From sequence record PQ631072.1: DNA of 64,000 nt; one strand, written 5' to 3'. Origin of the DNA: Escherichia phage EC.P2. Positions within the stretch are counted from its first letter, which is position 1, and the number at the start of each line of letters is the position of its first letter. This document shows positions 1 through 64,000 of this stretch, piece by piece. The notes below the pieces were generated by a model. The model saw only the letters and a program-made list of their open reading frames with translations, ran no database searches and had not been told where the DNA came from. The translations under genes and the position numbers were made by a program.

Positions 1-57
1 TTGCTTTGGTTTATATCGACGCTCTTCCATATCAAGCATGATAAAAGGAGTTTTTAA

Positions 58-1068
58 ATGGCAGAAGAAAGAAATTATACAAAAGCTCCTGCACCCAATC
101 TAAACAGAGCATACAAACTGTTAATAGGTACAGCTACTAATACTAAAGAAAAAAGGACAAAAAATTCCTCTTTCAAATCTACAGTAGACTTAGATACTAA
201 ACTAGGGGATGCTAAAAAATCAACCCCTAATTTGTATGTTATTACGGAGCACCAAATATCTTTCACAATAAGAAAAGATAATAATAAAGATCCTAATCAA
301 GCCGAGATAACTATTTATAACCTAAGTGATGATACTGTTAACTATATTAACAAGGGTATTCGTAACAACTTGGCTGTTGCTTTAGCGGTAGGTTATGAAG
401 GTCAAGAGTTAATTATGATCTTTAAGGGAACGGTGCAATGGGTGAGTGATACCTTTAACAATACAGACAGACGTACAGTGTTACATTGTCTGGATGGTGG
501 TATTAACATCTCCGAAGCAAGGACAAGCAGAAGTTATCCGAAAGGTACAAAAGTAAGTAAGGTTGTTAAAGATTTAGTTAAAGATTTAGGTACTACAGAA
601 GGTAATATTCACGTAGATACAGAGAAAACTTTATCATCTGCAACAGCTATGTGTGGGAACACATCACATTACTTAGAAAGTATCTGTAAAGGTATTGATC
701 ATAATGTGTCAATACAAGACGGATCTGTTTACGTGACACCAAGATCACAAATGTCTAGTGCAAGATGTGCATATATTAGCGCAGAAACAGGTTTAATTGG
801 TAGTCCAGAACCTTTCCACAATGATATTAAACCGACACAAAAAGTAACCAAATCTTCTAAGAAAGCTAAAAAGCCTACAGATGGTGTTAAGTTCAGATGT
901 GAAATGAACGGTGCTATCTTACCAGAAAAAACTGTTTGGCTCAAGAGCCATAACTACGATGGTGGTTTTAAGGTAGTATCTGTTGTTCATACAGGAGATA
1001 GGGAAGGTAAAGACTGGACAACTGAAGTAGAGTCTGTATCTGTATCTGCAATTATTAAGAAGGGCTAG
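58..1068 (+). CDS. virion structural protein, putative baseplate hub / tail-associated protein
   Basis: 336 aa ORF, ATG at 58 with AAAGGAG 8 nt upstream; first gene of a tightly packed rightward structural operon directly upstream of the spike gene. No specific motif recognised. Confidence 0.35.
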   Translation: MAEERNYTKAPAPNLNRAYKLLIGTATNTKEKRTKNSSFKSTVDLDTKLGDAKKSTPNLYVITEHQISFTIRKDNNKDPNQAEITIYNLSDDTVNYINKGIRNNLAVALAVGYEGQELIMIFKGTVQWVSDTFNNTDRRTVLHCLDGGINISEARTSRSYPKGTKVSKVVKDLVKDLGTTEGNIHVDTEKTLSSATAMCGNTSHYLESICKGIDHNVSIQDGSVYVTPRSQMSSARCAYISAETGLIGSPEPFHNDIKPTQKVTKSSKKAKKPTDGVKFRCEMNGAILPEKTVWLKSHNYDGGFKVVSVVHTGDREGKDWTTEVESVSVSAIIKKG

Positions 1069-1070
1069 AA

Positions 1071-1808
1071 ATGGATGCTTTAAATTTTGTAACAGCAATC
1101 CGTGGATTAATCAACGAGCAAGTTGCGGAAGTACATACATCTTTACCTGTAAGGGTAATTGGTGTAGATTATGGATCTAAGACAGTAACTTTAGAATCTA
1201 TCGTAAAAAATACCAGATCTACTGAAGATGAAATAGATTACCCAACATTCCACGATGTTCCTTTTATGGTAAATGGTGGTGGTACAGGTAGAATTTCATT
1301 TCCAATCAAAGCAGGAGATATTGGTGTTGTTGTCTTTTCAGAAAGAGATCCGTCGAATGCCTTCCAGACAGACGGAGATACAGCCAGTAGCGGAACATTA
1401 ATTCAACCTTGTGGTTTGTATCCAGCCTGTTTTATTCCTAAGATAGCAACAGCTACAGATTCTTCTGAAGAAGTAGATTCTGAAAAAGTTGTTATCTCAA
1501 ATAATAAGCAAACTTACGCTTCGTTTGATCCTAACGGTAACATATCTGTGTACAACACACAAGGTATGAAAATAGATATGACACCAAACAGTATCGTTCT
1601 TACTGATGCAGGAGGAGGAAAACTTACACTGCAAGGTGGGACTATGACATATAAAGGTGGTACTGTAAATTTAAACGGTTTAACAATCACACCTGACGGT
1701 CGTATGAAAGATAGTGGTGGCATTGGTTTACACACACATACACACCCTGTACGCGGTGTTGAAACTGGTGGTAGCACTGTTACTTCCGACAAACCAAATG
1801 GAGGTTAA
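1071..1808 (+). CDS. baseplate central spike protein (gp138 / gpV-like)
   Basis: 245 aa; N-terminal OB-like region (VRVIGVDYGSKTVTLE), Gly-rich beta-helix-like C-terminal half (GGGKLTLQGGTMTYKGGTVNLNGLTITPDG) ending in HTHTHP, resembling metal-binding apex of phage spikes. Confidence 0.55.
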   Translation: MDALNFVTAIRGLINEQVAEVHTSLPVRVIGVDYGSKTVTLESIVKNTRSTEDEIDYPTFHDVPFMVNGGGTGRISFPIKAGDIGVVVFSERDPSNAFQTDGDTASSGTLIQPCGLYPACFIPKIATATDSSEEVDSEKVVISNNKQTYASFDPNGNISVYNTQGMKIDMTPNSIVLTDAGGGKLTLQGGTMTYKGGTVNLNGLTITPDGRMKDSGGIGLHTHTHPVRGVETGGSTVTSDKPNGG

Positions 1809-1811
1809 CAG

Positions 1812-2447
1812 ATGGGAATACCATTTGATTTAAAACTTGATGGTTCTAACGATTTAGTAATGGTGGATGGTGATTTAACACTAACCACAACTAAAAGTGA
1901 AATTGCAGCACAGACGCTTGGAATAACACTTAGAACTTTCCGTGGAGAATGGTTCCTCAATTCTAATTTTGGGGTTCCATATCTGCAAGAGATTATTGGT
2001 GTTGCCAAGAAGAAAGAGATTGTTGATCGCATTTTCTTATCAACTATCGCAAGTAATGTTTATATAGATAATATCAATTCCTATACATCCTCTTATGATA
2101 GAGATGATAGGTATTACTCAATGAACGTTACTGTTACAGTTGGTGAACAAGTTGTTAGTGCACTGTTCAGTACGCAGCCGTCTGAAGAATATATCTATCC
2201 AGAAGCTGGTGATGATAATGCAGCAATCACTTGTGAAGCATTTGAAATTGTTGAATCTGCAAATAGACTCTATCGCTTTATTAACATTGTTGGTCTTCCG
2301 AAAGATACTTATTCTACTTGGTGGAATGAGTGGTCTAACGAGGCATTGCTTGAAAAATACCTTGTTAACGAAGCCAATAAAGGTCTTGCAACCAATTACA
2401 ACTATGCTATAACAGCAACAATGGGAGCTACAAATAATAATGGCTGA
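1812..2447 (+). CDS. putative baseplate wedge protein
   Basis: 211 aa; N-terminus (DLVMVDGDLTLTTTKSEIAAQTLGITLRTFRGEWFLNSNFGVPY) resembles small baseplate proteins; position immediately after spike. Confidence 0.4.
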   Translation: MGIPFDLKLDGSNDLVMVDGDLTLTTTKSEIAAQTLGITLRTFRGEWFLNSNFGVPYLQEIIGVAKKKEIVDRIFLSTIASNVYIDNINSYTSSYDRDDRYYSMNVTVTVGEQVVSALFSTQPSEEYIYPEAGDDNAAITCEAFEIVESANRLYRFINIVGLPKDTYSTWWNEWSNEALLEKYLVNEANKGLATNYNYAITATMGATNNNG

Positions 2448-2913
2448 TTTAACTACAATCAAGGTGTCTGATCTACCTGTAACAACATCTGTTTCAGACA
2501 CAGATTATTTTGTAACAGATCAATCAGGCATCACTAAGAAAACATCATTACGTGTTCTTCTTGCGGGTGCTGGTGTTACACGAAATCGTCTTTCTGCAAG
2601 GGGTACTGTCACAAATACCCTAGCTTTAGATATTAGCACGGCAGAGTATTTCTCTGCCACTTTATCTAGTCCAACTTGCAGTATTTCATTTAGTAATGTT
2701 CCAGTTACAACTAACATTGTTCAAAACTTTACCCTATCTCTACGTCAAGGTAGTGGAGCAAATAAAGTAACGTGGCCTCAATCTGTTAAATGGAGTTTTG
2801 GTCGCGCTCCTGTTTTGAGTTATAAACAGGGAGCTACAGATATTTTTGAATTTGTTAGTTATGATAATGGAGCTACCTGGATAGGTAGTTTAGTGATGGC
2901 AGGAGTGATTTAA
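2440..2913 (+). CDS. virion structural protein
   Basis: 157 aa ORF overlapping upstream stop by 8 nt and followed by 1-nt overlap with next gene (operon packing). Confidence 0.4.
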   Translation: MADLTTIKVSDLPVTTSVSDTDYFVTDQSGITKKTSLRVLLAGAGVTRNRLSARGTVTNTLALDISTAEYFSATLSSPTCSISFSNVPVTTNIVQNFTLSLRQGSGANKVTWPQSVKWSFGRAPVLSYKQGATDIFEFVSYDNGATWIGSLVMAGVI

Positions 2914-5789
2914 TGTCAAGAATTAAGCACAGAATTGACAATGTTTTCCAACTGATCGATGGACATATTCAGTTCTTAGATCGTAATACAGGTTTAACTG
3001 TAGATCCTACAGTGCAACACTATGTATTAAACCCACAAAACGTTCTAGCTAATAACAGACACTTTATAAACTGGACTGCTCAAGAAGGGCAACCAAACGG
3101 GGATGCTACAACAGAAGGTCAATCCGTGCTTATTCTTGGTTGCGCTTATGCATACCTGGCTTCCGGCGATACAAAGTATTTAGACTCTGCTAAAAAATAT
3201 TGGCAAGCCTATATAGATTACTTCTTTGGTGGTCAGCCTATTCCAGACCCGCCAGCAAAATATCGCCCTAACTGGATTATTAACGGTAAAGAACCACGTC
3301 TTGCACACTATCCTCTTACAGATGATGGCTACCCTACACACGGAGGTTTTAAGGGTAGCTTAATGACGTGGACTAACGGTAGAACAGTTATTCCTCATGG
3401 TGCTCCTCATTGGGGAGAATACCTTGACAAAGCATGGTTTGCTTTTAATGGTAATCTAGGATGGAACTCTGTAAACGCTACAGTATATGCTGTTAATGCA
3501 GATGGAACAACAGATTGGTCTAAGAATGGAGATCAATGGGACGTTGATTGGATCATTGATCGTCTAGGACGTAAAGTTGATTGGGATGGAAATATCTTAG
3601 AAGAAGGTTTTCCAACATCTCAATACGGAACAGTTCAACTAAAAAATACTTCTGTAAACGGTACATATAAATTTAACTACGCGACTTGTAACCCTGTTGA
3701 ACACGGTGGTTATTTAATGGAGCGTAACACTATGTGGCATAACAGACCAGTTAACGTTCCGGTAGAAATGGGCTTTCAGGATAATGCGTCAGATGCTGAA
3801 ACTTGGTGGTGTGATGCTAATTACCTGATGTACCAAATTACAGGAGAAAGAAAATATTGGCTATGCTGGCAGTCTTCACTGTTAGTGTGTCAAGATTACT
3901 CAAACATTGATATGTTTGATAAATTCTTCCGTAAGTCTACATATGCAACTATCCCGTTTACAGATGGCATCTCTTACGATTATTCGTATCCATCTACAGC
4001 AATACCTAAATATTCAAGAGATACTTTAGGTTATATTGTTATTAGACAAGATGTTGCTGCTCAAACAACATTAGAACAGCAAGCCATTTGGTTTAAAGTT
4101 GATCAGAACTCTAAGTTACGAGTTCAGTTTCAAGGTGTAGATGACGCAGGACATGGTATTCTTTTCCGTCCAGAGTTGGAACTAAGTAAGACCAAAGATG
4201 AAAATAACACAGTAACTTACCGCTGTGGCTTACCACTAGGTACAGCTAATATGACAAGCATGGATATTCCACTATCCAGCTTTATGAGAAGTACCCCTCC
4301 AAGTGGTGGAACATATATTATCGCAGATCCGCGAATTATTGTTGACTGGGGTGGCAATACTGTGGTACAATTTAAGTATGTAACAGGTATTGCTGGAACT
4401 AATAATGACCAGATTGTTACTGCATCAATGGATACGGATGGTGGCATTACTGTTGGTTTTTGGTTAACTCCTACATCAAAAGCTAATGTTAAGTCTATTA
4501 CATATAGAACATATGAAGATGACTTTAACATGACTATCACGGATGCTCAAGGTTGGAGATGGTGGGCTATGCTTCCTAAAACGCAAGGGGCATGGAGTAC
4601 GAAGACTTTATCAGCTTCTGATTTTAAGTTAAGTGCTTACCAGCCTAATCATCCAGAAACAGATCCTAAACCTTCAGCAATAAATCTTACTGCGGTAGAT
4701 CAGGTAAATTTAGTTCTCGATACGGCTCCTGTCAATGGTTTAACAGGAACAATAGATTTCTATTGTATTAACGATGTACCTGAAAGATATTCGTCATCTT
4801 CTGGTGATGATTATACCATGTACTTCCGTATCACTGTACAGGCTTCAAGTCCTCATACTGCTAAGTTAGGTGATTGTACTATTATTGACTATAAGTTAAA
4901 TAGTCTTAATTACACACCAGGAATAATTCCATTCTCTAATATCAGTGACCCAAACACTGCATTGTATGATGGCTGGCGTGGTATTCCATACCCAGGATAC
5001 CAATACCCTTCCTTATACTGTTTTGCAGGTAGAGATATTGATTGGACACGTTTAAACAACAGTATTGATTTCTTGTATGATGCTCAAATGTGGTTTTATA
5101 ACACGTTTGATCCTGTGATGCCTGGGCCTATGGCACAAGCATATGTGTGGGATCGTTGGGATGCAAGAAAATACGGTGAACCTAATACGTTTACAATGAA
5201 ACACTGGAATGAAAAAGCGTGGGATGGTTATGAAGCTCGTGCATTCTACTGTGCTTGTCATGCTGTATACGAACTTGTACAAAGAGGAGAAACACCTCCT
5301 GAAAAACTAGTAACTGTTTGTAAAAATTGGATCAACTACCTTAAATGGTTCCAAGACAATAATGATGGAAGAACACCAACTATCTTTAATCCAGATGGTA
5401 CAGTTCTTGCACCTATAGATGACTTTACTAGTCATATGTCTGCACTGTTTATGGCGGGTTGTTCAATCATGGGCTTGGCAGGTTATGATTCACAAATTCC
5501 AAACATTGGTATTGTAGCAGACAGATGTTTTGATCTGATTCAGCAAAACTATATTGTGCTTTCCCCTAACCATCCGATGAATGGTTGCTGGAGTGTTGCA
5601 CCGCGTCCAGATTCAGATAACGGAATGTTCTTTGGTTTCCATGCTGGAGAACTATTACGTGGTTTTGGTTTATATGCCTTGTATCGTAAACTAAACCCTC
5701 AAAACGCTTTACCAATTTTGGATAACAGTAACATACCAACACTAACTGTTCTAACTATGAATGATATTAGTGTTGATGTAACCAAATAA
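2913..5789 (+). CDS. large virion structural protein (baseplate / fibre-associated, possible carbohydrate-active domain)
   Basis: 958 aa ORF in structural module; Trp/Tyr-rich, no catalytic motif confidently identified. Confidence 0.4.
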   Translation: MSRIKHRIDNVFQLIDGHIQFLDRNTGLTVDPTVQHYVLNPQNVLANNRHFINWTAQEGQPNGDATTEGQSVLILGCAYAYLASGDTKYLDSAKKYWQAYIDYFFGGQPIPDPPAKYRPNWIINGKEPRLAHYPLTDDGYPTHGGFKGSLMTWTNGRTVIPHGAPHWGEYLDKAWFAFNGNLGWNSVNATVYAVNADGTTDWSKNGDQWDVDWIIDRLGRKVDWDGNILEEGFPTSQYGTVQLKNTSVNGTYKFNYATCNPVEHGGYLMERNTMWHNRPVNVPVEMGFQDNASDAETWWCDANYLMYQITGERKYWLCWQSSLLVCQDYSNIDMFDKFFRKSTYATIPFTDGISYDYSYPSTAIPKYSRDTLGYIVIRQDVAAQTTLEQQAIWFKVDQNSKLRVQFQGVDDAGHGILFRPELELSKTKDENNTVTYRCGLPLGTANMTSMDIPLSSFMRSTPPSGGTYIIADPRIIVDWGGNTVVQFKYVTGIAGTNNDQIVTASMDTDGGITVGFWLTPTSKANVKSITYRTYEDDFNMTITDAQGWRWWAMLPKTQGAWSTKTLSASDFKLSAYQPNHPETDPKPSAINLTAVDQVNLVLDTAPVNGLTGTIDFYCINDVPERYSSSSGDDYTMYFRITVQASSPHTAKLGDCTIIDYKLNSLNYTPGIIPFSNISDPNTALYDGWRGIPYPGYQYPSLYCFAGRDIDWTRLNNSIDFLYDAQMWFYNTFDPVMPGPMAQAYVWDRWDARKYGEPNTFTMKHWNEKAWDGYEARAFYCACHAVYELVQRGETPPEKLVTVCKNWINYLKWFQDNNDGRTPTIFNPDGTVLAPIDDFTSHMSALFMAGCSIMGLAGYDSQIPNIGIVADRCFDLIQQNYIVLSPNHPMNGCWSVAPRPDSDNGMFFGFHAGELLRGFGLYALYRKLNPQNALPILDNSNIPTLTVLTMNDISVDVTK

Positions 5790-5797
5790 GGAAAATA

Positions 5798-7957
5798 ATG
5801 AAACAGGCTATTTTTACTGTAACTCGAAATACGAGAGTAAATGCCAGTTCATTCAGCTATAAGACCGTCGATGGAACGGCGGTCGCTGGTAGAGATTATG
5901 TAGCTAAACAGGGAACAGTAACGTTCCCTTCTGATGCAGATTCTGCTACTGTAGTGGTTGATGTATATGAACGTCCGGCAAACTCTTTAGATCTTTATTT
6001 TACTCTTGAGATTACTAGCATAAGTCAAAATAACATGATGATCAATGAAGAAATTCGTTGTGTTATTACGACTGATCAATCGAATACAACCCCGCTAACT
6101 TGGCCTGTTGTGAAGTCTAGAATGTTTGATCCTAAGTTTTGGACAATAGATTCTCAAGCAACAGAAAGTTGTTCTATTATCTCTAATGGTGATTCTTTCA
6201 CAGCAAGAATGGTTAATAGGACAGTGGCTGGTCTTGCTGGGATTATTTGGTCAACTTACGATAAATATGATCACAAAGGATTAGGCTACCAAGAACATTC
6301 TGACTTAAGTAAAGAGAAACTTTGGTTTAAAATGGAACTTAGTCAAGGTGTTCCTGGATTAAAAGAAGAAAAATTAATACCATCCTTAACAGTGACACTG
6401 AAGGATGAAACAGTTCATTATGTATCTCTAAACTTTTATGCAGAAGAAGTTTCAGAAGATGGTAAGACAGCAACAATCAAATTAGATTTCTCAAACTTAA
6501 AATCGGGGCCAGAAAATGATATTGTTGTTGACACTACACAAATAGATAATATGTTCTTCTCCTTGATCTCAACGAGGTATCAAGAAATTGAAGATATTAT
6601 TCCTGTAGACAATGAGGATCTTTCCTTTAAGTTTACCATACTGGAGCCTGATACTGGTTACAGTATGATGAATATGGGTAATTTAAATGTTCCAGCACAC
6701 ACCATAAGAATGTGTACATCTTATGATGATATGTATAACCTGACCCCAGAGCGAGTTATTTCTAACACCTACAGATTAGGTTATAGGGATATGATTAACC
6801 ACTATAATGGTATGTCACACTATTATCAGTTTAGTTGGGATGCTGGTTCTAATAAATGGGCTTTGAATAGAACAGAATATTTAAACCCAGCAACAGAAGC
6901 ATGGTTTGATAATTTCCACGCTAATGCAAAAGCTATGGGCTACACAGTAATGAATTCCTTAAGTTTTGAACTTATGAGTACAGTGTGTCCTGTAGAATGG
7001 GTACAACATGCTTGGAATGATGATCTTGCTGCTACAGGTTATGAGCCACCAAGTTATGTTTTATCTCCTTCAATTGATGAAGGGATGAATTATTTACAAG
7101 GTGTAATAAATAAGATAGCTTCTATATCCGCTGCTAATGATCTTCCAGTTATTATTCAGGTTGGTGAACCGTGGTGGTGGTATAACACAGCTACCAATCT
7201 ACCGTGTATTTATGATTATACAACCAAAGTTGCATTTAATAATGAAACTGGATTGTATGCACAAGATGTTGGTACAGTTAAAAATTATAAAACTGGTACA
7301 CCATATGATGAATATTATGCCTTCCTATCTAAAACATTAGGACTGCGTGTTGCTAAATTTGCAACAGATACCAGATTAGCATATCCTGGAGCTAAAGTTA
7401 CATTGTTACCATTTGTGCCATCCATTTTGGGTAATGGTATGATGGAGTTTGTTAACTTCCCTAAAGATTATTATATCCCAGAAAACTTTGACTTTTATTG
7501 TTCAGAATGTTATGATTGGTTGTTGGAAGGTAAGATGGAAAGATCTTTTGACGCTATCACAATACCTAATGAGCAACTAGGTTTTAGTTATGATAAGATA
7601 CATTATCTTGCAGGGTTTGTTCCAGATGCAACTCTAGCACCATTATATGGCTTTGATCCTGAATCAAACTATAGAACATATTTGTGGAAAATGATTATAG
7701 GCAATATTGTATTGAATGACCAGAAGTTTGTTGGTTTATATCAATACATATGGGCTTACCCGCAAATAATGCATGATTCAATAACTGTTCTTAATTCAAA
7801 ATCCCAAGTGTTTTATATGGGTAATGTGCCTTTGAATTGCTACTTGCAAGATATCACTCTTAAACAGGTAAATGTTGAGATTGCCACTATAAGTGGAATT
7901 ACATTAGCCACTAAATCTGGAGAAGATTTAGTAACAACACAAAAATTTTATATATAG
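5798..7957 (+). CDS. virion structural protein with N-terminal Calx-beta-like domain
   Basis: 719 aa; N-terminal segment VAGRDYVAKQGTVTFPSDADSATVVVDV resembles Calx-beta motif. Confidence 0.4.
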   Translation: MKQAIFTVTRNTRVNASSFSYKTVDGTAVAGRDYVAKQGTVTFPSDADSATVVVDVYERPANSLDLYFTLEITSISQNNMMINEEIRCVITTDQSNTTPLTWPVVKSRMFDPKFWTIDSQATESCSIISNGDSFTARMVNRTVAGLAGIIWSTYDKYDHKGLGYQEHSDLSKEKLWFKMELSQGVPGLKEEKLIPSLTVTLKDETVHYVSLNFYAEEVSEDGKTATIKLDFSNLKSGPENDIVVDTTQIDNMFFSLISTRYQEIEDIIPVDNEDLSFKFTILEPDTGYSMMNMGNLNVPAHTIRMCTSYDDMYNLTPERVISNTYRLGYRDMINHYNGMSHYYQFSWDAGSNKWALNRTEYLNPATEAWFDNFHANAKAMGYTVMNSLSFELMSTVCPVEWVQHAWNDDLAATGYEPPSYVLSPSIDEGMNYLQGVINKIASISAANDLPVIIQVGEPWWWYNTATNLPCIYDYTTKVAFNNETGLYAQDVGTVKNYKTGTPYDEYYAFLSKTLGLRVAKFATDTRLAYPGAKVTLLPFVPSILGNGMMEFVNFPKDYYIPENFDFYCSECYDWLLEGKMERSFDAITIPNEQLGFSYDKIHYLAGFVPDATLAPLYGFDPESNYRTYLWKMIIGNIVLNDQKFVGLYQYIWAYPQIMHDSITVLNSKSQVFYMGNVPLNCYLQDITLKQVNVEIATISGITLATKSGEDLVTTQKFYI

Positions 7958-7965
7958 GAGTAAAA

Positions 7966-10131
7966 ATGTCAACTACAATTACTAATTTACCCGAAACATC
8001 AAAAGTTAATGGTTCAGATTACCTGGTTTTAGATCAACCTGATAAAACTGTTAAAAGCACAGTTTCCAACTTTCTTACTGACACTGGGGTGGTTTTAGCC
8101 ACCCAGTTGAAAGATACAGATGGAGCAGATTTAATACAATCCTCAAATGGTAATACTGTTCAGGAAGAGTTGAATAACAATCTTCTTAATGATCGTGAAC
8201 AGTGGCGTCGTAGTCTTGCTGAGGCAGGGTTAACCCTTGTCAACGGTAGCTTTGAAGAAGGGGCTACAGTAAACAATAAGACGGATGCTGTTTGGCATAT
8301 TGCTGGTGGGCAGTGCTATACGTGGGATGGCGAGTTCCCTAAAACTGTTCCTGCCGGATCAACCCCAGGAACATCTGGTGGTATTGGTACTGGAGCGTGG
8401 TTGAGTGTTGGTGATGCAACATTAAGAACAGAATTGTTATCTGTTAATGGTGCTGTAATTCAATCTTTTAACAGTGTTTCAGACATGAAATCTTACAATA
8501 TAACAGCAGGAAGAACATATCATACAAAAGGATATTGGGCAGAAGGTGATGGTGGTGGTGCTCTATATTATGTCACAACTCCGTCAGGAGACGAACCAAA
8601 TGGTTATAGCGATCACAAGTCTGAAAATGGTTTATACATTCGTTTGTTGTCAGAACCTACTGATTTGAATCATGGGGTTAAGATTAGCGATATTTATGAC
8701 CCTGAAACGGCAAGGTGGAATCGAAACGCGATCCAAACTATGTTGCGTGATACCCGCTGGAGCTATACCGAATGTAAAGCACAAGGCGTAATTTATCTTT
8801 TGGGTAGTGTAAATGTAGGTAGAGATAATATCACATTCAAAATCAACAAAGGGTGCTCGCTTAAAGGTAGGTATTCAGATCCTAGTATTTCAACCCCAGA
8901 TCAAGGTGGACACATGATAGGATTCGCTAAATTTTTCGACCCGGATAATGGTGATTTTATACCATGGAGAGATGGTGATACACGTATTAACCCTTATATA
9001 GAAAATGTACATGTTATTTTAGAAGGTGACGTATCTACTGAATTTAACGACAGCCATATAAACAAATATAACAATAACTGTATAGGGTTCCTGAAGGCTA
9101 AAAATTGCAGTATTCGTGGTACAGGTGGTTCATCATCCAGCGACCATCGAGCTTTTAACTTTGACGGCATAGACACTAATGCCCCCAATGGCTCTGAAAA
9201 CAGAGGTGGTAGCATTAATTGTCATATTGATGTTGGTTATTCTTACAATTGTGTAGACAACCCTTGCATGATTGCTGCTGACCAATTCACCGCAAGTAGT
9301 TGCAGCATTAAAATCGGCGATGTGCGTAAAATGGTAGCAGGTGGTTATAACAGTCCGATTGTTATAAATGTATCCGGCATCTCGCATTTCGATATTAATA
9401 TAGGTAGATTTTTGGTTGATGGTGGTGTCACACCAGCGTTAGTTGTAGCTCGTGGCGCTCGTTCAGTTAACGTAACAGGTGGTGTTATACAGGGCTGTAC
9501 AATGGGTGTGTATTCTGTAGATACCCTGGATATTTCTTTAAACATTAAGGAAATGTTTAATGTACCAATAGGTGTTGCTGTTGCAAATAACAGCACTATC
9601 GGCCCGAGAAGTATTATTATTCGTGGAATTAACGCAGTTAACTCCAGCTTTTCCGCTGCTTATGCGCATCAAGCATCTGCATTACCAGCAGCATATGTCG
9701 AAATAGCTGATAATAACTTCAGTGCCGCTTCTAGTTCATTTAAGTTTATTGGTGGTAAAACTTCAGGAAACACTCCTAAAAGACAAAACATTCATGACAA
9801 TGTTACATCTTCTACGGGAGATGGTGGTCAAGATCTCAACTATTTGCCAGGCACTCAGAAAAACATTATAGGAGGTAGTTCAACTACTAGTCTCAGTGTC
9901 AACTTTAAAGATGGCAACTGGAATTTCACAAAAGCGACCGTAGTTGCTGGGCAAGGTGGTGGGCGTGGTATTGCCACCATTGATCTACTTGCTAAAGGCG
10001 TTTCCAGCAACAGCATGGTTATAAGGGCTGGTGCTTATGATGTCACTGTAGCTATGCCTGCCAATGGAAATACGCTGACAGTTAGCGTAGTGTCGCCAAA
10101 CTTCATTGATTATGTGACGCTTCATAATTAG
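7966..10131 (+). CDS. tail fibre / tailspike protein
   Basis: 721 aa; N-terminus typical of phage fibre anchors (TNLPETSKVNGSDYLVLDQPDKTVKSTVSNF); Gly/Asn-rich beta-helix-like body. Confidence 0.5.
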   Translation: MSTTITNLPETSKVNGSDYLVLDQPDKTVKSTVSNFLTDTGVVLATQLKDTDGADLIQSSNGNTVQEELNNNLLNDREQWRRSLAEAGLTLVNGSFEEGATVNNKTDAVWHIAGGQCYTWDGEFPKTVPAGSTPGTSGGIGTGAWLSVGDATLRTELLSVNGAVIQSFNSVSDMKSYNITAGRTYHTKGYWAEGDGGGALYYVTTPSGDEPNGYSDHKSENGLYIRLLSEPTDLNHGVKISDIYDPETARWNRNAIQTMLRDTRWSYTECKAQGVIYLLGSVNVGRDNITFKINKGCSLKGRYSDPSISTPDQGGHMIGFAKFFDPDNGDFIPWRDGDTRINPYIENVHVILEGDVSTEFNDSHINKYNNNCIGFLKAKNCSIRGTGGSSSSDHRAFNFDGIDTNAPNGSENRGGSINCHIDVGYSYNCVDNPCMIAADQFTASSCSIKIGDVRKMVAGGYNSPIVINVSGISHFDINIGRFLVDGGVTPALVVARGARSVNVTGGVIQGCTMGVYSVDTLDISLNIKEMFNVPIGVAVANNSTIGPRSIIIRGINAVNSSFSAAYAHQASALPAAYVEIADNNFSAASSSFKFIGGKTSGNTPKRQNIHDNVTSSTGDGGQDLNYLPGTQKNIIGGSSTTSLSVNFKDGNWNFTKATVVAGQGGGRGIATIDLLAKGVSSNSMVIRAGAYDVTVAMPANGNTLTVSVVSPNFIDYVTLHN

Positions 10132-10136
10132 TAACA

Positions 10137-10156
10137 TCCCCGCTTTGGCGGGGTTC
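10137..10156 (+). terminator. GC hairpin downstream of fibre gene (putative terminator)
   Basis: CCCCGCTTTGGCGGGG palindrome directly after stop at 10131. Confidence 0.4.
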
Positions 10157-10213
10157 TATAGACCTCGGAGAATTAGCTGTATATCGTGATTTAAAAAGTA
10201 ATGAGAACGCACC

Positions 10214-10459
10214 ATGAGAAAATTTTTAATAGGTATGTTTTGTACATATCCTGATAATAAAGTCAGTTCTACTAAAGTTTGGAATGCTATTGGTATGATT
10301 GTTATGTCCAGTATGTTTATTTATTTGGGAATTGATAAAGAAATTCCTGAATGGATGGGCTGGGCTTTTGTTTTTATGATCACACCATCCAGACTAATGA
10401 AGAATTTAATAGATTTACGTTGGGGCAGATCACCTGCCCCTGATAAGGAGGATAACTAA
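10214..10459 (+). CDS. small membrane protein
   Basis: 81 aa, two hydrophobic helices; stop overlaps next ATG by 1 nt. Confidence 0.4.
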   Translation: MRKFLIGMFCTYPDNKVSSTKVWNAIGMIVMSSMFIYLGIDKEIPEWMGWAFVFMITPSRLMKNLIDLRWGRSPAPDKEDN

Positions 10460-11946
10460 TGGCAGATTATGGTTTAACAGATGCTGGTTTTGTCATTCCA
10501 ACATTTGATGATATTCTAAATAATTATATGACAGCATTGAAAAACACTTTCGGTGCAGATACAGCTACATCTGAAGATACTGTCTTTGGTCAACTGTTCC
10601 GTATTATTGCATACACAGATTACACCCTTTGGGAAGGTATGCAAGGTGTTTACAATACCCAAACCTTAGATGGTGCAGAAGGTATTTACCTTGATGAAAT
10701 CTTCTCTAAAAGAGGTTTTTATCGTAAAGCTGCTTCTGCTGGTAGTGGTTATGCTTATGTTAAATCTAACAATAAGGCAGCTTGGACTTATGAACTAAGC
10801 ACAGATGTTTATTTTAATGCCGATAACGATTTGACATATTATGTCAGTGCACCAACAATGTTGAATGCTAAGATTGGAGCATATACCATTTCTAAAGCAA
10901 ACGCAACAGCTTCTGGTGAAACTTCTATTACTTTCTACATTCAAAGTGCTATTGATGGTGGTCTTAACAGTAAAACACTAAGTCCTAGCAATACAAACTT
11001 TATTGTAGATCTCACGAATTTCATTAAAGCTAACGTATCAACAACAGATCGTGCTTTAGTATGGAATGATGCTAGTAATGTTTACATGGGTTATAATCCA
11101 GAAGATAATGTTAACCCAATAGGTCTAGTAACACCAGTGAAATTTTATGCATCCATTGCAATTGGTACAAAATGGAGTGAAATTCCAGTTACGTGTTCAG
11201 ACGTTGGTTATAATCCAGTAGGCACAGAAAGTATTACAGGTATTTCTTCAACGTTTACAGGCTTTTTAGATACAGGTAACTTCTATCCGTTCTCTCCAGG
11301 TACAGATGTTGAAACAGATGCAGAATTCCGTTCTCGTTTCAATGATAATATGGATGAAGCTAATGCTGCTACTCGTGCTGCTATTGTTAAAGCTCTATTA
11401 CTGACAGATGGTGTGACAAAGGTTAAGATTTATGATAACCCTACACTACACGATCAGGAACATGCTCCAGCTATGACATTCCAAACTATTGTGTACGGTG
11501 GTACAGCAGAAGAAGTTGCACAGGTTATTTATAATACTAAGCCTATTAACACATTAACTTATGGTACGACAGCAATTACTATCGTAACAGAAGATGGTGG
11601 TCAAGAAGTAATTCGTTTTTCTCCTGGTGATAATGCGGAATACTCACTTAAACTGGTGTATCAAACTGGCAATGGTAGTGTGTTAAGTACAACAGAAAGG
11701 GAAAATATTGTTTCTGCTCTTGCAAACTTACAGGCTTATTTTGAATTAGGGTCAACAGTAACTAACGATCAGATAAAAGGTGTAATTTATTCTGCACTTG
11801 CGTTCGGACGCTTGACTTCTCTCCGTGTTTATGTTAAACTTAATACTGAGGATGACAGTAAATATAATGAGGGAGATATTACTCCAGCGTACAATGTTGT
11901 ACCATCCTTTGACCTTGATAATATTTCCTACGAGTACGGAGTCTAA
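10459..11946 (+). CDS. baseplate J-like protein
   Basis: 495 aa; N-terminus (GLTDAGFVIPTFDDILNNYMTALKNTFGADTATSEDTVFGQL) matches Baseplate_J family pattern; location in baseplate operon. Confidence 0.6.
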   Translation: MADYGLTDAGFVIPTFDDILNNYMTALKNTFGADTATSEDTVFGQLFRIIAYTDYTLWEGMQGVYNTQTLDGAEGIYLDEIFSKRGFYRKAASAGSGYAYVKSNNKAAWTYELSTDVYFNADNDLTYYVSAPTMLNAKIGAYTISKANATASGETSITFYIQSAIDGGLNSKTLSPSNTNFIVDLTNFIKANVSTTDRALVWNDASNVYMGYNPEDNVNPIGLVTPVKFYASIAIGTKWSEIPVTCSDVGYNPVGTESITGISSTFTGFLDTGNFYPFSPGTDVETDAEFRSRFNDNMDEANAATRAAIVKALLLTDGVTKVKIYDNPTLHDQEHAPAMTFQTIVYGGTAEEVAQVIYNTKPINTLTYGTTAITIVTEDGGQEVIRFSPGDNAEYSLKLVYQTGNGSVLSTTERENIVSALANLQAYFELGSTVTNDQIKGVIYSALAFGRLTSLRVYVKLNTEDDSKYNEGDITPAYNVVPSFDLDNISYEYGV

Positions 11947-11948
11947 AA

Positions 11949-12578
11949 ATGGCAGTGAGTGTTGACCATGTGACAACGTGGGATAGTATCAATGAAGATG
12001 TTAAAGACCTACTGATTGAAGATTTTAAATCTTCTCCGAACATTGTCAAACTACTCTATATCATTTCTAGCGAAAAACAAAAGATAGATCAGGCAATGAT
12101 CTATCTTGCCAAACACCGCTTAATCTCTACTGCAACTGGTAAGTATTTAGATCTTATTGGTGAAGAAATGGGGATGGAAAGAAATGGTGCTACAGATGAA
12201 GAGTATCGTACAATATTAAAAATCAGGGCTTATCGTGTTGCGTCTTCTGGTACGCGAGATGATATCATTGATATGTTCGCTCGTTTTACAGGAACAGAAA
12301 AAGAAACGATCAATACATACGTTGGATTAAATAAAACATTCGACGTATTCTTTTATAATTTGTGTCTACAATCCGATCAGGCAGTAGCACAGTTACTTAA
12401 CGTTTTCCCGATCCTAAGCAGTTATCGCTTAGGTGCGAAAGCGGGTGCAGCCTTTGGTTTCACTTCCTATTATGCCACAAAGCCACCTCATGGTATAGGT
12501 GGTTTAGGTTCTCTTTACACAGAGGCTGAAGGAGATGATACAGGGCGAATGACTATGCTGATAGCTCAAATAGAATAA
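11949..12578 (+). CDS. putative baseplate protein (gpI-like position)
   Basis: 209 aa ORF immediately after J-like gene. Confidence 0.4.
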   Translation: MAVSVDHVTTWDSINEDVKDLLIEDFKSSPNIVKLLYIISSEKQKIDQAMIYLAKHRLISTATGKYLDLIGEEMGMERNGATDEEYRTILKIRAYRVASSGTRDDIIDMFARFTGTEKETINTYVGLNKTFDVFFYNLCLQSDQAVAQLLNVFPILSSYRLGAKAGAAFGFTSYYATKPPHGIGGLGSLYTEAEGDDTGRMTMLIAQIE

Positions 12579-12591
12579 GGAGTTACCCTTA

Positions 12592-13572
12592 ATGGCAAAG
12601 CCACAATACTACCCTGACTGGGCGACACAAACAGTAACCCTCCCAGGAACGGGAAACACAAACAAGATTAGACCAAAAGAAACTATCCGTAATGTTGGTA
12701 TGGACTTTGGTCAGATTATGACTTGTGAAGAAATGAACTGGATCTTAAACAATATTGGGTCTTGGATTCGTTATATGCAAGATGAATTCTTCCCAACATT
12801 GCCTACTACATATCTTCCTATAGTCGGTACTAAAATTACAATGGCAGGTGATGCTACAGGTGAAGTTACATGGAACGGTAATGCTGCTGTAACATTGTCT
12901 ATCCAAGTCGTAGATAACAGTCATAATCACTTATCAGCTAACATTACAGACGCAACATCAAACCAAGTTGTAGGGAATGTCCTTGTTAAGCGTGATAATG
13001 GTGGTGCTATCTATGCAGGTGATATTTACACTTGTGGTACAGGTGCTACAGATCCTGCAACATTATTTTTTAGAAACTATAATGGACAAACAGTAGGCAA
13101 TATGTCTTCTGAACCAGGTGCAGGTGGTCAACTCTATATTTATAGAATAAATCCATCTACTGGAGGAACATCTTGTGGAGTCCGTTTGTATGATGCAGGT
13201 TATGTTTTAATAGACAATCCTCGTTCTAATTCTGGTCAAGATACTGGCAATGGTAATGCTCTTGTAAGATTAGATTATCTTAACTCAAGACTAAACTCAT
13301 TGCAAAGTACACTGCAAAATAATATTAACAACGTTAATAGCAACTTGCAAGGCCAAATTAATAACATTAACAATAGAGTTTCTTCTGTTGTGTCTTCTAT
13401 CCGTCTAGGTACACGTATTAAAGCTGGTGTATCTGAATCTCCTTTCTATGCTGGTCACGTGATCACAGGCTGGGGTTTTGGTGATAAGAAAGAACTTCGT
13501 GGTGCTTGGTATTGGTCTGCTCCGCTACAATATTACATTAATGGTAGGTGGATAACAGTAACCAACGTTTAG
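12592..13572 (+). CDS. tail fibre protein
   Basis: 326 aa; Asn/Gln-rich coiled-coil (LNSRLNSLQSTLQNNINNVNSNLQGQINNINNRVSS) typical of fibre shafts. Confidence 0.5.
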   Translation: MAKPQYYPDWATQTVTLPGTGNTNKIRPKETIRNVGMDFGQIMTCEEMNWILNNIGSWIRYMQDEFFPTLPTTYLPIVGTKITMAGDATGEVTWNGNAAVTLSIQVVDNSHNHLSANITDATSNQVVGNVLVKRDNGGAIYAGDIYTCGTGATDPATLFFRNYNGQTVGNMSSEPGAGGQLYIYRINPSTGGTSCGVRLYDAGYVLIDNPRSNSGQDTGNGNALVRLDYLNSRLNSLQSTLQNNINNVNSNLQGQINNINNRVSSVVSSIRLGTRIKAGVSESPFYAGHVITGWGFGDKKELRGAWYWSAPLQYYINGRWITVTNV

Positions 13573-13584
13573 TAAGGAGAACAC

Positions 13585-14136
13585 ATGAAAAAAGATGTTA
13601 TTTACACTGGCTTTGAACTATATCAACCAGAATTGACAGAAGAAAATGTCATCTATCTTTCAATAGGTGCTGGTTTTCTTAAAGATAAAGATGGTAATGA
13701 TTGGTACGAAATTCAGAAATATTTATCTAAAAATTACCCTGATGCCTATTTCTTAACTCTAGATCACAACAATGTAGTTGTTGCAGCTACGAAAGATGTT
13801 TCTACATATTTTCCCGCTGGTCTTACTGTTCTTGTAACATACAATGTTCCAGATAAGATAGAAGAAGAAAGCAATCTAGGATCGTGGAGATATGACAATG
13901 GTAAGTTTGTTTCTCATAATGGGTTTGCAATAGAAGATGCCAACCTTAAAATGGAAAAAGAATTAACTTGGGCCACAAATCAAATATCTGCAATTCAAGA
14001 TTTAGAGGAATTACAAGGTTTATCTGAAGAACAAAAAGATTGGTTAGGAAAAGTTAAACTATATCGTGCAACACTGATTCAAATTAACGTTGAAGATGCA
14101 CCTAATATAACTTGGCCTACAAGACCTAAGAAATAG
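13585..14136 (+). CDS. tail fibre assembly chaperone (Tfa-like)
   Basis: 183 aa; C-terminal KDWLGKVKLYRATLIQINVEDAPNITWPTRP resembles conserved Tfa C-terminus; follows a fibre gene. Confidence 0.5.
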   Translation: MKKDVIYTGFELYQPELTEENVIYLSIGAGFLKDKDGNDWYEIQKYLSKNYPDAYFLTLDHNNVVVAATKDVSTYFPAGLTVLVTYNVPDKIEEESNLGSWRYDNGKFVSHNGFAIEDANLKMEKELTWATNQISAIQDLEELQGLSEEQKDWLGKVKLYRATLIQINVEDAPNITWPTRPKK

Positions 14137-14145
14137 GGGTAATGT

Positions 14146-14487
14146 ATGGAGCTAACAGAAGTATGGGATATCGCTAAAGAGGCGATTATCCCTCTTATTG
14201 GTGTAATCTGGGTGGTCTTCAAACAGAAGATAGATGATATAGCAAGTGATTTGGATAAAATGGAAGACAAATACCGTGAACTAGAAAAGAAGTTGGTGTT
14301 TGTTGAATCCACTTATGCTACCAAAGCAGAACTTGCTCAAATGCTTAACCAGATCAACTCTACATTAATGGCAAATAATACTGCCTTAGAACAGAAAATT
14401 GAAAAAATAATGGATTTAAAAAATGCTCCTGTTCAATTAATGCTAGAGGAGATTACGAAGCGCACACAAAGTAAGGACAAAAATTAA
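14146..14487 (+). CDS. coiled-coil protein
   Basis: 113 aa, N-terminal hydrophobic helix then Glu/Lys-rich coiled coil; 1-nt overlap with next gene. Confidence 0.4.
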   Translation: MELTEVWDIAKEAIIPLIGVIWVVFKQKIDDIASDLDKMEDKYRELEKKLVFVESTYATKAELAQMLNQINSTLMANNTALEQKIEKIMDLKNAPVQLMLEEITKRTQSKDKN

Positions 14488-16901
14488 TGGCGAATTTTCC
14501 AACATATCCTGCTACGACACTAGAACAAGGTGTTGATCTGGTTATATTCTCGTCTAACCAGATGCATGATGTTATTAACGGGGATGCTACAGCAACTGTA
14601 GAAACCGAAACAGGTTTAATACCTACACTGCGTAAAGCACTTGTTGATAACTTCTTCTTTAAGAGTCCTGTTGCTTGGTCAGCAGGATCAACTGAAACTG
14701 TATTTAACCAGTTACGTTATTTTGAAAACGGCATCTTGAGTGGGTACTACTATGCCCCATCTGCCACTACTGCGAACCCTGTACCTATGCAGGGTACACC
14801 TGTAGGAGACAGTAACTGGACTCTGTATGCTCTTAAAACTGAACAGTTAGCTTCAGATGTGTATCCTTGGTATTTTAAAGGTGCTACAGGGTATGAGACA
14901 GAAATCAGTCCTCCTTATATCTTTGATAATGCTATTGTCACCATTAACGGTGTAATTCAGATTCAGGGTGAAGCATTTACTATCAAAGATAGTAAAATTA
15001 TTCTGGCAGAACCATTAGGTTTAGATCCGTCTACTGGTCTACCTAACAAATTGTTTGCTTTTATTGGTAAAACAACAGCCTCTACTTCTTACGTAGAGAA
15101 AAACCTTTTGTCATCTACCACTGGTGCAGCAATGGTTGGTCTTCCATCTGGAGGCAACCTGTTACAAGCTCAATACTTTGTAACGCCTGAGCAGTTTGGT
15201 GCAATTGGTGATGGAGTTACCGATGATACTCAAGCAATTCTAAAAACCATTACTTTCGCTAACACGAATAACATTCAAGTACGTGCAGATAAGAATTATA
15301 GATTCACAAGCTCAATTGCTATGTCTGGTATTCGTTGGTATGGTGGTACATTCACTGGTAACGGTGGAACAATGATTTCTACTGTGTCCTGTTGGATTGA
15401 AAACGTTCGCTTTGAAAAATGTTATGTTAAGATGTTAGGTGGTGATTGCCGATTCTATCGTAATATCTTCTCCAACGCAACATCTACAGCAGCATTCTTA
15501 ATGCAAGCAATGACAAGTGAAGGTACGTTGGACTTCAGTTACAACGAAATGTATGGTTGTAAATATGCGATCCTGCAACAAGGTACTGGAGAAGTAATGA
15601 CCTATGGGCGTTACTCTAACAACTATATTCACGATATTAAAGGTGATGCTATTGAACTTAACGTAGTTCAAAGACACTACACTGAAGGTTTGATCATCGA
15701 GAATAACCACATTGCTAACGTAGATGCTTCTGGACAAGGTGCAAACTGGGGTATTGGTATTGGTGTAGCAGGTAGTGGCCCATATGGTGTTGATGCTCCT
15801 GATTCACAATATGTACGTAACTTCAGTATCGTTGGAAATAGAGTTTACAATTGCCGTCAATGTCTACACGTTGAAATGGGTAAAAACTTCACAATACGTG
15901 ATAACGAAGTTTATCCTAACACAGCAGTTTCAACAGGTACAGGTTTAACTACTTGTGGTGTTGCATTATACGGATGCCAAGACTTTGAAGTTGATGGTTT
16001 AACTGGTTATCTGCTTAATGATCCGTCTGTTTCAACACGCATGGTCTTTATTGACTGGGGTGTTAACGGTGGAAGATATGCGGGGCCACCAATTAACTTT
16101 ACAATTAAGAATTTGGATATTCCAGAATCTTCGATTGAGATTGCAACGGCTGGATCAGACGCCTGGGAAAACTCTACAATTGTTAGTAACATCAATTGTA
16201 ATGATTTTAAATGGCGTGGGCTACCATCTAGCTCTACTTTTAATAATATTCGTTGCCGTAGTATTGACTTTATTGGTCAACACGGAAGCGGAGAAGGAAG
16301 TGGTGGCGGTTTCTATACTCGCAGCCAATTCACTTATATGAAGTGGGTAGGATGTACAGCACTTAGCGGAGATGAAACAACAGTTTCTTTTGCTAAAATC
16401 TACACGGATCGTTGCGATCAGGTTGGAAATAACTTTGGTGTTCCAACTGCTGTTGATGGTACAGGTCATCGTGGGCCAGTCTTAACCACTATTTCTGAAC
16501 AATATTTTACAGATTATGATGAATTCCCAGGTGGGCGTGACTTCCCTACTGGAACAGTTATTCATTGTGCAAGCGGTAAAAAACACGTTGTTACAGTAGG
16601 TGGTGCTTTCTTTAGTAATAATGAGAAAATAAAAGCAACTGTTACAGGTCAAACCTATCTACAGTCTAATGCTTTAAACTGGGCTAGTAATGGCTACGCT
16701 AAAGCGGCAGGTACTAAGATTGTTATTCCAGGTGCAGGAGCAAATGGTGGCGATCTTGTGACAACTATAGCACGTGCTACGTATGTGACAAATAGTTTGT
16801 ACACAATAGATATTGCAGATCCAATTGTAACACCTACAGCAGAGAATACACAAATTAAAGCTCTGAACCCTGTTACTTTTGTTACTGTCAATAATGCTTA
16901 A
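14487..16901 (+). CDS. tailspike with pectate-lyase-fold (right-handed beta-helix) depolymerase domain
   Basis: 804 aa; signature PEQFGAIGDGVTDDTQAILKTI (pectate_lyase_3 / tailspike glycanase motif). Confidence 0.65.
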   Translation: MANFPTYPATTLEQGVDLVIFSSNQMHDVINGDATATVETETGLIPTLRKALVDNFFFKSPVAWSAGSTETVFNQLRYFENGILSGYYYAPSATTANPVPMQGTPVGDSNWTLYALKTEQLASDVYPWYFKGATGYETEISPPYIFDNAIVTINGVIQIQGEAFTIKDSKIILAEPLGLDPSTGLPNKLFAFIGKTTASTSYVEKNLLSSTTGAAMVGLPSGGNLLQAQYFVTPEQFGAIGDGVTDDTQAILKTITFANTNNIQVRADKNYRFTSSIAMSGIRWYGGTFTGNGGTMISTVSCWIENVRFEKCYVKMLGGDCRFYRNIFSNATSTAAFLMQAMTSEGTLDFSYNEMYGCKYAILQQGTGEVMTYGRYSNNYIHDIKGDAIELNVVQRHYTEGLIIENNHIANVDASGQGANWGIGIGVAGSGPYGVDAPDSQYVRNFSIVGNRVYNCRQCLHVEMGKNFTIRDNEVYPNTAVSTGTGLTTCGVALYGCQDFEVDGLTGYLLNDPSVSTRMVFIDWGVNGGRYAGPPINFTIKNLDIPESSIEIATAGSDAWENSTIVSNINCNDFKWRGLPSSSTFNNIRCRSIDFIGQHGSGEGSGGGFYTRSQFTYMKWVGCTALSGDETTVSFAKIYTDRCDQVGNNFGVPTAVDGTGHRGPVLTTISEQYFTDYDEFPGGRDFPTGTVIHCASGKKHVVTVGGAFFSNNEKIKATVTGQTYLQSNALNWASNGYAKAAGTKIVIPGAGANGGDLVTTIARATYVTNSLYTIDIADPIVTPTAENTQIKALNPVTFVTVNNA

Positions 16902-16903
16902 TT

Positions 16904-16926
16904 AAAAGGGGCGAAAGCCCCTTTAT
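16904..16926 (+). terminator. rho-independent terminator
   Basis: GGGGCGAAAGCCCC hairpin followed by TTTAT. Confidence 0.55.
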
Positions 16927-16941
16927 AAAAGGAGTAGTAAA

Positions 16942-18912
16942 GTGATTTTAACACGTCCAAATAGTGCCATTGCAGACATGGTAGAGTCTCGCTATAGAAA
17001 GCGTAGAAGTTTTGCAAGTGGTTTTACCTTAAGAGATGCTCGTGAAGCATTGCTCTTTGAAGCTGACGGTAACTACTATCAGTGGAAAGGTTCTCTACCT
17101 AAAGTTGTACCTGCTAACTCTACTCCTACATCCACTGGAGGGATTTCAGATACAGCTTGGAAAAATGTGGGTAATGCAGATGACATTGCTCAAATAGAAT
17201 CAGAATTAGATGCTATTGAAGCTGAAATTGAAGATCTTAGAGAATCCATCCCAGAAGCTGGTAAATCAGCTTACCAGATTGCCGTAGACAATGGTTTCCA
17301 AGGTACTGAGACACAGTGGTTGGCTTCTTTAAAAGGTGATCCAGGCGCTCCATTAAAGCTATTAGGGACACTATCTAATACCAACCAATTACCTACAAGT
17401 GGAAACAATGCAGGGGATGCATGGATTGTAGGCGAGAATATGTATGCTTGGGATGGTACTGCTTGGAGAAAAGTAAACTCACAGGGGCCAGAAGGTAAGT
17501 CTGCTTATGAAGTATGGCTTGCAGCAGGAAACCAAGGTACAGAACTAGACTATCTTGCTTCAATTAAAGGTGATAAAGGGGAGCCTGGCCCAGAGGGGCC
17601 ACAAGGTGTGCCAGGTAACAATGCTAATGGTTTTGATTACCAAGGCGCAGCTAATTCCGTTTCAGATCTTCCTTCTGCATCTCATGGAAACACATCTCAA
17701 GCATGGAGTGTTGGTACATATCTATACGTGTCAAACGGTGTAGAATGGATCAATATGGGCGCTATAGTGGGGCCAAAAGGAGATAAAGGCGACAAAGGAG
17801 ATAAGGGTAACACTGGTGATTCAGCTTATCAAGTCTGGTTAAATGCTGGTAACGTTGGTACTATTGACGAATATATTGCCTCTCTGAAAGGAGAAAAAGG
17901 TGATAAGGGAGACAAGGGTGATCAAGGTGCACAGGGTATACAAGGCTTGACGGGGCCAACTGGTGCAGGGTTGACCATTATTGACATTCTGACTAGCACT
18001 TCTGAACTGCCACAAACTGGGGAAGATGGTGATGGTTATCTGATCAATAGTGAACTTTGGGTCTGGTTGCAAGGAGCCACAGAGTGGACAAATGTTGGTC
18101 GTTTAGCTGGTACTCCAATCACTGCAAAAGGACACGTTGCGTCTGCAAGTGCGCTTCCTCCTACAGCCAATTACGGTGATGCTTATCTGACGGAAGATAC
18201 AGGTCATCTTTACATTTACACCTATAATGAACAAACTCAAACTGCTGAATATGTAGATATGGGTAGTTTGAAAGGTGATAAGGGTGAAAAAGGTGAGAAA
18301 GGTGACGCTGGTACTAACGGTACAGACGGTGCAACTTGGATTGTTAAAACAACAGATCCAATCTCTAGTGATGGTAAACAAGGTGATTATGCCTTTAATA
18401 TCTCCACTGGCGAGGTGTTCTTAAAAACATCTGCAACTGTCTGGACTTCTCAAGGTACACTACCTAGTATCACAGATGCACCTAGTGATGGTAAGACTTA
18501 TGCTCGTAAAGATGGGGCATGGGAAGAACTCACTAATTCTGTAGATGGTCAAGATATAGTTCCAACAAAAGTAACAACTAATTTTATAGAGGTTACAGCA
18601 TATACCAACAATTCTGTTACAGGGGACTGGACACCTCCAGGAACACATAACATGAATGTGTTGAATCTTACTGGTAACGCTACTATAAAAGCATGGCCTG
18701 GTGTCGAAGATAGTACAAAACCTAAACCATTCTCTGCAATAGTTTATCTTATCCAAGATGCCACTGGAGGTCGTACTGTTACTTTAGATCCATCTTACAA
18801 AGTAATTGGTTCCAGTGATATTAATACAGATCCTAACGGAGTAACAATACTACAACTAACATATTGTGGTGTTGGCGATTACGTGGATGCTATTGTTGCT
18901 AAACGCACATAA
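16942..18912 (+). CDS. tail fibre with collagen-like Gly-X-Y runs and phage-fibre repeats
   Basis: 656 aa, GTG start with AAAGGAG upstream; GDKGEPGPEGPQGVPG, GPKGDKGDKGDKGNTGD, GEKGDKGDKGDQGAQGIQGLTGPTGAG, GDKGEKGEKGDAGTNGTDG; three copies of SAYQ-W-AGN-GT-DYLASLKG units. Confidence 0.65.
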   Translation: MILTRPNSAIADMVESRYRKRRSFASGFTLRDAREALLFEADGNYYQWKGSLPKVVPANSTPTSTGGISDTAWKNVGNADDIAQIESELDAIEAEIEDLRESIPEAGKSAYQIAVDNGFQGTETQWLASLKGDPGAPLKLLGTLSNTNQLPTSGNNAGDAWIVGENMYAWDGTAWRKVNSQGPEGKSAYEVWLAAGNQGTELDYLASIKGDKGEPGPEGPQGVPGNNANGFDYQGAANSVSDLPSASHGNTSQAWSVGTYLYVSNGVEWINMGAIVGPKGDKGDKGDKGNTGDSAYQVWLNAGNVGTIDEYIASLKGEKGDKGDKGDQGAQGIQGLTGPTGAGLTIIDILTSTSELPQTGEDGDGYLINSELWVWLQGATEWTNVGRLAGTPITAKGHVASASALPPTANYGDAYLTEDTGHLYIYTYNEQTQTAEYVDMGSLKGDKGEKGEKGDAGTNGTDGATWIVKTTDPISSDGKQGDYAFNISTGEVFLKTSATVWTSQGTLPSITDAPSDGKTYARKDGAWEELTNSVDGQDIVPTKVTTNFIEVTAYTNNSVTGDWTPPGTHNMNVLNLTGNATIKAWPGVEDSTKPKPFSAIVYLIQDATGGRTVTLDPSYKVIGSSDINTDPNGVTILQLTYCGVGDYVDAIVAKRT

Positions 18913-18914
18913 TC

Positions 18915-18940
18915 AAAGCCCCTTCGGGGGCTTATTATTT
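18915..18940 (+). terminator. rho-independent terminator
   Basis: AGCCCCTTCGGGGGCT hairpin then TATTATTT. Confidence 0.55.
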
Positions 18941-18951
18941 AAGGAGATTAA

Positions 18952-21771
18952 ATGTATCCTATTCCTTTATTTATGTCAACAACATCAGCTTCAGTAGTAA
19001 CAGCTACATCTATAACCACTTCCTCTATTGGTATTGCAATAGTTGGTAGTAAAAAGCAACTGACATACACAGTTTCACCGGAAGATGGTGCGTTATTTGA
19101 TATAGCTTTTTCATCTTCAGATAATACCAAAATGGTTATAGATAATAACGGTATGATGGAGTTTGTTGCTGAAGGCGGTTTTGATGCAATAATGACAGCT
19201 AAAAATAATTTAGGTGCTGTCTTAACTGATCAATCTGGTGGCTATGCTTCAGAATTAAGTGTGTACACTGAAAGTCTGTCTGCTATGGATGCAGGAACTA
19301 CTCAACAATTGGTTGCTACAATCAGTCCAGAAGGTGCTAAAGACCTTCCAGACATGGTAATTACGTACACCACAACAGATCCAGAAGTAGCTACTGTAAG
19401 CCCTACAGGATTAATAACTGCTCTTAAAGATGGCAGTTGCCGTATAGGTTGTACTGCAACTTATCAAGGAACAGTGGTGGCCTCTGATAGTTCTTATTTA
19501 GGTGTTAATGCTATTCCTGTTATTTCTAATGTAACAGCCGTGGCAAACAGCTATGGAGACATTCGTGTTGCTTGGGATGTAGCTGATCCGCTAGATGGTG
19601 ATACTTATACTGTAGAAGTATTAGATTTAAGTAATAACAGTGTCCAGTGGACTACAACAACCACGAATACTTACGCCTACTTTGATATCTCTGACTCTAT
19701 TCCTCTTTATGGGTTTGCTCCAACATACCTTAAAATTAGCGTTAAGAGCACCAAAGCAGCAGCCGTTATCTTTAATAACTCAATAGCTACAGATGATTCA
19801 TTCATTAAAGAAGTTATTGTCTTTGCTGGACAAGATAACGTAAATGCACACTTTACAGAACTATCTGGTGCAAATAAAGCAGCAATGAGTAGCACAACAA
19901 CCCGTAACGCATATGCTACGCAACGTGGTTTAGCAAATGCTGAAGTTCTTCCGTTAAATACAGCTTCTGGATCATCAGCAGCAGATAAATATGCTGACGA
20001 TAAAGCTGGAACAGGTACACCAGACAACTACTGGTATGATCTGGATAACACAGCAGATGGGCCATGCTTAACTAATTTTATCACTAAAGTCACACCTTAT
20101 GCAAGTAAGGTTAAAGCAATTATTTGGGGACAAGGTGAAAATGATGCTGTATCAGCATCTTCAACTGTTGCAGGTAGGTACAGTAACACTACACGTTACC
20201 ATGATGCTACGATAGCCATCTTTGATAAGATGCGTACAATAGTTCCTGCTTCTCAAGCAAAAATTGTTTGGCAGATCCTAGGACGTTCTTATCTATATGG
20301 TGTAGAAGTTAATGGTGTAGATTGGCAGAAATACAGAAATGTACAAAGAACCATCTCTACAGCACGTGACGATGTTATCATTGGTTCTTGGGTAGATGGT
20401 GCTGAACGTTACAGTGGCTATGCTTATGAAGAAGGTATTGATGGTCGTATCCATTATATTTCTTCTGTATACCAGACAGCAGCTACAAAACTTGCTAAAT
20501 CAGCAGCAGACGGTACAGACCTAACATCAACGTCACCTGTTTGGGTTGATATGGCTGTTCCAACTGGAGCAACAGCTACTTCCCAGTCTAATCAAGATAC
20601 AATTTTAGCATGGGATGCTCAAGGTTATAGTAAACACTACTTCCGTAATATTAACGTCTTAACAGCATCTGTATTAACTGAACAAACGCTTAATACGAAC
20701 AGTTATACGTTTACCTATGCAGATCAAGTAGAACAATATGGTTTTGCAGCAGGTACTACGATATTTGATGTTGCATATTATGACGAAGCAAATGATGTGT
20801 TATCTCCTTTAGTACGTTTTAATGTTAGCGTTACAGCAGGAAAAGTAGAAGATAAACCTGTCGTGATGGACTATGATTTGACACAAGAAACTCTTCCATC
20901 AGATGTTAAGGTTAATGGTGGGAACTCTTTTGCTCGTGCTTCTGGAGATACACTTGTAGCCACTAACACCTTGGTTGCTCCGTTGGAGTATGTTGGCACT
21001 ACCCCTGTAGGTAGACGTGTAACAGCTAACACAGCTACACAAATTTTTGTCAACAACGCCTTAACAAGCGCAAGCCCGTGGGTAAAGACCAACTTAACTG
21101 TTGCATCTTCATCTGATAAATCTCCGGCTGGAACTACTGCTAATGTATTCAAATTAACTCCGACTACAACTTCTGGTAGTCATATCTTAACTGCAACATA
21201 TACTAACGCGTACAACATATCTGCCGGACGTAACTGGTCTGCCTCTGTTTTCTTGAAAGCGAACGGGATTACTAAGGCCAAACTAAGATTAAAAGCAGGG
21301 ACTGAAGTTAATGAAGGTACTTTTGATTTAGCAGCAGGTACATTCACAGGAAGTGAAGCTAATATTATATCTATGGGCAACGGTTGGTATCGTGCTATTC
21401 TGCATAAAACAGGAATAGCCAAACAGTCCTCCATAAGTTTTGAAATAATTGCCTTGGATGCAACTGGTGCGGAGATTTTCGCTGGAGATGGTACTAGTAA
21501 CCTTGCAGTTTGGTTGCCACAGCTTGAAGGTGCTTCTACAGGAGAAACATCAAAAGCTGGATCGCCTTATGTCTGCACATATCCTGGAAATTTAGGAGGA
21601 GTATCCTTCACTATACCAAGGAACGGACATACTGGTGTGGATGTTTACTATTCCAACGGAGACGTTGTTCGTGACGTATTCTCTGGTACGGCATCTACTT
21701 GGACAATAAACTACTCCAGCTTGTACGATTGGGGATCAGTCTTTATTACAGGTTTGAAATATTACGACTAA
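18952..21771 (+). CDS. tail fibre / receptor-binding protein with Big_2-like and SASA (sialate O-acetylesterase)-like domains
   Basis: 939 aa; Big_2-like segment (ATVSPTGLITALKDGSCRIGCTATYQG); esterase-like motifs VIVFAGQDN and AIIWGQGENDA (GQSN / QGExD pattern). Confidence 0.5.
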   Translation: MYPIPLFMSTTSASVVTATSITTSSIGIAIVGSKKQLTYTVSPEDGALFDIAFSSSDNTKMVIDNNGMMEFVAEGGFDAIMTAKNNLGAVLTDQSGGYASELSVYTESLSAMDAGTTQQLVATISPEGAKDLPDMVITYTTTDPEVATVSPTGLITALKDGSCRIGCTATYQGTVVASDSSYLGVNAIPVISNVTAVANSYGDIRVAWDVADPLDGDTYTVEVLDLSNNSVQWTTTTTNTYAYFDISDSIPLYGFAPTYLKISVKSTKAAAVIFNNSIATDDSFIKEVIVFAGQDNVNAHFTELSGANKAAMSSTTTRNAYATQRGLANAEVLPLNTASGSSAADKYADDKAGTGTPDNYWYDLDNTADGPCLTNFITKVTPYASKVKAIIWGQGENDAVSASSTVAGRYSNTTRYHDATIAIFDKMRTIVPASQAKIVWQILGRSYLYGVEVNGVDWQKYRNVQRTISTARDDVIIGSWVDGAERYSGYAYEEGIDGRIHYISSVYQTAATKLAKSAADGTDLTSTSPVWVDMAVPTGATATSQSNQDTILAWDAQGYSKHYFRNINVLTASVLTEQTLNTNSYTFTYADQVEQYGFAAGTTIFDVAYYDEANDVLSPLVRFNVSVTAGKVEDKPVVMDYDLTQETLPSDVKVNGGNSFARASGDTLVATNTLVAPLEYVGTTPVGRRVTANTATQIFVNNALTSASPWVKTNLTVASSSDKSPAGTTANVFKLTPTTTSGSHILTATYTNAYNISAGRNWSASVFLKANGITKAKLRLKAGTEVNEGTFDLAAGTFTGSEANIISMGNGWYRAILHKTGIAKQSSISFEIIALDATGAEIFAGDGTSNLAVWLPQLEGASTGETSKAGSPYVCTYPGNLGGVSFTIPRNGHTGVDVYYSNGDVVRDVFSGTASTWTINYSSLYDWGSVFITGLKYYD

Positions 21772-21772
21772 T

Positions 21773-21798
21773 AAAAAAGGAGCCATTAGGCTCCTTTT
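21773..21798. terminator. bidirectional terminator at convergent junction
   Basis: AAAAAAGGAGCCATTAGGCTCCTTTTCTTTT: hairpin flanked by A-run and T-run between convergent genes. Confidence 0.6.
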
Positions 21799-21806
21799 CT
21801 TTTATC

Positions 21807-22238
21807 TTAATCAGTGAAAATTACGCTTACATCTTCTTTAGAAAAGAGTTTATGATTTTCACCTTTTGTCTCAAGAGTTTCATACAGGTTAAGAAGTTCT
21901 GAAACATCTTTCTCTACTAGTTTCTTCAATGTTGCAATTTTCTGTTTGCGATTCTTAATACGTTCAGCTACAACCTTACGTTGGTATCCGGCAGTACGAT
22001 AACCTGAGAAAGTTACACCAGTGAGACTTGCAGTTACAGGATCGTAGTGACGTTCAATCTGAAATTTATTAAAAGGTACAGCGTCATCACGAATAATCTT
22101 ACCGCCATTACTTACTTGACGAAGACCAGTAACTTGTTCCAGTCGTGCCATAGAAATCTTTGGAGACAGACCAGAGTCCAGGTTCATACCGTTGTTAATC
22201 AGTGCTTTCAGGGTGATTTTGCTGTTCAGTGTACTCAT
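21807..22238 (-). CDS. hypothetical protein (partner of methyltransferase)
   Basis: 143 aa; ATG at 22238 with GGAGGA 8 nt upstream; overlaps methyltransferase 3' end by 44 nt. Confidence 0.45.
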   Translation of the reverse strand: MSTLNSKITLKALINNGMNLDSGLSPKISMARLEQVTGLRQVSNGGKIIRDDAVPFNKFQIERHYDPVTASLTGVTFSGYRTAGYQRKVVAERIKNRKQKIATLKKLVEKDVSELLNLYETLETKGENHKLFSKEDVSVIFTD

Positions 22239-22926
22239 TTAGTCGTTCCTCCGCTTGTTTAAAAATATTTACATCGGCTTCACAGCCTAAGTATTCTCTA
22301 CCTGTTAAAAGTGCCGCAACTTGTGTTGTTGCACTTCCAGAGAAGAAGTCTAAGACTACATCTTCTTCGTTGGTATGTATATTAATAAGGTCACAAAACA
22401 AAGTCAAGTGTTTTTGTGTTGGATGAAAACGATCTGCTCCTTGATAGATAGGATACTCAAACACACCCTTATGATAGGAAGCATTGAAGGTTGGCTTCGA
22501 ACCTTTAACACAGACAATAGCCATCTCTTTAGCGTTACTAAGGTAGTTAACACCACTGTTGATGGGTACAGGGTTTGTTTTAATCCATTCAATAGTACGG
22601 AACATACGAAAACCAAGCGGTTCAAGGATTTCACGTAGCTCCTGGATCTTCCAGATATCATACCAAACTATGCAAGTACCACCTTTTCTAAGCACCCTAT
22701 AGGCTTCTTTGAATACTTCTTTAAAGTAAGGAATATCTACAACATCCCAGTCACCAAAGTTGTAAGATACACGGAATCTATCTGTATCTTTTCCAGTAGG
22801 CTCTCCAGATTGAAAATTTGTGTCACGAGAAATAGCATAGGGTGGGTCAGTAAGAATCAAATCTACACTATTGCTTTCGAGGGTTTGCAGGTAGTTTAAT
22901 GCGGTGTTGTTTACAAATTCGCTCAT
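22195..22926 (-). CDS. DNA methyltransferase (N6-adenine / N4-cytosine, beta class)
   Basis: 243 aa; DPPY motif (ILTDPPYAIS) N-terminal and FxGxG SAM-binding motif (FFSGSATT) C-terminal. Confidence 0.8.
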   Translation of the reverse strand: MSEFVNNTALNYLQTLESNSVDLILTDPPYAISRDTNFQSGEPTGKDTDRFRVSYNFGDWDVVDIPYFKEVFKEAYRVLRKGGTCIVWYDIWKIQELREILEPLGFRMFRTIEWIKTNPVPINSGVNYLSNAKEMAIVCVKGSKPTFNASYHKGVFEYPIYQGADRFHPTQKHLTLFCDLINIHTNEEDVVLDFFSGSATTQVAALLTGREYLGCEADVNIFKQAEERLNEYTEQQNHPESTD

Positions 22927-22942
22927 TATATCTCCTTCAAAG

Positions 22943-22964
22943 AAAAGGAGCCGTTAGGCTCCTT
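22943..22964 (-). terminator. hairpin terminator after SSB-like gene
   Basis: GGAGCCGTTAGGCTCC, nearly identical to hairpin at 21779-21794; T-run on minus strand. Confidence 0.45.
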
Positions 22965-22986
22965 ATATTCACACAATATTTAATTA

Positions 22987-23934
22987 TTAGAAACAGTGCA
23001 GGAAGTTTCGACCATATTGCAAACCAATAGGCGCAAATGGGATATCATCATCGAAATCTTGAACAACAGGTTCTGGTTCTTTCGGTGCTGGCTCTTTCTT
23101 CTCTACTTTTTTAGTTTCTTTCTTAACTTCTTGTACTGGAGTAGACATTCCACGGATAGCAGCAGCTACTTTATCAGACAAAGCAAGAACTTCACGAGCA
23201 GCTTCAATAATCTCTTCTGCCGTTACAGTTTTACCTGTATGATCACGACAAGCGTTAAGAATTGCGTGTCCAACTGAAGCACCAAGATCATAATCAGTCA
23301 CATCAACGCCACGATCTTTAGCAATTTCAGCTTTCAGAGTAACAGTTGCAGATTGTACCACACCAGCCAAGTCGAAAGCATCACCTTTCACACCAGCACG
23401 TAGAAGCTCCAGAGCGCCGTTTACAGCGTGTCCTGTTTCAATCCCTACGGTATCACGTTTTTTGTAGTTAGGCTTGCTACCGTCATTATTAGAGGGCTTA
23501 TTTCCACCTTTTGAAGAGGATTGTGCTTGCTGAACACCTTCTGTTGAAAGAATAGTGATTTTACCTTTAGAGGAGTTGTAGTATGTTTTGCCATTCCATT
23601 CAGAAGGTTTAACATCCATAGTTAGTTCTACACCTTTTTCGATAGTAACCCACTTATCACCATCTTTAACTTGCAGGTTTTCATGTTCTGGGTGCAGTTT
23701 AACTTCACCTAGGCTAACCCAAACACCTTTATCATCAGCACCAGCACCTTTCTCTTTAATAAGCAGAGATGCTTTGTGAGTTGATTCAATTTTCTTATCT
23801 GGCTGACCTGCAACCTTAATATAAGAGACTTTCATTTCATCAAACTTATCTAGTTTGACATATTCGACAATACCTTCAGCCCAGAATGCTTCTTTTTTAG
23901 TACGACGGTCGATTTCAGAATTAATTACTGGCAT
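22987..23934 (-). CDS. putative single-stranded DNA-binding protein
   Basis: 315 aa; acidic DFDDDIPF motif near C-terminus (resembles SSB tail, although not at the extreme end), Lys-rich linker. Confidence 0.45.
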   Translation of the reverse strand: MPVINSEIDRRTKKEAFWAEGIVEYVKLDKFDEMKVSYIKVAGQPDKKIESTHKASLLIKEKGAGADDKGVWVSLGEVKLHPEHENLQVKDGDKWVTIEKGVELTMDVKPSEWNGKTYYNSSKGKITILSTEGVQQAQSSSKGGNKPSNNDGSKPNYKKRDTVGIETGHAVNGALELLRAGVKGDAFDLAGVVQSATVTLKAEIAKDRGVDVTDYDLGASVGHAILNACRDHTGKTVTAEEIIEAAREVLALSDKVAAAIRGMSTPVQEVKKETKKVEKKEPAPKEPEPVVQDFDDDIPFAPIGLQYGRNFLHCF

Positions 23935-23950
23935 AAATTCTCCTCTATAA

Positions 23951-24349
23951 TTACATTACTTTAACACAAAACTCTCGTAAAAGAGTAGCGTCAGTTTCTT
24001 CCAACAGGTATTTACCAAGACCAATACCAAATCCTATTTCACCACTTTCAAAATGGAGAATTTGTATCTTTTCTCCACCAAGATTAATTACTTTTGCTTT
24101 TCCAGGATTATCCAAAACATCTCGTATTGTGTCCTGTAGTAGCATTAGTTCACGTTTTGTGATAGTGGTTTCAGATATCTCTTTGTCTTCTACCCGCACT
24201 GTTAAACGGTTGTATCCACCAAAGAGACATAGTATTTGAATAAAAAAGGTATTATCTTGAGGTTCAACATCTTTTTTAGTTAGTTCAAGACGATTAGTTT
24301 CTCTACTATAGAACGTCTCGACTAAGATTTTAGAACGATTGTCTATCAT
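23951..24349 (-). CDS. hypothetical protein
   Basis: 132 aa ORF in leftward operon. Confidence 0.4.
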   Translation of the reverse strand: MIDNRSKILVETFYSRETNRLELTKKDVEPQDNTFFIQILCLFGGYNRLTVRVEDKEISETTITKRELMLLQDTIRDVLDNPGKAKVINLGGEKIQILHFESGEIGFGIGLGKYLLEETDATLLREFCVKVM

Positions 24350-24392
24350 TCAAGTCCTCATAATAACACATAATTGTAAGGTTTGTCAACAC

Positions 24393-24986
24393 TTAAATCT
24401 TAAATTCTTCGTTGTTAAATGAATCCAGTGTACGTACTTCTGGTTCTTTGGGAATGAAAACGTCTTTTACAAAGCGGAACATAGGGAAACGTTCTGCCAT
24501 TTTACGGACGTGTGCTTCTTTACCTGTGTATCGGTGATTAATAGTGCAAATATTAGTTTTCAATGCAAATTCAAAATCTGGATGATATACATAATTTTGA
24601 CCATCCCAGTAACACAGGCAAATAGCTACGTCAAAGTTCCATACGATTTCACTGCGTACACCTTCTTCCATGATCATAAAGTTAAACTTAAGGTCTTTAT
24701 AGTATGCTTCAAATACCCATTTCAAATGTGGTAGTTCGGCATAAGTGTGTTCTGTTTGCTTAGTAAGTTGTTTAACATTACGTGCACCAACACCCAACAT
24801 CAAAAACTTCTCTACTAGCACGAGTGTATTGTGGTTAGGCATACGCAAGTAAATGTCAATATCTTGTGCAGGTTTCTCTAATCGCCAATCACGTACAGCG
24901 CCGCCAGCTACAATTGCAAACGGATCTACCAGTTGGCACATACGTAATACTTCTAAAGCGCGTACTTTTTGATCTTCAATATTCAT
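24393..24986 (-). CDS. nucleotidyltransferase (Pol-beta superfamily, CCA-adding / poly(A) polymerase-type head domain)
   Basis: 197 aa; motif AIVAGGAVRDWRL...DIDIYL matches GGAVRD ... DxD catalytic signature; ATG with AGGAGA RBS. Confidence 0.55.
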   Translation of the reverse strand: MNIEDQKVRALEVLRMCQLVDPFAIVAGGAVRDWRLEKPAQDIDIYLRMPNHNTLVLVEKFLMLGVGARNVKQLTKQTEHTYAELPHLKWVFEAYYKDLKFNFMIMEEGVRSEIVWNFDVAICLCYWDGQNYVYHPDFEFALKTNICTINHRYTGKEAHVRKMAERFPMFRFVKDVFIPKEPEVRTLDSFNNEEFKI

Positions 24987-25123
24987 ATTTTCTCCTATCT
25001 CTTATGGTCTTTGCGTTATTCTAGATGTTCAAACATCTAATTATGAAATGGTTTAAAAGTGTGGAACAACCTTGGCAATAATAGATTGTCCCACATAAAA
25101 ACTCCTTTAAAATCAAAGGGATG

Positions 25124-27703
25124 TCAGTGACAAGACGCCCATGAGTTACCAACATCGTAACCAGCAGTGAGAGGTACATTAAGATTGTAATACTCACCAG
25201 CTTTATTAACAGCGATAGATGCTAATTCTCCAGCACGACTGTAGGCTGTAAACCAACCACCTTTCGGAGATTCATGTACGTTAGCCCAAATCTTGCCAGT
25301 ACGTTTCTCTTCCTCTTCTTTCCAGGCGTTAACTTTATCCAAACATTCTTTATCAATTTTCTTTTGTTCTTCTGGATCATCAACTTGAGTCCAACCTAAA
25401 GATTCTTTAGAGAACCATTTAAAATGCACGAGATCACGAGTTACTTCAAGCTGTGCTTCATCGTGATATGCAATCATTTGTTGAACGAATGACTTATTTT
25501 TCCAGTCATCAACAAAAAAGTCAACAGCTAATCCTTCTTCTTCGATAAGATCATCGTAGATAACCATTGCTCTTTTTGCACAAATAACACCACCACTCTG
25601 GAACAGAGAGTTAAGTATTGCGTGTGCAGATCGTGTAGGTACTTTCCTTCCATCAATACCAAGAATGTATTTCTTACCTGTTTTAACCCAAAAGTCATGC
25701 AGACGTTCTTTAAGAAGCGCAAGAGGTTTTGCAGCTTCCCAGAAAGCATCGTATACAAGCTGTCCTGTATACATATCACTACCAATAGTTTTTGCTACTT
25801 TTGCAGCTTGAGCACCATAAGTAATACCATACTTAACAGATTTAGCAGGGCTTCGTTCAAACTTACGACCAATAGTGTCAGAAATACGTCGAGCCATCAT
25901 TGTATGAACATCATTAGGTTTTTCCAACAATAGAGCATTACAATATTCGTGTGGTTCCTGCTCGTACCGCCAACAGTAGTGTGATTCTATTTTTGCCTCA
26001 AGAGAATCAAAGTCATAACCAATTTGGAAGTATTTTGGAACTTCTACACCAAATAAGTTACGCATTTCATATCCGTACAGAGATGTTACACGTGGGATAT
26101 TTGCTACTAACCTATGTTTCATACGAGACGTAGCTGCATCACACGTTGCAGCAGGAGTTGGTATACGACCATCAGCCCTTACTGCCGCCAGATAACCTTT
26201 ATCGTAATCCTCTTCATCTTCTTCCCAATCAGCGCCACCCCCTAGAATAGAGTTTCTACGATGTTTATACGTAAGATACTGCACAATCTGCGTAGCATAA
26301 GGAAACTTTTCACCTAGTGCTTCCAAGTTAGGACAAATATCCTTCTCTTGCCCTTTTGTAAAGGAAGGGTTAGTAAGCACTTTAACACCACGACCTTTAG
26401 CTTTAGCAATACGATCTCTTAGTTTCCATTCCAAAGTTTCTGGTGTGCACTCCAGATGATCACATCTGTCCTGGCAGAAGTTAGATGCTAATGTTTGATC
26501 AACATAGTCACGAATAGCTTTCTCCATTTGTGCTTCATCTTTCTTAATCTTAGTGCCAGATTTAAGAGTGATATCTTTATCTTTATATTCAGATGGACTC
26601 CAACCTAAACCAACTAACCAATTTTTAATATGTGTAGTGTCGTCTAAAGTAGCAGGTACTGTAGGATCACAAATAGGTTCTTCTGCTGGAATAGGTAGTT
26701 TAAACTCTTTACCTAATGCAAATAACCACCAACCATCTTCTTTTTGTACAAGTTCACCAGAATGTTTCTCTGCAAACTTTATCATGTTACTTGAAGGTTC
26801 ACCATTCTTTTTAAACTGTAGTTTAGGTGGAATGAATGATTTCAAATAACCTTTAGTAGCAGGTTTAGGAGGTAGTACAGGTTCTGCCTCTAAACGACAT
26901 GCTTCCATTCGAGCATCCAGATCACGAATATTATCTTCTGCTTGTTTCATATTGAAAGCAAAGCCACGGTGCTCTTGACGTGTAATAATATCAGCTACAC
27001 GTTGTTCTAAGTTAAATGGTTCAGACCACTTATTATAATCACCCCACTCTTCCATCAAATAACGGAACACTGCGGTGTTAGCTTTGTTATCGTAAATACA
27101 GTAATACAGCATATCTGCTGCAAATGTTCTAAATCTTTCAGTTTCAGGAATGTTTTTTCTAAAATCAATTTTAACATCCCCTCCAGCTTTCTTAGATAAC
27201 TCTGCCAGACTATGACCACCGAAGCGATCAGGGTTTAGTGTCTTACTTAAGATCATAGTATCACAAATTTCAATGTTACTATTACCCCAAGTATTGTACT
27301 TAATACTGTAGTTGAGTTTAAAAAATAATTTAATTGCCAGTAAGTCGAAGTTAATGATGTTGTGTCCAACTACTTTGGTAATTTTATAGTTTGAATTACC
27401 TTTAAATTTACCTGTTCCATTTACAAAATCAGGAAAATCTTTAAGAGGGAAATGGGTATATTCTAAATGCTCATATTCCTCCAGTCGGTATTCATACTTT
27501 CCGTCAGTCTCAATATACGGACGACCATCGAAAAGATATTTATCACCATCATGGAAAGCAATAATCTCTCCAGTATCATGACTTTCACACACAATACAGT
27601 GCATTGCAAAACTATCTTTTAAACGATATGGACTTGCCAAGTAATCTACACTTTCGTCATTAAGCAAGTTGTTACTTTCAATGTCGAAAGTAAAAGCTCC
27701 CAT
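25124..27703 (-). CDS. DNA polymerase, family A (T7-like, with 3'-5' exonuclease domain)
   Basis: 859 aa; exo motif VVGHNIINFDL; Pol I motif B-like RSPAKSVKYGITYGAQAAKVA; GGAGGGAGA RBS. Confidence 0.85.
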   Translation of the reverse strand: MGAFTFDIESNNLLNDESVDYLASPYRLKDSFAMHCIVCESHDTGEIIAFHDGDKYLFDGRPYIETDGKYEYRLEEYEHLEYTHFPLKDFPDFVNGTGKFKGNSNYKITKVVGHNIINFDLLAIKLFFKLNYSIKYNTWGNSNIEICDTMILSKTLNPDRFGGHSLAELSKKAGGDVKIDFRKNIPETERFRTFAADMLYYCIYDNKANTAVFRYLMEEWGDYNKWSEPFNLEQRVADIITRQEHRGFAFNMKQAEDNIRDLDARMEACRLEAEPVLPPKPATKGYLKSFIPPKLQFKKNGEPSSNMIKFAEKHSGELVQKEDGWWLFALGKEFKLPIPAEEPICDPTVPATLDDTTHIKNWLVGLGWSPSEYKDKDITLKSGTKIKKDEAQMEKAIRDYVDQTLASNFCQDRCDHLECTPETLEWKLRDRIAKAKGRGVKVLTNPSFTKGQEKDICPNLEALGEKFPYATQIVQYLTYKHRRNSILGGGADWEEDEEDYDKGYLAAVRADGRIPTPAATCDAATSRMKHRLVANIPRVTSLYGYEMRNLFGVEVPKYFQIGYDFDSLEAKIESHYCWRYEQEPHEYCNALLLEKPNDVHTMMARRISDTIGRKFERSPAKSVKYGITYGAQAAKVAKTIGSDMYTGQLVYDAFWEAAKPLALLKERLHDFWVKTGKKYILGIDGRKVPTRSAHAILNSLFQSGGVICAKRAMVIYDDLIEEEGLAVDFFVDDWKNKSFVQQMIAYHDEAQLEVTRDLVHFKWFSKESLGWTQVDDPEEQKKIDKECLDKVNAWKEEEEKRTGKIWANVHESPKGGWFTAYSRAGELASIAVNKAGEYYNLNVPLTAGYDVGNSWASCH

Positions 27704-27770
27704 TCTCCCTCCTTAAAATATTTCTAAAGTCTTAATTTGTTAATACTGTACCATAAATTAATTGTTTTGT

Positions 27771-27790
27771 AAAGGGGCTTTCGCCCCTTC
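27771..27790 (-). terminator. hairpin terminator
   Basis: AAAGGGGCTTTCGCCCCTT between gene ending 27794 and polymerase start. Confidence 0.5.
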
Positions 27791-27793
27791 TTG

Positions 27794-28189
27794 TTATTTA
27801 TTGTCAGCACTTAATTGTACTTTAATAAGGCAATTAGGGACACCATTGGTATTTCTCAAGCCTACACGGTCAATTTTAACTGTTCCTGTTAAGCCACTAA
27901 AAGTGGAAACAATGTTATTAATGTTTTCATCCTTACTAGCGATATCAAGAACAACTTTATCACTAACATTTTTCAACATACGATCTACAAGCTCTCCCAC
28001 AAAACCACTGGTAGTTTGAATGAGAAGGTATAGGCAACCATCCTCAAACCACAAATGTTCGCCATAAGCATAACCGTATGGTTCTAACTCCGATCCATCT
28101 TGAAATTTAAACTTGGCAACAGTTTTCGTATAATCATACCCTAACGCAGAAGGGGATACCCCATAGAGGATATTTTCGTTGTCTTTCAT
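27794..28189 (-). CDS. hypothetical protein
   Basis: ORF track gives 27794..28318; internal ATG at 28189 (MKDNENILYG) has AAGGAGAG RBS and removes 119-nt overlap with primase-helicase. Confidence 0.45.
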   Translation of the reverse strand: MKDNENILYGVSPSALGYDYTKTVAKFKFQDGSELEPYGYAYGEHLWFEDGCLYLLIQTTSGFVGELVDRMLKNVSDKVVLDIASKDENINNIVSTFSGLTGTVKIDRVGLRNTNGVPNCLIKVQLSADNK

Positions 28190-28199
28190 ATTTCTCTCC

Positions 28200-29972
28200 T
28201 TAATAAGAACCATCAGGAATATTCTCTGGGTTACTTGTGTATTGATCGTAATCGTGAAGTGTCGCTGTTTTAATCTCATAGAAGAAACTACCTGCTGCAC
28301 CAGTCTCTGAGAACTCACGGTTCTTTAGAATGTAGCAATATGTGCGGTTACGTTCCATAGGATCTTCAGCTTGTTTATCACGCTCCAGCGCAATTGTGAT
28401 ACCAGCACCTTTAGCAAGGAAGCTACTACCCATTGCATCATCTTCTACAATATGTTCATTACTATTGTTAGAAGACTTTTTAACGTGTGAAATTACAACA
28501 ATGGTAATTGCGTACTCTTTCATAATGCGTTTGAGCCACGTCGCAAGTTCCTCTTGTTGTGACACGTCCATACCAGAAAGCAAGTCAGAATAAGGGTCGA
28601 TAACAAGAATGGTTACTCCGAAATAAATAATCATTTCCAGAACCTTCTCTTTAATCACATCTACGTTAGCTCCACGATCATCACAAACATAGAAACGTGG
28701 TGTTCCATCTTCTCGTTCGTAAAAATCACGAATCTTTTCTTCATTATCTTTTAAAATCTTTTCCTTCTCTTCTTTTGTTTTACGGTGAAGAGGGATGTGC
28801 AAGAATGAAGACAGTAAGTTACGAGAATACTTCTTATACGTTGCCTCCAAAGATAAAATACCAAGAGTATGTTCTGGGTGTGCAAGAATAATGTGCTTTG
28901 TAATCTCGTTAACCAACAGTGTTTTACCGATACTTGTTTTTGCAAGTATAACAGTAATTTCTTCTTCTACCAAGCCTCCACCTAACATATTAGAAGCAAC
29001 ACGCATGAATGGAGGAAGGGTAATCATTTTAGCTTCCAGGCATTCCAAGGCTGCTTCATACAGTACGTTAGAAGCATAAACACCAGCAGGTGTGTACAGT
29101 TTAGCTTTGAAAAAGCGATCAAGAAAGTGATCAATTTTTCCTTCTACTAGTGCCTGGTTAGGATCTTTAACATCCGTTAGTTCCATCACGTAAACTTTAT
29201 TACGTGGTAAGATTTTAACACATTTCTCAACTGCTGCACGTCCAGCTTCATCATTATCCATACACAGAACAATCTTTTTAAATTGATCTAAGAATTTATA
29301 ACGATGTTGAAGCTGCTTATGCAGAGATGTTTCGCCACAAGTACCAGATACTACAGCAGGAACAGGATATTTACCGCCCTTGTTATAATCTTTTAGCATC
29401 TGTGTTGCAGCCAGCATATCGTGTTCACCACCAACGATTAGAATAGTACCGCTGTGGTTACGATATTTAAACTCCCCAAAAAGATCACAATCCTTCCCTG
29501 TTTCACCAATAGGATGCGAAAAATCTTTTGGATCGATACGTTGTTTATACCCAGCAATATTGTAATCTTTAGTTGTAGGGTATAGTGTTGAAATTACTTC
29601 GCCAGTAGCTTCATCGTACATATAGCGTACACCGAAAGGTTTAGAGATATCTTCACGAATACCGCGATAACCTTTTGGATTAGTTCCAGTGCTGGCTTTT
29701 AGTTTATCATGTACTTCTGGATTAAACTCACTACCCAAGATATCCTCCTCTTCAATTTCTTCGCCGTGTGCATTTAACCATTTTTGATCAGGGATAGTAA
29801 AGCCACAAGAAAAACAATGTGCGCCTCGATGGTCTTCATCGGCATCTAAGCCATATACCATCAAATTGTTTTGTGATCGATCACGCCCTCCTTTCATACA
29901 ACGAGGACACCCAGTATGTCCTTCTTGACTTAGATCAATGTTATACCCATATTTATTTACAACATAAGACAC
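28200..29972 (-). CDS. primase-helicase (T7 gp4-like)
   Basis: 590 aa; Zn-ribbon CPRCMKGG...CFSCGF, TOPRIM-like middle, DnaB-type Walker A (ILAKTSIGKTLL); GTG start with AGGAGA RBS. Confidence 0.85.
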   Translation of the reverse strand: MSYVVNKYGYNIDLSQEGHTGCPRCMKGGRDRSQNNLMVYGLDADEDHRGAHCFSCGFTIPDQKWLNAHGEEIEEEDILGSEFNPEVHDKLKASTGTNPKGYRGIREDISKPFGVRYMYDEATGEVISTLYPTTKDYNIAGYKQRIDPKDFSHPIGETGKDCDLFGEFKYRNHSGTILIVGGEHDMLAATQMLKDYNKGGKYPVPAVVSGTCGETSLHKQLQHRYKFLDQFKKIVLCMDNDEAGRAAVEKCVKILPRNKVYVMELTDVKDPNQALVEGKIDHFLDRFFKAKLYTPAGVYASNVLYEAALECLEAKMITLPPFMRVASNMLGGGLVEEEITVILAKTSIGKTLLVNEITKHIILAHPEHTLGILSLEATYKKYSRNLLSSFLHIPLHRKTKEEKEKILKDNEEKIRDFYEREDGTPRFYVCDDRGANVDVIKEKVLEMIIYFGVTILVIDPYSDLLSGMDVSQQEELATWLKRIMKEYAITIVVISHVKKSSNNSNEHIVEDDAMGSSFLAKGAGITIALERDKQAEDPMERNRTYCYILKNREFSETGAAGSFFYEIKTATLHDYDQYTSNPENIPDGSY

Positions 29973-29984
29973 ATGATTCTCCTA

Positions 29985-30254
29985 CTAAAATGATTCGTTT
30001 GTCTCCATAATATATTGCATTTCCAAATCTTCCATATGTTTCTTAAATTGGTAAACAATTTCCGATGGGGAAATATCTATATCAAAAAGTTCTTTTGTAC
30101 CAGAATAGAACCTAATACCATCAACAATAAGGCCACCATAATAATCCCAATCACTTTCTCGTGAGAAAGGATTAGGTTCTTCATAATAGTAATCTACTTC
30201 AACAATAATAGGTTCTTTATTATCTTGTTTATACTCAAAATCAAAAGTGTTCAT
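29985..30254 (-). CDS. hypothetical protein
   Basis: 89 aa acidic ORF; 1-nt overlap with upstream gene. Confidence 0.4.
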   Translation of the reverse strand: MNTFDFEYKQDNKEPIIVEVDYYYEEPNPFSRESDWDYYGGLIVDGIRFYSGTKELFDIDISPSEIVYQFKKHMEDLEMQYIMETNESF

Positions 30255-31198
30255 TATAAATCCTCGATAAGCAGTCTGCGGGTTTCATTTAAATCATCAA
30301 TATTGTAGTTATCTCTTACATACTTAGCAAGAGCTAATCCTTTCTCAATACAAACATCAGGAGATTCGATTAAGTATTCTACAACATCTTTCCACTCTTT
30401 AACTGAATCAGCAAAGAAGATTAGATCTTTAAATTCTTCAGTATAGTAGTTCTCTCGTGGAGAACAAACGAGTGGCAAACCTTTAGCACCAGCCTCAAGA
30501 ATTTTTAAATTACTTTTGGCATTATTAAAATGATTATTTACTAATGGAGCTATGGAGATTTGATGACCATCGTATGCCTCCATATAACACTCATAAGGAC
30601 GAATACCTTCATAAACACAATCTGGTTGAATCTCTTCTTTAATTTGCAACCATTGAGCACTACTTAACTCTTCGTGATCTCTACGAAATCCACATAACGT
30701 TAAATCTTTACCAAAAGTAGGAAGAATTGCTAAATCATGTTTATGTGTTTCACTTCCCGCCCAAACCAGTGGGCTTTTAGAATAACGATCTTTAGTAAGA
30801 ACAAACTGCCCTTCATCAAAAGGTAGTCCGTTAGGCACAATATGTACATTATCATTGTATTGGCTTAATTCAACCTTTAATGCTGGAGTTGTTGTAGTTA
30901 CAAGATCGCTTCTTTCAAGGAACCATTTTAGGTCATCTCGGATTTGATTTTCAAATAATCCTTCCAACATATGCCCTTCAGGAATAATTAAAGAATCATC
31001 CAGATCCATTACCAATTTAAACCCAAGTTGTTTAAGAGCCAGGAAACCTGGCTTTCCACGAGTTGGTACTCCATTGAACACAAAAATATTATGCTTAGGA
31101 TTAATGGTCAGTTTGCGTTTATATGGCAAAATGATTCTATGAAAATCACATACACTATACCTTTCATGTCCACGTGTGTCAAGAATAATATTAGGCAT
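30254..31198 (-). CDS. glycosyltransferase (GT-B-like), paralogue 1
   Basis: 314 aa; C-terminal motif NLKILEAGAKGLPLVCSP; shares TKDRYS...P..WAG and HxIxIAPLVNN.FNN.KSNLKILEAGAKGLP blocks with adjacent paralogue. Confidence 0.5.
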   Translation of the reverse strand: MPNIILDTRGHERYSVCDFHRIILPYKRKLTINPKHNIFVFNGVPTRGKPGFLALKQLGFKLVMDLDDSLIIPEGHMLEGLFENQIRDDLKWFLERSDLVTTTTPALKVELSQYNDNVHIVPNGLPFDEGQFVLTKDRYSKSPLVWAGSETHKHDLAILPTFGKDLTLCGFRRDHEELSSAQWLQIKEEIQPDCVYEGIRPYECYMEAYDGHQISIAPLVNNHFNNAKSNLKILEAGAKGLPLVCSPRENYYTEEFKDLIFFADSVKEWKDVVEYLIESPDVCIEKGLALAKYVRDNYNIDDLNETRRLLIEDL

Positions 31199-31209
31199 AT
31201 GGCTCCTTG

Positions 31210-32184
31210 TTAAAGACTTTCAATAACTTGACGACGCAGTTCATTGGCATCTGCAAGATTATAATTAAGACGAACGTGTTCTGCAAGCATCATACCACGA
31301 TCTTCTGTGTATCTAGGGTTCCTCATTAGCTTGACAACTTCATAATGCCAAGATGCTTTAGAATCTGCATAGATAACAGCCTTTGCATCTACCGGATTGA
31401 AGTACGGCAGCACAGGAGAACAGATAATAGGAAGACCCTTTGCACCTGCTTCCAAAATCTTCAAATTGCTTTTACAGTTGTTGAAGTCATTATCTACCAG
31501 AGGAGCAATTGCAATACTGTGACCGTCATACACAGACATATACTCACCTAAATTTTTAATAGCTGGTTTATACTGTGCATTTGGAATTTTACGTTTTACT
31601 TTAACCCACTCCGCAGTAGTTAGATACTGACTATTATTTCCAACAGGTGCAGAAGGATACACTTCATACCCTGCAATTGTCAATAGTGTATCATCAAATG
31701 TATTAGCTACAAGAGATAAATCAGGTTCATGGCTTGCTCCTCCAGCCCAAATAATAGGCGTGTCAGAATAACGGTCTTTTGTCAAAGTAAATTGACCTTC
31801 ATCGTAAGGTAGTGCGTTTCTAATAACGACAACATTACGATTTAAATGACGAATTTTGTAAGCCAGGTATTCTGTTGTTACAGTAACAACATCTGCTAAC
31901 TTAATCATCTCTACAATAGTCTTTGAGTGATTAGTAAATACGCCAGCCATATAATGTTCAGGATTAAGCGAATAAAAGTCATCTAAATCAACAATAATCT
32001 TAACACCTTGTGCCTTCAGGCGTTTAACTTCGTCTGATCCACGAGAATACACTCTATTAAAAACTAAAACGTCTTTCTTAGGCTTAAACGTATTTCCCGC
32101 AAATGGCATTACAATACGATGGTAATCACAACCACTGCCTAACTTATTATCACACTTAAGTACAGGGGTATTAGGATTTACCAT
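31210..32184 (-). CDS. glycosyltransferase (GT-B-like), paralogue 2
   Basis: Track ORF 31210..32223; ATG at 32184 has GAGGAGG RBS and aligns with paralogue 1 N-terminus; ATG at 32223 also has an RBS, so start is uncertain. Confidence 0.5.
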   Translation of the reverse strand: MVNPNTPVLKCDNKLGSGCDYHRIVMPFAGNTFKPKKDVLVFNRVYSRGSDEVKRLKAQGVKIIVDLDDFYSLNPEHYMAGVFTNHSKTIVEMIKLADVVTVTTEYLAYKIRHLNRNVVVIRNALPYDEGQFTLTKDRYSDTPIIWAGGASHEPDLSLVANTFDDTLLTIAGYEVYPSAPVGNNSQYLTTAEWVKVKRKIPNAQYKPAIKNLGEYMSVYDGHSIAIAPLVDNDFNNCKSNLKILEAGAKGLPIICSPVLPYFNPVDAKAVIYADSKASWHYEVVKLMRNPRYTEDRGMMLAEHVRLNYNLADANELRRQVIESL

Positions 32185-32857
32185 ATTTTTGAGCCTCCTC
32201 ATAAGAGATAAAAGTTTTACCATTGCGAAGATCCTCCAGTGATTGTTTATATTGTTCCCAGTTTACACCAATCCCCTGTTCTTTCTCTTCTTTTGACAGA
32301 TTTGCAAAAGGTAAAGGATTATCTCCAAACACATCGTCAGGATGGATAAACGCCATAATTCGAATAGGGCATGGTACGCCGTGAATACCTCGGTTCAAAC
32401 CTGCTAGTGGAACACGCTGAATCCACTCTGCATCTTCATATCCATAACCGTGGGTGTATGAGCGGAAATAGCCAGCTTTCTCAATAACTGCACGGGAATA
32501 CATACCAAACTGGCACATACCTAGTTCCCAAATAACCACTTCACCTTCAATACCTTTTACTTTATCTTTAAAATATTCAGGCATACCAAAGAAATCCCAG
32601 CCATTTTCCTTAGCCTGTTTTACAAAATATGTTTCCCAACCTGGCACAACCGGATAGCAATCATCATCAAAAATAAACCAGTAATCATACCCTTCATCAT
32701 AAAACTTTTTCATCAGTTCATTACGGGCATATGCAACACCTTTTCGTTCCCGATCATACTGTACAACAAAAGTAGCATTAGGATCAGTCACAAGATAATC
32801 TTTAAGAGGACGCTTACCTACAGTAATAACACCAACACCAATTTTTGTATTTTCCAA
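32171..32857 (-). CDS. glycosyltransferase (GT-A fold, family 2-like)
   Basis: 228 aa; DxD region YDYWFIFDDDCYP. Confidence 0.5.
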   Translation of the reverse strand: MENTKIGVGVITVGKRPLKDYLVTDPNATFVVQYDRERKGVAYARNELMKKFYDEGYDYWFIFDDDCYPVVPGWETYFVKQAKENGWDFFGMPEYFKDKVKGIEGEVVIWELGMCQFGMYSRAVIEKAGYFRSYTHGYGYEDAEWIQRVPLAGLNRGIHGVPCPIRIMAFIHPDDVFGDNPLPFANLSKEEKEQGIGVNWEQYKQSLEDLRNGKTFISYEEAQKYGKS

Positions 32858-32866
32858 AATAACTCC

Positions 32867-33430
32867 TTAAATAATTTTATTCATGTCTTGACAATGTAAA
32901 AGGTGTGAAACAGCTTTTCTAGGATCATCACTACCTAAACGGTATGTGTGAAATAAATATAGCCCACGTAATAAACCTAGCCTTTTATTGTTAGCGTGTA
33001 ATGCTTTAGAGAAAATTATATCAAACTGTATTGATCTTTCCTCAAAAGGGATTTCATTCCACAGACTCTTACGAAAGAGAAGAAAGAATCCTGCTAAGAT
33101 AGCATCTGTAGGTACTTCCTCTATTGAGTTTCCCCATTCTAGATGTGCTCTTTTTGCAATCTCAATGTGGTGTAATATATTTGGATCTTCACTTCTTTCA
33201 TTATTAAATAATTGATATGTTGATCCCAATCTATTACAAGATGCACCAAGAACATCAAAATCAGGATTTGAACGGACTATTGATTCCAACCAAGCAGGTT
33301 GTTCTGGAAGAAGAAACATTGTATCAATGTCTCTTAGGCAAATCCAACTATCTTCTGGTAAGACACTTATTGTGTCATTGATACCTTTTCCAATATCTCC
33401 AGAAAGATAGGGAGTTATGTGAAATATCAT
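32867..33430 (-). CDS. putative glycosyltransferase (GT-A-like)
   Basis: 187 aa; possible DxD (CLRDIDTMF); weaker than neighbours. Confidence 0.35.
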   Translation of the reverse strand: MIFHITPYLSGDIGKGINDTISVLPEDSWICLRDIDTMFLLPEQPAWLESIVRSNPDFDVLGASCNRLGSTYQLFNNERSEDPNILHHIEIAKRAHLEWGNSIEEVPTDAILAGFFLLFRKSLWNEIPFEERSIQFDIIFSKALHANNKRLGLLRGLYLFHTYRLGSDDPRKAVSHLLHCQDMNKII

Positions 33431-33487
33431 ACTCCCTCCGTATTATTACTTTAGCATTTTTAGACTAAAAAGTCCAAATGGTTTTAC

Positions 33488-33682
33488 CTATTGATTACGT
33501 TTTGCGAGTTCCATCTGGATAGCTAAACTGTGATCTCGTGCTTCCATATACTCTTTATATGTTTCATTAAGATGATCACGACAAACATCACGCAGTTTAA
33601 TCAGTTTATCTGTAGGGATACCACTAAGATCATCCCAAGATTTTACAACTTCACCAGTATCATTGATCCCAATGGTTTTCAT
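33488..33682 (-). CDS. hypothetical small protein
   Basis: 64 aa ORF. Confidence 0.35.
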   Translation of the reverse strand: MKTIGINDTGEVVKSWDDLSGIPTDKLIKLRDVCRDHLNETYKEYMEARDHSLAIQMELAKRNQ

Positions 33683-33938
33683 CTACAACCTCCTTAATTG
33701 CTACAGCACAGTTTTTGCAGATACACTGCCCTTTACCTTTAGAAATCTGGATGTAAGGTTCATTTTCATTTTCGCCCTTACGTGAGTCATATATTACAGA
33801 ATTGAAGCACACAACGCAAATATTTTTTAAGATTGTATACTTATCAACTTTCTTTTTTGTTTTAAAGTTAACTTCAATAACATCAGCCATCAGTGTAACA
33901 CTCCCAGTATGTTGTTTTGTGACATAACCATAGAACAT
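33660..33938 (-). CDS. small Cys-rich (zinc-finger-like) protein
   Basis: 92 aa; CVVCF...CICKNC cysteine pairs. Confidence 0.35.
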   Translation of the reverse strand: MFYGYVTKQHTGSVTLMADVIEVNFKTKKKVDKYTILKNICVVCFNSVIYDSRKGENENEPYIQISKGKGQCICKNCAVAIKEVVDENHWDQ

Positions 33939-34168
33939 TCAACATTATCGTGACTACGTGAAAAACGTTCCCAAACATCTTCATCGACTCGTAAAGCTAT
34001 ACAAGGATAGACGTTATCATTGATCATTTCAATTGAATAAACATCCACATTGTCTTCGTCTTCGATGAACATCATTGCAAACTGTTCTAAATGTTTCCTA
34101 ATGTAATGTACATCCTCTTCTGTAAGACCAATAACAAGATAACTTGCAACGATAACGCCATCTTTCAT
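33890..34168 (-). CDS. hypothetical small protein
   Basis: 92 aa ORF. Confidence 0.35.
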   Translation of the reverse strand: MKDGVIVASYLVIGLTEEDVHYIRKHLEQFAMMFIEDEDNVDVYSIEMINDNVYPCIALRVDEDVWERFSRSHDNVECSMVMSQNNILGVLH

Positions 34169-34178
34169 CTATATCTCC

Positions 34179-34688
34179 TTAGCGATAGAATTGATGTTCT
34201 TTGTAGCGGTACACTAGAACCATATCTTTTTCCCAGTGTGCTCTTATTGTAGATTTTTTAAAGTATAATGCTCCTTTTGTAATATCTAATGCAATTCGTA
34301 ATTCTGGAAAATGGTTATCGAGATAAAGTAGACGTTCTGCTATAGCTTTAGCGTCTTTCCACTTATCGTGTTCCATAACGTTGAATGTCTTCGTGTAAGA
34401 GAATTGTCCTTTTTGAAACAAAACTTCTTTTATAGTATCAGGGAAATATGAATCTCTCGCCCTATTCAATACTACATTACCAACAGCAGACATACCGCGC
34501 TTTCCTTGATTACGACTTTCTGCATAGATTGCACAAGCTAATAGATTTTCTTTACTATCACGCTTTGTACACTTGTGAACTACTTTAGCAGTTTTTACGT
34601 TTGCAGCTTCGGCTTGCGCCACAACAGGTGTAAATGTAAAAGCAGTTAAGGATAGTAACGCAATTGCGACAAAGGTTTTTATTGACAA
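34179..34688 (-). CDS. secreted cell-wall hydrolase (SleB / Hydrolase_2-like)
   Basis: 169 aa; TTG start with AGGAGG RBS; signal peptide (MSIKTFVAIALLSLTAFTFTPVVAQA); motif LLACAIYAESRNQ...GMSAVGNVVLNRA. Confidence 0.55.
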   Translation of the reverse strand: MSIKTFVAIALLSLTAFTFTPVVAQAEAANVKTAKVVHKCTKRDSKENLLACAIYAESRNQGKRGMSAVGNVVLNRARDSYFPDTIKEVLFQKGQFSYTKTFNVMEHDKWKDAKAIAERLLYLDNHFPELRIALDITKGALYFKKSTIRAHWEKDMVLVYRYKEHQFYR

Positions 34689-34780
34689 ACTTGCCTCCTA
34701 TTTTGTTAAACGAACTTTTATTGTAACACAGAAGAGGCTATTTTGCAAGTGGAGGGGGATAATCCCCCTCTTACACTCTG

Positions 34781-35383
34781 TTAGATATTGTAAACCTTTG
34801 TATGAGTTACTACACCATCTTCTACAAAATCAATACGTTCTTGATCCGTAACTAGTGCAGACAACACTTTAAATTTAATTTTTACACGTTCAAAAGCTGG
34901 TTGACCATCTTTAAGATAATTATGTTCAGTTGTCACTGTCTTGTTTACAAAATCAACTTTTGCTTTACCGTTCTCGCGTAAGTGGAATGTTTTTCCTGCT
35001 TTATACACAATTTCAACATTACCTTCGAGAGTAATTCCTTCAAAAAGTTCACCCTCTTCTTCATTTTCTTCACTTTTGAACAGACGACGAAACTCTTCCA
35101 TATCAAGATAAACAACATCTTCAGAATAACTATCAGTAAGATATGTCTTACCCTCCATTAACCCGAAATATTGCCAGATTGCCGAATAAACATCACTAGA
35201 TGATCCAAGGGTTTCTCTGAGTTTAGTTCCACGGATTACTTCATAAACTTCAAAATTGAAACCAGACTGCAAAGCATCAAACAGCACATCACTAACTTCT
35301 AAAGCATAATCTTCATTGTTGTCAATATCTACAAGAAAATTACCGCTACGAATAAGTTTTTGACCTTCTAAAGTAATACTCAT
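34781..35383 (-). CDS. hypothetical protein
   Basis: 200 aa acidic ORF, ATG with GAGGAG RBS. Confidence 0.45.
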   Translation of the reverse strand: MSITLEGQKLIRSGNFLVDIDNNEDYALEVSDVLFDALQSGFNFEVYEVIRGTKLRETLGSSSDVYSAIWQYFGLMEGKTYLTDSYSEDVVYLDMEEFRRLFKSEENEEEGELFEGITLEGNVEIVYKAGKTFHLRENGKAKVDFVNKTVTTEHNYLKDGQPAFERVKIKFKVLSALVTDQERIDFVEDGVVTHTKVYNI

Positions 35384-35410
35384 TGTTTTCTCCTCTTTTA
35401 TTTCAAATAT

Positions 35411-35426
35411 GCGCCCCGAAGGGCGC
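35411..35426 (-). terminator. hairpin downstream of TerD gene
   Basis: GCGCCCCGAAGGGCGC palindrome between TerD stop and next gene. Confidence 0.45.
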
Positions 35427-35447
35427 TATGATTTATTACTTGATGTA

Positions 35448-36044
35448 TTACTCGAACCAATCGTCGCCAGCGCCAAACGCTTTAACTACATCGTAAATGT
35501 CAAGCCCAGCTTTACCTACACCATATGCTTTCAGTTTCCATTCGCTATCTTCTCGCACCAGGGAGGCAACGTGGCAAATGGTGTTACCTGCAAGTTCTGG
35601 AGCCAAGAAGTCAAAGTCCAGCAGTTCAACATTACGTTCATCATCGAAGATTTTAAGGAAACCTTCGGTAGCGTGACCAAGGCGTTTCTTACCCGTTTCG
35701 TCATCAATAGTAATTACGAATGCAATTTCCTGTGCTTCAGCAGAGATATTATCCAGTGTAACATCAATCTGCTCCATCTGTCCTACACCATCACGAACAT
35801 CTTCACCTGCAAAAGTAGAACGTTCAGGATCAAATTTCTGTGCGTAGCACACCAGGTGACGAGGAGACAACAGTTCCGGCAGACCAGATGCATTGTGTCG
35901 GCAAATCAGAGCACTAACATCCAGATCCAGTTTTTCGTTAGATTTCCAAGAGAATTCCAGACGAATGCGTTTCAGTGCTGGTGCGATCTTTTTCAGAGAA
36001 ACTTTTTCGCTAGAACCTTTTTTCAGGGAAATTTTCTGAGTCAT
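35448..36044 (-). CDS. terD: TerD-domain protein
   Basis: 198 aa; N-terminus MTQKISLKKGSSEKVSLKK and internal ...FAGEDVRDGVGQMEQIDVTLDNI... fit TerD pattern; AAGGAGA RBS. Confidence 0.75.
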   Translation of the reverse strand: MTQKISLKKGSSEKVSLKKIAPALKRIRLEFSWKSNEKLDLDVSALICRHNASGLPELLSPRHLVCYAQKFDPERSTFAGEDVRDGVGQMEQIDVTLDNISAEAQEIAFVITIDDETGKKRLGHATEGFLKIFDDERNVELLDFDFLAPELAGNTICHVASLVREDSEWKLKAYGVGKAGLDIYDVVKAFGAGDDWFE

Positions 36045-36117
36045 AATTTATTATCTCCTTTGTTGTTAATTTACGTTGTCTATTTTACTAATCTTTTCTA
36101 CAAAGTCAAGCGTTTTT

Positions 36118-36912
36118 TTACGCTTTTGCTCCGAATTTTTTAACCCACTCACCAAACTCTTCAGATAACAATTTATCGTAAAGTTCTTCATCAGACAAGG
36201 ACAAATCTGCAATACCGATAAAATCAACATTATCGTACTCTTTTGCCAAGTCTTTCAGGAATTTAAAGTTTGCATTACCTACACCAACCATAAACCAGTA
36301 AACAGGCGTATTGCGGTGTTTGTTCAGTAAGCTACGTACTGCTGAAGTATCCATGTTTTCCCCGTCAGTTTGGAAGAAAATCATTGCAGGAGTACGATCA
36401 ACTTGTGCATCAGTGTCTACAACCTGTTCTACAACAGTACGTGTTACTTCTACAAGTTCTTTTTTACCAGTTAGTTTAGCAAGGAAACCCTTAGCTGGGA
36501 CTTCTTCATACTCAACGACTTCGCGTGTAATATTTTTCATAGGTACACTACCGAAGTATGTATCATAGATCTCCTGCATTACTGGAGCATAAGCAGTACC
36601 ACCATTGATGCAAACATTAGACATGCAAGAGCCGACATAATCATCATACACATCAGCCGTTGCAGGAGGCAGTTCAAAAGAAGAACTATTGAAAGCCCAC
36701 ATGTCAATCTGTGCATTGTCATCAAACTTCATACCAAACGGCAGCAGTTTACCTACAAAATCACTAACAGTGCCATCACGATACAGCTCACACATACTAC
36801 CCGAAATATCTAAGGCGCTACCGACACGAAGAACAACATCGTTAATCTTTTTCTTACGCAGAGATACAGTAAGAGTTTCTTGACGTTTTTTAAGACTGAT
36901 TTTATTGGACAT
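36118..36912 (-). CDS. vWA-domain protein (vWA-TerF-like)
   Basis: 264 aa; MIDAS motif ALDISGSM; N-terminal leader MSNKISLKKRQETLTVSLRKKK mirrors TerD N-terminus. Confidence 0.65.
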   Translation of the reverse strand: MSNKISLKKRQETLTVSLRKKKINDVVLRVGSALDISGSMCELYRDGTVSDFVGKLLPFGMKFDDNAQIDMWAFNSSSFELPPATADVYDDYVGSCMSNVCINGGTAYAPVMQEIYDTYFGSVPMKNITREVVEYEEVPAKGFLAKLTGKKELVEVTRTVVEQVVDTDAQVDRTPAMIFFQTDGENMDTSAVRSLLNKHRNTPVYWFMVGVGNANFKFLKDLAKEYDNVDFIGIADLSLSDEELYDKLLSEEFGEWVKKFGAKA

Positions 36913-36913
36913 A

Positions 36914-37183
36914 TTATTTCTCCTTTCTGAGTGTAATGTTAGTAACTTCTAAATCCACTTCTACCATTTCTGTATCATATGAAATACAGCTAAGTTGACC
37001 TCTTTGTGAACCGTTCAGACACATTGCTTGGTTTGTATTAACTTTAATAAACACTAAGTTTCTGAACGTATCTAAACCAGAATCTTGATACGCAACATAA
37101 TATACGAATGTATCACCTGCGTCAAGTTCTCCAAAACATTTAGGTTCATCTGATTTATCGTCTTTGATATTAAATTTAAGCAC
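36914..37183 (-). CDS. hypothetical protein
   Basis: 89 aa; stop 2 nt upstream of vWA start. Confidence 0.4.
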   Translation of the reverse strand: MLKFNIKDDKSDEPKCFGELDAGDTFVYYVAYQDSGLDTFRNLVFIKVNTNQAMCLNGSQRGQLSCISYDTEMVEVDLEVTNITLRKEK

Positions 37184-37739
37184 TGTCTTCTCCTTTACCT
37201 GCCCTCCAGCCTAAATAGAAAGCCTCTCTGGTGATCTTTTGCAACTCGTTTAAAGAGATAGTTACAACTAAATTATCTTCAATTTCTAGCTTTGAGTCTT
37301 CTTCTGTCTCAATGCAAGTATTATGCACTTTGTGGTAAGGATTGTCAACACGTTTAAATTTATTATTTTCAGTGCTGAAGAAGCAATCTGGATCTTCTTC
37401 TCCATCACCCCAACCCTGGTTAGGGTCTTCTTCAGATCTTTCTGTTGGGATCTCACCTGTAAAGTGCTCTTCTAATACCATAGCGATACCATCTCCAAGA
37501 TCGGAAGAGAACATCAAATTACAAACTTCTTCCCAAGGCATAGACCACTTAAATCTTTTACGATTACCATGTTTATCTTCTTCGTTAGAGAAAACACTAC
37601 CATAGCTATCATAATTGCCATACATCTCTTCAACAACTTTACCACCTTTCAAAAGAAATAGGTAGCAAGGAGAACCATCGAAAGAGGTAGAAAGAGCAGC
37701 ATTGCCAGACTCTTTGCACAAGAAACTAAAACACCCCAT
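37176..37739 (-). CDS. hypothetical protein
   Basis: 187 aa acidic ORF inside Ter-like cluster. Confidence 0.4.
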   Translation of the reverse strand: MGCFSFLCKESGNAALSTSFDGSPCYLFLLKGGKVVEEMYGNYDSYGSVFSNEEDKHGNRKRFKWSMPWEEVCNLMFSSDLGDGIAMVLEEHFTGEIPTERSEEDPNQGWGDGEEDPDCFFSTENNKFKRVDNPYHKVHNTCIETEEDSKLEIEDNLVVTISLNELQKITREAFYLGWRAGKGEDSA

Positions 37740-37939
37740 TATACACCAGCCTTAAGATCAATTAAAGCCAAAGTTGTTTCAGAATGTGTTTGCTCGTCTA
37801 CAGGTGCAGTCATATGATAATACAAAAAGTCTTCGGCATCATACCAATCTGATTCTTGACCTTGTTTCCAACCATCAATGAAAGCATCCTCCATAATGGT
37901 TTGTAATTCTTCACGAGTTAAGTGAATATCTTTATTCAT
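37739..37939 (-). CDS. hypothetical small protein
   Basis: 66 aa; 1-nt overlaps with both neighbours. Confidence 0.35.
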   Translation of the reverse strand: MNKDIHLTREELQTIMEDAFIDGWKQGQESDWYDAEDFLYYHMTAPVDEQTHSETTLALIDLKAGV

Positions 37940-38172
37940 TACACATTCTCCTCTTTTACCAATTCCATCGTTGAACTATCAAAACCATCTTTAGAAGAAT
38001 AGGTATAGACAGAACGTAGTTCTCGCAGGACAGTAAATACATTAGGATCATCTAACCAAGCATCCTGGAGGAGAACATAACGATCTTCATTGTCATACTG
38101 GACAGCAATCATAGAACCAGACAGTTTGTAAATTTTAATATTCATAATATATTTCTCCTTAAAGTAGACCAC
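37939..38172 (-). CDS. hypothetical small protein
   Basis: 77 aa. Confidence 0.35.
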   Translation of the reverse strand: MVYFKEKYIMNIKIYKLSGSMIAVQYDNEDRYVLLQDAWLDDPNVFTVLRELRSVYTYSSKDGFDSSTMELVKEENV

Positions 38173-39262
38173 GTTTAACAGTTTGAATCATACCATCTTC
38201 AAGAGATTGCACTTCTTGAATGTAATCAATACGAGCAGCACGGGCTTCAGTGTTGATTCGGTTAGTTTCTTCCAACATTTTAACTAAGTTTTCTTGATCG
38301 CGACGTAATGTTTCAATATCCAATACTTGACGATTAGCAAGTTGCGTAGCTTCAATTTGGTTTTGTGCAGCCAGATCACTACCCATTGCAATAGCAGCAT
38401 TAAATTCATTCAGTACATTGTTCTGTGTATCGGCTGCTTTCTTCTGGCGTAGACTTTCAATATACATAGAAAAGTTTGCAGAGTAAGCAGGAATAACATT
38501 ATTCACAATATTACGGGCTGATCGCATCAAACTTGCAGATACTTTCTGCATACTTTGTACACGTGGCCCCATCTGAACACACAGTAAACGCAAGGCTTTC
38601 AGGTCTGCAATACGAATTTCAAGCAGATCCATAGTATCACGAGTACGTTGACGCTCTTCTACTTCATTTTCAGGTAGTGTATTAAGGCGAACTTCTTCTT
38701 TTTCATAAGTAGCTGTTAGAAGCTCTATATCCCTGTTTAAGCTAAGAGCATATTTTGCAATAGCCTCTTCTAAACGTTGCAGATATCGTAAAGAATCTTC
38801 TTCTTTTTTCAAGTCTGTTTGGAGTGTCTTTACCAAACCTTCAATACGATTATTGATGGTGTCAAATTCACCAAACAAATCTTCTTTCATACCTAATACT
38901 TTCTTAACTAGTTTACCTAAGCCTTTAGATTGTTTAATAGAATTAGGATCAAGTTGCTTTGCTTGCTTAATAAGTGCAGTTAAACGCTCACTCATTTCAT
39001 CTCCCTGAGATGAACGCTGGTGTTTAAGCACTTCCGCATTAAGGTTACGAAGAGTAAGTCCTGCATCAGCACCAACCTGTTCAATCTCTTCACGAGACAT
39101 TGGAGGCAGCATTTGTACAGGTCGTGCAACAGCAGGGGCATATACAGGGCTTGCATCCATAGCAGTTGGAGCAAACAAAGACTTACTTTTTTCTGTTGTT
39201 GCCGTGAATACACTCATTTCAGACGGTTTGCTTTTTACGGCACTGATAAAAGGACTGGACAT
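38159..39262 (-). CDS. telA: TelA-like (toxic anion resistance family) protein
   Basis: 367 aa, long helical/coiled-coil protein of TelA size and composition; GGAGGA RBS; sits between TerD/vWA and TerC. Confidence 0.5.
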   Translation of the reverse strand: MSSPFISAVKSKPSEMSVFTATTEKSKSLFAPTAMDASPVYAPAVARPVQMLPPMSREEIEQVGADAGLTLRNLNAEVLKHQRSSQGDEMSERLTALIKQAKQLDPNSIKQSKGLGKLVKKVLGMKEDLFGEFDTINNRIEGLVKTLQTDLKKEEDSLRYLQRLEEAIAKYALSLNRDIELLTATYEKEEVRLNTLPENEVEERQRTRDTMDLLEIRIADLKALRLLCVQMGPRVQSMQKVSASLMRSARNIVNNVIPAYSANFSMYIESLRQKKAADTQNNVLNEFNAAIAMGSDLAAQNQIEATQLANRQVLDIETLRRDQENLVKMLEETNRINTEARAARIDYIQEVQSLEDGMIQTVKRGLL

Positions 39263-39330
39263 TCAATTTCCTCCATATTCTTTAGTAGATGGTGATACCT
39301 CTGTACCACCATCATAACACAAATTAAGTA

Positions 39331-40182
39331 TTAAACAAACATATCTAAATAATTTGTAGTAATAAATGCTCCATCTGCTTCCAGATTAACATAACCAGTA
39401 GCATTAGTGGTTAAGAAATCCAGATCGAAGGACTCTTTAACACCCCGTACCTCAACACGAGAGATATCGAATACAGGTAGTGTAACAGCCTCTTCGTGCA
39501 ATACCGTACCTTTGTAGGTTGCCTTAATGATAAACTTGATATTACCCGTTCCCGCATCATACAAAACACTTTCAAAGCCTTTGAGAGTATACTTATCACC
39601 AGAGGTGAAGTGCAAAGTTGCTTTGTTTACAGTACGTTTTTTACGAGGAGTTCCTTTCACACGTTTATGATCACTACGTTTTTTGTATTTAGGAATGAAT
39701 ACAAACGATACACTCTCAAGAAAAGTATCAACATCAAGGATTTTAATATCCTCTGTTGCAGCAAATTTTGAAGTCGTTGCATCAAAATGCTTTGCTCTGC
39801 GATCATACATAAAGATATCAAACCGATCTTCTAAATCAAACAAATTGTGTATCTTAATTTCAGAATGCTTGCACATTGCAGCAACCTTAAACTCTTCAAA
39901 ACGTGGGTGTTCTACAAGCTCTTCAAGTTTTACACCAAAGACAGTATATTGTTTCGAAGTTTTTTCTGGCGTTGGCATTACAGAAGCATAATCACCGATT
40001 GCGCTTTTAAAGCAAAATTGTTCTTGACCTGTATTTTTACCAACGAATTTACAGTATTCGTCATCGTGCATACTTTCTTTGGTAGTACCAACAAACTCAA
40101 AACCATCTTTATTCTTCTCAAGAATTTCTTGATTAAAGATCCAACCTTCCAGGCGATACACTTTACCAACTTCTAGTTTCAT
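39331..40182 (-). CDS. hypothetical protein
   Basis: 283 aa ORF between TelA-like and lipoprotein genes. Confidence 0.4.
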   Translation of the reverse strand: MKLEVGKVYRLEGWIFNQEILEKNKDGFEFVGTTKESMHDDEYCKFVGKNTGQEQFCFKSAIGDYASVMPTPEKTSKQYTVFGVKLEELVEHPRFEEFKVAAMCKHSEIKIHNLFDLEDRFDIFMYDRRAKHFDATTSKFAATEDIKILDVDTFLESVSFVFIPKYKKRSDHKRVKGTPRKKRTVNKATLHFTSGDKYTLKGFESVLYDAGTGNIKFIIKATYKGTVLHEEAVTLPVFDISRVEVRGVKESFDLDFLTTNATGYVNLEADGAFITTNYLDMFV

Positions 40183-40217
40183 CTGTTTCTCCTTCTTATT
40201 TAATCTGTATTAAATTA

Positions 40218-40808
40218 TTAACGACGACGTGAGCTACTAAAACTACGTTTCGACGAAGAATAACTTTTCGAAGACTTACTATAAGAGCTAATAGGGCTTG
40301 AGTAAGACTTACGAGCAGAGTAATTACTATTCACTTTTGTTGTTGATGGGCGTGAATACGTTTGTACACTTTGCTGCTTAATTGTGTTTTGTTTAGTGGT
40401 TGTATATGTATTCCCTTGTTTATCATAAAAACTATGCTTTTGTGTTGTATATGCTTTACTATTAGTTGTAGGAGCAGCGTTGTTATTGATAATTGTTGTA
40501 TTGCTACCGCCATCTCTATAACCACCACCGCCACTATTACCACTCAACATATGACCAAGAAGCATACCTGTAGCAAATTCACCTACACCAGAAGAACCAC
40601 TGCCGCCTCCTTGCACAACAACTGTTGAAGGTTGTGCAGGTGCTGCTTGAACAACTTGAGGTGCAGGTTGATTTACATATTGTTCATCTACCATCTGATT
40701 TGGTGTTTGTTGGTAACGTTGGTTTTGTACATTTTCAGAATCATCACAACCTACCAGCAATGCACTACCTAATACAACTGCAACAATAAAAGATTTAATG
40801 TTTTTCAT
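40218..40808 (-). CDS. lipoprotein with glycine-zipper segment
   Basis: Track ORF 40218..40823; ATG at 40808 (MKNIKSFIVAVVLGSALLVGC) gives signal peptide with lipobox LVGC; GGGSGSSGVGEFATGMLLGHMLSGNSGGGG; Ser/Tyr/Lys-rich C-terminus ending RRR. Confidence 0.5.
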   Translation of the reverse strand: MKNIKSFIVAVVLGSALLVGCDDSENVQNQRYQQTPNQMVDEQYVNQPAPQVVQAAPAQPSTVVVQGGGSGSSGVGEFATGMLLGHMLSGNSGGGGYRDGGSNTTIINNNAAPTTNSKAYTTQKHSFYDKQGNTYTTTKQNTIKQQSVQTYSRPSTTKVNSNYSARKSYSSPISSYSKSSKSYSSSKRSFSSSRRR

Positions 40809-41001
40809 TTGTAACCCTCTCATTTAAAGTCTCAACACAATTTTTAAAATCTCTAGAGAAACAATACATCTGTTCTCCGTTCCTGTTGATAGTAATTGTA
40901 TGGTTATCAACATATGTTGTCAAGATAAAAATCAAACAAAATAACCCTAAAGCAAAACAAATATTTTCAAACAGAATCCAAAGAACACGTAAAACCACCA
41001 T
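40795..41001 (-). CDS. small hydrophobic protein
   Basis: 68 aa, one TM helix. Confidence 0.3.
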   Translation of the reverse strand: MVVLRVLWILFENICFALGLFCLIFILTTYVDNHTITINRNGEQMYCFSRDFKNCVETLNERVTNEKH

Positions 41002-41015
41002 CAGATCACCTCAAC

Positions 41016-41034
41016 AAAGCCCCCGAAGGGGCTT
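41016..41034 (-). terminator. hairpin terminator after TerC gene
   Basis: AGCCCCCGAAGGGGCT palindrome just below TerC stop. Confidence 0.5.
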
Positions 41035-41040
41035 AATGAA

Positions 41041-42018
41041 TTAAGCAACAGTCTGGTCTTCTTTTTCAGGGAAGATTAAACTTGCAATAACACCCAGCCC
41101 CAGAGTACCTAACACAATATACATACTGATCGTCGGATCAATGTGTGCTGGCAGGAAACTCACTTTTGCGTGCAGAGTTTCTGCAAACGGGTGATACATC
41201 AGTTTTACACCCACAAATACCAGGACTACGATAACTGCTTTCTCCAGATGAACCAAATATTTCAGTGCAACACTAAGGACAAAGAACAGAGCACGTAGAC
41301 CTAAAATTGCACACAGCATTGAAGAAAATACAAGCAGAGGTTCTTGTGTCACTGCAATTACTGCTGGAACAGAGTCTACTGCAAAGATTACGTCAACCAT
41401 TTCCATTACAAACACACAAACCAATGCAGGAGTTGCTACACGAACACCATTTTTGATTGTGAAGAACTTCTCACCATCCATCTGATCAGATACAGGGAAC
41501 AGCTTACGAACAATGCGAGTAGCCCAGTGTTTAGAGTAATCAACTTCTGCGTCATTATCTCCAGCGAATACCATTTTAGCTGCGCAGAAAAGGATGACCG
41601 CACCGAAGAAGATATTAACATACCAGCCCAAACTCAACAAGTAAGTACCTACTGCTACAAACACACCTCGGAAGACAATCGCACCTGCAATACCCCAAAG
41701 TAGAATCTTGTGCTGCAAGTGTGTGCTTTTAATACCAAAACTTGCGAATACTGCCACAAATACTACTAAGTTATCTACAGAAAGAGATTTCTCCAACACA
41801 TACCCACTCAAGAACAAGCTCGCAAAATCAGCACCGTGTTGGAAGTATACAAAACCATAGTAGGCTAATGATACCCCAATCCAGAAAATTGACCAGCCAA
41901 TTGCAGATTTAAATGAAATTTCTTTGTTTTCTCTGTGTCCAAAGAAATCAATACAAATCGACAAGACTAAAATACCCACTAAAACAACCACATCAATAAT
42001 TGGGAAACCCAGTTGCAT
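41041..42018 (-). CDS. terC: TerC-family integral membrane protein
   Basis: 325 aa, multiple TM helices, conserved acidic/Asn motifs (LSVDNLVVF; AVDSVPAVIAVTQEP); GAGGAG RBS. Confidence 0.7.
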   Translation of the reverse strand: MQLGFPIIDVVVLVGILVLSICIDFFGHRENKEISFKSAIGWSIFWIGVSLAYYGFVYFQHGADFASLFLSGYVLEKSLSVDNLVVFVAVFASFGIKSTHLQHKILLWGIAGAIVFRGVFVAVGTYLLSLGWYVNIFFGAVILFCAAKMVFAGDNDAEVDYSKHWATRIVRKLFPVSDQMDGEKFFTIKNGVRVATPALVCVFVMEMVDVIFAVDSVPAVIAVTQEPLLVFSSMLCAILGLRALFFVLSVALKYLVHLEKAVIVVLVFVGVKLMYHPFAETLHAKVSFLPAHIDPTISMYIVLGTLGLGVIASLIFPEKEDQTVA

Positions 42019-42036
42019 TCTTTTCTCCTCTTTAAT

Positions 42037-42055
42037 GCGGAGGACAATCCTCCGC
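42037..42055 (-). promoter_or_regulatory. GC hairpin immediately upstream of TerC RBS
   Basis: GCGGAGG-ACAAT-CCTCCGC; on minus strand lies between upstream gene stop and TerC Shine-Dalgarno, no T-tract. Confidence 0.3.
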
Positions 42056-42095
42056 TCTATGTCGTATACTATAAACTGTTTTTAAAGAAAGTCAA

Positions 42096-42344
42096 CTAGT
42101 TCAGTTCTGTAATTTTAAGTTTATCTTCTTTGTTAATGATAGGGAAAGCTACAGCATCACCTACATCATCAATAAAGCAAACAGCAAGACCACCTTCCAC
42201 TTTGCTAACCTGACCATTAAAGGCGTGATACGGGGCAGGAACAATATCTCCATCTTCAAGGAGAATAGCCTCATAAACCTTACCAACAGTACAATCACGA
42301 GTGTTTATAAATTTTTCAAGCACTTCAACATTTACTTTACGCAT
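42096..42344 (-). CDS. hypothetical small protein
   Basis: 82 aa. Confidence 0.4.
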   Translation of the reverse strand: MRKVNVEVLEKFINTRDCTVGKVYEAILLEDGDIVPAPYHAFNGQVSKVEGGLAVCFIDDVGDAVAFPIINKEDKLKITELN

Positions 42345-42358
42345 ATAAAGATCCTCTC

Positions 42359-42565
42359 TTATTTGTTAGATTGAAAGATACCACGAAGTACCGCAAGAAT
42401 GAACGTCACACAGACTACACTCCAAAACGTTACAGGAACATGATGCCAGTCTAAGCCGATAATGTCAATCATATAGTTGTATGCTAAAAGCAGTAGCCAA
42501 CTAGGGATTAACACAATCAAGAACACAACAATAAAACAACCTAATACTGCTAAAACACCTGCCAT
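42359..42565 (-). CDS. small membrane protein
   Basis: 68 aa, two TM helices. Confidence 0.4.
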   Translation of the reverse strand: MAGVLAVLGCFIVVFLIVLIPSWLLLLAYNYMIDIIGLDWHHVPVTFWSVVCVTFILAVLRGIFQSNK

Positions 42566-42574
42566 ACTTTCTCC

Positions 42575-43291
42575 TTATTTCAGTTTGTAAACAATTACAT
42601 TTAAACCTTTGTTCACTAGAGTTTCTTCGATCATAAGTTTTACAATATTCCAAGAACCTCCAGCCAAACCACAACCAAGCATTGGTAAACCTACAATTTT
42701 ACCGCCTGAAGATACAACATCGTCTCCCATACTATCTAACGCATTGTAGATAGCTTCATAATTCAGGTCACGCTTACCTTCCTCACGACGACTATAACCA
42801 TATTGTCCATATAAATTATAAATTGTCAAATTGTTTTCTGTATACTTAGTAAACGTACCTAATTTTTTATAATCACCACGTTTAGTGGCACAATCTGCTT
42901 TAAACGCACCAGGCCACTTGCTTTTAATTTTTGGTGCAATACCACTACCCATAGTGCAAAAACAGTTACAGCAGTGTGCTATAGCGTCTATATCGCCTCT
43001 CTCTGCTGCTGCTAAAAGATCACCGTATACCTCAATGATACCTGGTGGATAACTTGTTACAATCTCATCTTCCCAGTACATTTGCTCTACACCACCGATC
43101 AGTGCAAAGTTTTGTGTGATGCGATCATCAATATAATTAAGACCTGAAACATACACAGCATATTCATCCTGTGCTGTAATGCCTTGTACACGAATTCTTA
43201 AGACACCATCTTTATCTGTTGCTACACGCCCAAAATCTTTTTCTGTAATATTGGTGATAGGATCTCCGAAAGTCGTCACTTTATTAGACAT
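42575..43291 (-). CDS. macro-domain protein (TARG1/OARD1/DarG-like ADP-ribose hydrolase fold) with N-terminal extra domain
   Basis: Track start is TTG at 43408 inside PRTase gene; ATG at 43291 (MSNKVTTFG) overlaps PRTase stop by 8 nt. C-terminal half AHCCNCFCTMGSGIAPKIKSKWP ... LPMLGCGLAGGSWNIVKLMIEETL ... VIVYKL parallels TARG1 (AHCISEDCRMGAGIA ... [24 protein letters not shown] ... ITVYTL). Confidence 0.7.
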   Translation of the reverse strand: MSNKVTTFGDPITNITEKDFGRVATDKDGVLRIRVQGITAQDEYAVYVSGLNYIDDRITQNFALIGGVEQMYWEDEIVTSYPPGIIEVYGDLLAAAERGDIDAIAHCCNCFCTMGSGIAPKIKSKWPGAFKADCATKRGDYKKLGTFTKYTENNLTIYNLYGQYGYSRREEGKRDLNYEAIYNALDSMGDDVVSSGGKIVGLPMLGCGLAGGSWNIVKLMIEETLVNKGLNVIVYKLK

Positions 43292-44141
43292 AATAATCCC
43301 CTTTAACATTAGATTTGTTGATAATGTTGCTTTCAAAAAATTGACGCAGGAAATCAAAGTTCTCTTTGTATTTTTCAATATTATTGTAACCTTCTGCAAG
43401 GCAACCAAAGAACAGTTGTTCTACATAATACAAAGGAAGTTGTGAAAGTGCAATTTTAAAATCAACTTCGCTTTGACTCATTAGATACTTAATAGGACGA
43501 ACCAAACATTTAGCATCAGTTTCTTGCTTAATCATTTTAATAAAAGCTGCCAGGTTATTGATATAGTTGAAGTTAAGTGCAGCTTCGGTGTTGGCTTCTG
43601 TACCTTCATACTTTGCAAAGTACAGGAAAAACGTATCGTTTTCAACACCTTCTTTGTCTAAAATTTCAATAAGTTTTTCTTCGTGTGTTCCTGTAATATT
43701 AACATCATCAATGAAAATCAGAGTTTTATTACCCCAGAAATCACGATTGATAGAGAAAGTGTCACCATCGATCAAAGCCTTACGATCTTCTTTGCTAAGA
43801 AATCCATAATCATTGATATAACTCACTTTACGATGAACGATATCCCACTCTACTGCTTTACCTCCTTTGATAGAGATTAGGTAGTTGAGGTGATCTACAA
43901 AATGTTCAGATAACACTGTAGCTGCATTTTTCACATAGTTATATGGAGATGGAATAACAACAAAACTTTCATTTACTAGTCGTTCTTCATATTTAGAAAA
44001 GAAACTTTCAGCTAGAATGCGTCCCATTCTTTTTGCTGCCTGGTTACTACCAAACTTTAGTTTGGAATAATCTGCAATGTTAAATTTTGCTTCCTTCAGG
44101 TTAGTAAAAGTATTAGCAAAATGTTGAATTTGATTACGCAT
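43284..44141 (-). CDS. phosphoribosyltransferase (type I PRTase fold)
   Basis: 285 aa; PRPP-binding motif TLIFIDDVNITGTHEE; ATG with AGAGGA RBS; stop/start overlaps with both neighbours. Confidence 0.65.
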   Translation of the reverse strand: MRNQIQHFANTFTNLKEAKFNIADYSKLKFGSNQAAKRMGRILAESFFSKYEERLVNESFVVIPSPYNYVKNAATVLSEHFVDHLNYLISIKGGKAVEWDIVHRKVSYINDYGFLSKEDRKALIDGDTFSINRDFWGNKTLIFIDDVNITGTHEEKLIEILDKEGVENDTFFLYFAKYEGTEANTEAALNFNYINNLAAFIKMIKQETDAKCLVRPIKYLMSQSEVDFKIALSQLPLYYVEQLFFGCLAEGYNNIEKYKENFDFLRQFFESNIINKSNVKGDYYV

Positions 44142-44790
44142 TAATAAGTTCCTCTTTTTTAAGTTTAGCCAACAAGTCTTCTGGATTAATAATATGACAG
44201 AACTTCATCCCTATGTCAACAGCTTTTCCATCATAAATCAAACTATCTCCAACGTGTAAAATCTCCTCTGGTGCGAGATCAAACGTTACCATTTCATCAA
44301 AAGAGAGTTTAAAAAACCTAGGATCTGGTTTACACAAGCAAAACTCATCAGAAAAATGCATAAAGTCAAATGGTAATTTTGTTAAGCCAGAATATACAGC
44401 TAAGAAACTACCTGGTACAAAATTAGTATTGCTCTTAATACTCAAAGAATAGGTTGAACTTAGCTCTTCCAACTTCTTGCAAAGCTCAGGGTTCAATATT
44501 GGAGGATGTTTTATAAACATTGCTAAACAGTCTCTTTTTAACCCATCTACTTTATCAAGATCAATGTTCAAACGAGCAGAGAGTGTTTCCCAAGCATTCC
44601 TAGACGTTCCACAAATGCCTTTTTCTGCTTTTAAATCCAGGAGAGTTTTTACCTCTTTATATACGGTAGCTGCTTCTGCTTCAGAACAAGAGGCATACTC
44701 GGCAATAACCTTGTTGCGTTCTTCTGCATACAAAGGATTAGCAGTAATAAGAGTATTCCATACATCAAAAGAAATATGCTTAACAGTCAT
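44134..44790 (-). CDS. HAD-superfamily phosphatase
   Basis: Track start TTG at 44808; ATG at 44790 with GGAGGA RBS gives MTVKHISFDVWNTL (HAD motif I DxxxT); later HVGDSLIYDGKA (motif IV-like). Confidence 0.6.
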   Translation of the reverse strand: MTVKHISFDVWNTLITANPLYAEERNKVIAEYASCSEAEAATVYKEVKTLLDLKAEKGICGTSRNAWETLSARLNIDLDKVDGLKRDCLAMFIKHPPILNPELCKKLEELSSTYSLSIKSNTNFVPGSFLAVYSGLTKLPFDFMHFSDEFCLCKPDPRFFKLSFDEMVTFDLAPEEILHVGDSLIYDGKAVDIGMKFCHIINPEDLLAKLKKEELINA

Positions 44791-44792
44791 TT

Positions 44793-44948
44793 TTAATCCT
44801 CCGTCCAAAAGAATATCATCTGCTTAATTTTATTGATCTCTTGATGTAGTAACTTTCCAGCATGTGATTGATCTTTAATATTGACAGCAAGAATTTCAAG
44901 CTCCGTTAGTTTTTCCTGGATAGCTTTATATTCATCATCTGTAAGCAT
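44793..44948 (-). CDS. hypothetical small protein (below ORF-track cutoff)
   Basis: 51-codon ORF found by hand (MLTDDEYKAIQEKLTELEIL...); weak RBS; stop overlaps HAD RBS. Confidence 0.3.
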   Translation of the reverse strand: MLTDDEYKAIQEKLTELEILAVNIKDQSHAGKLLHQEINKIKQMIFFWTED

Positions 44949-44959
44949 TTTCTTCCCCT

Positions 44960-45163
44960 TTAGAATGGTAATCTTTGTATGTCACTTAGCCCCACACCCA
45001 GAAGTCTAGCAATATCCTTATCTAAAAGCAACTCTTTTTGTTCTAAAATGTTAATCAAATCTCCTAATACTTCTTTAATGTCACGATCATTTTTAGCAAC
45101 GTGACCACCTGCGGTATCAACTTTATCTTTAAAAACAAAATAATGATCCATAATACCCTCCAT
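44960..45163 (-). CDS. hypothetical small protein
   Basis: 67 aa ORF after terminator hairpin. Confidence 0.4.
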   Translation of the reverse strand: MEGIMDHYFVFKDKVDTAGGHVAKNDRDIKEVLGDLINILEQKELLLDKDIARLLGVGLSDIQRLPF

Positions 45164-45170
45164 ATAAATA

Positions 45171-45192
45171 AAGGAGGCTTTCGCCTCCTTTT
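45171..45192 (-). terminator. rho-independent terminator after AAA+ ATPase gene
   Basis: AAAGGAGGCTTTCGCCTCCTTTT; T-run on minus strand. Confidence 0.6.
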
Positions 45193-45197
45193 ATCAC

Positions 45198-46358
45198 TTA
45201 GTAAGAACGACCACCAAACACATACTCTGTGTAGTTTTTACGTTCTTTGTTTTTAATAACAACTTCAATGTTGTTACCTTTATCATCGGTGAACATAAAG
45301 TGATAACCGTCACCACCCATTGTACGAATGTGTTTTTCATCATACGTTAGCAAGATACGGTCTACACCCCAGTAGTAGTCACCTTCTTCATCTTTATCTT
45401 CCACAGTAACGATCCCTTCCATTTCAGGAAGATGCTCTTCTCCTGACTTATGATCTACAGCTACAACATAACGATTACCGCTAAACAAACCTTGTGCTGT
45501 CATACCGTCAATATCGGTATCTGACGAAACATCTCCTGTACGATCTACACCGTTAACTTTCAGAAGTTTAACTTCTTTTGCAGCATAGCGGTGTTCAGTA
45601 ATACTGATACCCATTAATGCAAGTGCATCAGAGAATTTGTCATTAGGGTAACGGTTAAGTTCTTCTACTAATGACTGAACAATATCAAAGTTCAAGTCCA
45701 CGGAAAGATTATAAAGCGTTTCAAAATCTGGCAAGAAGGCTTTGTTCTCCAGATTTTTAGCCAGATAATCATCCATAGTAGCTTTAGGTAGTTTCTTATA
45801 GCTAAAACTGTAGAAAATACGGCTAGGACGATTACGCAAAAATTCTGATACATAACCATCATTTTTAGTCAATACAAACAGCTTGTCATAACCACCAACA
45901 CCATCCAGCAGGGTAAGCAAACCATCTTGTGCATCTTTTTCAGCATACAGTTTATCAAATTCATCGATCATAATCATCACAGGTTGTGTGATTTTAGACA
46001 TAAAATTGATAAAGCCTTCACCATTAAAAGCACTACCGATAGAAATAGTAGGAATACCCATTTCACGAAGAGCAGAAGACAGCATTTTAGCTTGCAAAGT
46101 TTTACCGCTACCTTTCGTACCCTCAAGGAGAACACCTGTGTTTTTACCTTTGCGGCTAAGGAACGTCTTGATAATACGTTCTGATTTATCATCAGTATCA
46201 CCGTATGTTACTGAAGGGACTTCCATATCATTTTTAGGATACAGGAAGAACTCACCACTTTGAGTAACACCTACACCAAAAGTTCCTGCTGGGATTTCTT
46301 CAATATCTGTACCAGATTTCTGACGCAGGAAGATTTGATTGCCGAATACTGTAAACAT
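45198..46358 (-). CDS. AAA+/P-loop ATPase (paralogue A)
   Basis: 386 aa; Walker A GTKGSGKT, Walker B IMIDEFDK; clear paralogue of 61376..62503. Confidence 0.65.
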   Translation of the reverse strand: MFTVFGNQIFLRQKSGTDIEEIPAGTFGVGVTQSGEFFLYPKNDMEVPSVTYGDTDDKSERIIKTFLSRKGKNTGVLLEGTKGSGKTLQAKMLSSALREMGIPTISIGSAFNGEGFINFMSKITQPVMIMIDEFDKLYAEKDAQDGLLTLLDGVGGYDKLFVLTKNDGYVSEFLRNRPSRIFYSFSYKKLPKATMDDYLAKNLENKAFLPDFETLYNLSVDLNFDIVQSLVEELNRYPNDKFSDALALMGISITEHRYAAKEVKLLKVNGVDRTGDVSSDTDIDGMTAQGLFSGNRYVVAVDHKSGEEHLPEMEGIVTVEDKDEEGDYYWGVDRILLTYDEKHIRTMGGDGYHFMFTDDKGNNIEVVIKNKERKNYTEYVFGGRSY

Positions 46359-46378
46359 AGTTTTCTCCTCTATTTAAT

Positions 46379-46849
46379 TTAGTCAGATTCCCAAATGTTG
46401 TCTTTCTTAACCCACATTCGTTGATTATCTGAACCTCTATAACGTTTCGTTGTTGGTTGATTCATATCATACTTACCATCTATCACTATGTCAACCAGTT
46501 TTTTAATTTTCTCTGGAATTTCTTCAAAAAGATATCCTGTATATAAGACAATATCTTTTTTGTTTCCAAAACAATCTCTTACCTTCTCAAGAACATACTC
46601 TACAGTGTCAATGTTCTCTTTGTCAAGAGGTTCACCACCTAAAACTGTTAATCCTTTAATGAAAGGTCGAGATAAATCTTCCAAGATAAGATCTAATGTT
46701 TCAGTAGTGAACTCTTGTCCGTAGTTATACGACCAGGCTTTCTGGTTAAAGCAGCCACGGCAACCGTGGCTACAACCGCTCACCCACAAAGAGCATCTTA
46801 CACCGTCACCGTTGAGCATGTCAACAGGTTCATATCCGGCGTAATTCAA
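46379..46849 (-). CDS. nrdG: anaerobic ribonucleotide reductase activating protein NrdG
   Basis: 156 aa; N-terminus MNYAGYEPVDMLNGDGVRCSLWVSGCSHGCRGCFN closely parallels E. coli NrdG; TTG start overlapping NrdD stop (TTGA) with AGGGAGA RBS. Confidence 0.85.
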   Translation of the reverse strand: MNYAGYEPVDMLNGDGVRCSLWVSGCSHGCRGCFNQKAWSYNYGQEFTTETLDLILEDLSRPFIKGLTVLGGEPLDKENIDTVEYVLEKVRDCFGNKKDIVLYTGYLFEEIPEKIKKLVDIVIDGKYDMNQPTTKRYRGSDNQRMWVKKDNIWESD

Positions 46850-48645
46850 AAATGTTTCTCCCTTTCTAGTACCTCTTGCATTTTACCTTTATTATAAGGG
46901 CGAGAGTTAGGGGCAGAAAGGTATCCTGACACTCTTCTGATCACAGATATGGATTCTTCTTCATGATTACCACAACTTGGACACTCGAAGCCTTTAGCTG
47001 TTGCCTTAAATTCACCATGAAAACCACATTTGAAACACTGATCTACAGGTTGGTTCACGCCAAAATAAGGAATTTTATTGTAGGCATAATCTACAAGAGT
47101 TTCCAGTGCTTGCAAGTTATTTTTAAGGTTTGGTGTTTCTACATAACCTATGTTTCCACCATTACTAATTTGTGCAAAACCTTCCTCATAATCCCATTTT
47201 TGGAACGGGGTAGTGTGCATCCATACAGGTTGATGGAAAGAGTTTGTCAAGTAGTCACGATCAATAGAACCAGGATAGCGATCATTTAATGCTTTGGCAA
47301 ATTTATAGCACAAGGATTCTGCTGGTGTTCCATACAAACTAAAAGCTAAACCAGAACGTTCTTTAAATGTGCAACAGATATCCTTCATATATTGAAGGAT
47401 GTTTTTACCCATTGCTTTTGGATTGGTGTTATTTGGGTATAAAATCTCCATAGCTTCTGCTAAACCTACATAACCGATACTAATAGAGGCATAACCACCT
47501 TCAAATAGTTTACCAATCTCTTCATTAGCTTCTAGTCGAGCTAAAGCCCCTTCCATAAACAATGTAGGGTTTTGAGATGCTTTGGTATGTCTAATACGGT
47601 TAACACGTAGCATATGTGCCTTATACGCCATCTCCATATGTTGTTCCAACAGTTCAGTAAATAAGATGCCCTTTTCACGGGACTCTGCTGCAATGATAGG
47701 TAAGTTTAAAGAAACTACGCCTAAGTTGAAACGACCATCATATTTTTCACCTTGCTCTGTTGCATAGTATGACAAGAAACTACGGCAACCCATGCTTGTG
47801 ACGCGACCATCTGAAGATCCTGTAACTTCTTTGTTTAAAGGTACAGAGATAAAATCAGGATAAATGCGTTCAGCACAACACTCCATTGCCAGTTGCTTCA
47901 AATCATAGTTTGGATCACCAGCTTTCATGTTAACACCATCTTCCAAGAAGAAGATAACTTTAGGAAACACAGGAGTTACCCTATCTTTTCCTAATCCTTG
48001 TTTGTGCACCATTAGGTAGTTTTTAGTGATCATTCTACCAAAAGCAGAGGTATCCAAACCTAAACTAATTGTTATAAAAGGTGACTGACCATTTACACTC
48101 ATTAGGGTGTTCACCTGGTAGATTAAAGTTTGCATTGCATCATAGACCTGTTTATCTACCATACGCATAGCAATATCATAATCGCCAACATCGGCATATA
48201 TTTTATTAAAACTTGCTTTAACGTATTGACTAAGCCCAGTATCAATATGTGCACAAGTTTGTCCACCATATTGGCTAGAAGCTACTGCTTGAATAATTTG
48301 AGTTAGGACAGTAGTTGCTACACCGATAGATTTTGGTTTTTCAATATGTGCATTACCAATACGGAAACCGTTCTCAAGCATATCTTGGTAATTTACCAGG
48401 CAACAATTAGTTAAAGGTGAGAGTAAATAATCTAAATCGTGAATGTGACCATACCCGCTTTTATGCCATTCTGCTAGATCTTCCGGTAAAATATGGGTCA
48501 TTGCCATGTGCTTGCTCAGAATACCTGCTAGTAAGTCTCGGTGAGTATTAACAATCATTGCAGGTTTGTTTGCATTTTCACGAGTAAATTCTTCGGATGT
48601 TTGTTCGAGGAATCCGATTACATCCTCATATAGTTTTTGGGTCAT
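46846..48645 (-). CDS. nrdD: anaerobic ribonucleoside-triphosphate reductase NrdD (no N-terminal ATP-cone)
   Basis: Glycyl-radical motif RVSGYL and C-terminal Zn-ribbon CFKCGFHGEF...CPSCGNH; aligns to E. coli NrdD from about residue 100; start at ATG 48645 (GGAGG RBS) preferred over track ATG 48675. Confidence 0.85.
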   Translation of the reverse strand: MTQKLYEDVIGFLEQTSEEFTRENANKPAMIVNTHRDLLAGILSKHMAMTHILPEDLAEWHKSGYGHIHDLDYLLSPLTNCCLVNYQDMLENGFRIGNAHIEKPKSIGVATTVLTQIIQAVASSQYGGQTCAHIDTGLSQYVKASFNKIYADVGDYDIAMRMVDKQVYDAMQTLIYQVNTLMSVNGQSPFITISLGLDTSAFGRMITKNYLMVHKQGLGKDRVTPVFPKVIFFLEDGVNMKAGDPNYDLKQLAMECCAERIYPDFISVPLNKEVTGSSDGRVTSMGCRSFLSYYATEQGEKYDGRFNLGVVSLNLPIIAAESREKGILFTELLEQHMEMAYKAHMLRVNRIRHTKASQNPTLFMEGALARLEANEEIGKLFEGGYASISIGYVGLAEAMEILYPNNTNPKAMGKNILQYMKDICCTFKERSGLAFSLYGTPAESLCYKFAKALNDRYPGSIDRDYLTNSFHQPVWMHTTPFQKWDYEEGFAQISNGGNIGYVETPNLKNNLQALETLVDYAYNKIPYFGVNQPVDQCFKCGFHGEFKATAKGFECPSCGNHEEESISVIRRVSGYLSAPNSRPYNKGKMQEVLEREKHF

Positions 48646-48664
48646 TAATCCTCCGTGGAAAATA

Positions 48665-48687
48665 AAAGCCAGCATTAAGCTGGCTTT
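48665..48687 (-). terminator. rho-independent terminator upstream of nrdD
   Basis: AAAGCCAGCATTAAGCTGGCTTT; followed on minus strand by TTATTTT. Confidence 0.55.
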
Positions 48688-48734
48688 AGGGTGGATCTTT
48701 ATTTTAAATCTTTTTCGTAAGATTGTCCTTGATC

Positions 48735-49685
48735 TTAGTCAAGGTTTTTGGTAATACGTGTACAACCATCAGAAGTCAAACCGTCAACTTGAGTTTCCCA
48801 AGTACCATGAATATTTCGGAACAATGTTGTTACACCTTTTGGTTCATTAATAATGATTGCCATAACAAGTTTAGGATCGATAACAGACATAATCTTTTCC
48901 TCAATACCCTCTGTAATAACATTATTGCGCACAATATTAATTGCATCTTCTTGTACAGTAAGAACACTTACGTTCTTAAGAGTATATACCTGCTGTGTAG
49001 TGTAAATGATACGAACATAACTTACAGAACGAGTAGGCACAGGTTTACGCGGTCGGCGAAAACGTGGTTTTGGTGAAGATTCAGTTTTACTTTCATCTTT
49101 TGAATAATACTCCTCAAACAGTTTAGTAAATGTTTTTACATCAACTACAAACCGATCTTTCCGATATGGAGAATTCTTATGTGCACCATTAATACCACTG
49201 TTTTCATCGAAGAAAGTAATGTTTTCTTCAGTTGAATACATTAGATAATGATCTGCATTTTTCCAATGTGGTTGTGGACAACGAGGATTACAAACTGAAA
49301 GCAGATAACTAATATCTTCTTCCGTGGCATCAGTATCCAGGAAACACGTATTATGCACAGTCAGTTGTACTTTTTCAGCCATATCTTTTTCTTTATCCTC
49401 ATTAGCAAGATATTCAGTACGAATAATTTCCAGAAAACCTTCAGGTGTTACTTCCATAAATGTATATTCAGGATGAAGTTCCATATATTCAAATCCACAA
49501 CCATCTAACTGCTGTAGAAAGTTAGGGTAGAAGAACAAATCATTAACACTGTGAATCAGATCATTGATTTCTGCTTCAGTTGTGTAGCCAAAACTCTTGT
49601 GAATTGCTTCGTTAAGAATATGCAGGATACCCATCTCTTCTGCTGCTTTTTTAACTTCCAGTTTATTAGCGTAAAATGCAATCAT
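48735..49685 (-). CDS. hypothetical protein
   Basis: 316 aa ORF. Confidence 0.45.
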   Translation of the reverse strand: MIAFYANKLEVKKAAEEMGILHILNEAIHKSFGYTTEAEINDLIHSVNDLFFYPNFLQQLDGCGFEYMELHPEYTFMEVTPEGFLEIIRTEYLANEDKEKDMAEKVQLTVHNTCFLDTDATEEDISYLLSVCNPRCPQPHWKNADHYLMYSTEENITFFDENSGINGAHKNSPYRKDRFVVDVKTFTKLFEEYYSKDESKTESSPKPRFRRPRKPVPTRSVSYVRIIYTTQQVYTLKNVSVLTVQEDAINIVRNNVITEGIEEKIMSVIDPKLVMAIIINEPKGVTTLFRNIHGTWETQVDGLTSDGCTRITKNLD

Positions 49686-49702
49686 TATGTTCTCCTTCTA
49701 AA

Positions 49703-50137
49703 TTAGTTTAAAATTTCTTTTGCAATGGTAGAAGCAAGTTTTCCATCATATTGATTCGGATACTCTGCTTTAAGGTGTTTCATCATATCTGGCATTTTCT
49801 TGCCTGTCAAGGCAAATTCTTCAGCAATAGCGCGAAGATCATCTTCAGATAGCATTTCTGGTAAATATTTTTCCAGAGTGGTGATATCACGCATAGCTCG
49901 CTCACATTTGCTAATGGAGGCATTAACTTTCTTAAGCGAGTCTAGTTCCTCTTTAGCGTGTGCAATACCAATCTTAACAATGTTAATCATAATATCGTCT
50001 TCTGATTTGTTTAGATTTGCCTTTTGAGTACGAGCAAGGTCAAACTCACCAATAATATTAGTTAACAAAGCAAAAGCACCTTTATCGGTTGTGCGTGCTA
50101 AGATACGATCTGCTTTCATTTGTGTCACAATAGACAT
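49703..50137 (-). CDS. GatB/YqeY-domain protein
   Basis: 144 aa; C-terminal GKKMPDMMKHLKAEYPNQYDGKLASTIAKEILN resembles YqeY family. Confidence 0.45.
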   Translation of the reverse strand: MSIVTQMKADRILARTTDKGAFALLTNIIGEFDLARTQKANLNKSEDDIMINIVKIGIAHAKEELDSLKKVNASISKCERAMRDITTLEKYLPEMLSEDDLRAIAEEFALTGKKMPDMMKHLKAEYPNQYDGKLASTIAKEILN

Positions 50138-50149
50138 TCTATTCTCCTC

Positions 50150-50722
50150 TTATTTGCTAATGCTTTGAATGTTATTTACAACACGGTTTATTGCCAGTGA
50201 AGCCCTAGGCTCTGCAATACCTGTTGCATAGATATAAGGATGACCTTTTGGAGACTCCCTCATACCGAATGAACCTAATTCTAAACCATATTCATCCTCT
50301 ACGTCAACCCCAATATTAGTGGGTACTAAATATGTTTTAACTCCATAATAAGTAGAGAAGAAACAACGCATAGCGTTAGCATACTCTTCAATTGTAGCAT
50401 CAGGGTAGAACTCAATCAACTCCAATTTCAAGAAAATATTAAAATGGGTATCATCTAAATTTTCTTCTGTACGGTAACATGGCGTTAGTGCAATATATGG
50501 ATTACCTGCTGCAAATTCAAAACCATCCTTCTCCATTTGCAGGAAAGATTGTTCTGCACTAGCTACATAGTATTTACCGTTAGGATGCCCTAATGGGCGA
50601 TCCTCTTTATTTTCTGGTAGTGTGTACGCCAGTATATCAGCATCCACGAGATATGGAACTTCCAACATTTGTGCAAACCGACCATAGTAATCAATAGCTT
50701 GAGCTATTACTGCAACATTCAT
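50150..50722 (-). CDS. hypothetical protein
   Basis: 190 aa; no confident motif. Confidence 0.4.
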   Translation of the reverse strand: MNVAVIAQAIDYYGRFAQMLEVPYLVDADILAYTLPENKEDRPLGHPNGKYYVASAEQSFLQMEKDGFEFAAGNPYIALTPCYRTEENLDDTHFNIFLKLELIEFYPDATIEEYANAMRCFFSTYYGVKTYLVPTNIGVDVEDEYGLELGSFGMRESPKGHPYIYATGIAEPRASLAINRVVNNIQSISK

Positions 50723-50970
50723 GATCGACCTCCGCTGCGGAATGCACGTTTAGTAATGTTTGACATAGTGATCAAATCTTGAAGCGTCATATCAGGAAAA
50801 TGCTGTTCAAGAACACCTTCAACAGCGCCTACAATATCTGATAACTCAATAAGTTGCATCAGCTTGCAATCTTGAGCAATAGCATCCTGAAGTTCATAAA
50901 GCTCTTCTTGAATCTTAGCAACAGAACCATATTCCTCTTTGCTAATCTCCTTCAAATGATACCCTGCCAC
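50719..50970 (-). CDS. putative MazG-like nucleotide pyrophosphohydrolase
   Basis: 83 aa; paired acidic helix motifs (IQEELYELQDA, LIELSDIVGAVE) resembling the EExxE core. Confidence 0.35.
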   Translation of the reverse strand: MAGYHLKEISKEEYGSVAKIQEELYELQDAIAQDCKLMQLIELSDIVGAVEGVLEQHFPDMTLQDLITMSNITKRAFRSGGRS

Positions 50971-50980
50971 TTTAACCCCC

Positions 50981-53755
50981 TTAGTTTACCAGTTTATTTA
51001 TATCTGGTAAAAGATTTATTTCACCTAAGAAATCACCTTCACCTTCCTCTAGCCAACTCTCATATGCTTGTGCATGATTATAGTTACCATCAAAAGAATC
51101 TGCAACAAATTTTTCTACAGTTTTTCGAGATGTACCAGCACCAAATACACCAAGTTTAATACTATTGATCGGTAAAGTAGGGCTTGTGGGTACTTTCTCT
51201 GTTGCAACACGGTTGATATCTATAATCTCCTGTACGGTTGTGTTCCATTGTAAGCATTTAACACAACGGGTATGCGCTACATACAGTAGGTTTCGCTCTG
51301 CCTCTTCTAGTCCTACCCATTCACCAGTCTTTTTATCATAGTTGGAAGGAAAATCATTAGCAACAATAACCTGATCCCACTCCAAACCTTTAGACTTGTG
51401 TGCTGTAGTCAGTGTGACTTTTGCTGTAGGAGAGTTTCTATGCGTTCTAAGTGTATGTGCTATAGTATTTGCCTTACCAGAAACTACAATGTTTAACAAG
51501 CGTTTAGCATCTGGATCAGCCTCTGCACACTCAACAAATTCATTCCAGTCTGCGTAAGGTAATACAGTTTCATGTTTTACTTTCTCAATATCTCCTCTCC
51601 GAAGAGCATTAACACTATCTACCATAGAGATAAAATCCCTGGTATCTACGTTAATAATAATTTCTTCCCCATCTGCAATACGATCCATTGCCTCCATAAG
51701 CAAGGTTAAATTCTTGCGAAAGATGATAGTGTAAGGTTTTGTATAGTCTACAACATCTGATTTGTAGCTACCTACTACAGTATCAAAGCCTTTACCAACC
51801 AAAGGATGACGCAAAGGTTCTTTATCACTTAAAATCATATTCGCAATGTTTGCCACTTTGGGGCCAAAACGGAAGCAAGCAGTTAATGGAAGCTCTGCCC
51901 CATACTTAGCTGTTTCAATCATCATATTAGAGCTACCTCTAAATTGATAAATGCAGTTGTGGCTAAGAATTTCATTACCAAAGAAGTTAGCAGTATCCTC
52001 TACTTCGATATCATAATAGATACCCTCACTATCTACAATGTCCACAATTTCTTCTGCCGTTACAGTATCACCATCTTTTACCAATACAGACATGCCTTTA
52101 AACAAACCCGCTGCCGGAATTAAATTATATTTGGCGGTGTTCACAGAGGACATGCATTCTTTTAAAGATGCAAACGGAACTATTTCAAGGATCTTTTGTG
52201 CAAAACTCAATGCTTCACGATAAGAGTTGAAATATTTACGTACACGGTAACGACCTTCCAATTTAGCAACACTCACGCTTACACCTGCTTCAATGAGTGA
52301 AGCATAGATTGGCATTTCACTTTCTGTCCACTCAAAGCTAACTTGTGTTCCTTTACAACTTTGTGCTCGCAAAGTCACTGTTAACATTTTTCTTTCATCT
52401 ACTGCACAATTGATGCTGTGCCAGTGTGGATAAGCAAAATGATAATCTTTATCCTCTAAAAGTTTAAAACCATTTTGTCCGAATTGTTCAAAGATGTTGT
52501 TGATTCTTTCTTGATTAATACCGCGTGAACTTGCCTCAAATACACAAGTAGGAATGCCATATTGTAAACTGTATGCCATTTCTTTTTCCATAGCAGCTTC
52601 ACGGTTTTCAACAATATCCAACACCCATAACTTCTGTGCTTTTTCAGAACGTGTACGTTGCCCCAGTTTAGAAAAACCTTCTTTATCATCGAATTTGTTA
52701 GTGATCCCTACTCGGAAGCCTAAATCTTTTCTCCACATTAGGTATACCACCATCTGATCATCTTTCAGAACATAAGGTGAAGCCCAAATACGATGGTTAT
52801 GTGTCATATCTAAAGTCTTACCTTTAGCAGTAATAACATTCCTACCTTTTGTACGTGTAGATAAAGTCTTATTTGTTACTTTTCTAAATGTAACTTTACC
52901 GTTAGAATAAGACTCTACCTTATCACCTATTTGCAGGTCTTTCATTGTAACCTGACCATTTTCGGTATTAAGTACCGTGTTTTCTGACACACATTGGAAT
53001 TCATCACCAACTACCACAATTTGTTTTGCAGATTTAGCATTCCGCAGAATAGACAAGAATGCAGGGTTAACATCCTGGAATTCATCCCCAAAGATAATGT
53101 CATAACCAAGATCAGCACCTGATAACTCAAACAATTTTACATAGGTGTCGTGCGTCATCAAAGTATCTGTGTTAGGGTCAATGCGCTCTCGCCACAATTG
53201 TTTTGCATACTTAACTACTTCTGTAATTAGTTTGTGTTCGTTAATACCTTTTCTTTTAATATCTGCAAGATGTACACCAGGAAAATGTTTACGGCTGATA
53301 AAAGGATCATCCGAAAATTCAAACTTACCTACGGTTTGCTTGATCATTAAACCAATCATAGCACGAGTTAAAAGTGTTTTCCCTCGTTTATCAATAAGAT
53401 TATTAATCTTAAATTTCTTTGCTATCTCACTACCTGTACCTGCAACGTTAACATACTGTCCTTCTGGTCGTGACAGTTTTGCACGTAAACGATGATCCAG
53501 GAATTGATAGCAAATGGAATGCAATGTACGGCATTCTACATTTGGTGGCATCTTACGCCGTGCTTCTTCTGCCATGCTTTTATTGAAAGCTAAGTAAAGA
53601 ATGCGATCTTCTGTACTGTTAGCCAGCAAATAAAGTGTTGACGTTTTTCCTGATCCAGATTTAGCTTGGATAGTTAAAAACCGATGATCTGGAAAAGCCT
53701 CCTTAATAGCTGTTTGCTCTTCTGTTGGAGTAAAACTCAACTCTTTCTTAGCCAT
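50981..53755 (-). CDS. superfamily 1 DNA helicase (UvrD/PcrA-like) interrupted by an intein
   Basis: Walker A TIQAKSGSGKTSTL, motif II DEFQD, motif III split as VVVGDEFQ / CIYQFRGS around a 346-aa insert; ATG at 53755 (MAKKELSF, AGAGAGG RBS) preferred over track TTG 53794. Confidence 0.75.
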   Translation of the reverse strand: MAKKELSFTPTEEQTAIKEAFPDHRFLTIQAKSGSGKTSTLYLLANSTEDRILYLAFNKSMAEEARRKMPPNVECRTLHSICYQFLDHRLRAKLSRPEGQYVNVAGTGSEIAKKFKINNLIDKRGKTLLTRAMIGLMIKQTVGKFEFSDDPFISRKHFPGVHLADIKRKGINEHKLITEVVKYAKQLWRERIDPNTDTLMTHDTYVKLFELSGADLGYDIIFGDEFQDVNPAFLSILRNAKSAKQIVVVGDEFQCVSENTVLNTENGQVTMKDLQIGDKVESYSNGKVTFRKVTNKTLSTRTKGRNVITAKGKTLDMTHNHRIWASPYVLKDDQMVVYLMWRKDLGFRVGITNKFDDKEGFSKLGQRTRSEKAQKLWVLDIVENREAAMEKEMAYSLQYGIPTCVFEASSRGINQERINNIFEQFGQNGFKLLEDKDYHFAYPHWHSINCAVDERKMLTVTLRAQSCKGTQVSFEWTESEMPIYASLIEAGVSVSVAKLEGRYRVRKYFNSYREALSFAQKILEIVPFASLKECMSSVNTAKYNLIPAAGLFKGMSVLVKDGDTVTAEEIVDIVDSEGIYYDIEVEDTANFFGNEILSHNCIYQFRGSSNMMIETAKYGAELPLTACFRFGPKVANIANMILSDKEPLRHPLVGKGFDTVVGSYKSDVVDYTKPYTIIFRKNLTLLMEAMDRIADGEEIIINVDTRDFISMVDSVNALRRGDIEKVKHETVLPYADWNEFVECAEADPDAKRLLNIVVSGKANTIAHTLRTHRNSPTAKVTLTTAHKSKGLEWDQVIVANDFPSNYDKKTGEWVGLEEAERNLLYVAHTRCVKCLQWNTTVQEIIDINRVATEKVPTSPTLPINSIKLGVFGAGTSRKTVEKFVADSFDGNYNHAQAYESWLEEGEGDFLGEINLLPDINKLVN
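51956..52993 (-). mobile_element. intein within helicase motif III
   Basis: Insert begins with Cys (CVSENTVLNTENG...), ends ...GNEILSHN, followed by Cys+1 (CIYQFRGS); 346 aa, large enough to include a homing endonuclease domain (not identified). Confidence 0.7.
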
Positions 53756-53756
53756 T

Positions 53757-54233
53757 TCAACCTCTCTTAATTTGTTTAACAAGCATAGGAACAAAATCTC
53801 GTTTTAAAATTTGTTCAATAATATGATCAGGTAGCTGTTGGAAATTATAATTAAATGCTACTGTCTCACCTTTAGGTGTTTCTACCCGCACATATAGCAT
53901 GTTACGAAGTTTATCCACTTGTGCTGTATATTCTAAACCACGTAATTGATGCATTGCAAACATCAAATCATCAGTTTCAGTTTGGAATCTATCCCTTGTT
54001 TGCATCAAGGATAAGGCAAAAGGTAGATTTTCCCTAAGAGCCACCTTCTTAGGCACTAATGAAGGGAAATACTCCCCAATAACTTCCTGTGTAAGCTGAA
54101 TACACTCTTTTTCAAGCTGGTTTTGTTCCTTGAGTTCACAAACACTTTTTTGTAAAGTGTTAACCTCTTTTTGCAAAGCTGCTAGTTGAGCATTTAACTT
54201 TCTTTTTTGATTACGACCAAAACGTTTAGACAT
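53757..54233 (-). CDS. hypothetical protein (N-terminal coiled coil)
   Basis: 158 aa; stop adjacent to helicase start. Confidence 0.45.
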   Translation of the reverse strand: MSKRFGRNQKRKLNAQLAALQKEVNTLQKSVCELKEQNQLEKECIQLTQEVIGEYFPSLVPKKVALRENLPFALSLMQTRDRFQTETDDLMFAMHQLRGLEYTAQVDKLRNMLYVRVETPKGETVAFNYNFQQLPDHIIEQILKRDFVPMLVKQIKRG

Positions 54234-54242
54234 ATTTTCCCC

Positions 54243-54758
54243 CTAGTAAAACCCCTTAACAATTTGTATTAACTCGGCACAACGGTTGACCAACTTTTCA
54301 TCGTACAATACACGTTGTGGCATATGTTGTATAATATACTCCATTTGCTCATGCCATGTCCACTTTTCTTTTTTGTCTGGGATAACATCACTAGCACGAG
54401 AATTATGTTTTAATGTTTGTATAATCCAATTGCTTGGAAAGTGCTCTCCACCTTTCTTAAATGGTTTATAGTGGCCTAGAGTGAATTGAGAATCCCCTGT
54501 TAGAGCACCCAATTTATTTAGATGGATAATCAAACTACGAAACACGTAGTATTCATAGATGTTATCCACCGTATAGCAAGCATAATATTTCAAGATGCCC
54601 TTATCTCGCGGATACTTACCAACATCCAGATTACACCAGTTGACATTTTCTGGATCATAGTGGTGTTCCTTAAGCCATATTTCTCTTTCATCAAAGTCTG
54701 GGTATATTACCGCCCTGCTTACAGAGTCAACAAGTGGAGATTGAGCATCAAAAAACAT
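54243..54758 (-). CDS. hypothetical protein
   Basis: 171 aa. Confidence 0.45.
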   Translation of the reverse strand: MFFDAQSPLVDSVSRAVIYPDFDEREIWLKEHHYDPENVNWCNLDVGKYPRDKGILKYYACYTVDNIYEYYVFRSLIIHLNKLGALTGDSQFTLGHYKPFKKGGEHFPSNWIIQTLKHNSRASDVIPDKKEKWTWHEQMEYIIQHMPQRVLYDEKLVNRCAELIQIVKGFY

Positions 54759-54779
54759 TATATTTTCCTTATTGGTTTG

Positions 54780-55145
54780 TTAAACGTTTTCTAAATCTTT
54801 TAAGGCATTACCCAACGTTAGAACAATAACATCGTTTGCTGCCTCTTCCCCATTGATATTGGTGAAATTTGGTGTGACAAAAGTAACCATATAAAACTCG
54901 TCCACCTGGAAGACAGCAATAACACCGTCCATCTTAACATCTTGACGAAAGGAAAAACCAATCATCTTCTCTTGCAAAGGCATATCCCCTTCCTTCATTA
55001 CTGCCAGGGAGTTTTCAGGAATGTTATATTTATCTGCTCCGATGTAGATGTACGTAATGTTATCTTTATCGTGATGATACAGGGTTGCTTTTTCCATATC
55101 TAAACCTGACAGATCAAATACGTTAATTTCTTGTGTAGTCTTCAT
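54780..55145 (-). CDS. hypothetical protein
   Basis: Track start TTG 55220; ATG at 55145 with GGGAGGA RBS preferred. Confidence 0.4.
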   Translation of the reverse strand: MKTTQEINVFDLSGLDMEKATLYHHDKDNITYIYIGADKYNIPENSLAVMKEGDMPLQEKMIGFSFRQDVKMDGVIAVFQVDEFYMVTFVTPNFTNINGEEAANDVIVLTLGNALKDLENV

Positions 55146-55509
55146 AAATATCCTCCCAAATCCAATAATCATCTGTGTAAGTAGGATGCCTTTTATCCCA
55201 CTCTGTTCTAGCCCAAGCAACCGCTGCTACCAACACATCACCATGACAAGGTTGAGGTGAGCAGAAGCAAACTAAGTCTTTCCCTTCTAATTCTAACAAA
55301 TCTTCAAGAGTGATTTTACCACAACGAATTTGTTCCCACAACCACTCTTTATATCTTTGTATAGTTGATCCTCGTGGTTCATCATCCTTTAACTTAAAAG
55401 GATTTGCAAACTTTGAGGCTTTTAACCCCATATGAGGCATAGCTCTGCCAATGTACACTGCACCTTCAGGTATTACTTTACCTAAATGGTAGAAATTTAA
55501 TACTTTCAT
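55123..55509 (-). CDS. DUF4326-like protein
   Basis: Motifs VYIGRAMPHMGLKASKFANPF ... LVCFCSPQPCHGDVL; ATG at 55509 preferred over track TTG 55533 (removes overlap). Confidence 0.5.
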   Translation of the reverse strand: MKVLNFYHLGKVIPEGAVYIGRAMPHMGLKASKFANPFKLKDDEPRGSTIQRYKEWLWEQIRCGKITLEDLLELEGKDLVCFCSPQPCHGDVLVAAVAWARTEWDKRHPTYTDDYWIWEDIYEDYTRN

Positions 55510-55510
55510 A

Positions 55511-55861
55511 TTAACCCAAACACATCTGTGCAATCAAGCCCTGTATAAATTTATTAGCTTCTTTACTGTCGTAATCAGTTTCTTCTGGATATCCATCTTC
55601 ATCGTACACAACTGTACCTTCAATATACCCTGCCTCAATTAAGGCACGGATCATATCAAATTGCCAGCATGAGTTACCAAATGGACGTTTACCATTAAAA
55701 CACTCTTCTTCTCTCCATAACGTAGAGAGTAGTTGTCGGAAATATTCCCGTACAGTGACAGTACCAAGATCTGAATCCTCAAACATAACATCCAGGGCAT
55801 CAGGATTGCTTTTCTCTACATAAGGAATATATTTAACACCATTAATAGTTACATCAAGCAT
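55511..55861 (-). CDS. hypothetical protein
   Basis: 116 aa. Confidence 0.45.
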   Translation of the reverse strand: MLDVTINGVKYIPYVEKSNPDALDVMFEDSDLGTVTVREYFRQLLSTLWREEECFNGKRPFGNSCWQFDMIRALIEAGYIEGTVVYDEDGYPEETDYDSKEANKFIQGLIAQMCLG

Positions 55862-56224
55862 TTATTTCTCCTTATCATCATATTCTAGGAACATATCTGC
55901 ACGATATGCTTTACGCTCTTCAAACTTAGCAGGATCTACAACAATAAGCAATACAAGGTTAACATCTAAATACTTCTTAACAAATAGAAATAAATCTTTT
56001 CCACAGTTAAAACCTACACCAGTATAGGCATCCCCATATTGATCTACTGATTTAATCTTCTTACTAACCGTACATTCTATGCTATTCTTTTCTTCTTGGT
56101 ATAAGGCTTTCCCACCCCAATATGTAAAGAATTTAGTACCGTCAGCACCAAGTTTAAAACCTTCTATTGCATGCACAGCAAATGAAAGTAAACATAACCA
56201 AGTGATCATCAGGTACTTTAGCAT
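55862..56224 (-). CDS. secreted / membrane-anchored small protein
   Basis: Track start GTG 56278 overlaps upstream gene by 53 nt; ATG at 56224 gives N-terminal signal-like helix (MLKYLMITWLCLLSFAVHA). Confidence 0.4.
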   Translation of the reverse strand: MLKYLMITWLCLLSFAVHAIEGFKLGADGTKFFTYWGGKALYQEEKNSIECTVSKKIKSVDQYGDAYTGVGFNCGKDLFLFVKKYLDVNLVLLIVVDPAKFEERKAYRADMFLEYDDKEK

Positions 56225-56225
56225 T

Positions 56226-56708
56226 TTAACCACCCAATTGCAAATGTTTAGAAAGAACAATATCCCACTGATCACCACAACCGTTATCTATGCGGAACAT
56301 AATGTACGTATCATCTTCTTCTACAACATATAACACCTCATAGGAATTACAACAGCCTTCCCAATTTTTAACAGCCTCTGGTGTATCATGTGTAAAAATT
56401 TCATTACCATCATATGACCAAAACAAAGGGGTAAGGTTTTCGAAGGTCAGTGAAGTAGGGTTTACTTCATCTTTAACTGCTTCCTCATACTCCTTATGCG
56501 TTTGTACTGCTTTAGTTAGTGTACTCATGTCTATCTCCTTTTCTCCTTCTTGACTATGGAGGATAGCGAACTCTCTAAACTCCACTTCACGCCATGTTTT
56601 CAGGTAGTGCTTTATAATTTTATCAACATCTGCCTGTTCAACATTACTTTTCAAGCAATAGTAATCATGGTCTTCACCCATTCTACCCCATATGCTATAC
56701 ATTGTCAT
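56226..56708 (-). CDS. hypothetical protein
   Basis: 160 aa. Confidence 0.45.
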   Translation of the reverse strand: MTMYSIWGRMGEDHDYYCLKSNVEQADVDKIIKHYLKTWREVEFREFAILHSQEGEKEIDMSTLTKAVQTHKEYEEAVKDEVNPTSLTFENLTPLFWSYDGNEIFTHDTPEAVKNWEGCCNSYEVLYVVEEDDTYIMFRIDNGCGDQWDIVLSKHLQLGG

Positions 56709-56976
56709 CTGATTGATCCTTTACATTGTTCTTGGCATACACAGGAATAACATCGTGTTGATCTTTATTACTTTCATCTGTTAAAGCCCAAAACAATTTA
56801 CCTGCTGGATGTTTAAAGATGTAAGCAATAGGTTCCTCTTCCTGGGCTTCTTTGCTACGGATACCATCCCGCCATGCGAGCCAAGTGTAGACCATCACAT
56901 CTTGACGTTCTTCTTCGTTAGGCCACATATGTGGTGGAAAGTTTTTATCAAACCATTGCTTAAATTCTTCAGTCAT
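56695..56976 (-). CDS. hypothetical protein
   Basis: Track start TTG 56997; ATG at 56976 (MTEEFKQWF) with AAGGAG RBS preferred. Confidence 0.4.
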   Translation of the reverse strand: MTEEFKQWFDKNFPPHMWPNEEERQDVMVYTWLAWRDGIRSKEAQEEEPIAYIFKHPAGKLFWALTDESNKDQHDVIPVYAKNNVKDQSDDNV

Positions 56977-56986
56977 AGTCCACTCC

Positions 56987-57151
56987 TTAGCGTACAAAGT
57001 TAACTTCTGCTTCTTTCAGCTTTGACACTTCTACATAACCACCATGATCATCTTTAATCCATTCTTTTCCTTTACGGATGATAACAGGATATGTAGAGTG
57101 AGTAAGTTTAGGTACAGATCTTTTTGTTTTAGTGATAGAAATGTTTTGCAT
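56987..57151 (-). CDS. hypothetical small protein (below ORF-track cutoff)
   Basis: 54-codon ORF (MQNISITKTKRSVPKLTHSTYPVIIRKGKEW...) with AAGGAGA RBS; stop lies inside RBS of next gene. Confidence 0.3.
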   Translation of the reverse strand: MQNISITKTKRSVPKLTHSTYPVIIRKGKEWIKDDHGGYVEVSKLKEAEVNFVR

Positions 57152-57211
57152 AATAGTCTCCTTAGTAAATTTTACATAGAGTCTAGATTATTTAGTAGAT
57201 AGAGTCAATAA

Positions 57212-57478
57212 CTAATTACTGTTAGATCTGTATTCTGTCTTCCATTCACAATGGTAAACTTCAACAGGTTCTAACTTCCAGTGTTCAGGAACTAATTCAG
57301 GGCAATATCTACAAAAGAGAAATAGATAGATAATTAAGACAGGTATTAAATAGTAAAATGGTATACGATCATAACCATACTTACGAGATAACATGTAGAC
57401 ATATAGATAGGGTATAACAATTAATCCTATAACTATAAGTAAGAAGAGAAGTATAAACCTTAGTGTAGTAACATCCAT
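57212..57478 (-). CDS. small membrane protein
   Basis: 88 aa, two TM helices. Confidence 0.4.
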   Translation of the reverse strand: MDVTTLRFILLFLLIVIGLIVIPYLYVYMLSRKYGYDRIPFYYLIPVLIIYLFLFCRYCPELVPEHWKLEPVEVYHCEWKTEYRSNSN

Positions 57479-57642
57479 AGTATTCTCCTATACAGTAATA
57501 TACTCTGTTCCTGCCCCTCCATGAGTGACAGGAACAATATCTATAGAGAATACTAACTCGCTTCGCTCGTCACCTTTCAGGTTTAGGGTAGCATGTTTTT
57601 CTGAAAAAGTCAATACTCTCCACAAAACTTTACAAAATACTT

Positions 57643-57915
57643 TTACATAGGTACAACAGAGTCTGTTTTGAAGTCGTACATATGATTTACACCTGTGATT
57701 TTTGACATAGAGATTGCACGTTTAGCACCTGCAATTACCTGGTCTGTCTTCTTAATCTCTTCACGGAACTTACATACAGTTAGAGAGAAGAAACGATGAT
57801 CCATCCATTGACGATTCACACGATCACGCTTGAAGTGACGGAAATCTTCAATCTGTTTATTGCGCAATCGGCGCAGTACATGCAATAATTTATAGTAAGG
57901 GTGTTTATTTTTCAT
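57643..57915 (-). CDS. hypothetical small basic protein
   Basis: 90 aa. Confidence 0.4.
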   Translation of the reverse strand: MKNKHPYYKLLHVLRRLRNKQIEDFRHFKRDRVNRQWMDHRFFSLTVCKFREEIKKTDQVIAGAKRAISMSKITGVNHMYDFKTDSVVPM

Positions 57916-57918
57916 AAT

Positions 57919-58347
57919 TTATTCTCCAAATCGAAAATCGTCAATATCATCAAACCATACACAATGGCGAGTCCTTTCTTTTTCTGTTGCAGACATTGTT
58001 TCAACAGCTTTAGGACTAAGCACAACAGGAATGTAACGAACAGGTCGTTCATAATAGTAGCCATACTTTTCTGTATTAGCTGCCTCAAAGACTTTACGGC
58101 GTTCTTCAAGATCTTCTATGGTGAATCCTACCATATAACCATCATGTTTGCTACCCCATCCTTCCTCACTTTCAACAATCGGGATATAAAAGCCGTTACG
58201 CGTCCCTGACGCTGGTTCCTCTTGAGTCTGAAGGCAAGCCTCCCATCCTGCTTTAAAGACGTTATAGAGCGATTTACGCACGTTATGAGTGCCGCTTTCG
58301 CTTGCTGGATAGAGTTCATTAAACTTGTCTTGGATTTGTTGTGTCAT
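57919..58347 (-). CDS. hypothetical protein
   Basis: 142 aa. Confidence 0.45.
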   Translation of the reverse strand: MTQQIQDKFNELYPASESGTHNVRKSLYNVFKAGWEACLQTQEEPASGTRNGFYIPIVESEEGWGSKHDGYMVGFTIEDLEERRKVFEAANTEKYGYYYERPVRYIPVVLSPKAVETMSATEKERTRHCVWFDDIDDFRFGE

Positions 58348-58490
58348 ACTCGCCCCTTAGTGATTATTTGACCAGCTAAACAAATAGCTTGCAGTACAGT
58401 AAAGAAGTAGCCTAATTTTACACTACCCAATACCCAGAATGCAATGTTTGCAAACAAACAAAAAGCAATATTAAGTCTAAAGAATAACAT

Positions 58491-58757
58491 TTAATCCCCT
58501 TCATATTTAGGTAAAGGCATATATGCCACAATGGGAGGGTAATCAAAGTGAAAATGATGGTTCACCACAATAATCTTACCAGACATACTTTTATGCACTT
58601 CACAATACCCTTTTCCACCATCTTCCATTACCACCACATACTCACCTAGTGGGATATCGTATGGATCTTCTACTTTTACCCATTCTGTCATTTTGTAGAC
58701 TCCTCGTAGTAAGGTAAAGCCCTGATCAGTTGTTCTGAAGTGCCATTTTGCACCCAC
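58491..58757 (-). CDS. hypothetical small protein
   Basis: 88 aa. Confidence 0.4.
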   Translation of the reverse strand: MGAKWHFRTTDQGFTLLRGVYKMTEWVKVEDPYDIPLGEYVVVMEDGGKGYCEVHKSMSGKIIVVNHHFHFDYPPIVAYMPLPKYEGD

Positions 58758-58855
58758 GTAACACCATTGTCAACAGAAACATACCCTTTTTTGTCAATAA
58801 ATTTACGCAGACAGCCAGTGAACTTATTTTTGTAGATAACCATCTTTACTCCTTG

Positions 58856-59209
58856 TTACATCCACAGGTTATGAAAATACTTAGCAAACAAAATACGACC
58901 TTCTAAACGATCTTGCCGTTGTTTTTCATTAACTTCTTCTGGTGGAGTTGAGTCCTTAAAAGAAGACTCCATTTTTTCAAGAATTTCTAACCAGTGTTCT
59001 GCTGCTCGTTCTTCCATATAAGGTAGATAGTCACCTTTAGCGTGTGGGTACATCCGACGAAGTAACCCACTAGGAATTTTAACATTGTTTGTGGCTATCA
59101 CTTTTGCACGATACGCAGAAAGTGCATTGTAGATCAGTTTACTTAGTGCTACATCTAGATCAAGAAGATCACTCTCTTCAAATTGAATTTCATCGTGTAC
59201 AATTTTCAT
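58856..59209 (-). CDS. hypothetical protein
   Basis: 117 aa; 4-nt overlap with upstream gene. Confidence 0.45.
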   Translation of the reverse strand: MKIVHDEIQFEESDLLDLDVALSKLIYNALSAYRAKVIATNNVKIPSGLLRRMYPHAKGDYLPYMEERAAEHWLEILEKMESSFKDSTPPEEVNEKQRQDRLEGRILFAKYFHNLWM

Positions 59210-59493
59210 CGTGCCTTCTCCCGATCTGCATCTAATTTCAACAAGAAATCTGTATACTCTTCCGAACCTTGGTGTAAAAACATGTGATAAGAGCTTACCA
59301 GTTTCTTCGTTGTTGTATAACGTTCCATTTCCCCAACAACACCTCCACCTAGTGTGTAGAGCACAATACCTTCAACTCCAACATAGGTTACTACTTCAAC
59401 CAAGTCTGTGTTATCCCAATAGTAGTTAGGTGACACAATAAGATCGCCCACTGCCAGTTTAATGTTTGCTACTTCGTCTTGTGAATAATACAT
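59206..59493 (-). CDS. hypothetical protein
   Basis: 95 aa. Confidence 0.45.
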   Translation of the reverse strand: MYYSQDEVANIKLAVGDLIVSPNYYWDNTDLVEVVTYVGVEGIVLYTLGGGVVGEMERYTTTKKLVSSYHMFLHQGSEEYTDFLLKLDADREKAR

Positions 59494-59505
59494 TTGGTTC
59501 TCCTC

Positions 59506-59799
59506 TCACATTAAGACACGTTTTGTGTTGATGGGTGCATTATCAAACATGTTAAGAACATTATCAAGCAGTTTTACTAATTCATTTGTAATTTGTTCTT
59601 TTGAACGGGAAGAAGTGAGCACTTTGCTTTCACCAACAATATGCATAACTTTTATAGGAGCATCTAAAATGATGTTGTGCTGACGATCCTCTTCAAAAGA
59701 AGCCAACCATTTCTCATTGTTACCGTGCAAGGCTACAATCACACCAAAACCGTTAATTGTTTCAGAAATATTCTTAGTTGCTAAAGTAATGTTCATCAT
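59506..59799 (-). CDS. hypothetical protein (first gene of leftward block)
   Basis: 97 aa. Confidence 0.45.
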   Translation of the reverse strand: MMNITLATKNISETINGFGVIVALHGNNEKWLASFEEDRQHNIILDAPIKVMHIVGESKVLTSSRSKEQITNELVKLLDNVLNMFDNAPINTKRVLM

Positions 59800-59915
59800 C
59801 TACCTCTTTTGTTACGATACACACAGAGTACCAGAAAATAATTTCAGATCAAGTATTGACATACTGTTTTATTGTGCTAATCTTAATGCATACACAAATG
59901 AGAGGAGATAAACGA
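59800..59915. promoter_or_regulatory. divergent intergenic region, candidate promoters
   Basis: 116-bp AT-rich spacer between divergent genes; TTGACA at 59855-59860; AGGAG RBS at 59902-59906. Confidence 0.3.
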
Positions 59916-60467
59916 ATGCAAAACACCGATCTGACTTGGGTAGAAGCCAAAGAAGCAATGTTAAAAGGCAAACGTGTCAAACATAAATACTTTTGCGAAG
60001 GGGAATGGTTTGAAATGCGTAACCGATCCCTTGTAGACGAAAAAGGAAATAACATGGAACAATGGTTCAAAAATGAAATTTGGCAGGGAACAGGTTGGTC
60101 TATAGTTGAAGATCAGTCTAGCTCAAGCGCACTGTTTAGCCCTATTATGTATCGCGTCATCGGTGCTTTAGTTGTTGATCACGGAATTGCAGTGGAAAAA
60201 GAATGCTGGGAAGAGGTATCTTTTTTCAACCTGGCTTCTTATGCAAAAAGCCATATGCACTTGTTTGAAGAAGGGGATGAATTTGTTCTTCGTATGCGAT
60301 ATGGCAAAGAATTCAGATTACCACTTGATAATGATGTAGACACTGTTGTAAAATGGTTAGCAGAGCATTACGCTTACGATGCAATTTGTGGTCGCAGCTT
60401 CGGCAACGAACGCTGGGACATGATTTGTGAAAAATATGATTTTGAGCCGGAGTACGGAGTTTTATAA
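59916..60467 (+). CDS. hypothetical protein
   Basis: Track start TTG 59856; ATG at 59916 with AGGAG 9 nt upstream preferred. Confidence 0.45.
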   Translation: MQNTDLTWVEAKEAMLKGKRVKHKYFCEGEWFEMRNRSLVDEKGNNMEQWFKNEIWQGTGWSIVEDQSSSSALFSPIMYRVIGALVVDHGIAVEKECWEEVSFFNLASYAKSHMHLFEEGDEFVLRMRYGKEFRLPLDNDVDTVVKWLAEHYAYDAICGRSFGNERWDMICEKYDFEPEYGVL

Positions 60468-60718
60468 TGTTAAGTATCAAACCTAAAATGATAACAGCAG
60501 ATGAAGCAGACTTTATTTTCAAATGTGGACGTGTATGGAGAGAATTCACAAAAGGGAATGAAGTGGTTGTTGTTGTCGAACACAAGATATCTATCCAGGA
60601 TCTGTTTGGACAATATGTTGATGTTATTAAATTAGGTATTGACAAGGGTTTAGTTGAGGTGTTAACATTAGATCAAGTTGAAGCAGAGCACCTCGATAAA
60701 GTGGTGGTTGAATTTTAA
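60467..60718 (+). CDS. hypothetical small protein
   Basis: 83 aa; 1-nt overlap with upstream gene. Confidence 0.4.
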   Translation: MLSIKPKMITADEADFIFKCGRVWREFTKGNEVVVVVEHKISIQDLFGQYVDVIKLGIDKGLVEVLTLDQVEAEHLDKVVVEF

Positions 60719-60738
60719 AATACAGACGGGAGAAAGGT

Positions 60739-60912
60739 ATGAGTTTCTTTGTTACAGTATTTATGGCTATCTGGATTGTAGTCTCACTCGTTCTTTTCCT
60801 GGTGGGTTGTCTGGAAGAGATTAAGAAAGCGGTTATTTGCGGTTTCTTTGGCTTTATTATCTCTCCTGCCTGGATGTGGTTCTTCATTATGATTGGTTTC
60901 CTTAAAAGGTAA
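60739..60912 (+). CDS. small membrane protein (below ORF-track cutoff)
   Basis: 57 aa, two hydrophobic helices (MSFFVTVFMAIWIVVSLVLFLVGCLEE...); GGAGAAAGG upstream. Confidence 0.3.
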   Translation: MSFFVTVFMAIWIVVSLVLFLVGCLEEIKKAVICGFFGFIISPAWMWFFIMIGFLKR

Positions 60913-60926
60913 GTGAGGAATAAAGA

Positions 60927-61364
60927 ATGAGTAAAACAAACGCAATCGCAGATAAAGCAACGGATGTACTTCTGAACATGGTTAACGTCACTATTCAAAC
61001 AATGAGTGATGTTGTAGAGTTTGGAAAACAACAAATTCCAGAAGTAATCCATCAATTACTAGTGTGGAAAGCAGTATCCGCAGGTTTATGGCAACTTTTT
61101 AGTATTTGCTTTATGTTTATTACTTTTATTGCTGTGCGGAACCTCGTAAAAGCAATTAAAGATAAAGAATGCCTGTGGTCACGAGATCGCTATGGTGAAG
61201 TATCTGCTTTACCTATTGTTGGTCTTGTTGTCTGTGCTTTCTTTTTCTTTTTAGGATTTGTTATTTTCTTTTCGAATTTTGATTGGCTAAAAATCATTAT
61301 TGCACCAAAAGTGTATCTGATTGAATTTGCTGCTGATTTAATTCGTTCATCTCAACAAAAATAA
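60927..61364 (+). CDS. membrane protein
   Basis: 145 aa; predicted TM helices in C-terminal half. Confidence 0.4.
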   Translation: MSKTNAIADKATDVLLNMVNVTIQTMSDVVEFGKQQIPEVIHQLLVWKAVSAGLWQLFSICFMFITFIAVRNLVKAIKDKECLWSRDRYGEVSALPIVGLVVCAFFFFLGFVIFFSNFDWLKIIIAPKVYLIEFAADLIRSSQQK

Positions 61365-61375
61365 AAGGGGTTAAA

Positions 61376-62503
61376 ATGAAATACACGATTTATGGTGATA
61401 TTGTAAGTGTAAATAAAGATATGGGTGTGGAATCTAATTATCTTCCACCTGGATTCTATACTGTTAGTCGTGATCCCCTTGGCAATTATTTTTTAAGCCG
61501 TGGTAATCTAACAGGTGTACCGGATGTTCTGTATGGTGAAACAGAAAAACGAGCAAATCACGTTATCCGTACATTCCATCGCCGGAGTGCACAAGGTAAA
61601 AATACAGGTTTGCTTCTGACAGGAACTAAGGGCAGTGGTAAAACTATGTTAGCCAAGCTCATTAGTCGTGACCTTGTAGAAGAAGGTATTCCAACTATTA
61701 TGGTTACTCAAGCCTACAGTGATGCTAATTTCATTGAACTTATTAGCAAGATCACCGACAAAGCAGTGATTATTTTTGACGAGTTTGATAAAGTATATGA
61801 GAAGAAACAAGATCAAGAAGCACTTCTCACTTTGTTAGATGGTACTGGCAGTGGTAATAAACTGTTTATTCTAACTAAAAACAGTGGCTTTATCTCTGAA
61901 TTCTTTCTAAATCGTCCTAGTCGTGTGTTTTATAATTTTAATTATGATAAAATCTCACTAGAAACTATGATTGACTATTTAGATAAAAACCTGGATAACA
62001 AAGCACACTTTGATAATTTCCAAAGACTTTGGGATGTAAGTTTAGAGTTGTCCTTTGATGTGATCCAAGGTATAGTAGAAGAACTTAATTTCTACCCTGA
62101 TTTATCCTTTAAAGAATGCATCTCTATGATGGGCGTTTCTTTGGGTGGTGGTAATAAATGGGATATCAGTAGCGTTATTATTAATGGAAAACTTCAGAAA
62201 GTTAGCTGGGTATCTAGTTGGCATAACTTTACACCTGCAATCTTTTTAGGTGGCTCGTGCACACTAGACGTGTACTTGTCATCTCCAAGTGATGCAGATT
62301 CTAAAGAAGCCCTTGCTAATAGCTCTTACGTGGTTTTTGATGATGAAGGCGATGCTCGAATTCCGTTGAATGCGACAAAAATGAAAGCAGACCTTATCAC
62401 AGGCGGTAAAATCGTTGTGTTTAGTGATGATCCAGAAGATTCTTTCCGTATTGTTCTGGAACCAACTATCACCAATGGTGCAACTTTGGCAAGTGTGTTT
62501 TAA
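61376..62503 (+). CDS. AAA+/P-loop ATPase (paralogue B)
   Basis: 375 aa; Walker A GTKGSGKT, Walker B IIFDEFDK; shares many blocks with 45198..46358 (e.g. LLTLLDG, LTKN-G, FL-NRPSR). Confidence 0.65.
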   Translation: MKYTIYGDIVSVNKDMGVESNYLPPGFYTVSRDPLGNYFLSRGNLTGVPDVLYGETEKRANHVIRTFHRRSAQGKNTGLLLTGTKGSGKTMLAKLISRDLVEEGIPTIMVTQAYSDANFIELISKITDKAVIIFDEFDKVYEKKQDQEALLTLLDGTGSGNKLFILTKNSGFISEFFLNRPSRVFYNFNYDKISLETMIDYLDKNLDNKAHFDNFQRLWDVSLELSFDVIQGIVEELNFYPDLSFKECISMMGVSLGGGNKWDISSVIINGKLQKVSWVSSWHNFTPAIFLGGSCTLDVYLSSPSDADSKEALANSSYVVFDDEGDARIPLNATKMKADLITGGKIVVFSDDPEDSFRIVLEPTITNGATLASVF

Positions 62504-62516
62504 GTAAGCCAGCAAA

Positions 62517-62543
62517 TAAAAACCCGCTTCGGCGGGTTTTCTT
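62517..62543 (+). terminator. rho-independent terminator
   Basis: AAAAACCCGCTTCGGCGGGTTTTCTTG. Confidence 0.7.
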
Positions 62544-62577
62544 GTATTGATGCCAGATTTAATAAAAGGAGTAGTAG

Positions 62578-63750
62578 ATGGTAGCACTAAAATCATGGGA
62601 ACAATATAAAGAAGAATTAATACCCCTTGCTAAAAATCACAATATTCAAATCTTGGGTTATGTTGGTGAATGGAAAGGGAACAAGACTAAACTTAAGCTA
62701 TCTTGCCCTAAACATGGAGAGTGGAACACCACGAACATTAATGATTTTAAGAAGGGACGTGGTTGTCCTATCTGTTCTGGTAAGAAGCCGTTAACATGGG
62801 AAACAGAATTGCCGATCTTGGAAGAGATAGCACAGAAGAGGGGGTATCAGGTGTTAGGGTACGTGGGAGAATGGAAAGGGAATAAAACAAAACTTGATTT
62901 GTTGTGTCATTGTGGTAATAAATGGGATACTACAAGTATTAACAATTTTAAACGTGGTAGCGGTTGTCCACAATGTAAGAGGGAGAGACAAACAATGTCC
63001 GACGATCAACATATTGCAGATTTCTTTTCTACAGGGGAATTTAAGGAAGGCACTATCTTCACCAATACAGGGAAACGTAACAAGCGTGATGCAGTATGGA
63101 TGGTTGAGTGTCCTGTTTGCTCCCATGATGAATATGTTCAAGCAGGTGTTTGTGATGGTAAATTTTACTCTGCAGGACATAACCTTAAACAAGGGTATAT
63201 TCCGTGTCGTTGTGGGAACTATCAGTATACAGAAGACCAGATCACCTATAGGGTAAAAAAGGAAGTAGAAGGGAAAGGGTATGTCTGGGTAGATTGGATT
63301 ACCAAACCCTCTTCTATAGGTAAGTTTAAATATCTTTGTCTTGTGCATGGTGAGCAGATAGGGAGTGCTCGTAATTTATTAAGCCTCGGTCAAGGTTGTC
63401 CACAGTGTGCTGGTCATAATCAACAGCAATTATATATTAATATTGTTAAAGATAATGATATTATAGTTGCTCTTAAGTTTGGTATATCTAAAGATAGCGA
63501 TAGACGATTAAACGGTCAAAATAGCCGTAATCTGTTTTTTATGGAGCGTATTTGTTTATATGATTTTAGCACAGTGAAACAATGTAGGGCTGCTGAAAGA
63601 GCTATAAAGAAAAAATTAAAAACTGGTATTTTAACGGCAAGAGAGTTGAAAGATGGTTATACAGAAACAGTAAGTGTTTCTGATTTGGAAAATCTTCAAA
63701 AAATTATTACACAATATGGTGGCAAATTAGTATACAGTAAGGAGATGTAA
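62578..63750 (+). CDS. Zn-ribbon-repeat protein with C-terminal GIY-YIG-like (T5orf172-type) domain; homing-endonuclease-like
   Basis: 390 aa; two near-identical modules (ILGYVGEWKGNKTKLKLSCPKHGEWNTTNINDFKKGRGCPICSGKK / VLGYVGEWKGNKTKLDLLCHCGNKWDTTSINNFKRGSGCPQCKRER), further CxxC pairs, then YINIVKDNDIIVALKFGISKDSDRRL. Confidence 0.5.
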   Translation: MVALKSWEQYKEELIPLAKNHNIQILGYVGEWKGNKTKLKLSCPKHGEWNTTNINDFKKGRGCPICSGKKPLTWETELPILEEIAQKRGYQVLGYVGEWKGNKTKLDLLCHCGNKWDTTSINNFKRGSGCPQCKRERQTMSDDQHIADFFSTGEFKEGTIFTNTGKRNKRDAVWMVECPVCSHDEYVQAGVCDGKFYSAGHNLKQGYIPCRCGNYQYTEDQITYRVKKEVEGKGYVWVDWITKPSSIGKFKYLCLVHGEQIGSARNLLSLGQGCPQCAGHNQQQLYINIVKDNDIIVALKFGISKDSDRRLNGQNSRNLFFMERICLYDFSTVKQCRAAERAIKKKLKTGILTARELKDGYTETVSVSDLENLQKIITQYGGKLVYSKEM

Positions 63751-64000
63751 ATGCGGATTACTGATAAGTATGTGTTCTTCTTCTCGGCAAAAGATGAATT
63801 TAGCAACTGGTATCTATCATCTTTTATTGAACCTTTAGCTCCCAAGTATAATAATTCTATTACAAGTTCTGTTGAATTTACTTGTGTGGAACAATATATG
63901 ATGTGGAGAAAAGCATGTTTGTTTTATGATTACAACATTGCATCTTCTATTTTAACCGGAGATCTAAGATATACAGGAGAAAAAGAACAGGCATATTATA
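63751..64000 (+). CDS. NADAR (YbiA-like) domain protein, 5' partial (runs off window)
   Basis: ATG at 63751 directly after previous stop; VFFFSAKDEFSNWYLSSF ... VEQYMMWRKACLF matches NADAR signature. Confidence 0.6.
   Translation, partial: MRITDKYVFFFSAKDEFSNWYLSSFIEPLAPKYNNSITSSVEFTCVEQYMMWRKACLFYDYNIASSILTGDLRYTGEKEQAYY

Follow-up and report, generated by a model that had tools for sequence, protein, structure and literature searches.

Organization of the locus

The DNA analyzed here (the window) comprises 64,000 nucleotides of the genome of Escherichia phage EC.P2 (PQ631072.1), a phi92-like Justusliebigvirus. BASEL and other therapy-oriented collections make use of such phages. The list of open reading frames (ORFs) places three consecutive genes on the (-) strand, at the coordinates given in a preliminary description of this sequence: a gene for a HAD-IA-fold hydrolase of 218 aa (44134..44790; Phi92_gp187/bas62_0070), a gene for a ComF-like type I phosphoribosyltransferase of the PRTase_3 family with 285 aa (43284..44141; Phi92_gp186/bas62_0069), and a macro gene encoding 238 aa (42575..43291; Phi92_gp185/bas62_0068). 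Annotations for all three are already present in public records. More than 50 genomes of phi92-like phages carry the three genes with 95-100% identity, so these are not chance ORFs.

Both junctions within the trio showed the 8-nt overlap that had been described. The end of the HAD gene (...AAT GCG TAA) contains the ATG of the PRTase gene (ATGCGTAA, 44134-44141), and the end of the PRTase gene (...TAT GTC TAA) contains the ATG of the macro gene (ATGTCTAA, 43284-43291). A Shine-Dalgarno-like GGAGG, GAGG or GGGGA lies upstream of every start. The start of the macro gene is ambiguous, as the BASEL annotation takes an upstream ATG at 43309 that extends the overlap with the PRTase gene to 26 nt; of the two, the ATG at 43291 has the better ribosome-binding site. 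The overlaps had been read as an argument for stoichiometric co-expression of the three products. In the annotation of the related phage Paula, however, overlaps occur at 16 of the 55 junctions between consecutive genes and measure 8 nt at three of these, and because overlapping junctions are ordinary in such a genome, the overlaps alone do not mark out the trio. The PRTase-macro junction is not conserved even in close relatives: it is a 13-nt gap in phAPEC8 and a 1-nt gap in locus L010, an HNH gene lies between the two genes in FKP3, and two ORFs separate them in Citrobacter phage Tr1. Throughout the subfamily Stephanstirmvirinae, the macro gene stays next to the HAD-PRTase pair.

The same tightly packed block on the (-) strand includes two small upstream ORFs of 51 aa (44793-44948) and 67 aa (44960-45163), which match PHROGs of unknown function and are annotated in relatives too. 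Between the AAA-ATPase gene and this block, a terminator-like hairpin on the (-) strand (45170..45191; a 9-bp stem with five G-C pairs, followed by a T-rich tail) is likely the upstream limit of the transcription unit, and terminators are annotated at the matching position in phage Paula. A gene upstream of the HAD gene in FKP3 and phAPEC8 was considered as a sign of an anti-defense island flanked by MazG/Atd1. It is called MazG-like in one record only, is without Pfam support and has no homologue in the window, and the idea was dropped.

Downstream of the macro gene, two further small ORFs on the (-) strand precede TerC. One encodes a hydrophobic product of 68 aa (42359-42565) that is probably a membrane protein, the other a product of 82 aa (42096-42344); neither had a match in the Pfam search. 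A sigma-70-like promoter match on the (-) strand (TTGACT-16-TATAGT, 42068..42095) lies directly upstream of TerC. Overall, the promoter scan showed no enrichment relative to shuffled sequences (14 hits, 12.5 expected); in phAPEC8 a promoter is annotated at the equivalent place. The Ter gene set follows on the same strand (35448..42018), with genes of unknown function interspersed, and comprises TerC (41041-42018; Pfam E 1e-38), TelA (38159-39262; E 5e-34), vWA-TerF (36118-36912; E 1e-38) and TerD (35448-36044; E 5e-28).

An unusual HAD active site and an intact PRPP loop

The first protein of the trio matched PHROG 14393 ("hydrolase", 1e-119) and scored 25.9 bits against the Pfam profile PF00702 (Hydrolase), just below the cut-off of 26.4. 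Its best PDB match was 2om6 (PH0253; E 5e-9), with which it shares the motif FDVWNTL. Seven residues (D9, W11, T13, S120, K154, D182 and D187) are invariant in 11 PRTase-linked homologues, and among them are the nucleophilic Asp of motif I (D9), the Ser/Thr of motif II (S120), the Lys of motif III (K154) and the acidic residues of motif IV (D182/D187) of the HAD fold. Motif I itself is non-canonical (D9-V-W11-N-T13). In HAD phosphatases and mutases the Asp two positions after the nucleophile (DxDxT) is the general acid/base. This Asp is absent from the 11 homologues, which have D-V-W-(N/K)-T with an invariant Trp; the D-V-W motif recurs in PH0253, itself an uncharacterized protein. The preliminary assignment as a HAD phosphatase with a DxxxT motif thus stands as to the fold, and the label "phosphatase" is unproven because an invariant Trp replaces the general acid.

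The second protein aligned with 251 of the 264 positions of the PRTase_3 profile PF15610 (E 1e-41, 143.5 bits; cut-off 28.7). The PRPP motif LIFIDDVNITGTHEE quoted in the preliminary description is present, within a PRPP-binding loop (LIFIDDVNITGTH) composed of a hydrophobic strand, an acidic pair and T-G-T. In 78 homologues D145, D146, T150 and G151 are invariant and T152 is nearly so. The predicted structure has the type I PRTase alpha/beta fold and resembles ComFC, with a C-terminal helical extension at about residues 185-280. These data confirm the identification as a type I phosphoribosyltransferase and dispose of the concern that the ORF might have a different fold. With its PRPP loop intact and its model ComFC-like, the enzyme is predicted to be catalytically competent. 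The literature search found no paper mentioning PF15610/PRTase_3 and no characterization of the phage HAD-PRTase pair.

The HAD-PRTase pair travels without an adjacent macrodomain outside the subfamily

Homologues of the HAD protein were found in 155 phage records and homologues of the PRTase in 156, with an identical taxon spectrum. In all 11 loci examined from outside Stephanstirmvirinae the two genes are adjacent and in the same order, the pair being split by an inserted gene in one case. None of these 11 loci has an adjacent macrodomain; the only one that bears a macrodomain at all has it next to an Acb3-like gene, at a distance of about 6 kb. On a rhizobial plasmid the HAD-PRTase cassette stands alone.

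That PRTase and HAD genes beside Ter genes echo a known neighborhood, as had been noted, was borne out by its recurrence in independent phage lineages. Ter genes lie beside or around the pair in three independent metagenomic phage loci (L007, L015 and L017), and TerD was found in 143 phage records, largely of the same taxa as the pair. On the other side, in eight of the 11 outside loci the 6-8 kb around the pair contain no Ter gene, and the Rhizobium phages that carry it (10-11 records) gave no TerD match. With the PRTase as query, tblastn matched no enterobacterial ter plasmid but only 17 rhizobial or Hymenobacter plasmids, and the PRTase was not accepted as equivalent to those encoded on the enterobacterial plasmids. 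In a Rhizobium phage, a nearby "cytidyltransferase" was considered as a link to NMNAT and proved to be a NUDIX protein by Pfam. The HAD-PRTase pair is most likely an autonomous two-gene cassette of many unrelated phages and of rhizobial plasmids, often but not always situated among Ter genes.

The macrodomain has a Gln-type active site

Residues 85-238 of the macro protein (42575..43039, (-) strand) form a macrodomain of the ALC1/TARG1-like class, SCO6735/BT1257/Tk.4 subtype. It matched the Macro profile PF01661 with 31.1 bits (cut-off 22; E 2.4e-7). Among structures in the PDB the sequence matched 5e3b, 2fg1 and 2afc (E about 5e-15) as well as TARG1 (4e-10) and DarG (1e-3). Foldseek aligned it with TARG1 at a TM score of 0.91 (E 7e-13) and with Thermus aquaticus DarG at 0.80. 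By fold and sequence its nearest relatives are TARG1, BT1257, SCO6735 and DarG. The striking closeness to TARG1/OARD1 and to the DarG antitoxin noted earlier therefore holds for the fold. It does not extend to the Lys-type catalytic residues: in the HMMER alignment the Lys84/Asp125 dyad of TARG1 is missing, with Gln163 opposite Lys84 and Ala210 opposite Asp125, and the catalytic Lys80 of DarG is likewise replaced by Gln. Instead, the alignment revealed the SCO6735-type set, in which His24, Asn27, Gln85, Gly126 and Gly128 of SCO6735 correspond to H106, N109, Q163, G206 and G208. In 73 homologues N109, Q163, G206 and G212 are invariant, and H106, G208 and G211 are nearly invariant.

Membership in the DarG family proper was rejected. 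The NCBIfam DarG equivalog matched the macro part only, with 48.9 bits (E 5e-13) against a cut-off of 250; the catalytic Lys and the C-terminal DarT-binding domain are absent, and no darT gene was found among the neighboring genes scanned. The T2 Tk.4 orthologue has the same Gln and is 30% identical in BLASTP (E 1e-17), and tblastn matched genes labelled tk.4 in RB49 and PhiW-14. Relatives of the domain were found in 2,907 phage records, and a macrodomain has been reported in about 40% of medium-sized phages (PMC9503650).

The macrodomain is preceded by an N-terminal domain of about 84 aa (43040..43291, (-) strand) that is predicted to be beta-rich. The domain had no Pfam match and its PHROGs were uninformative; no fold was assigned, as the AF2 confidence was too low (pLDDT 45-74). 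It occurs only in 53 phi92-like records and in Citrobacter phage Tr1, where a separate gene of 142 aa, located between the PRTase and macro genes, includes it. The 238-aa macro protein is a lineage-specific fusion.

Discussion

Taken together, these data favor, with moderate confidence, a block made up of two functional units that are neighbors in one phage subfamily only: an AdfM-like macrodomain and a HAD-PRTase cassette. The macrodomain is most likely an AdfM-like anti-DarT2 DNA de-ADP-ribosylase, an assignment made from homology. T4 tk.4 (AdfM) is needed on DarTG2 hosts (bioRxiv 10.1101/2025.11.20.689424), and SCO6735 strips thymidine-linked ADP-ribose and rescues E. coli from DarT, an activity abolished by Q85A (PMC9411070). 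Homology to both supports an anti-defense role, and the macrodomain probably removes ADP-ribose from DNA. Acting as an ADP-ribosyl glycohydrolase, it would remove DarT2-type ADP-ribose from thymidines of single-stranded phage DNA and so restore replication, with Gln163 positioning the distal ribose in the manner of Gln85 of SCO6735. The anti-defense module proposed earlier thus finds support where the macrodomain and ADP-ribosylating immunity are concerned, and nothing ties the trio to NAD depletion. The DarTG2 evidence comes from T4 Tk.4, and the present macrodomain is only about 30% identical to T2 Tk.4. DNA thymidine is not a proven target, because the class also acts on protein Glu/Asp-linked ADP-ribose and on other substrates.

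In the cassette, the ComF-like PRTase would move phosphoribose from PRPP onto a nucleophile, and the HAD protein might then act on the product or on its phosphate. Dephosphorylation of the PRTase product is a weak step in this scheme, because the HAD protein is without the general acid. For PRTases and HAD enzymes of Ter clusters, the idea of a nucleoside-like metabolite reportedly goes back to Anantharaman, Iyer and Aravind in 2012. The structurally related ComFC binds ssDNA, with no transferase product demonstrated (PMC9005727), so the phage PRTase may make no small molecule at all.

Several other readings were weighed. The macrodomain could act on something other than DarT products, such as protein mono-ADP-ribose, O-acetyl-ADP-ribose, ADP-ribose-1''-phosphate in RNA repair or ADP-ribose-derived immune signals, and serve host take-over or another counter-defense. 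SCO6735 and TARG1 do hydrolyze protein Glu/Asp-linked ADP-ribose as well (PMC9411070), many viral macrodomains have been argued to target soluble ADP-ribose derivatives (Iyer et al. 2022; PMC9503650), the macro protein is labelled "phosphatase" in public annotations, and the fused N-terminal domain could redirect specificity. We nevertheless consider such substrates unlikely. The sole genetic evidence for the phage family, that on T4 Tk.4/AdfM, indicates DarTG2, and the closest characterized enzyme, the Gln-type SCO6735, is most active on thymidine-ADP-ribose in DNA. SCO6735 is without activity on 2'-OH ADP-ribosylated RNA (PMC11833690); on 5'-phosphate-linked ADP-ribose of RNA or DNA it is inactive according to the results of the same paper, a statement that the discussion of that paper contradicts. 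The cassette, for its part, might be the signal-making arm of a phage Ter system, its product being sensed by TerD, TerB-like or vWA-TerF proteins and acting through TerC/TelA at the membrane, so that superinfecting phages are excluded or the infected cell is protected; the macrodomain would then be unrelated. Iyer et al. 2021 (PMC7824862), who had already described the link of PRTase and HAD genes to Ter genes in phages, proposed a role of this kind for them, and it agrees with the position of the pair beside or inside Ter clusters in the window and in the three metagenomic loci, and with the taxa shared with TerD. The outside loci with no Ter gene within 6-8 kb of the pair, the Rhizobium phages that gave no TerD match, the plasmid on which the cassette stands alone and the failure to match enterobacterial ter plasmids speak against it and make it rather doubtful. 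The bacterial ter biosynthetic cluster outlined in 2012 is said to include an ATP-grasp enzyme, a TIM-barrel lyase and further PRTases. No ATP-grasp enzyme, TIM-barrel lyase or second PRTase was detected by Pfam among the neighboring ORFs scanned (21.8-34.7, 34.8-50.7 and 53.8-59.8 kb), a further point against such an arm.

The preliminary description had joined all three genes, as a translationally coupled set, into a single pathway for making or taking apart a conjugate of ribose-phosphate or ADP-ribose, for instance against NAD-depleting or ADP-ribosylating immunity. In more than 50 phi92-like genomes the trio is indeed uninterrupted, with overlapping frames, the macro gene accompanies the pair across Stephanstirmvirinae, the chemistries of all three proteins concern ribose-phosphate moieties, and a DUF4326 protein, for which ADP-ribose phosphate processing has been proposed, is also encoded in the window. 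Gene order nonetheless does not support the claim. The pair lacks an adjacent macrodomain in all 11 outside loci and on the rhizobial plasmid, and about 2,900 phage genomes have a member of the macrodomain family but not the pair. In relatives the PRTase-macro junction is broken by an HNH gene or by additional ORFs, and overlaps are common in this kind of genome. Moreover, the PRTase is a type I, ComF-like enzyme, unlike the Nampt-type enzymes of known NAD-reconstitution pathways, and the scan of its neighbors revealed neither an Adps nor an NMNAT partner; for the same reasons, a NARP-like NAD-salvage reading was rejected. A single pathway is accordingly very unlikely. The overlapping frames and the fusion in the phi92 lineage could still reflect functional coupling rather than mere neighborhood. 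A highly speculative extension, and an improbable one, would make the HAD(DxWxT)-PRTase_3 cassette a widespread, unrecognized counter-defense or exclusion pair of phages and plasmids that makes or consumes a phosphoribosyl conjugate, which in view of the ComFC-like fold might be on nucleic acid; in phi92-like phages the fused N-terminal domain would link the cassette physically to a DNA de-ADP-ribosylase, so that three enzymes together would deal with ribosyl lesions or signals.

If the macrodomain of the favored two-unit arrangement works as proposed, phi92-like phages carry a ready-made anti-DarTG2 factor, and the AdfM family would extend beyond T-even phages and gain a fused domain. Of the two units, the HAD-PRTase_3 cassette offers the more valuable lead: it is strictly paired, has an unusual HAD active site and has been sequenced in about 155 phages from unrelated lineages as well as on rhizobial plasmids. 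Its product, once identified, would put the 2012 prediction of a nucleoside-like metabolite for Ter systems to the test.

Comparison with known systems

The locus resembles several known systems in part. Like the Ter-associated module, it has a PRTase_3 (PF15610) and a HAD-fold enzyme adjoining TerC, TelA, vWA-TerF and TerD; it differs in that Ter genes do not always accompany the pair, which on a plasmid even stands by itself. NARP1 and NARP2, whose enzymes are described as Nampt-like nicotinamide transferases with Adps or NMNAT partners (bioRxiv 10.1101/2024.02.11.579819; PMC9503650), are likewise phage-encoded and use PRPP-related transferase chemistry, in their case against immunity. The PRTase here is type I and ComF-like rather than of the Nampt/Namat type, and neither Adps nor NMNAT lies among the neighbors scanned. 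With ComFC of Helicobacter pylori (PDB 7p0h) the PRTase is only 12% identical over 148 aligned residues. Together with ComFA, ComFC serves DNA uptake, whereas the phage PRTase has an obligate HAD neighbor and a distinct C-terminal helical domain.

With TARG1/OARD1 and DarG the macrodomain shares the fold and the ADP-ribose-binding loops, Lys84/Asp125 and Lys80 being replaced by Gln163 and Ala210. It is nearer to SCO6735 of Streptomyces coelicolor (PDB 5e3b) and BT1257 of Bacteroides (2fg1/2afc), with which it has in common H-x-x-N, Gln in place of Lys, and G-C-G-L-A-G-G. Those proteins are cellular, single-domain and about 30% identical to the phage protein, and the mobile loop of SCO6735 is longer than that of the phage macrodomain. 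T4 Tk.4/AdfM is, like the present protein, a phage-encoded TARG1/DarG-like macrodomain with Gln at the catalytic position; what distinguishes the phi92-like version is the additional 84-aa N-terminal domain and the adjoining HAD-PRTase pair.

Gene organization and relatives of the trio

The three minus-strand ORFs were found where the preliminary description had placed them: HAD (44134-44790), PRTase (43284-44141) and macro (42575-43291). The 8-nt overlaps were real (ATGCGTAA at 44134-44141 for HAD/PRTase and ATGTCTAA at 43284-43291 for PRTase/macro), and TerC, TelA, vWA-TerF and TerD lay downstream. Recovery of the ORFs, the overlaps, the Pfam domains and the Ter neighbours thus confirmed the original observation. 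Overlapping junctions were routine: the annotation of Paula, a relative, has them at 16 of 55 junctions, with an 8-nt overlap at three. Every start in the trio was preceded by a Shine-Dalgarno-like motif, and the macro start was ambiguous, the annotation of the BASEL phage Bas62 taking an ATG further upstream. Given a terminator-like hairpin ahead of the block (45170-45191) and a promoter-like site directly ahead of TerC, the transcription unit likely consists of seven small genes, not three. No annotation supports a 244-aa plus-strand ORF (35409-36143) that lies antisense to TerD and spans all of it; almost certainly this is a shadow ORF.

The region was 99% identical to phi92-like E. coli myophages (Stephanstirmvirinae, Justusliebigvirus) and matched 89 phage records, 53 of which covered at least 80% of the 8.4-kb query. 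The HAD, PRTase and macro proteins correspond to gp187, gp186 and gp185 of phi92 and are labelled 'putative HAD-like superfamily protein', 'putative phosphoribosyltransferase' and 'putative macrodomain protein' in Bas62. Four records of about 146 kb named 'Campylobacter phage', host C. jejuni (MG065639, MG065645, MG065656 and MG065689), were 98.5% identical in DNA to window positions 38000-46400 and 100% identical in the PRTase; their host label looks doubtful.

The macrodomain

The macro protein matched Pfam Macro (E 2.4e-7). Its described closeness to TARG1 and DarG was borne out in structure, where the top matches were TARG1 (TM 0.91), BT1257, DarG and SCO6735, but not in the active site. 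HMMER alignment placed Gln163 opposite TARG1 Lys84 and Ala210 opposite Asp125, so that the catalytic dyad of TARG1 and the catalytic Lys of DarG are absent. In contrast, the SCO6735 determinants His24, Asn27, the essential Gln85 and Gly126/Gly128 all had counterparts, and this Gln-type set was conserved among 73 macrodomain homologues. In sequence ranking SCO6735 (5e3b) and BT1257 (2fg1/2afc) scored about 5e-15, TARG1 4e-10 and DarG 1e-3. SCO6735 strips ADP-ribose from thymidine in ssDNA, rescuing cells from DarT (PMC9411070).

Relatives of the macro part occurred in 2,907 phage records, some of the genes being labelled tk.4, and the T2 Tk.4 orthologue aligned with 30% identity (E 1e-17), with the Gln present in both. 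A 2025 preprint shows that T4 needs tk.4, now called adfM, specifically on hosts carrying DarTG2 (bioRxiv 10.1101/2025.11.20.689424). Further phage DarG-like counter-defence proteins are reported for ICP1 and chimalliviruses.

The domain forming the N-terminal 84 residues of the macro protein was also contained in a 142-aa protein of Citrobacter phage Tr1; the 238-aa protein is therefore a lineage-specific fusion. This domain was restricted to 53 phi92-like records and Tr1, and structure prediction gave no confident fold for it.

The HAD and PRTase partners

The HAD protein scored 25.9 bits against Pfam Hydrolase, slightly below the 26.4 cut-off, and NCBIfam gave weak, sub-threshold matches to HAD-IA subfamilies, the dehalogenase type among them. 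Among solved proteins the nearest was PH0253 of P. horikoshii (2om6; E 5e-9), itself uncharacterised, and the two share the FDVWNTL motif. HAD phosphatases and mutases carry a general acid/base Asp at motif I position +2. Among 11 PRTase-linked homologues this position was an invariant Trp, and the nucleophile Asp9 and motifs II-IV were likewise invariant. Of the proposed HAD phosphatase, the HAD fold stands; the protein is a HAD-fold enzyme for which the name 'phosphatase' is not justified.

The PRTase assignment held, and the ORF did not turn out to have some other, non-PRTase fold. The protein matched PRTase_3 (E 1e-41), its AlphaFold model, built from 78 homologues, was confident (pLDDT 92.4), and the PRPP loop residues D145, D146, T150 and G151 were invariant. 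A sequence search against solved structures gave no detectable match for the PRTase.

Gene order across phages: one system or two

HAD and PRTase occurred in 155 and 156 phage records, respectively, with the same taxon spectrum. Outside Stephanstirmvirinae, 11 loci were compared, from Rhizobium, Caulobacter and Xanthomonas phages, seven metagenomic phage contigs and the rhizobial plasmid pRL10. HAD preceded PRTase in all 11, usually overlapping or abutting, and an inserted gene split the pair in one. None of the 11 had an adjacent macrodomain; one (L015) carried a macro gene about 6 kb off, beside an Acb3-like gene. Ter genes lay within 6-8 kb of the pair in three (L007, L015 and L017, all metagenomic phages). 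The cassette can stand alone on a plasmid, and nothing detectably related to it was found on enterobacterial ter plasmids.

Within Stephanstirmvirinae the macro gene follows the HAD-PRTase pair, with a variable junction: a gap of 13 nt in phAPEC8, where the macro is short (157 aa), a gap of 1 nt in contig L010, an HNH gene in Klebsiella phage FKP3 (L009 4358-5011), and the 142-aa gene with a 60-aa ORF in Tr1. The earlier proposal that the three genes serve a single pathway retains some plausibility because macro-pair adjacency is maintained throughout a subfamily and, in phi92-like phages, turned into overlap and fusion; it is nonetheless improbable. Two units, with the trio as a composite, are the best-supported reading.

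As the first of the two units, the macro protein would most likely be an AdfM/SCO6735-type ADP-ribosyl hydrolase countering DarT2-type DNA ADP-ribosylation. The second would be an autonomous HAD-PRTase_3 cassette that phages often place among their Ter genes, its product predicted by Aravind's group to be a nucleoside or nucleotide derivative (PMC7824862; PMC5512222).

Several neighbours were also recorded. In L015 (15148-16825), the one locus outside the subfamily with a macro gene in the vicinity of the cassette, that gene adjoins both an HNH gene and the Acb3-family (anti-CBASS) gene, surroundings consistent with an anti-defence neighbourhood for the macrodomain. In L017 (6958-7866) a 302-aa gene with a faint DUF4379 match and a 60-aa ORF lie between HAD and PRTase. 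A large DUF2828/DUF7788 protein was a recurrent neighbour adjoining the pair in two metagenomic phages (L006 7967-9562; L016 5152-6555), surrounded by RNA ligase genes in both and by CCA-adding-enzyme genes in L006; Xanthomonas phage XaC1 has a 528-aa gene at the equivalent position (L005 6941-8527).

Other genes in the window

A minus-strand gene (55126-55509) encodes a 128-aa DUF4326 protein (PF14216, E 1.4e-21). Iyer et al. 2022 (PMC9503650) proposed that this rhodanese-phosphatase-like domain acts on the terminal phosphates of ADP-ribose derivatives, and described it as frequently fused with Macro, NADAR or SLOG domains. Lying about 12 kb away from the macrodomain, the gene is possibly a second one with a link to ADP-ribose.

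Also on the minus strand, an N6/N4 DNA methyltransferase (22195-22926; PF01555, E 7e-30) is probably anti-restriction, and four putative glycosyltransferase genes in a run (30254-33430), adjoining the primase/helicase gene, could target DNA or a surface glycan. One of these gave a weak, below-cut-off match (23.3 bits) to TET-associated glycosyltransferase (PF20691), and two are 'putative disaccharide synthase' in the BASEL annotation. The minus-strand UvrD/Rep helicase ORF (50981-53755) appears to be an intein-bearing allele: it is 924 aa long, like the Bas62 version, whose annotation records an intein, versus 578 aa in Paula. GC skew flipped sign at about 21.8 kb and about 59.8-60 kb, approximately where gene orientation switched (plus over 1-21.8 kb, minus over 21.8-59.8 kb, mostly plus beyond).

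Comparison with known systems

The domain annotations were already public, earlier work had described phage Ter systems that include PRTase and HAD, and T4 genetics has now given the macrodomain family a function. The new elements are the evidence for the composite nature of the trio, the non-canonical active site of the HAD partner, conserved wherever the cassette occurs, and a macrodomain that is Gln-type and fused to a novel domain.

Follow-up and report, generated by a model that had tools for sequence, protein, structure and literature searches.

The helicase gene of Escherichia phage EC.P2 contains an intein of 346 amino acids, whose position in helicase motif III, which it splits into GDxxQ and xIYxFRG, was confirmed by sequence comparison. 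We consider it very probable that this element is a bifunctional class-1 intein in a UvrD/Rep-like helicase, combining protein splicing with nuclease-driven homing. Judging from the strong purifying selection acting on it, its central domain is clearly functional; we tentatively propose that this domain represents a homing-endonuclease family of inteins that has not been described before, being either a GIY-YIG enzyme of very divergent sequence or a new fold; the family would be widespread at motif III of helicases of the UvrD family, in phages as well as in bacteria, and would have free-standing derivatives beside helicase genes. The intein itself is already known and is not a new discovery, because the records of the sister phages MZ501084, MZ501100 and PQ110661 annotate the same element. 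The intein call alone adds little, since it was made earlier for these sister phages and since UvrD proteins are established hosts of inteins, of which Novikova et al. 2016 (PMC4760082) list 16 cases in bacteria. What remains of interest is the unnamed central domain, together with a clean, experimentally tractable record of homing. The intein interpretation of a preliminary description of this DNA was supported, with corrections on strand, product length, helicase type and endonuclease type.

The window analysed here is the whole stretch of 64,000 nucleotides taken from sequence record PQ631072.1. EC.P2 is a phi92-like Justusliebigvirus (Stephanstirmvirinae), as found by tblastn and megablast against phage genomes. 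The features of the helicase gene in the window are as follows:

50981..53755, minus strand: helicase precursor CDS, intein-containing, UvrD/Rep family, 924 aa plus stop
52994..53755, minus strand: N-extein, aa 1-254, in which Walker A is AKSGSGKTS, motif II is GDEFQD and the N-terminal half of motif III is VVVGDEFQ
51956..52993, minus strand: intein, 346 aa, class 1, with Cys1, T64-x-x-H67, D328 and H345-N346
52769..52993, minus strand: N-terminal lobe of the Hint splicing domain, intein aa 1-75
52109..52768, minus strand: central domain, putative homing endonuclease, intein aa about 76-295 (220 aa)
Intein aa about 80-185: sub-domain 1 of the central domain, predicted topology beta-beta-alpha-beta-alpha
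Intein aa about 200-290: sub-domain 2 of the central domain, predicted alpha/beta unit with a conserved basic patch (R250)
51956..52108, minus strand: C-terminal lobe of the Hint splicing domain, intein aa 296-346, ending in HN, TIGR01443 above cutoff
50984..51955, minus strand: C-extein, aa 601-924; its first codon encodes Cys+1 (51953-51955), and its first residues are the other half of motif III, CIYQFRGS

Helicase gene and splicing domain

The open reading frame of the helicase extends mechanically over 50981..53794 (minus strand) and opens at a TTG at 53794; the ATG at 53755 was chosen as the start, in agreement with the annotated starts in phi92 and the BASEL phages. A plus-strand reading of 51956-52993 was rejected, its translation being full of stops, and the minus strand gives 346 sense codons (CVSENTVL...GNEILSHN). 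The protein sequence runs ...AKSAKQIVVVGDEFQ before the intein and CIYQFRGSSNMM after it. The preliminary description had reported a continuous helicase frame with motif III split at GDEFQ/C...HN/C, and both the minus-strand translation and the alignment of orthologues agree with this.

The exteins matched the Pfam families UvrD-helicase (8.4e-12) and UvrD_C (8.9e-11), as well as AAA_19 and UvrD_C_2, with UvrD-helicase, UvrD_C and UvrD_C_2 above the Pfam cutoffs in the helicase precursor. The helicase also matched phrog_1967 'DNA helicase' (3e-163). The Walker A motif, motif II (DExQD), motif III (GDxxQxIYxFRG) and the C-terminal motifs V/VI of UvrD/Rep SF1 helicases were all found. The intein-less (spliced) helicase aligned with human FBH1 (E 1.4e-31), FBH1 and UvrD being its closest solved relatives, and the structures of D. 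radiodurans and E. coli UvrD aligned with it over motifs II-III. This alignment to intein-free homologues, which had been proposed as a check on the exteins, therefore places the insertion point between the Gln and the next Ser of GDxxQSIYxFRGA, inside motif III. By its sequence the host protein is a UvrD/Rep-like helicase; the UvrD-like host named at the outset was thus retained, and nothing ties the helicase to Dda, which had been named alongside UvrD.

A search for intein blocks A, B, F and G, likewise suggested in the preliminary description, found Cys1, T64-H-N-H67 (block B), D328 (block F) and H345-N346 (block G), and together with Cys+1 the class-1 residue set is complete. Pfam returned Intein_splicing, Hint and Hint_2 on the insert. 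The EC.P2 intein scored 33.3 bits with Intein_splicing, under the gathering score of 35.8, and 20.3 with TIGR01445, under the cutoff of 24.5; with TIGR01443 (intein_Cterm) it scored 20.0-23.3, above the cutoff of 15.6. Of 37 family members, 36 gave an Intein_splicing match, the strongest at an E-value of 3.5e-18. The structure of the intein was predicted from an alignment of 37 sequences (pLDDT 93); an alignment of five sequences gave a pLDDT of 52 and was unusable. The predicted model has the Hint (Hedgehog/intein) fold, and its Hint lobes superpose on those of LAGLIDADG/HNH inteins.

Intein-less alleles and signs of mobility

Within the genus, the intein is present in about 35 records, and about 20 records hold orthologues of 578 aa without it. 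The alignment gap is exactly 346 aa in KKE7M, EmilieFrey, alia and inny, with flanks that match residue for residue; the junction is GDEYQ/SIYQFRGSQ in the intein-less orthologues versus GDEFQ[intein]CIYQFRGSS in EC.P2. The exact gap bears out the original delimitation of a 346-residue insert that starts with Cys, ends with His-Asn and is followed by Cys. The length first given for the spliced helicase, about 579 aa, has to be corrected, as the product predicted from the orthologue comparison is 578 aa. In the intein-less alleles of EmilieFrey and KKE7M, the DNA around the insertion point is GATGAATATCAG followed, past that point, by AGCATCTACCAG.

Sequence comparison gives clear signs of, and strong evidence for, a mobile intein: sporadic distribution, lateral transfer and co-conversion of the flanks were all found. 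Over the 1734 nt of extein compared among Justusliebigvirus alleles, three with and four without the intein, 21 nucleotide differences are fixed between the two groups, and every one of them lies within -27..+51 nt of the insertion point, in the following two flanks:

52994..53020, minus strand: upstream flank, 27 nt, differing from intein-less alleles
51905..51955, minus strand: downstream flank, 51 nt, differing from intein-less alleles

We read both diverged flanks as a co-conversion tract or as a diverged half of the homing site, and selection for splicing-compatible extein residues could account for part of the divergence. Between alia (intein-minus) and 'Justusliebigvirus alia' OZ035770 (intein-plus), differences are densely clustered at the junction in the same way. 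The use of these two as a near-isogenic pair was rejected, as they are about 2% apart over the region.

The exteins of the Phapecoctavirus DIJ07P2 are 97% identical to those of an intein-less Phapecoctavirus and about 72-76% identical to those of EC.P2, and its intein shows 96% nucleotide identity to the EC.P2 intein and differs from the phi92 intein at 4 of 1038 nt. At the informative sites, DIJ07P2 is of Phapecoctavirus type through -4 and of Justusliebigvirus type at -1; the sites from +1 to +267 are of Justusliebigvirus type with one exception, and the Phapecoctavirus type returns from +276. The downstream tract of Justusliebigvirus C-extein is thus 267-275 nt long. Such a mosaic is the pattern expected for a double-strand break at the insertion site that was repaired from an intein-plus donor with one-sided co-conversion. 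As judged from the 4-nt distance to the phi92 intein, the transfer into Phapecoctavirus is very recent. Ordinary recombination or a nuclease acting in trans could in principle also produce mobility. Together, the Justusliebigvirus and Phapecoctavirus alleles appear to document natural homing cleanly, with co-conversion tracts that have been mapped, and homing is directly testable, because the cultivable BASEL phages JohannJBalmer and PaulScherrer (intein-plus) and EmilieFrey (intein-minus) infect E. coli K-12.

The intein family across databases

Word-indexed protein searches returned merely 4 and 7 relatives, which carried no Pfam labels. The family came to light when a profile built from four central-domain sequences was run exhaustively with HMMER against cluster representatives at 50% identity: 1368 representatives, the majority at the UvrD site occupied here, matched at E <= 1e-3 and 106 at E <= 1e-30. 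When ten of the highest-scoring members were scanned with Pfam, eight were UvrD-type helicases, and the other two, free-standing and about 335 aa long, matched no Pfam family. We retrieved 152 family sequences, 84 of which align full-length with the EC.P2 intein. All 84 begin with Cys; they end in HN (76) or SN (8), the +1 residue is Ser (67), Cys (16) or Thr (1), and nearly all are inserted at GDxxQ/(S/C)IYxFRGA. Across 85 sequences, Cys1, H67 and N346 are each present in all 85, D328 in 78 and H345 in 77. A few family members occupy other sites, for example one directly after the DE residues of motif II, and some very long family proteins contain two or three intein copies. Weaker relatives came from two further sources: UvrD-like helicases of Bacillus phages of the SPO1 group, whose annotation already mentions an intein, and methyltransferases of Streptococcus suis phages. 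The models of two viral proteins in BFVD (a helicase and a methyltransferase) match the entire intein, with a TM of about 0.6.

Nine relatives are free-standing proteins of 302-366 aa with Met as first residue. Cys1 is gone from them, as are the His of block B and the closing HN (His, Asn or both), and almost all the invariant residues of the central domain are kept. One of them is located 13 nt downstream of where an SF1 helicase gene ends. Free-standing homing endonucleases are known to adjoin their target genes, and the position of this relative beside a helicase gene corresponds to that arrangement. The yeast HO endonuclease is free-standing and descends from a homing endonuclease that was associated with an intein (PMC3384342), and free-standing family members of 330-366 aa resemble it in keeping a Hint-like scaffold and the central domain without splicing residues. 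However, this likeness concerns the metagenome relatives rather than the EC.P2 element, and HO is a LAGLIDADG enzyme.

The conserved central domain

The invariant residues of sub-domain 1 are Y84, M86, G92, R94, G96, R113, E117, W123, E138, S142 and P148, each of which is found in 83-85 of 85 sequences. Among the Justusliebigvirus copies, dN/dS was 0.03-0.05 in the central domain versus 0.06-0.13 in the Hint lobes; the central-domain value for Klebsiella phage KP2025 was higher, about 0.2.

The preliminary description had seen in the insert a selfish element with room for a homing endonuclease, and had advised a search for LAGLIDADG/HNH motifs. The mobility is borne out by the conversion tracts, but these motifs did not appear, and in their place stands an undescribed conserved family. 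No LAGLIDADG or HNH match was obtained in the central domain when the EC.P2 sequence was searched against Pfam, NCBIfam and PHROG, and no DOD or HNH profile matched the EC.P2 intein or its relatives. In profile scans with 37 relatives and with the family consensus, nothing significant emerged besides Hint, and PDB sequence searches with two central-domain profiles gave no meaningful match. A Foldseek search of the intein model against PDB and BFVD was swamped by Hint matches and named no fold for the central domain. The 220-aa insert is thus present and matches no nuclease family, and no recognised endonuclease domain was found in it. Some actinophage inteins have been described with an antisense or out-of-frame endonuclease ORF; inside the EC.P2 intein, a search for such frames found three short ORFs, none with a family match.

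The motifs of the central domain follow the order Y ... R-x-G ... R-x3-E ... E. This order resembles that of the elements of GIY-YIG nucleases (I-TevI and the N-terminal domain of UvrC), with Tyr on strand 1, x-V/I-G on strand 2, Arg and then the +4 residue on helix 1, a third strand, and Glu on helix 2, and the topology beta-beta-alpha-beta-alpha of the modelled central domain likewise resembles that of these nucleases. PF01541 (GIY-YIG) was matched by two of 37 members under the cutoff (best E-value 0.006), and the relative P0119 matches Pfam GIY-YIG in the same register as the central-domain motifs, also below the threshold (E 0.009). The family consensus gave no GIY-YIG match against Pfam, and hhalign of the central domain against eight I-TevI-like catalytic domains from phage records returned probabilities of 0.2-0.6%. 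The likeness in motif order and topology is therefore suggestive of a GIY-YIG-like domain and statistically non-significant. The endonuclease types listed in inteins by the literature searched are LAGLIDADG, HNH, Vsr-like and endonuclease VII-like, and according to a 2006 survey no GIY-YIG enzyme had been found in inteins. If the central domain is a nuclease, it would lengthen this short list and could offer a new DNA-targeting scaffold.

Proposed mechanism and alternatives

According to class-1 intein chemistry, splicing would start with an N-S acyl shift at Cys1, aided by T64/H67, after which the thioester would be transferred to Cys+1. Asn346 would then cyclise with the aid of H345 and D328, and an S-N shift would release the free intein and yield the 578-aa helicase joined as GDEFQ-CIYQFRGS. 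This spliced helicase would keep Cys instead of the native Ser behind the Gln of motif III. The comparative evidence suggests that the central domain is a site-specific DNA endonuclease, which, in co-infecting phages, would cut helicase alleles that lack the intein close to the codons of motif III; repair by recombination would then copy the intein and some flanking extein into the cut allele, which constitutes homing.

It is also conceivable, but in our view unlikely, that the intein splices and its central domain is no nuclease, serving instead in DNA binding, structure or regulation, so that the element spreads by general recombination or with the help of a free-standing endonuclease. This would agree with the lack of a match to any known nuclease family or fold and with the non-significant GIY-YIG comparison (hhalign probability <1%). 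However, it fits poorly with the dN/dS of 0.03-0.05 and with the invariant Y, R, R, E and E, a composition typical of catalytic sets. Nor would it account readily for the conversion tract of DIJ07P2, which is sharply bounded, one-sided and starts at the insertion point, or for the free-standing derivatives, which keep the central domain and lose the splicing residues; moreover, the intein contains no alternative-frame nuclease ORF.

A decaying intein, still in frame but with its homing lost and drifting to loss in a late phase of the homing cycle, is improbable. The low dN/dS of the Justusliebigvirus central domains and their fully intact family invariants argue against decay, as does the very recent move into Phapecoctavirus at a distance of 4 nt over 1038 nt from the phi92 intein, even though the genus is polymorphic for the intein (present in about 35 records and absent from about 20) and the KP2025 central domain shows a dN/dS of about 0.2. 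An ordinary lineage-specific helicase sub-domain of 346 aa, retained in the mature protein, is effectively excluded, because homologues with the insert as a normal sub-domain were looked for, as the preliminary description had advised, and about 20 same-genus records precisely without the insert were found instead, so that only the wording of the phi92 annotation ('2 discontinuous domains') and the plain helicase name in most records would favour it.

Relation to known inteins and earlier records

The bifunctional intein proposed for EC.P2 has the same Hint-plus-insert architecture, and the same presumed cycle of splicing and homing, as PI-SceI, PI-PfuI and TliVMA, which are bifunctional inteins of the LAGLIDADG/HNH kind. 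Their inserts differ from its central domain, and the query-normalised TM of about 0.25-0.30 reflects the Hint part alone. The inteins of the Bacillus phages SPO1 (gp34.33), CampHawk and Goe2 likewise reside in UvrD-like helicases, and those of the SPO1 group are similar to the EC.P2 intein over a portion of its splicing domain and over the opening half of its central domain (tblastn, 30% identity over aa 54-193). Nevertheless, SPO1-group and bacterial UvrD inteins are distant from it in sequence.

The EC.P2 helicase gene is 97-99% identical to about 35 records, among them phi92 gp198. The records of JohannJBalmer (MZ501084) and PaulScherrer (MZ501100) carry the annotation 'intein-containing UvrD / Rep family helicase precursor' with mat_peptide features, and that of vB_EcoM_ZYD (PQ110661) reads 'intein-containing UvrD'; these phages have the same gene and the same insertion point, and their intein protein is 97-99% identical. 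In the original phi92 record, the helicase is noted merely with '2 discontinuous domains', and most records of the intein-plus gene give plain 'DNA helicase'. The intein call thus corrects many records that name the 924-aa protein just 'DNA helicase' or 'hypothetical protein', and the helicase intein contradicts a 2024 statement that no inteins had been reported in coliphages. Neither a functional or domain analysis of this helicase intein nor a description of its central domain was found in the literature searched. According to the BASEL paper, its inteins were found by comparative annotation; the BASEL mat_peptide covers 347 codons, with the +1 Cys included, whereas the comparison with intein-less alleles gives 346.

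Intein copies at the motif III site and elsewhere in the helicase

The motif III site is also occupied in two Klebsiella phages from the subfamily of EC.P2, where the intein has diverged further and is again followed by Cys+1. Amino acid identity is 91% for phage KP2025 and 60% for phage KP13-16 (OP617741), and the central domain, the putative homing endonuclease, shows a raised dN/dS of about 0.2 in the KP2025 copy. The two copies are located as follows (L-numbers denote sequence records).

L017:1201-2238, intein copy of Klebsiella phage KP2025
L018:1501-2541, intein copy of Klebsiella phage KP13-16 (OP617741)

A single protein can hold several copies of this intein family: the very long proteins P0005 (2433 aa), P0006, P0007, P0008, P0009 and P0011 contain two or three copies each. 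In P0007, both copies are complete; one occupies the motif III site, while the other lies elsewhere (...NQLIKHN/SKQ; slashes mark junctions). P0092, P0089 and P0070 are among the few family members at other helicase positions, and examples of such off-site insertions are MVDE/CQDLN, immediately past the motif II residues, and ...DEAQDLNK/TQW. Because some members occupy these other positions, the sequences suggest that the family has moved its target site inside one and the same ATPase core.

Free-standing relatives of the intein

Nine proteins (P0002, P0003, P0013, P0019, P0038, P0048, P0067, P0071 and P0135; 302-366 aa) are free-standing, start with Met and show homology over the entire intein. 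None of the nine keeps the block B His or an intact terminal His-Asn, and the central-domain invariants are nearly all retained. The P0003 gene starts 13 nt past the stop of a gene with SF1 helicase motifs V/VI at its C-terminus. Judged by sequence, these proteins look like intein-derived free-standing endonucleases of the HO-like kind. The following locus is of this kind.

L021:194-1270, free-standing intein homologue, JGI metagenome contig Ga0114364_1011452

The helicase gene and its neighbours

The mechanically called helicase ORF, which opens with a TTG at 53794 (-), reaches into the end of the gene upstream. The true start is likely the ATG at 53755 (-), which is preceded by a ribosome-binding site annotated in phi92.

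53757-54233 (-), upstream gene
49703-50970 (-) and 53757-54758 (-), small genes flanking the helicase (phi92 annotation)

By phi92 annotation, the neighbours are a MazG-like pyrophosphohydrolase, a truncated seryl-tRNA-synthetase-like protein, a YqeY-like protein and gp200 ("predicted HNH endonuclease-like fold"); the genes in both flanks gave no significant Pfam match. ARAGORN found no tRNA genes across the whole window.

Previous annotation of the intein

Comparison with intein-less alleles gives an intein of 346 residues, with the +1 Cys belonging to the C-extein, whereas the BASEL mat_peptide "intein" in MZ501084 (L001:2802-3842) counts this Cys in and spans 347 codons. A 2024 paper (PMC11162368) stated that coliphages have no reported inteins; this statement is contradicted by the phi92-like helicase intein, which has been annotated in GenBank since 2021.

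Four records named as Campylobacter phages A150, A145, C3 and A110a (MG065639, MG065645, MG065656 and MG065689) give C. jejuni as the host. They match the coliphage helicase gene at about 97% identity and contain the same intein; either their host labels are doubtful or they represent phi92-like contaminants.

Follow-up and report, generated by a model that had tools for sequence, protein, structure and literature searches.

Does a phage genome that carries two clearly related AAA+ ATPase genes on opposite strands, about 15 kb apart, hold the product of a recent duplication, the scar of a recombination event, or two proteins with roles of their own? The question was raised by an initial annotation, made from the sequence alone, of a 64,000-nt stretch of Escherichia phage EC.P2 (record PQ631072.1; hereafter the window), which represents a Justusliebigvirus (phi92-like) genome. 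The ORF coordinates, the opposite strands and the spacing are exactly as claimed there, and both ORFs are ATG-initiated, with good ribosome-binding sites upstream:

61376..62503, + strand: paralog A, a 375-aa AAA ATPase, the core copy (ORF; phrog_2376)
45198..46358, - strand: paralog B, a 386-aa AAA ATPase, the accessory, lineage-specific copy (ORF; phrog_2376)

The two genes are a genuine pair, if a fairly commonplace one, because they represent one core copy and one accessory, lineage-specific extra of a widespread family.

Homology and family membership

BLASTP aligns the two proteins with 119 identities in 254 positions (47%), 70% positives and 2 gap positions (242 bits, E 1e-81). The aligned span (residues 3-256 of A and 2-253 of B) takes in the N-terminal domain together with the entire AAA core and lid, and the similarity far exceeds the P-loop motifs. 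All the motifs quoted in the initial annotation (GTKGSGKT, DEFDK, LLTLLDG, LTKN.G..SEF, NRPSR.FY and DYL.KNL.NKA) occur in both translations, in the same order. Both proteins score above the PF00004 cut-off of 21.2 bits (A 38.9 bits, B 29.4 bits), and both match the 363-position profile of PHROG family phrog_2376 from end to end (A with E 1e-107 over 1-357, B with E 3.5e-104 over 2-359). The description of the two as paralogous, clearly diverged AAA+ ATPases is thus borne out.

The PHROG entry for phrog_2376 gives the label 'ATPase' and no function. At 50% identity the family comprises about 3,300 clusters, most of them from big virulent phages, and it occurs in the jumbo phages CBB, GAP32, ME3 and Atu_ph07. 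In a representative search most of the matches listed were proteins of 350-400 aa that covered nearly the whole profile, and structural matches over the full length come from a diverse set of phages, with TM 0.6-0.77 across about 390 columns. A and B already carry the label 'ATPase' in about 55 GenBank records; a literature search on phrog_2376 proteins found no study. Searches of NCBIfam with A and B gave only sub-threshold, P-loop-level matches, and those of PADLOC were all at P-loop level too, the best being mad8 (E 9e-4, 16.9 bits). These searches lend no direct support to the split into remodelling and anti-defence roles that the initial annotation suggested. Around the family gene in the cultured distant phages CBB, Bcp1, Lb338-1 and Aeromonas 4_4572 only hypothetical neighbours are found. 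Chromosomal homologs lie between leuCD and a phosphatase in Lachnospiraceae and beside a UvrD-like helicase in Streptomyces.

Domain architecture and divergence

In family members a small beta domain at the N-terminus is followed by a linker helix and a classical-type AAA module, and then by a helical lid and a C-terminal beta domain that varies. The architecture was read with the help of an AF2 model (pLDDT 90.7), and the domains of A are placed as follows:

61376..61540, + strand: small N-terminal beta domain (aa 1-55; AF2 model)
61601..61951, + strand: AAA core (aa 76-192; invariant motif columns, aligns to p97 D2)
61952..62143, + strand: helical lid (aa 193-256; four helices in the AF2 model)
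62144..62500, + strand: C-terminal beta-rich domain (aa 257-375), fast evolving

For the N-terminal domain the model places five strands within aa 3-43 (pLDDT around 90), and this domain contains the family-conserved residues G7, P24, L40, Y53 and G54; in the lid, F227, D228 and N238 are invariant in the family. Identity between A and B differs greatly among domains, being 28% in the N-terminal domain, 58% in the core, 45% in the lid and 14-16% in the C-terminal domain, whose approximately 120 residues yield no pairwise alignment. By sequence, the two C-terminal domains are homologous through intermediates, because B aligns over about 370 residues with the A-clade proteins P0002 (39%) and P0025 (46%) and both A and B span the phrog_2376 profile. 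No solved structural relative of this domain was found among the PDB structures searched. At sites that are near-invariant in the family the A clade has fixed the changes R62H, N111T, G116D and R239F/A, and B retains the family residues R62, G116 and R239. The divergence of the N- and C-terminal domains, which are the putative client-binding parts, fits different clients for A and B. The sub-functionalisation suggested by the initial annotation is compatible with this divergence and with the clade-fixed changes.

The core of A carries Walker A at G83-T90, Walker B at D135/E136, sensor-1 at N169 and the arginine-finger motif N-R180-P-S-R183; the Walker A sequence is common to A and B, and Walker B reads IIFDE in A and IMIDE in B. 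In 106 family sequences, B clade included, G83, K89, D135, E136, N169, R180 and R183 are invariant. With all catalytic and inter-subunit residues of the family kept, both proteins look catalytically competent, and the conserved arginine fingers suggest that catalysis takes place between subunits. The segment that resembles pore loop 1, for which the classical motif is aromatic-hydrophobic-Gly, is A-Y114-S-D116 in A and A-F-N-G in B; position 114 is aromatic in 92 of the 106 family members (Y in A, F in B), and the glycine is replaced by Asp throughout the A clade. Classical AAA proteins typically have a short helix inserted between beta2 and alpha2, an insertion that defines the clade. DSSP assigns none to the AF2 model, in which beta2 covers 107-110 and alpha2 117-125, and p97 has about 5 residues more in this beta2-alpha2 segment. 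A family without pore loop 1, an idea that came from this short segment, was dropped in view of the conserved aromatic in the p97 profile alignment and the column counts.

Genomic neighbourhoods

Downstream of A, which is surrounded by small early-type genes, lie:

62519..62540, + strand: intrinsic-terminator-like hairpin, 15 nt past the A stop (9-bp stem, UUCG loop, T-run)
62578..63750, + strand: 390-aa 'endonuclease' with CapR x3 and T5orf172 (Pfam)
63751..64000, + strand: start of a NADAR (YbiA-like) gene, two genes after A, running off the window end

The endonuclease-like gene that had been proposed beside A is indeed there: its product matches PF21817 (CapR, E 3e-43) in 3 stretches, giving three zinc-ribbon repeats, and carries the T5orf172 domain PF10544. 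In phAPEC8 the A ortholog has the same terminator hairpin downstream and a CapR/T5orf172 gene next to it. The 83 in-window codons of the NADAR gene match the full gene of PHB05 at 82 of 83, and that gene matches PF08719 with E 3.4e-36.

B is located in a nucleotide-metabolism/replication block, after nrdDG, with the following genes and signals around it:

46379..46849, - strand: nrdG (anaerobic RNR activase), immediately upstream of B and in the same direction (ORF; annotation)
45170..45191, - strand: intrinsic-terminator-like hairpin, 6 nt past the B stop (9-bp stem, GAAA loop, T-rich tail)
44960..45163, - strand: 67-aa gene directly downstream of B, homolog of phAPEC8 gp046
44134-44808, - strand: HAD hydrolase (Pfam)
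43284-44141, - strand: PRTase_3 ComF-like protein (Pfam)
42575-43291, - strand: Macro-domain protein (Pfam)

The order HAD, PRTase_3, Macro is repeated after the B orthologs in two other loci (L015 and L016), and in L016 a hairpin is found in the same place with the same loop and a different stem sequence. The 'hypothetical tRNA' that the phi92 record shows overlapping B was rejected, as ARAGORN finds no tRNA within the window.

Core and accessory copies and the origin of B

The comparison with related genomes bears out the suspicion that one copy might be accessory. A is found in both genera of Stephanstirmvirinae at one syntenic site: its DNA is 100% identical in ECGD1, PHB05 and JohannJBalmer, and Phapecoctavirus carries orthologs at 64-67% in the syntenic position. 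B is present in 54 Justusliebigvirus records and in 5 records at 60-80% identity, with Klebsiella phages at 71-76%. At the syntenic site of phAPEC8 (Phapecoctavirus) there is no B, and gp046 directly follows nrdG: the order is nrdG-gp046 there versus nrdG-B-gp046 homolog in the window. The flanking genes correspond (nrdG is 69% identical to phAPEC8 gp045, and the 67-aa gene matches gp046 by tblastn at 49% identity, E 2e-17), and by this gene order the 67-aa gene marks the insertion or deletion point of B. In phage 92CQ, A is kept and B is missing together with the whole block around it, which is possibly an assembly gap and not a true deletion. As judged from these distributions, A is the core copy of Stephanstirmvirinae, and B is accessory and dispensable in relatives, being confined to Justusliebigvirus and a related lineage of Klebsiella phages.

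The pair could in principle be a recent in-genome duplication or a functionless recombination scar, as the initial annotation had suggested for the latter, and what speaks for this is only that two homologous genes sit 15 kb apart in inverted orientation. The DNA comparison contradicts it: apart from the 47% identity of the proteins, A and B DNA is 68% identical over only 238 nt, with no exact match longer than 16 nt. The two genes are intact, with 98-100% DNA identity across about 54 genomes, and the catalytic residues are all kept; the B orthologs in Klebsiella phages argue against it as well. A neighbor-joining (NJ) distance tree on 251 columns with 100 bootstraps gives the B clade 100% support, B plus G368 only 70%, and an exclusive grouping of A and B 0/100. 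We therefore reject this explanation, which we consider extremely improbable; by the same comparisons B is not a recent in-genome duplicate of A. The GC content of A and of B equals the genome average. B would have originated either in an old duplication with later loss or in transfer from another phage.

Comparison with known AAA systems

The best PDB profile matches of A and B are p97-type proteins (p97/Cdc48, VAT, AFG2 and NVL/Rix7, E 1e-12 to 1e-8), which indicates an affinity to the classical AAA proteins. The likeness to p97/Cdc48/VAT extends to Walker A and B, the 'LLT.LDG' helix-3 motif, the sensor-1 Asn, the double-arginine 'RP[GS]R' of the second region of homology (NRPSR of A and B aligns with 'LRPGR' of p97) and the pore-loop-1 aromatic. 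By contrast, identity is only about 15-18%; p97 has two AAA modules, A and B a single one of about 180 aa; no helix is predicted in the shorter beta2-alpha2 segment of A and B; and their N-terminal domain is unrelated, with an extra C-terminal beta domain that has no solved relative. Mitochondrial Bcs1 matches less well (E 1e-7 versus 1e-12 for p97), the similarity being limited to the AAA module; its membrane anchor and Bcs1-specific N domain are absent in A and B, in which a C-terminal domain is present. The Trip13/Pch2-like ATPase of type III CBASS (PDB 6p8v) is 13% identical and is a host defence regulator, whereas A and B are phage genes; no HORMA or CD-NTase partner was found near them.

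GenBank labels such as 'ATPase or Zn metalloprotease' and 'FtsH-like protease' trace to FtsH. The protease label was rejected: Peptidase_M41 gives no match at E up to 1, and there is no HExxH in A or B. In contrast to FtsH, A and B have no transmembrane region, and their C-terminal domain is beta-rich.

Proposed role and alternatives

We think it probable that A and B are anciently diverged, single-module AAA ATPases of phrog_2376, one core and one accessory, likely to be ring remodellers with different clients. Both would most likely form ATP-driven ring oligomers (oligomeric state and ATPase activity being inferred), and the ring would grip a protein client and then remodel or unfold it. The fast-evolving N- and C-terminal domains would select the client or partner, so that A and B probably act on different ones; B is the extra copy, located between nrdG and the HAD/PRTase/Macro/Ter island. 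The helix missing between beta2 and alpha2 in the model and the Asp in place of the pore-loop glycine of A weigh against this reading.

The only lead to a function is that NAD+/ADP-ribose genes lie loosely but repeatedly near family members, and it invites a more specific reading, in which phrog_2376 is tied to phage NAD+/ADP-ribose islands, with A linked to NADAR and B to Macro/PRTase/HAD in a client-specific manner. The ATPase would then act on a host factor (for instance an immune complex built on an NADase or on ADP-ribosylation), remodelling it or taking it apart, or would chaperone the phage NAD/ADPr enzymes. Besides the NADAR gene two genes after A and the Macro, PRTase_3 and HAD genes downstream of B, a Macro, NAMPT or NMNAT-Nudix gene is found within 6 kb in 17 of 75 IMG/VR family loci, and NAMPT in 10 of those 17, mostly immediately upstream on the same strand. 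The background rate is low: NARP2 (NAMPT plus NMNAT) is reported to occur in about 1.1% of phage genomes (10.1101/2024.02.11.579819). In ME3 the next gene after the homolog encodes a Nudix 'ADP-ribose pyrophosphatase', and in Salmonella phage 7-11 a PRPP synthetase lies about 3 kb from the homolog. In Atu_ph07 a gene annotated COG3236, which we take to be the YbiA/NADAR group, lies 3 genes past it. However, the NAMPT-linked ATPases are mutually 50-86% identical and so form one broad clade, in which shared descent explains much of the NAMPT signal. No such neighbour is found in CBB, Bcp1, Lb338-1, Aeromonas 4_4572 or locus L002, and the Lachnospiraceae and Streptomyces homologs have other neighbours altogether; terminators part A and B from the NAD/ADPr genes, accessory genes cluster in phage genomes anyway, and none of the PADLOC or anti-defence matches is significant. 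On balance we hold this reading to be unlikely, and we are just as doubtful of its wider form, in which phrog_2376 would be a counter-defence or host-takeover remodeller that travels with NAMPT, NMNAT-Nudix, Macro, NADAR and PRTase and whose variable N- and C-terminal domains would target host factors, oligomeric NADase or ADP-ribosylating immune complexes among them; phi92-like phages would in that case have two client-specific versions. The preprint on NARP1/2 nowhere mentions an ATPase (10.1101/2024.02.11.579819). NARP3 consists of PnuC and NadR and has no relation to the cluster considered here.

Three further readings assign the proteins to other machinery. B could be a dedicated part of a phage Ter/PRTase/HAD (Ter-system) module, with a separate role for A: the B gene and its 74% orthologs in L015 and L016 always lie directly upstream of the series 67aa-HAD-PRTase_3-...-Macro, and the block including B is jointly missing in 92CQ. 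The claim that B sits at the head of a Ter/PRTase region thus holds physically, but a structurally conserved terminator hairpin separates B from the cluster, the HAD/PRTase_3/TerC/TelA cluster of Phapecoctavirus (phAPEC8) has no B, and the ME3 homolog does not adjoin the ME3 Ter system, which makes membership in the module quite improbable. It is similarly improbable that A and B are DNA-replication accessory ATPases (helicase loader, clamp-loader-like or Hda-like), as some GenBank annotations have it. The position of B in its replication block, the UvrD-like helicase conserved beside the Streptomyces homologs, and weak matches to Hda (TIGR03420, E 4e-7), DnaC-like PRK08116 (2e-6) and PHROG clamp-loader and DnaC-like families (1e-8 to 1e-6) favour it. 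These scores are nevertheless far below the curated cut-offs (29.8 bits versus 194.8 for TIGR03420, 27.5 versus 189 for PRK08116), and the p97-type classical AAA profiles match more strongly. The family also shows the double-arginine NRP[GS]R of classical AAA proteins and conserves the pore-loop aromatic. It has no family-wide lid (sensor-2) Arg: the only candidate, R239 (82%), at the C-terminal end of a lid helix, is lost in the whole A clade. A, moreover, lies outside the replication module. Very unlikely, in our view, is a role as BCS1-like chaperones or translocases in membrane-proximal virion assembly. Iyer et al. 2021 (PMC7824862) propose such a role for BCS1-like AAA+ proteins, which they report from each of the three jumbo-phage groups, and phrog_2376 occurs in jumbo phages too. 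Yet a second, different AAA protein of CBB matches A only at E 6.5e-9, so that CBB has more than one AAA family, and the 'BCS1 orthologs' of PMC7824862 may belong to another family than phrog_2376. A and B have no transmembrane segment and no Bcs1_N domain match (Pfam), match p97-type sequences better, and neither is in a structural module.

Significance of the pair and the family

The gene pair itself is of little importance, since large phages commonly carry paralogous accessory genes and the 'ATPase' annotation already stands in about 55 records. The family matters somewhat more: its thousands of clusters include the therapeutic-phage groups Stephanstirmvirinae and Herelleviridae, and its conserved three-domain architecture includes a C-terminal domain without a solved relative. 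Were the loose link to NAD+/ADP-ribose genes borne out, the phage tools around NAD-centred immunity would come to include an ATP-driven remodeller. The phi92-like phages offer a natural experiment, with a core and a dispensable copy in one genome that differ in their putative client-binding domains, and natural genomes without B exist alongside these two-copy phages.

Two diverged paralogs of one ATPase family

Both open reading frames that the initial annotation described as divergent AAA+ paralogs on opposite strands were found as given there, and the six motif strings that it quoted are all present, in the same order:

61376..62503, + strand: A, AAA ATPase of 375 aa; ATG start, purine-rich ribosome-binding site ahead
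45198..46358, - strand: B, its paralog of 386 aa; ATG start, purine-rich ribosome-binding site ahead

The two proteins are true diverged paralogs: over 254 columns, interrupted by a single 2-residue gap, BLASTP gave 47% identical and 70% positive positions (E 1e-81), the alignment running from residue 2-3 through the N-terminal domain, the AAA core and the lid, so that their likeness is not limited to P-loop motifs. Over the last ~120 residues of A and B, BLASTP gave no pairwise alignment. The DNA of A is 100% identical in ECGD1, vB_EcoM_PHB05, JohannJBalmer (BASEL Bas62) and EC_OE_11, and that of B is 99.6% identical to ECGD1; PHB05 is classified in the Stephanstirmvirinae, genus Justusliebigvirus (phi92-like phages). 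GenBank labels for the two genes vary among 'ATPase', 'putative ATPase or Zn metalloprotease', 'FtsH-like protease' and 'hypothetical protein'. Four phage records labelled 'Campylobacter jejuni', for example MG065639.1 and MG065689.1 (A150 / A110a), contain both ATPase genes; the proteins of these two are 98-99.7% identical to those of the E. coli phages, and the Campylobacter host label appears doubtful. The phi92 records (FR775895.2 / NC_023693.1) carry a 'hypothetical tRNA' annotated across gene 190, the B ortholog; ARAGORN found no tRNA across the whole 64-kb window.

Both proteins match phrog_2376 (annotated 'ATPase', no function given) from end to end (E 1e-107 for A, 3.5e-104 for B). 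In Pfam, only the generic AAA domain PF00004 exceeded its threshold, in A and B alike, and NCBIfam and PADLOC profiles gave nothing beyond sub-threshold P-loop-level matches. Run against 1.84 billion representative proteins, the family profile matched 3,325 clusters at E <= 1e-30 and 4,224 at <= 1e-10; most of the matches listed are proteins of 350-400 aa that cover nearly the full profile. Cultured carriers include the Stephanstirmvirinae, the jumbo phages CBB, GAP32, Atu_ph07 and ME3, many Herelleviridae, and Aeromonas, Proteus, Acinetobacter and Salmonella 7-11-type phages, and family members are also carried in bacterial assemblies. At Lachnospiraceae loci (L107, L110, L114, L117, L119, L132, L136, L143) a single family gene has leuCD on one side and a low-molecular-weight phosphatase on the other; on Streptomyces chromosomes (L142-L164) it adjoins a 938-aa UvrD-like helicase and a ClpB-like fragment. 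Our literature search found no study dealing with the A and B proteins, which form an uncharacterised pair within a known superfamily.

Conserved machinery and divergent ends

A confident AlphaFold2 model of A, built from 106 homologs (pLDDT 90.7, pTM 0.77), comprises five short N-terminal strands (residues 3-43), a long linker helix (56-72), an alpha/beta AAA core (77-190), a four-helix lid (195-252) and a beta-rich C-terminal domain (262-363). All 106 aligned sequences, those of the B clade among them, share without variation Walker A (G83/G86-K89), Walker B (D135-E136), K139, Q147, D155-G156 of 'LLTLLDG', sensor-1 N169, and R180 and R183 of 'NRP[GS]R'. An absence of pore loop 1 was considered and dropped: in a profile alignment N-x-P-[FWY]-x-G falls on the p97 'MWFG' loop, and this column is aromatic in 92 of the 106 family members. 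No lid arginine is kept family-wide among the aligned sequences, as expected of classical AAA proteins; the sole conserved one, R239 (82%), occupies the C-terminal end of a lid helix, and the A clade has lost it.

Identity between A and B falls from 58% in the AAA core to 45% in the lid, 33% in the linker helix, 28% in the N-terminal domain and 14% in the C-terminal domain. The C-terminal domain is fast-evolving in both lineages: the N-terminal and C-terminal parts are 73% and 49% identical, respectively, between A and its ortholog in phAPEC8 (Phapecoctavirus), and 87% and 48% between B and its homolog P0033. Four positions that are nearly invariant in the family outside the A clade are changed throughout that clade, Phapecoctavirus orthologs included (R62H, N111T, the pore-loop change G116D, and R239F/A). 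R62, G116 and R239 are intact in B, whose own substitutions are L92Q, N111G and P287A; at conserved sites A is therefore the more derived copy and B nearer the family consensus.

From the conserved residues and the established behaviour of classical AAA proteins, the most likely mechanism is that A and B assemble into ATP-driven rings that would remodel a protein client, the variable domains at the two ends choosing it. Homology, architecture, retention of the catalytic residues, distribution, synteny and the terminator hairpins are established by the analysis; that the proteins oligomerise, are active and discriminate between clients is predicted. The pattern of divergence between A and B fits different clients, which is compatible with the sub-functionalisation half of the earlier reading.

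Core and accessory copies

In tblastn, Justusliebigvirus genomes have two family places each, as do the Klebsiella phages phi1_175008 and FKP3 (A-type identity ~74%, B-type 71-76%); Phapecoctavirus (phAPEC8, ESCO5, ESCO13 and others) has one, the A ortholog, at 64%. The gene order is nrdD-nrdG-gp046-gp047-HAD-PRTase in phAPEC8 and nrdD-nrdG-B-(gp046 homolog, 49%)-HAD-PRTase_3 in the window, so B was either inserted or deleted at a single, exact junction. On the question raised by the initial annotation, whether one copy is accessory, the answer is that B is. A is syntenic in the two genera together with the gene that follows it:

62578-63750, + strand: CapR/T5orf172 gene, CapR zinc ribbon repeated three times (PF21817, E 3e-43) and a T5orf172 domain

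Being conserved at the matching place in phAPEC8, this gene is no recent mobile insertion. Phage 92CQ (PV682554.1, Justusliebigvirus-like, deposited as 'complete', 129.8 kb) keeps A and lacks one contiguous block comprising the Ter genes, Macro, PRTase, HAD, B, nrdG and nrdD, either by natural deletion or through an assembly gap; should the deposited sequence be right, growth does not depend on B. At the 92CQ junction (locus L172, about 16900-19500) a glycosyltransferase gene adjoins a longer 'ribonucleotide reductase' ORF, with which it overlaps. Between A and B lies a UvrD/Rep helicase gene (window about 50980-53755, - strand), intein-containing by the JohannJBalmer annotation; it measures 2,775 nt in JohannJBalmer (MZ501084.1, L003 19273-22047), 1,593 nt in phAPEC8 and 1,737 nt in 92CQ, the shorter genes suggesting that intein presence varies among genomes.

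The origin of B was examined in a neighbour-joining tree (100 bootstraps, 120 sequences, N-terminal and AAA region trimmed to 251 columns). The A clade plus the homologs P0022/23 and the B clade each received 100% bootstrap; B joined an uncultured group of 368-aa proteins from 154-kb contigs (G368) at 70%, and an exclusive A+B group received 0%. We found no cultured representative of G368, whose closest relative among phage records is B itself (46%). At the DNA level A and B are 68% identical over 238 nt only, with a longest exact match of 16 nt, and both have the genome's GC content (37-38%). The tree, the low DNA identity and the GC content together indicate that B is no recent duplicate, and that the pair is neither a substrate for homologous recombination nor its scar; the proposed recombination scar thus falls away, while diverged paralogy and an accessory copy stand. 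B arose either by an old duplication followed by loss in Phapecoctavirus or by transfer from another phage. Two family places in Lactobacillus phage Lpa804 (MG557979.1, Herelleviridae; tblastn) indicate that extra copies elsewhere may be of independent origin.

Transcription units

Candidate terminator hairpins lie directly after both genes, so that each paralog ends a transcription unit:

62519-62540, + strand: hairpin after A; 9-bp GC-rich stem, UUCG loop, T-run; 15 nt past the stop
45191-45170, - strand: hairpin after B; 9-bp stem, GAAA loop, T-rich tail; 6 nt past the stop
L004 35162-35181 and L016 6475-6494: hairpins at comparison loci

The hairpin after A is identical after the phAPEC8 ortholog. 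After the B ortholog of L016, whose protein is 74% identical, a hairpin recurs at the corresponding place with a different stem and the same GAAA loop; structure rather than sequence is therefore conserved. On this arrangement B goes with nrdDG and does not open the HAD/PRTase/Ter operon, although read-through may occur.

Gene neighbourhoods

Each paralog has ADP-ribose- or NAD-related genes no more than a few genes away: B is followed by HAD, PRTase_3 and Macro-domain genes and, farther on, by TerC, TelA, vWA-TerF and TerD, and two genes after A is

63751-64000, + strand, running past the window end: NADAR (YbiA-like, PF08719) gene

We called ORFs at 80 IMG/VR loci with family members, and clustered and Pfam-labelled the neighbours. 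The commonest were Macro domain (15-17 loci), NAMPT (10-11, mostly directly upstream on the same strand) and NMNAT-Nudix (8), other top families being metallophosphatase, GDSL hydrolase and CMD/AhpD protein. In one environmental-phage clade (L022, L035, L042, L053, L060, L061, L063, L084) the family member comes immediately after NAMPT, NMNAT-Nudix and Macro genes lie a short way upstream, and the arrangement forms a NARP2-like island; NARP2 (NAMPT plus NMNAT) is reported in only about 1.1% of phage genomes (10.1101/2024.02.11.579819). Among cultured phages, ME3 has a Nudix 'ADP-ribose pyrophosphatase' directly after its homolog, Salmonella phage 7-11 has a PRPP synthetase ~3 kb away, and Atu_ph07 has, three genes on, a gene annotated COG3236, which we take to be the YbiA/NADAR group.

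These neighbourhoods offer a lead, that the phrog_2376 family is directly linked to NAD+/ADP-ribose genes, but we consider such a link improbable: identity among the NAMPT-linked ATPases is 50-86%, so that they amount to one broad clade, neighbours of this type were not seen in several phage lineages or beside chromosomal homologs, and accessory genes in phages cluster anyway. Iyer et al. 2021 (PMC7824862) mentioned 'BCS1 orthologs' in jumbo phages and suggested a membrane-proximal assembly role; those proteins may belong to the phrog_2376 family. In Atu_ph07, a 490-kb Agrobacterium phage, a ClpP proteolytic-subunit gene stands immediately after the family member (L090 3929-5739), which hints that at least one family member may work with a peptidase. 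Also recurrent as neighbours in the environmental-phage clade are a 727-aa plus 272-aa pair of unknown genes, and GDSL and CMD genes preceded by an unknown gene of 107 aa.

Follow-up and report, generated by a model that had tools for sequence, protein, structure and literature searches.

Proteins that join a CapR-like zinc-finger N-terminus to a C-terminal T5orf172 domain have been described as putative homing endonucleases in ICP1 and other phages (PMC8096241). Tandem CapR/DUF723/DUF4379 modules are frequent in such proteins, and recombination occurs between modules, genes and phages (PMC10448857). The zinc-finger domain (PF21817) takes its name from CapR, the capsid-operon repressor of the Vibrio cholerae satellite PLE, for which DNA binding was demonstrated by EMSA and found to require four Cys residues (Cys-to-Ser mutants; PMC8096241). 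T5orf172 domains belong to the GIY-YIG superfamily. Nuclease activity is established for one relative, Odn of ICP1 (Gp88, origin-directed nuclease), whose T5orf172 catalytic domain performs double-strand cleavage that is abolished in the variant E180A; Odn is regarded as a homing-type nuclease that ICP1 has kept for its own benefit (PMC8263062). The gene analyzed here is a further member of this already described family of free-standing phage homing endonucleases. It shows the same domain order as ICP1 Gp174, Gp165, Gp121, Gp53 and Gp130 and the T5orf172 set of Dunham/Barth et al. 2023, and as in that set the number of repeats varies by module recombination, and domains move from gene to gene and from phage to phage (PMC10448857). 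ICP1 harbors several paralogs, often variably present and adjoining essential genes, whereas the phage studied here has one copy, fixed in a single slot.

The window, i.e. the whole analyzed stretch of 64,000 nucleotides from Escherichia phage EC.P2 (PQ631072.1), matches Escherichia phage JohannJBalmer (MZ501084.1) at 100% identity; this phi92-like myovirus comes from the BASEL collection and is assigned to Justusliebigvirus (Stephanstirmvirinae). In the JohannJBalmer record the gene, bas62_0105, is labelled 'hypothetical protein'. It is single-copy in the phage and stands alone between an AAA ATPase gene and a NADAR/YbiA-like gene, with its own Shine-Dalgarno sequence and no intron or intein (Table 1). 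An earlier sequence-only reading had placed this ORF exactly, and its terminator upstream as well as the NADAR gene following in the same orientation are confirmed. No sigma-70-like promoter was found between the terminator and the nuclease ATG. The upstream terminator is strong, and the nuclease gene is predicted to be expressed probably at a low level together with NADAR, via terminator read-through. The GC content is 40.0% in the module region and 29.4% in the nuclease domain (GC3 19%), compared to 37.6% for the window.

Table 1. Features of the bas62_0105 locus; positions refer to the window, aa numbers to the encoded protein.
Feature	Position	Strand	Basis or identity
AAA ATPase gene, upstream neighbour	61376-62503		
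Terminator-like hairpin after the AAA ATPase gene	62519..62540	+	9-bp stem, 5 GC pairs, GC-rich, T tract
Shine-Dalgarno AAGGAG of the nuclease ORF, 6 nt 5' of ATG	62566..62571	+	sequence reading
ORF, CapR-zinc-finger / T5orf172 nuclease (predicted), 390 aa	62578..63750	+	bas62_0105 of JohannJBalmer
Module 1, aa 7-66, putative ligands C43/H46/C63/C66	62596..62775	+	Pfam, AlphaFold, pairwise alignment
Module 2, aa 74-135, putative ligands C110/C112/C130/C133; module 1 paralog	62797..62982	+	AlphaFold, pairwise alignment
Module 3, aa 142-215, CPVC...CRC, putative ligands C178/C181/C210/C212; longer, divergent	63001..63222	+	Pfam (four CapR stretches), AlphaFold fold
Module 4, aa 219-280, putative ligands C254/H257/C274/C277	63232..63417	+	AlphaFold, pairwise alignment
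T5orf172 / GIY-YIG-fold nuclease domain (predicted), aa 284-390	63427..63747	+	Pfam, model fold, residue conservation
Shine-Dalgarno AAGGAG of the NADAR gene, within the last codons of the nuclease ORF	63739..63744	+	sequence reading
NADAR/YbiA-like gene, downstream, ATG directly after the nuclease stop	start 63751	+	NADAR by Pfam

The N-terminal part of the protein is made up of zinc-finger modules. The CapR homology domain (PF21817) is matched in four stretches (E = 3.1e-43; 146 bits against a cutoff of 24.2), which are overlapped by weaker matches to DUF4379 and DUF723, and 51 of the 52 homologs match the CapR model, too. The AlphaFold model of the full-length protein displays four separately folded units, corresponding to the four modules of Table 1, with low-confidence linkers between them; it was calculated with 32 homologs in the alignment and has a mean pLDDT of 87.9 and a pTM of 0.45, the latter being expected for an arrangement of beads on a string. 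Each module harbors four Cys/His residues in CxxC, CxC or CxxH pairs, and these ligands are invariant or at least 90% conserved among the homologs, those of module 4 being invariant or nearly so. The published pair order, CxxC...CxC, is found in module 3 and is reversed in modules 1, 2 and 4, and His replaces one Cys in two modules (H46 and H257). The four modules are twice as many as the two that had been quoted beforehand. Those two do exist, and the repeat between them is real: 33 of 60 residues are identical between aa 7-66 and aa 74-133 (z = 30), a score reached by 0 of 500 shuffles. The description as nearly identical modules of about 45 residues is too strong, with 27 of 40 residues identical in the core and 63% identity of the DNA, including one 42-nt stretch at 81%. 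Because protein identity is moderate and DNA identity amounts to 63%, the duplication behind modules 1 and 2 is judged to be real but old. Module 4 is a distant copy of module 1 (31% identical, z = 8.4), and when module 3 was aligned with each of the other three, the similarity was not significant.

A solved structure of a CapR module was not found, and a Foldseek search of the full-length model against the PDB returned noise only, as expected for a multi-domain chain with a pTM of 0.45. The best-supported reading is that the four modules would bind an extended DNA site. PLE CapR differs in layout: it consists of a single DNA-binding region without a nuclease domain and acts as a repressor, whereas bas62_0105 combines four modules with a conserved nuclease domain.

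This C-terminal domain had been pointed out before as a T5orf172/GIY-YIG-like core, and the profile search proposed then bears this out for T5orf172, albeit marginally: PF10544 (GIY-YIG clan) is matched with 20.6 bits by the whole protein and with 22.6 bits by the isolated domain against a cutoff of 20, and the match spans only profile positions 10-69 of 101. Among the 52 homologs, 26 match T5orf172 at E <= 0.01 and seven match the sister model MUG113. In the PHROG database, phrog_681 'endonuclease' is matched at 3.7e-87. The other half of the proposed search gave a different result, as the canonical GIY-YIG model PF01541 has no match in the ORF at E <= 1. NCBIfam yielded nothing above noise for the ORF, and among PDB sequences no relevant match was obtained either with a profile of the full family or with one restricted to the nuclease domain. 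The borderline T5orf172 score is reinforced by the model fold. A model of the last 116 residues, built on an alignment of 52 sequences, reaches a pLDDT of 92.9 and has a beta-beta-alpha-beta-alpha core of the GIY-YIG type. When this domain model was compared to predicted viral structures, Foldseek reported 62 matches at E <= 0.001, whose names include CapR homology domain-containing, GIY-YIG domain-containing, homing endonuclease and T5 Orf172 domain-containing proteins.

Residues Y286, K300, G302, R310, Q314, E340, D359, G360, E363 and T364 are invariant in the 52 homologs, down to about 27% identity. By the fold topology of the model, which is all that the mapping onto Y6, R27 and E75 of I-TevI reflects, as distinct from a significant alignment, Y286 (strand 1) would be the GIY Tyr, K300-x-G302 (strand 2) the YIG motif and R310 (helix 1) the catalytic Arg, and E340, in the helix after strand 3, would occupy the place of E75. 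Either E340 or E363 may be the metal-binding residue. Aligned with hhalign, the nuclease-domain profile and the I-TevI catalytic domain gave a non-significant probability of 0.5%; the known residue numbers of I-TevI agreed with the sequence used. The second GIY-YIG motif reads K-F-G, not Y-I/V-G, with Lys300 in place of the second Tyr in all 52 aligned homologs, and the helix-1 His/Tyr is absent. The protein is a superfamily-level relative of the canonical GIY-YIG family only. In I-TevI the nuclease is N-terminal, in bas62_0105 it is C-terminal, and the second motif Tyr is a Lys. The DNA-binding modules are unrelated to the helix-turn-helix of I-TevI. SLX1 and HIGLE, eukaryotic repair nucleases with a RING/PHD partner domain, are 14-16% identical, and the likeness is one of fold only.

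The protein could be a DNA-binding regulator with a non-catalytic nuclease-like domain that occupies phage or host promoters, comparable to the CapR repressor or to the autorepression of I-TevI. Such a role is in line with the ability of CapR-type modules to bind DNA and repress transcription in PLE (PMC8096241), with Lys300 at the position of the second GIY-YIG Tyr and with the missing helix-1 His/Tyr. However, CapR does not contain T5orf172, whereas here T5orf172 is the best-conserved part of the protein, with its Tyr, Arg and Glu invariant. The Lys-for-Tyr exchange is common to all 52 aligned homologs, and Odn also lacks the helix-1 His/Tyr, yet is an active nuclease (PMC8263062). A purely regulatory function is accordingly considered quite improbable.

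The distribution of the gene was followed by a slot search, for which the two flanking genes were joined and the ORF removed. All 55 Justusliebigvirus records with flanks at least 95% identical contain 1.06-1.5 kb between ATPase and NADAR, and a homolog at least 60% identical is held by the same number of records. The ORF in representative loci of this genus is 329, 390, 396, 403 or 465 aa long, with 329 aa in KKE7M, 396 aa in phi92 and 465 aa in alia; the phAPEC8 allele measures 394 aa. In Phapecoctavirus, 64 of about 65 records with both flanks harbor a homolog in the same slot; counted from the ATPase, a homolog of 335-486 aa follows directly in 64 of 71 matching records, the rest being mostly divergent phages in which one flank only was matched. 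A clean empty-site allele was not encountered among these close relatives, i.e. the Justusliebigvirus and Phapecoctavirus records. The single absence, in the record of EP57, was rejected as a natural empty site: the stop codon of the ATPase gene is lost in a 1250-bp deletion, which results in a fusion ORF, and the record contains further deletions and fragmented ORFs. More distant relatives do lack the gene at this place. Both Klebsiella phage FKP3 and the IMG/VR contig L016, whose ATPase is 74% identical, have a small ORF and a gene for a DUF6939 protein after the ATPase, joined in FKP3 by one for an N6/N4 methyltransferase; the scan of IMG/VR with the ATPase protein detected four loci only, L016 among them. 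The ORF is hence conserved in close, not in all, relatives, and has a supported nuclease domain. It is a fixed resident of the slot in two genera and not a sporadic insertion, unlike the seg genes of T4, which are sporadic. The sequence-only reading had proposed a free-standing homing endonuclease in a typical intergenic insertion. Its assignment to this family agrees with the architecture and with the annotation of orthologs, but the sporadic insertion does not agree with 55 of 55 and 64 of about 65 carriers.

The terminator had also been seen as part of the organization of such an insertion. A hairpin is located right after the ATPase stop in all five lineages, including phi92, phAPEC8, FKP3 and L016, with compensatory changes in the stem, and the homology between carriers and non-carriers stops just past its T tract. 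Because the hairpin is kept in nuclease-free lineages, it was rejected as a mark of nuclease insertion; comparison of the lineages identifies the terminator as ancestral to the ATPase operon and as the upstream edge of a variable cargo slot. At the other end of the gene, the position of the predicted NADAR ribosome-binding site within the nuclease ORF argues for long residence rather than recent movement.

Despite the fixed position, one part of the gene is exchanged repeatedly between alleles. When the DNA of JohannJBalmer is compared to that of five congeners, both flanks and the nuclease-domain part (63440-63750) are 92-100% identical, and identity falls to 0-90% only within 62578 to about 63400. 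Which modules are affected differs by phage: modules 3-4 are divergent in phi92 (module 3 being an allele 55-60% identical), modules 1-2 are divergent in A145, module 1 is replaced in muut and missing in KKE7M, and alia has one additional module. Module 1 is the most variable one between phages. Synonymous divergence follows the same partition. The nuclease domain has a dS of 0.08-0.15, the level of the ATPase and NADAR genes (0.06-0.14), and a dN/dS of 0.15-0.43, from which purifying selection on this domain is deduced. Divergent modules show a dS of 0.4 to >2 at a dN/dS of about 0.2-0.5. As the dS of the modules is far above that of the nuclease domain and the flanks, the divergence patterns indicate that the modules did not diverge in place and that old alleles recombined in. 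Positive selection was rejected as the main cause of module divergence, the synonymous divergence being equally raised. The exchange extends beyond the genus. DNA identity between the two genera is 70% for the ATPase gene and 64% for the NADAR gene, as opposed to 87-96% for module segments of 105-191 nt. The core of module 2 of JohannJBalmer (62865-62969), for example, shares 93% DNA identity with module 1 of phAPEC8 from the other genus, and nt 1-191 of the KKE7M and phAPEC8 genes are 95% identical. Terminator, leader and ORF start are likewise much more alike between the genera than the 3' end of the ATPase gene. Throughout this mosaic, the ORFs are intact in all alleles examined in two genera, EP57 being the sole exception.

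These values bear on the view that the gene is a decaying, functionless remnant of a homing endonuclease, kept only for the NADAR ribosome-binding site inside it. A fixed gene has no empty sites to invade, its dN/dS of 0.15-0.5 exceeds the 0.01-0.12 of the neighbouring genes, and the EP57 record is devoid of it. Yet every other allele examined in the two genera has a full-length ORF, the catalytic-type residues and all zinc ligands are invariant, the dN/dS of the nuclease domain is well below 1, and the EP57 deletion, by taking the ATPase stop codon too, does not represent a natural empty allele. Decay is therefore regarded as very improbable; like the regulatory role, it is unlikely owing to the invariant catalytic-type residues and the intact ORFs.

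Outside the slot, the family is widespread. tblastn detected it in 513 phage records at 927 places. Genes of ICP1 annotated as 'putative homing endonuclease' are 28% identical over 82% of the query, and orthologs in phi92, phAPEC8, SKA64 and others are annotated as 'endonuclease' or 'putative homing endonuclease' in GenBank. In the supplementary tables of PMC10448857, the copies of phi92, alia and phAPEC8 do not appear, and Muut is entered as a genome only. The homologs reside at different loci. The homolog of FKP3 (34% identity, E = 1.6e-23) is encoded on the opposite strand and lies upstream of the ATPase at a distance of about 2 kb, and that of KP2025 (47% identity) lies among small ORFs. 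In KB57, a homolog of 550 aa with five modules is encoded at an unrelated locus, and in phiTE the homolog follows a terminator between the tail assembly chaperone and tape measure genes. Plasmids gave distant relatives only in tblastn, including Cupriavidus proteins named 'GIY-YIG nuclease family protein'. The family is thus mobile over long time scales, while the copy at the ATPase-NADAR slot is fixed. In terms of the features of a homing gene, horizontal movement and different loci are observed; sporadic presence together with an empty site is not. The synteny comparison suggested in the sequence-only reading accordingly gave a divided answer, with no clean empty site in close relatives and absence of the gene from the slot in FKP3 and L016.

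Taken together, bas62_0105 is, with somewhat better than even confidence, a site-specific endonuclease of the T5orf172 homing endonuclease family that is fixed in its slot and engages in allele competition between phages. According to this model, the four CapR-type zinc-finger modules, lined up like beads on a string, would recognize an extended DNA site, close to which the T5orf172 domain would cut, most likely by means of Y286, R310 and Glu340 and/or Glu363 together with a divalent metal. The gene would be of selfish (homing) origin; in E. coli Stephanstirmvirinae it is a fixed single-copy resident of the slot downstream of the ATPase terminator, where it would be co-expressed with NADAR at a low level. 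Recombination with other alleles, those of the sister genus among them, continually replaces, removes, duplicates and reshuffles its modules, which would determine specificity. The most likely role would be phage-versus-phage competition during co-infection: the nuclease would cut genomes with another allele or without the gene, and repair of the break would draw on the genome of the cutter, so that the outcome would be homing or exclusion. Classical homing would have no obvious substrate today, since an empty-site allele was not found in close relatives.

A fixed homing gene is expected to decay; the intact gene fits domestication as well as continued homing. The alternative is hence a domesticated nuclease resembling Odn, kept to cut a satellite or other mobile element, an unrelated phage or host DNA, with a turnover of modules that tracks the targets; it is possible, if on the unlikely side. 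In its favour, the gene occupies one locus in two genera, where it is fixed, has stayed intact and evolves under purifying selection; it forms part of an operon and holds the NADAR ribosome-binding site, and its DNA-binding region is hypervariable next to a conserved catalytic domain. Precedents are Odn itself and the RepA_N-T5orf172 genes of the coliphages Inny, Muut and Mt1B1_P17, which were proposed to act against E. coli satellites (PMC8263062, PMC10448857). However, blastn of the gene and its modules gave no match in 5,426 complete E. coli genomes, so that nothing in them points to a satellite or prophage with the same modules, and no candidate target was found. This distinguishes bas62_0105, with its zinc-finger binding array, from Odn and CapR, whose binding domains are common to the satellite. 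A search with PADLOC had no match either. Moreover, the module variation consists of old alleles swapped between phages, which fits allele competition equally. Competition between alleles or lineages is favoured over domestication against another target, given that the modules are exchanged with other phage alleles and that the search brought up no counterpart in a host or satellite, although the data do not decide between the two.

A more far-reaching version, at present speculative and rather doubtful, describes the gene as a fixed 'specificity-shuffling' nuclease of phi92/phAPEC8-like phages, composed of a conserved cutter and an exchangeable zinc-finger cassette. If this were true, each module would read a short stretch of DNA, and swaps, losses and duplications of modules between co-infecting phages, also across genera, would give the nuclease new targets in a continuing arms race of phages with other phages or with satellites. 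Should the modules have a decipherable code, the natural alleles with three, four and five modules at one locus would constitute a ready-made learning system.

For the widely used BASEL reference phage, the analysis replaces the label 'hypothetical protein' of bas62_0105 with the annotation of a predicted CapR-zinc-finger / T5orf172 (GIY-YIG-fold) endonuclease. More than 100 sequenced, cultivable coliphages provide a natural series in which the same nuclease domain is found at the same place behind three, four or five modules in varied combinations. The locus makes it testable in E. coli whether CapR-type T5orf172 proteins cleave DNA and how the string of modules sets specificity. More generally, it illustrates that a homing-type gene can be positionally fixed and yet evolve by recombination confined to its specificity region.

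In Stephanstirmvirinae-like phages, the site directly 3' of the terminator behind the AAA ATPase gene is a slot for variable cargo, filled with different genes in different lineages (see table). The terminator itself carries compensatory changes in its stem across these lineages (CCCGC/GCGGG vs GCCCC/GGGGC), and the preceding ATPase gene is extremely conserved, with dN/dS values of 0.01-0.02. Several records denote the product of this gene as 'FtsH-like protease' or 'ATPase or Zn metalloprotease'. The best 25 of 37 Pfam matches are all to AAA/P-loop ATPase models, with no peptidase domain among them, and by PHROG 2376 the product is likewise classed as 'ATPase'.

Coordinates of features at the nuclease locus and gene content of the slot
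Feature	Coordinates	Content or remark
ATPase gene	window 61376-62503
Slot, window	62519-62577
Slot, further locus L011	4550-4680
Slot, IMG/VR contig L016	6128-6168	small ORF, DUF6939
Slot, Justusliebigvirus		nuclease, NADAR
Slot, Phapecoctavirus		nuclease, 2 small ORFs, NADAR
Slot, Klebsiella phage FKP3		N6/N4 DNA methyltransferase, small ORF, DUF6939
Zinc-finger part of nuclease gene	window 62578-63420	GC 40.0%, GC3 33.8%
Nuclease-domain part of nuclease gene	window 63421-63750	GC 29.4%, GC3 19.1%
NADAR Shine-Dalgarno AAGGAG	window 63739-63744	within final codons of nuclease ORF
NADAR ATG	window 63751	immediately after nuclease-ORF TAA; junction 63739-63753
Overlap of nuclease ORF and next ORF, Phapecoctavirus L007	5894-5900	7 nt
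Repeat region, alia and muut records	L004 5345-5612; L006 4891-4975	annotated 3' of NADAR
Deletion, phage EP57 (OR544956.1)	L012 3630-3640	1250 bp

In the window, the nuclease ORF and the NADAR gene are tightly coupled. The small ORFs of Phapecoctavirus are located between these two genes, the first of them overlapping the nuclease ORF in L007. Further downstream, the annotated repeat regions of alia and muut fall into a non-coding stretch of ~800 bp past the end of the window. In JohannJBalmer, the corresponding stretch contains, on both strands, multiple hairpins resembling terminators as well as promoter-like sites.

The deletion in EP57 removes the nuclease gene and also the 3'-terminal 10 nt of the gene for the ATPase, yielding an ATPase-gp012 fusion ORF of 501 aa. 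A second deletion (372 bp) and many tiny annotated ORFs are found further on, and the genome is ~20 kb shorter than those of its relatives. EP57 is either a phage with multiple deletions or a poor assembly. Three UNVERIFIED records labelled Campylobacter phage (MG065645.1, i.e. A145, MG065689.1, and MG065650.1) show 98% identity over the nuclease locus to phi92-like or phAPEC8-like E. coli phages, and their assignment to a Campylobacter host therefore appears doubtful.

The close relatives Inny, Muut, and Mt1B1_P17 encode a second T5orf172 gene, Odn-like and with a RepA_N domain, for which an anti-satellite role has been proposed (PMC10448857). According to the predicted structures in BFVD, a 328-aa protein of Mt1B1_P17 shares its nuclease fold with the 390-aa protein; the latter, used as query, matched a single place in JohannJBalmer. 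Within the one gene encoding the 390-aa protein, base composition changes sharply between the zinc-finger part and the nuclease-domain part (window mean GC 37.6%, sd 1.9, in gene-sized windows). This internal break suggests that the two halves of the nuclease gene have different histories.
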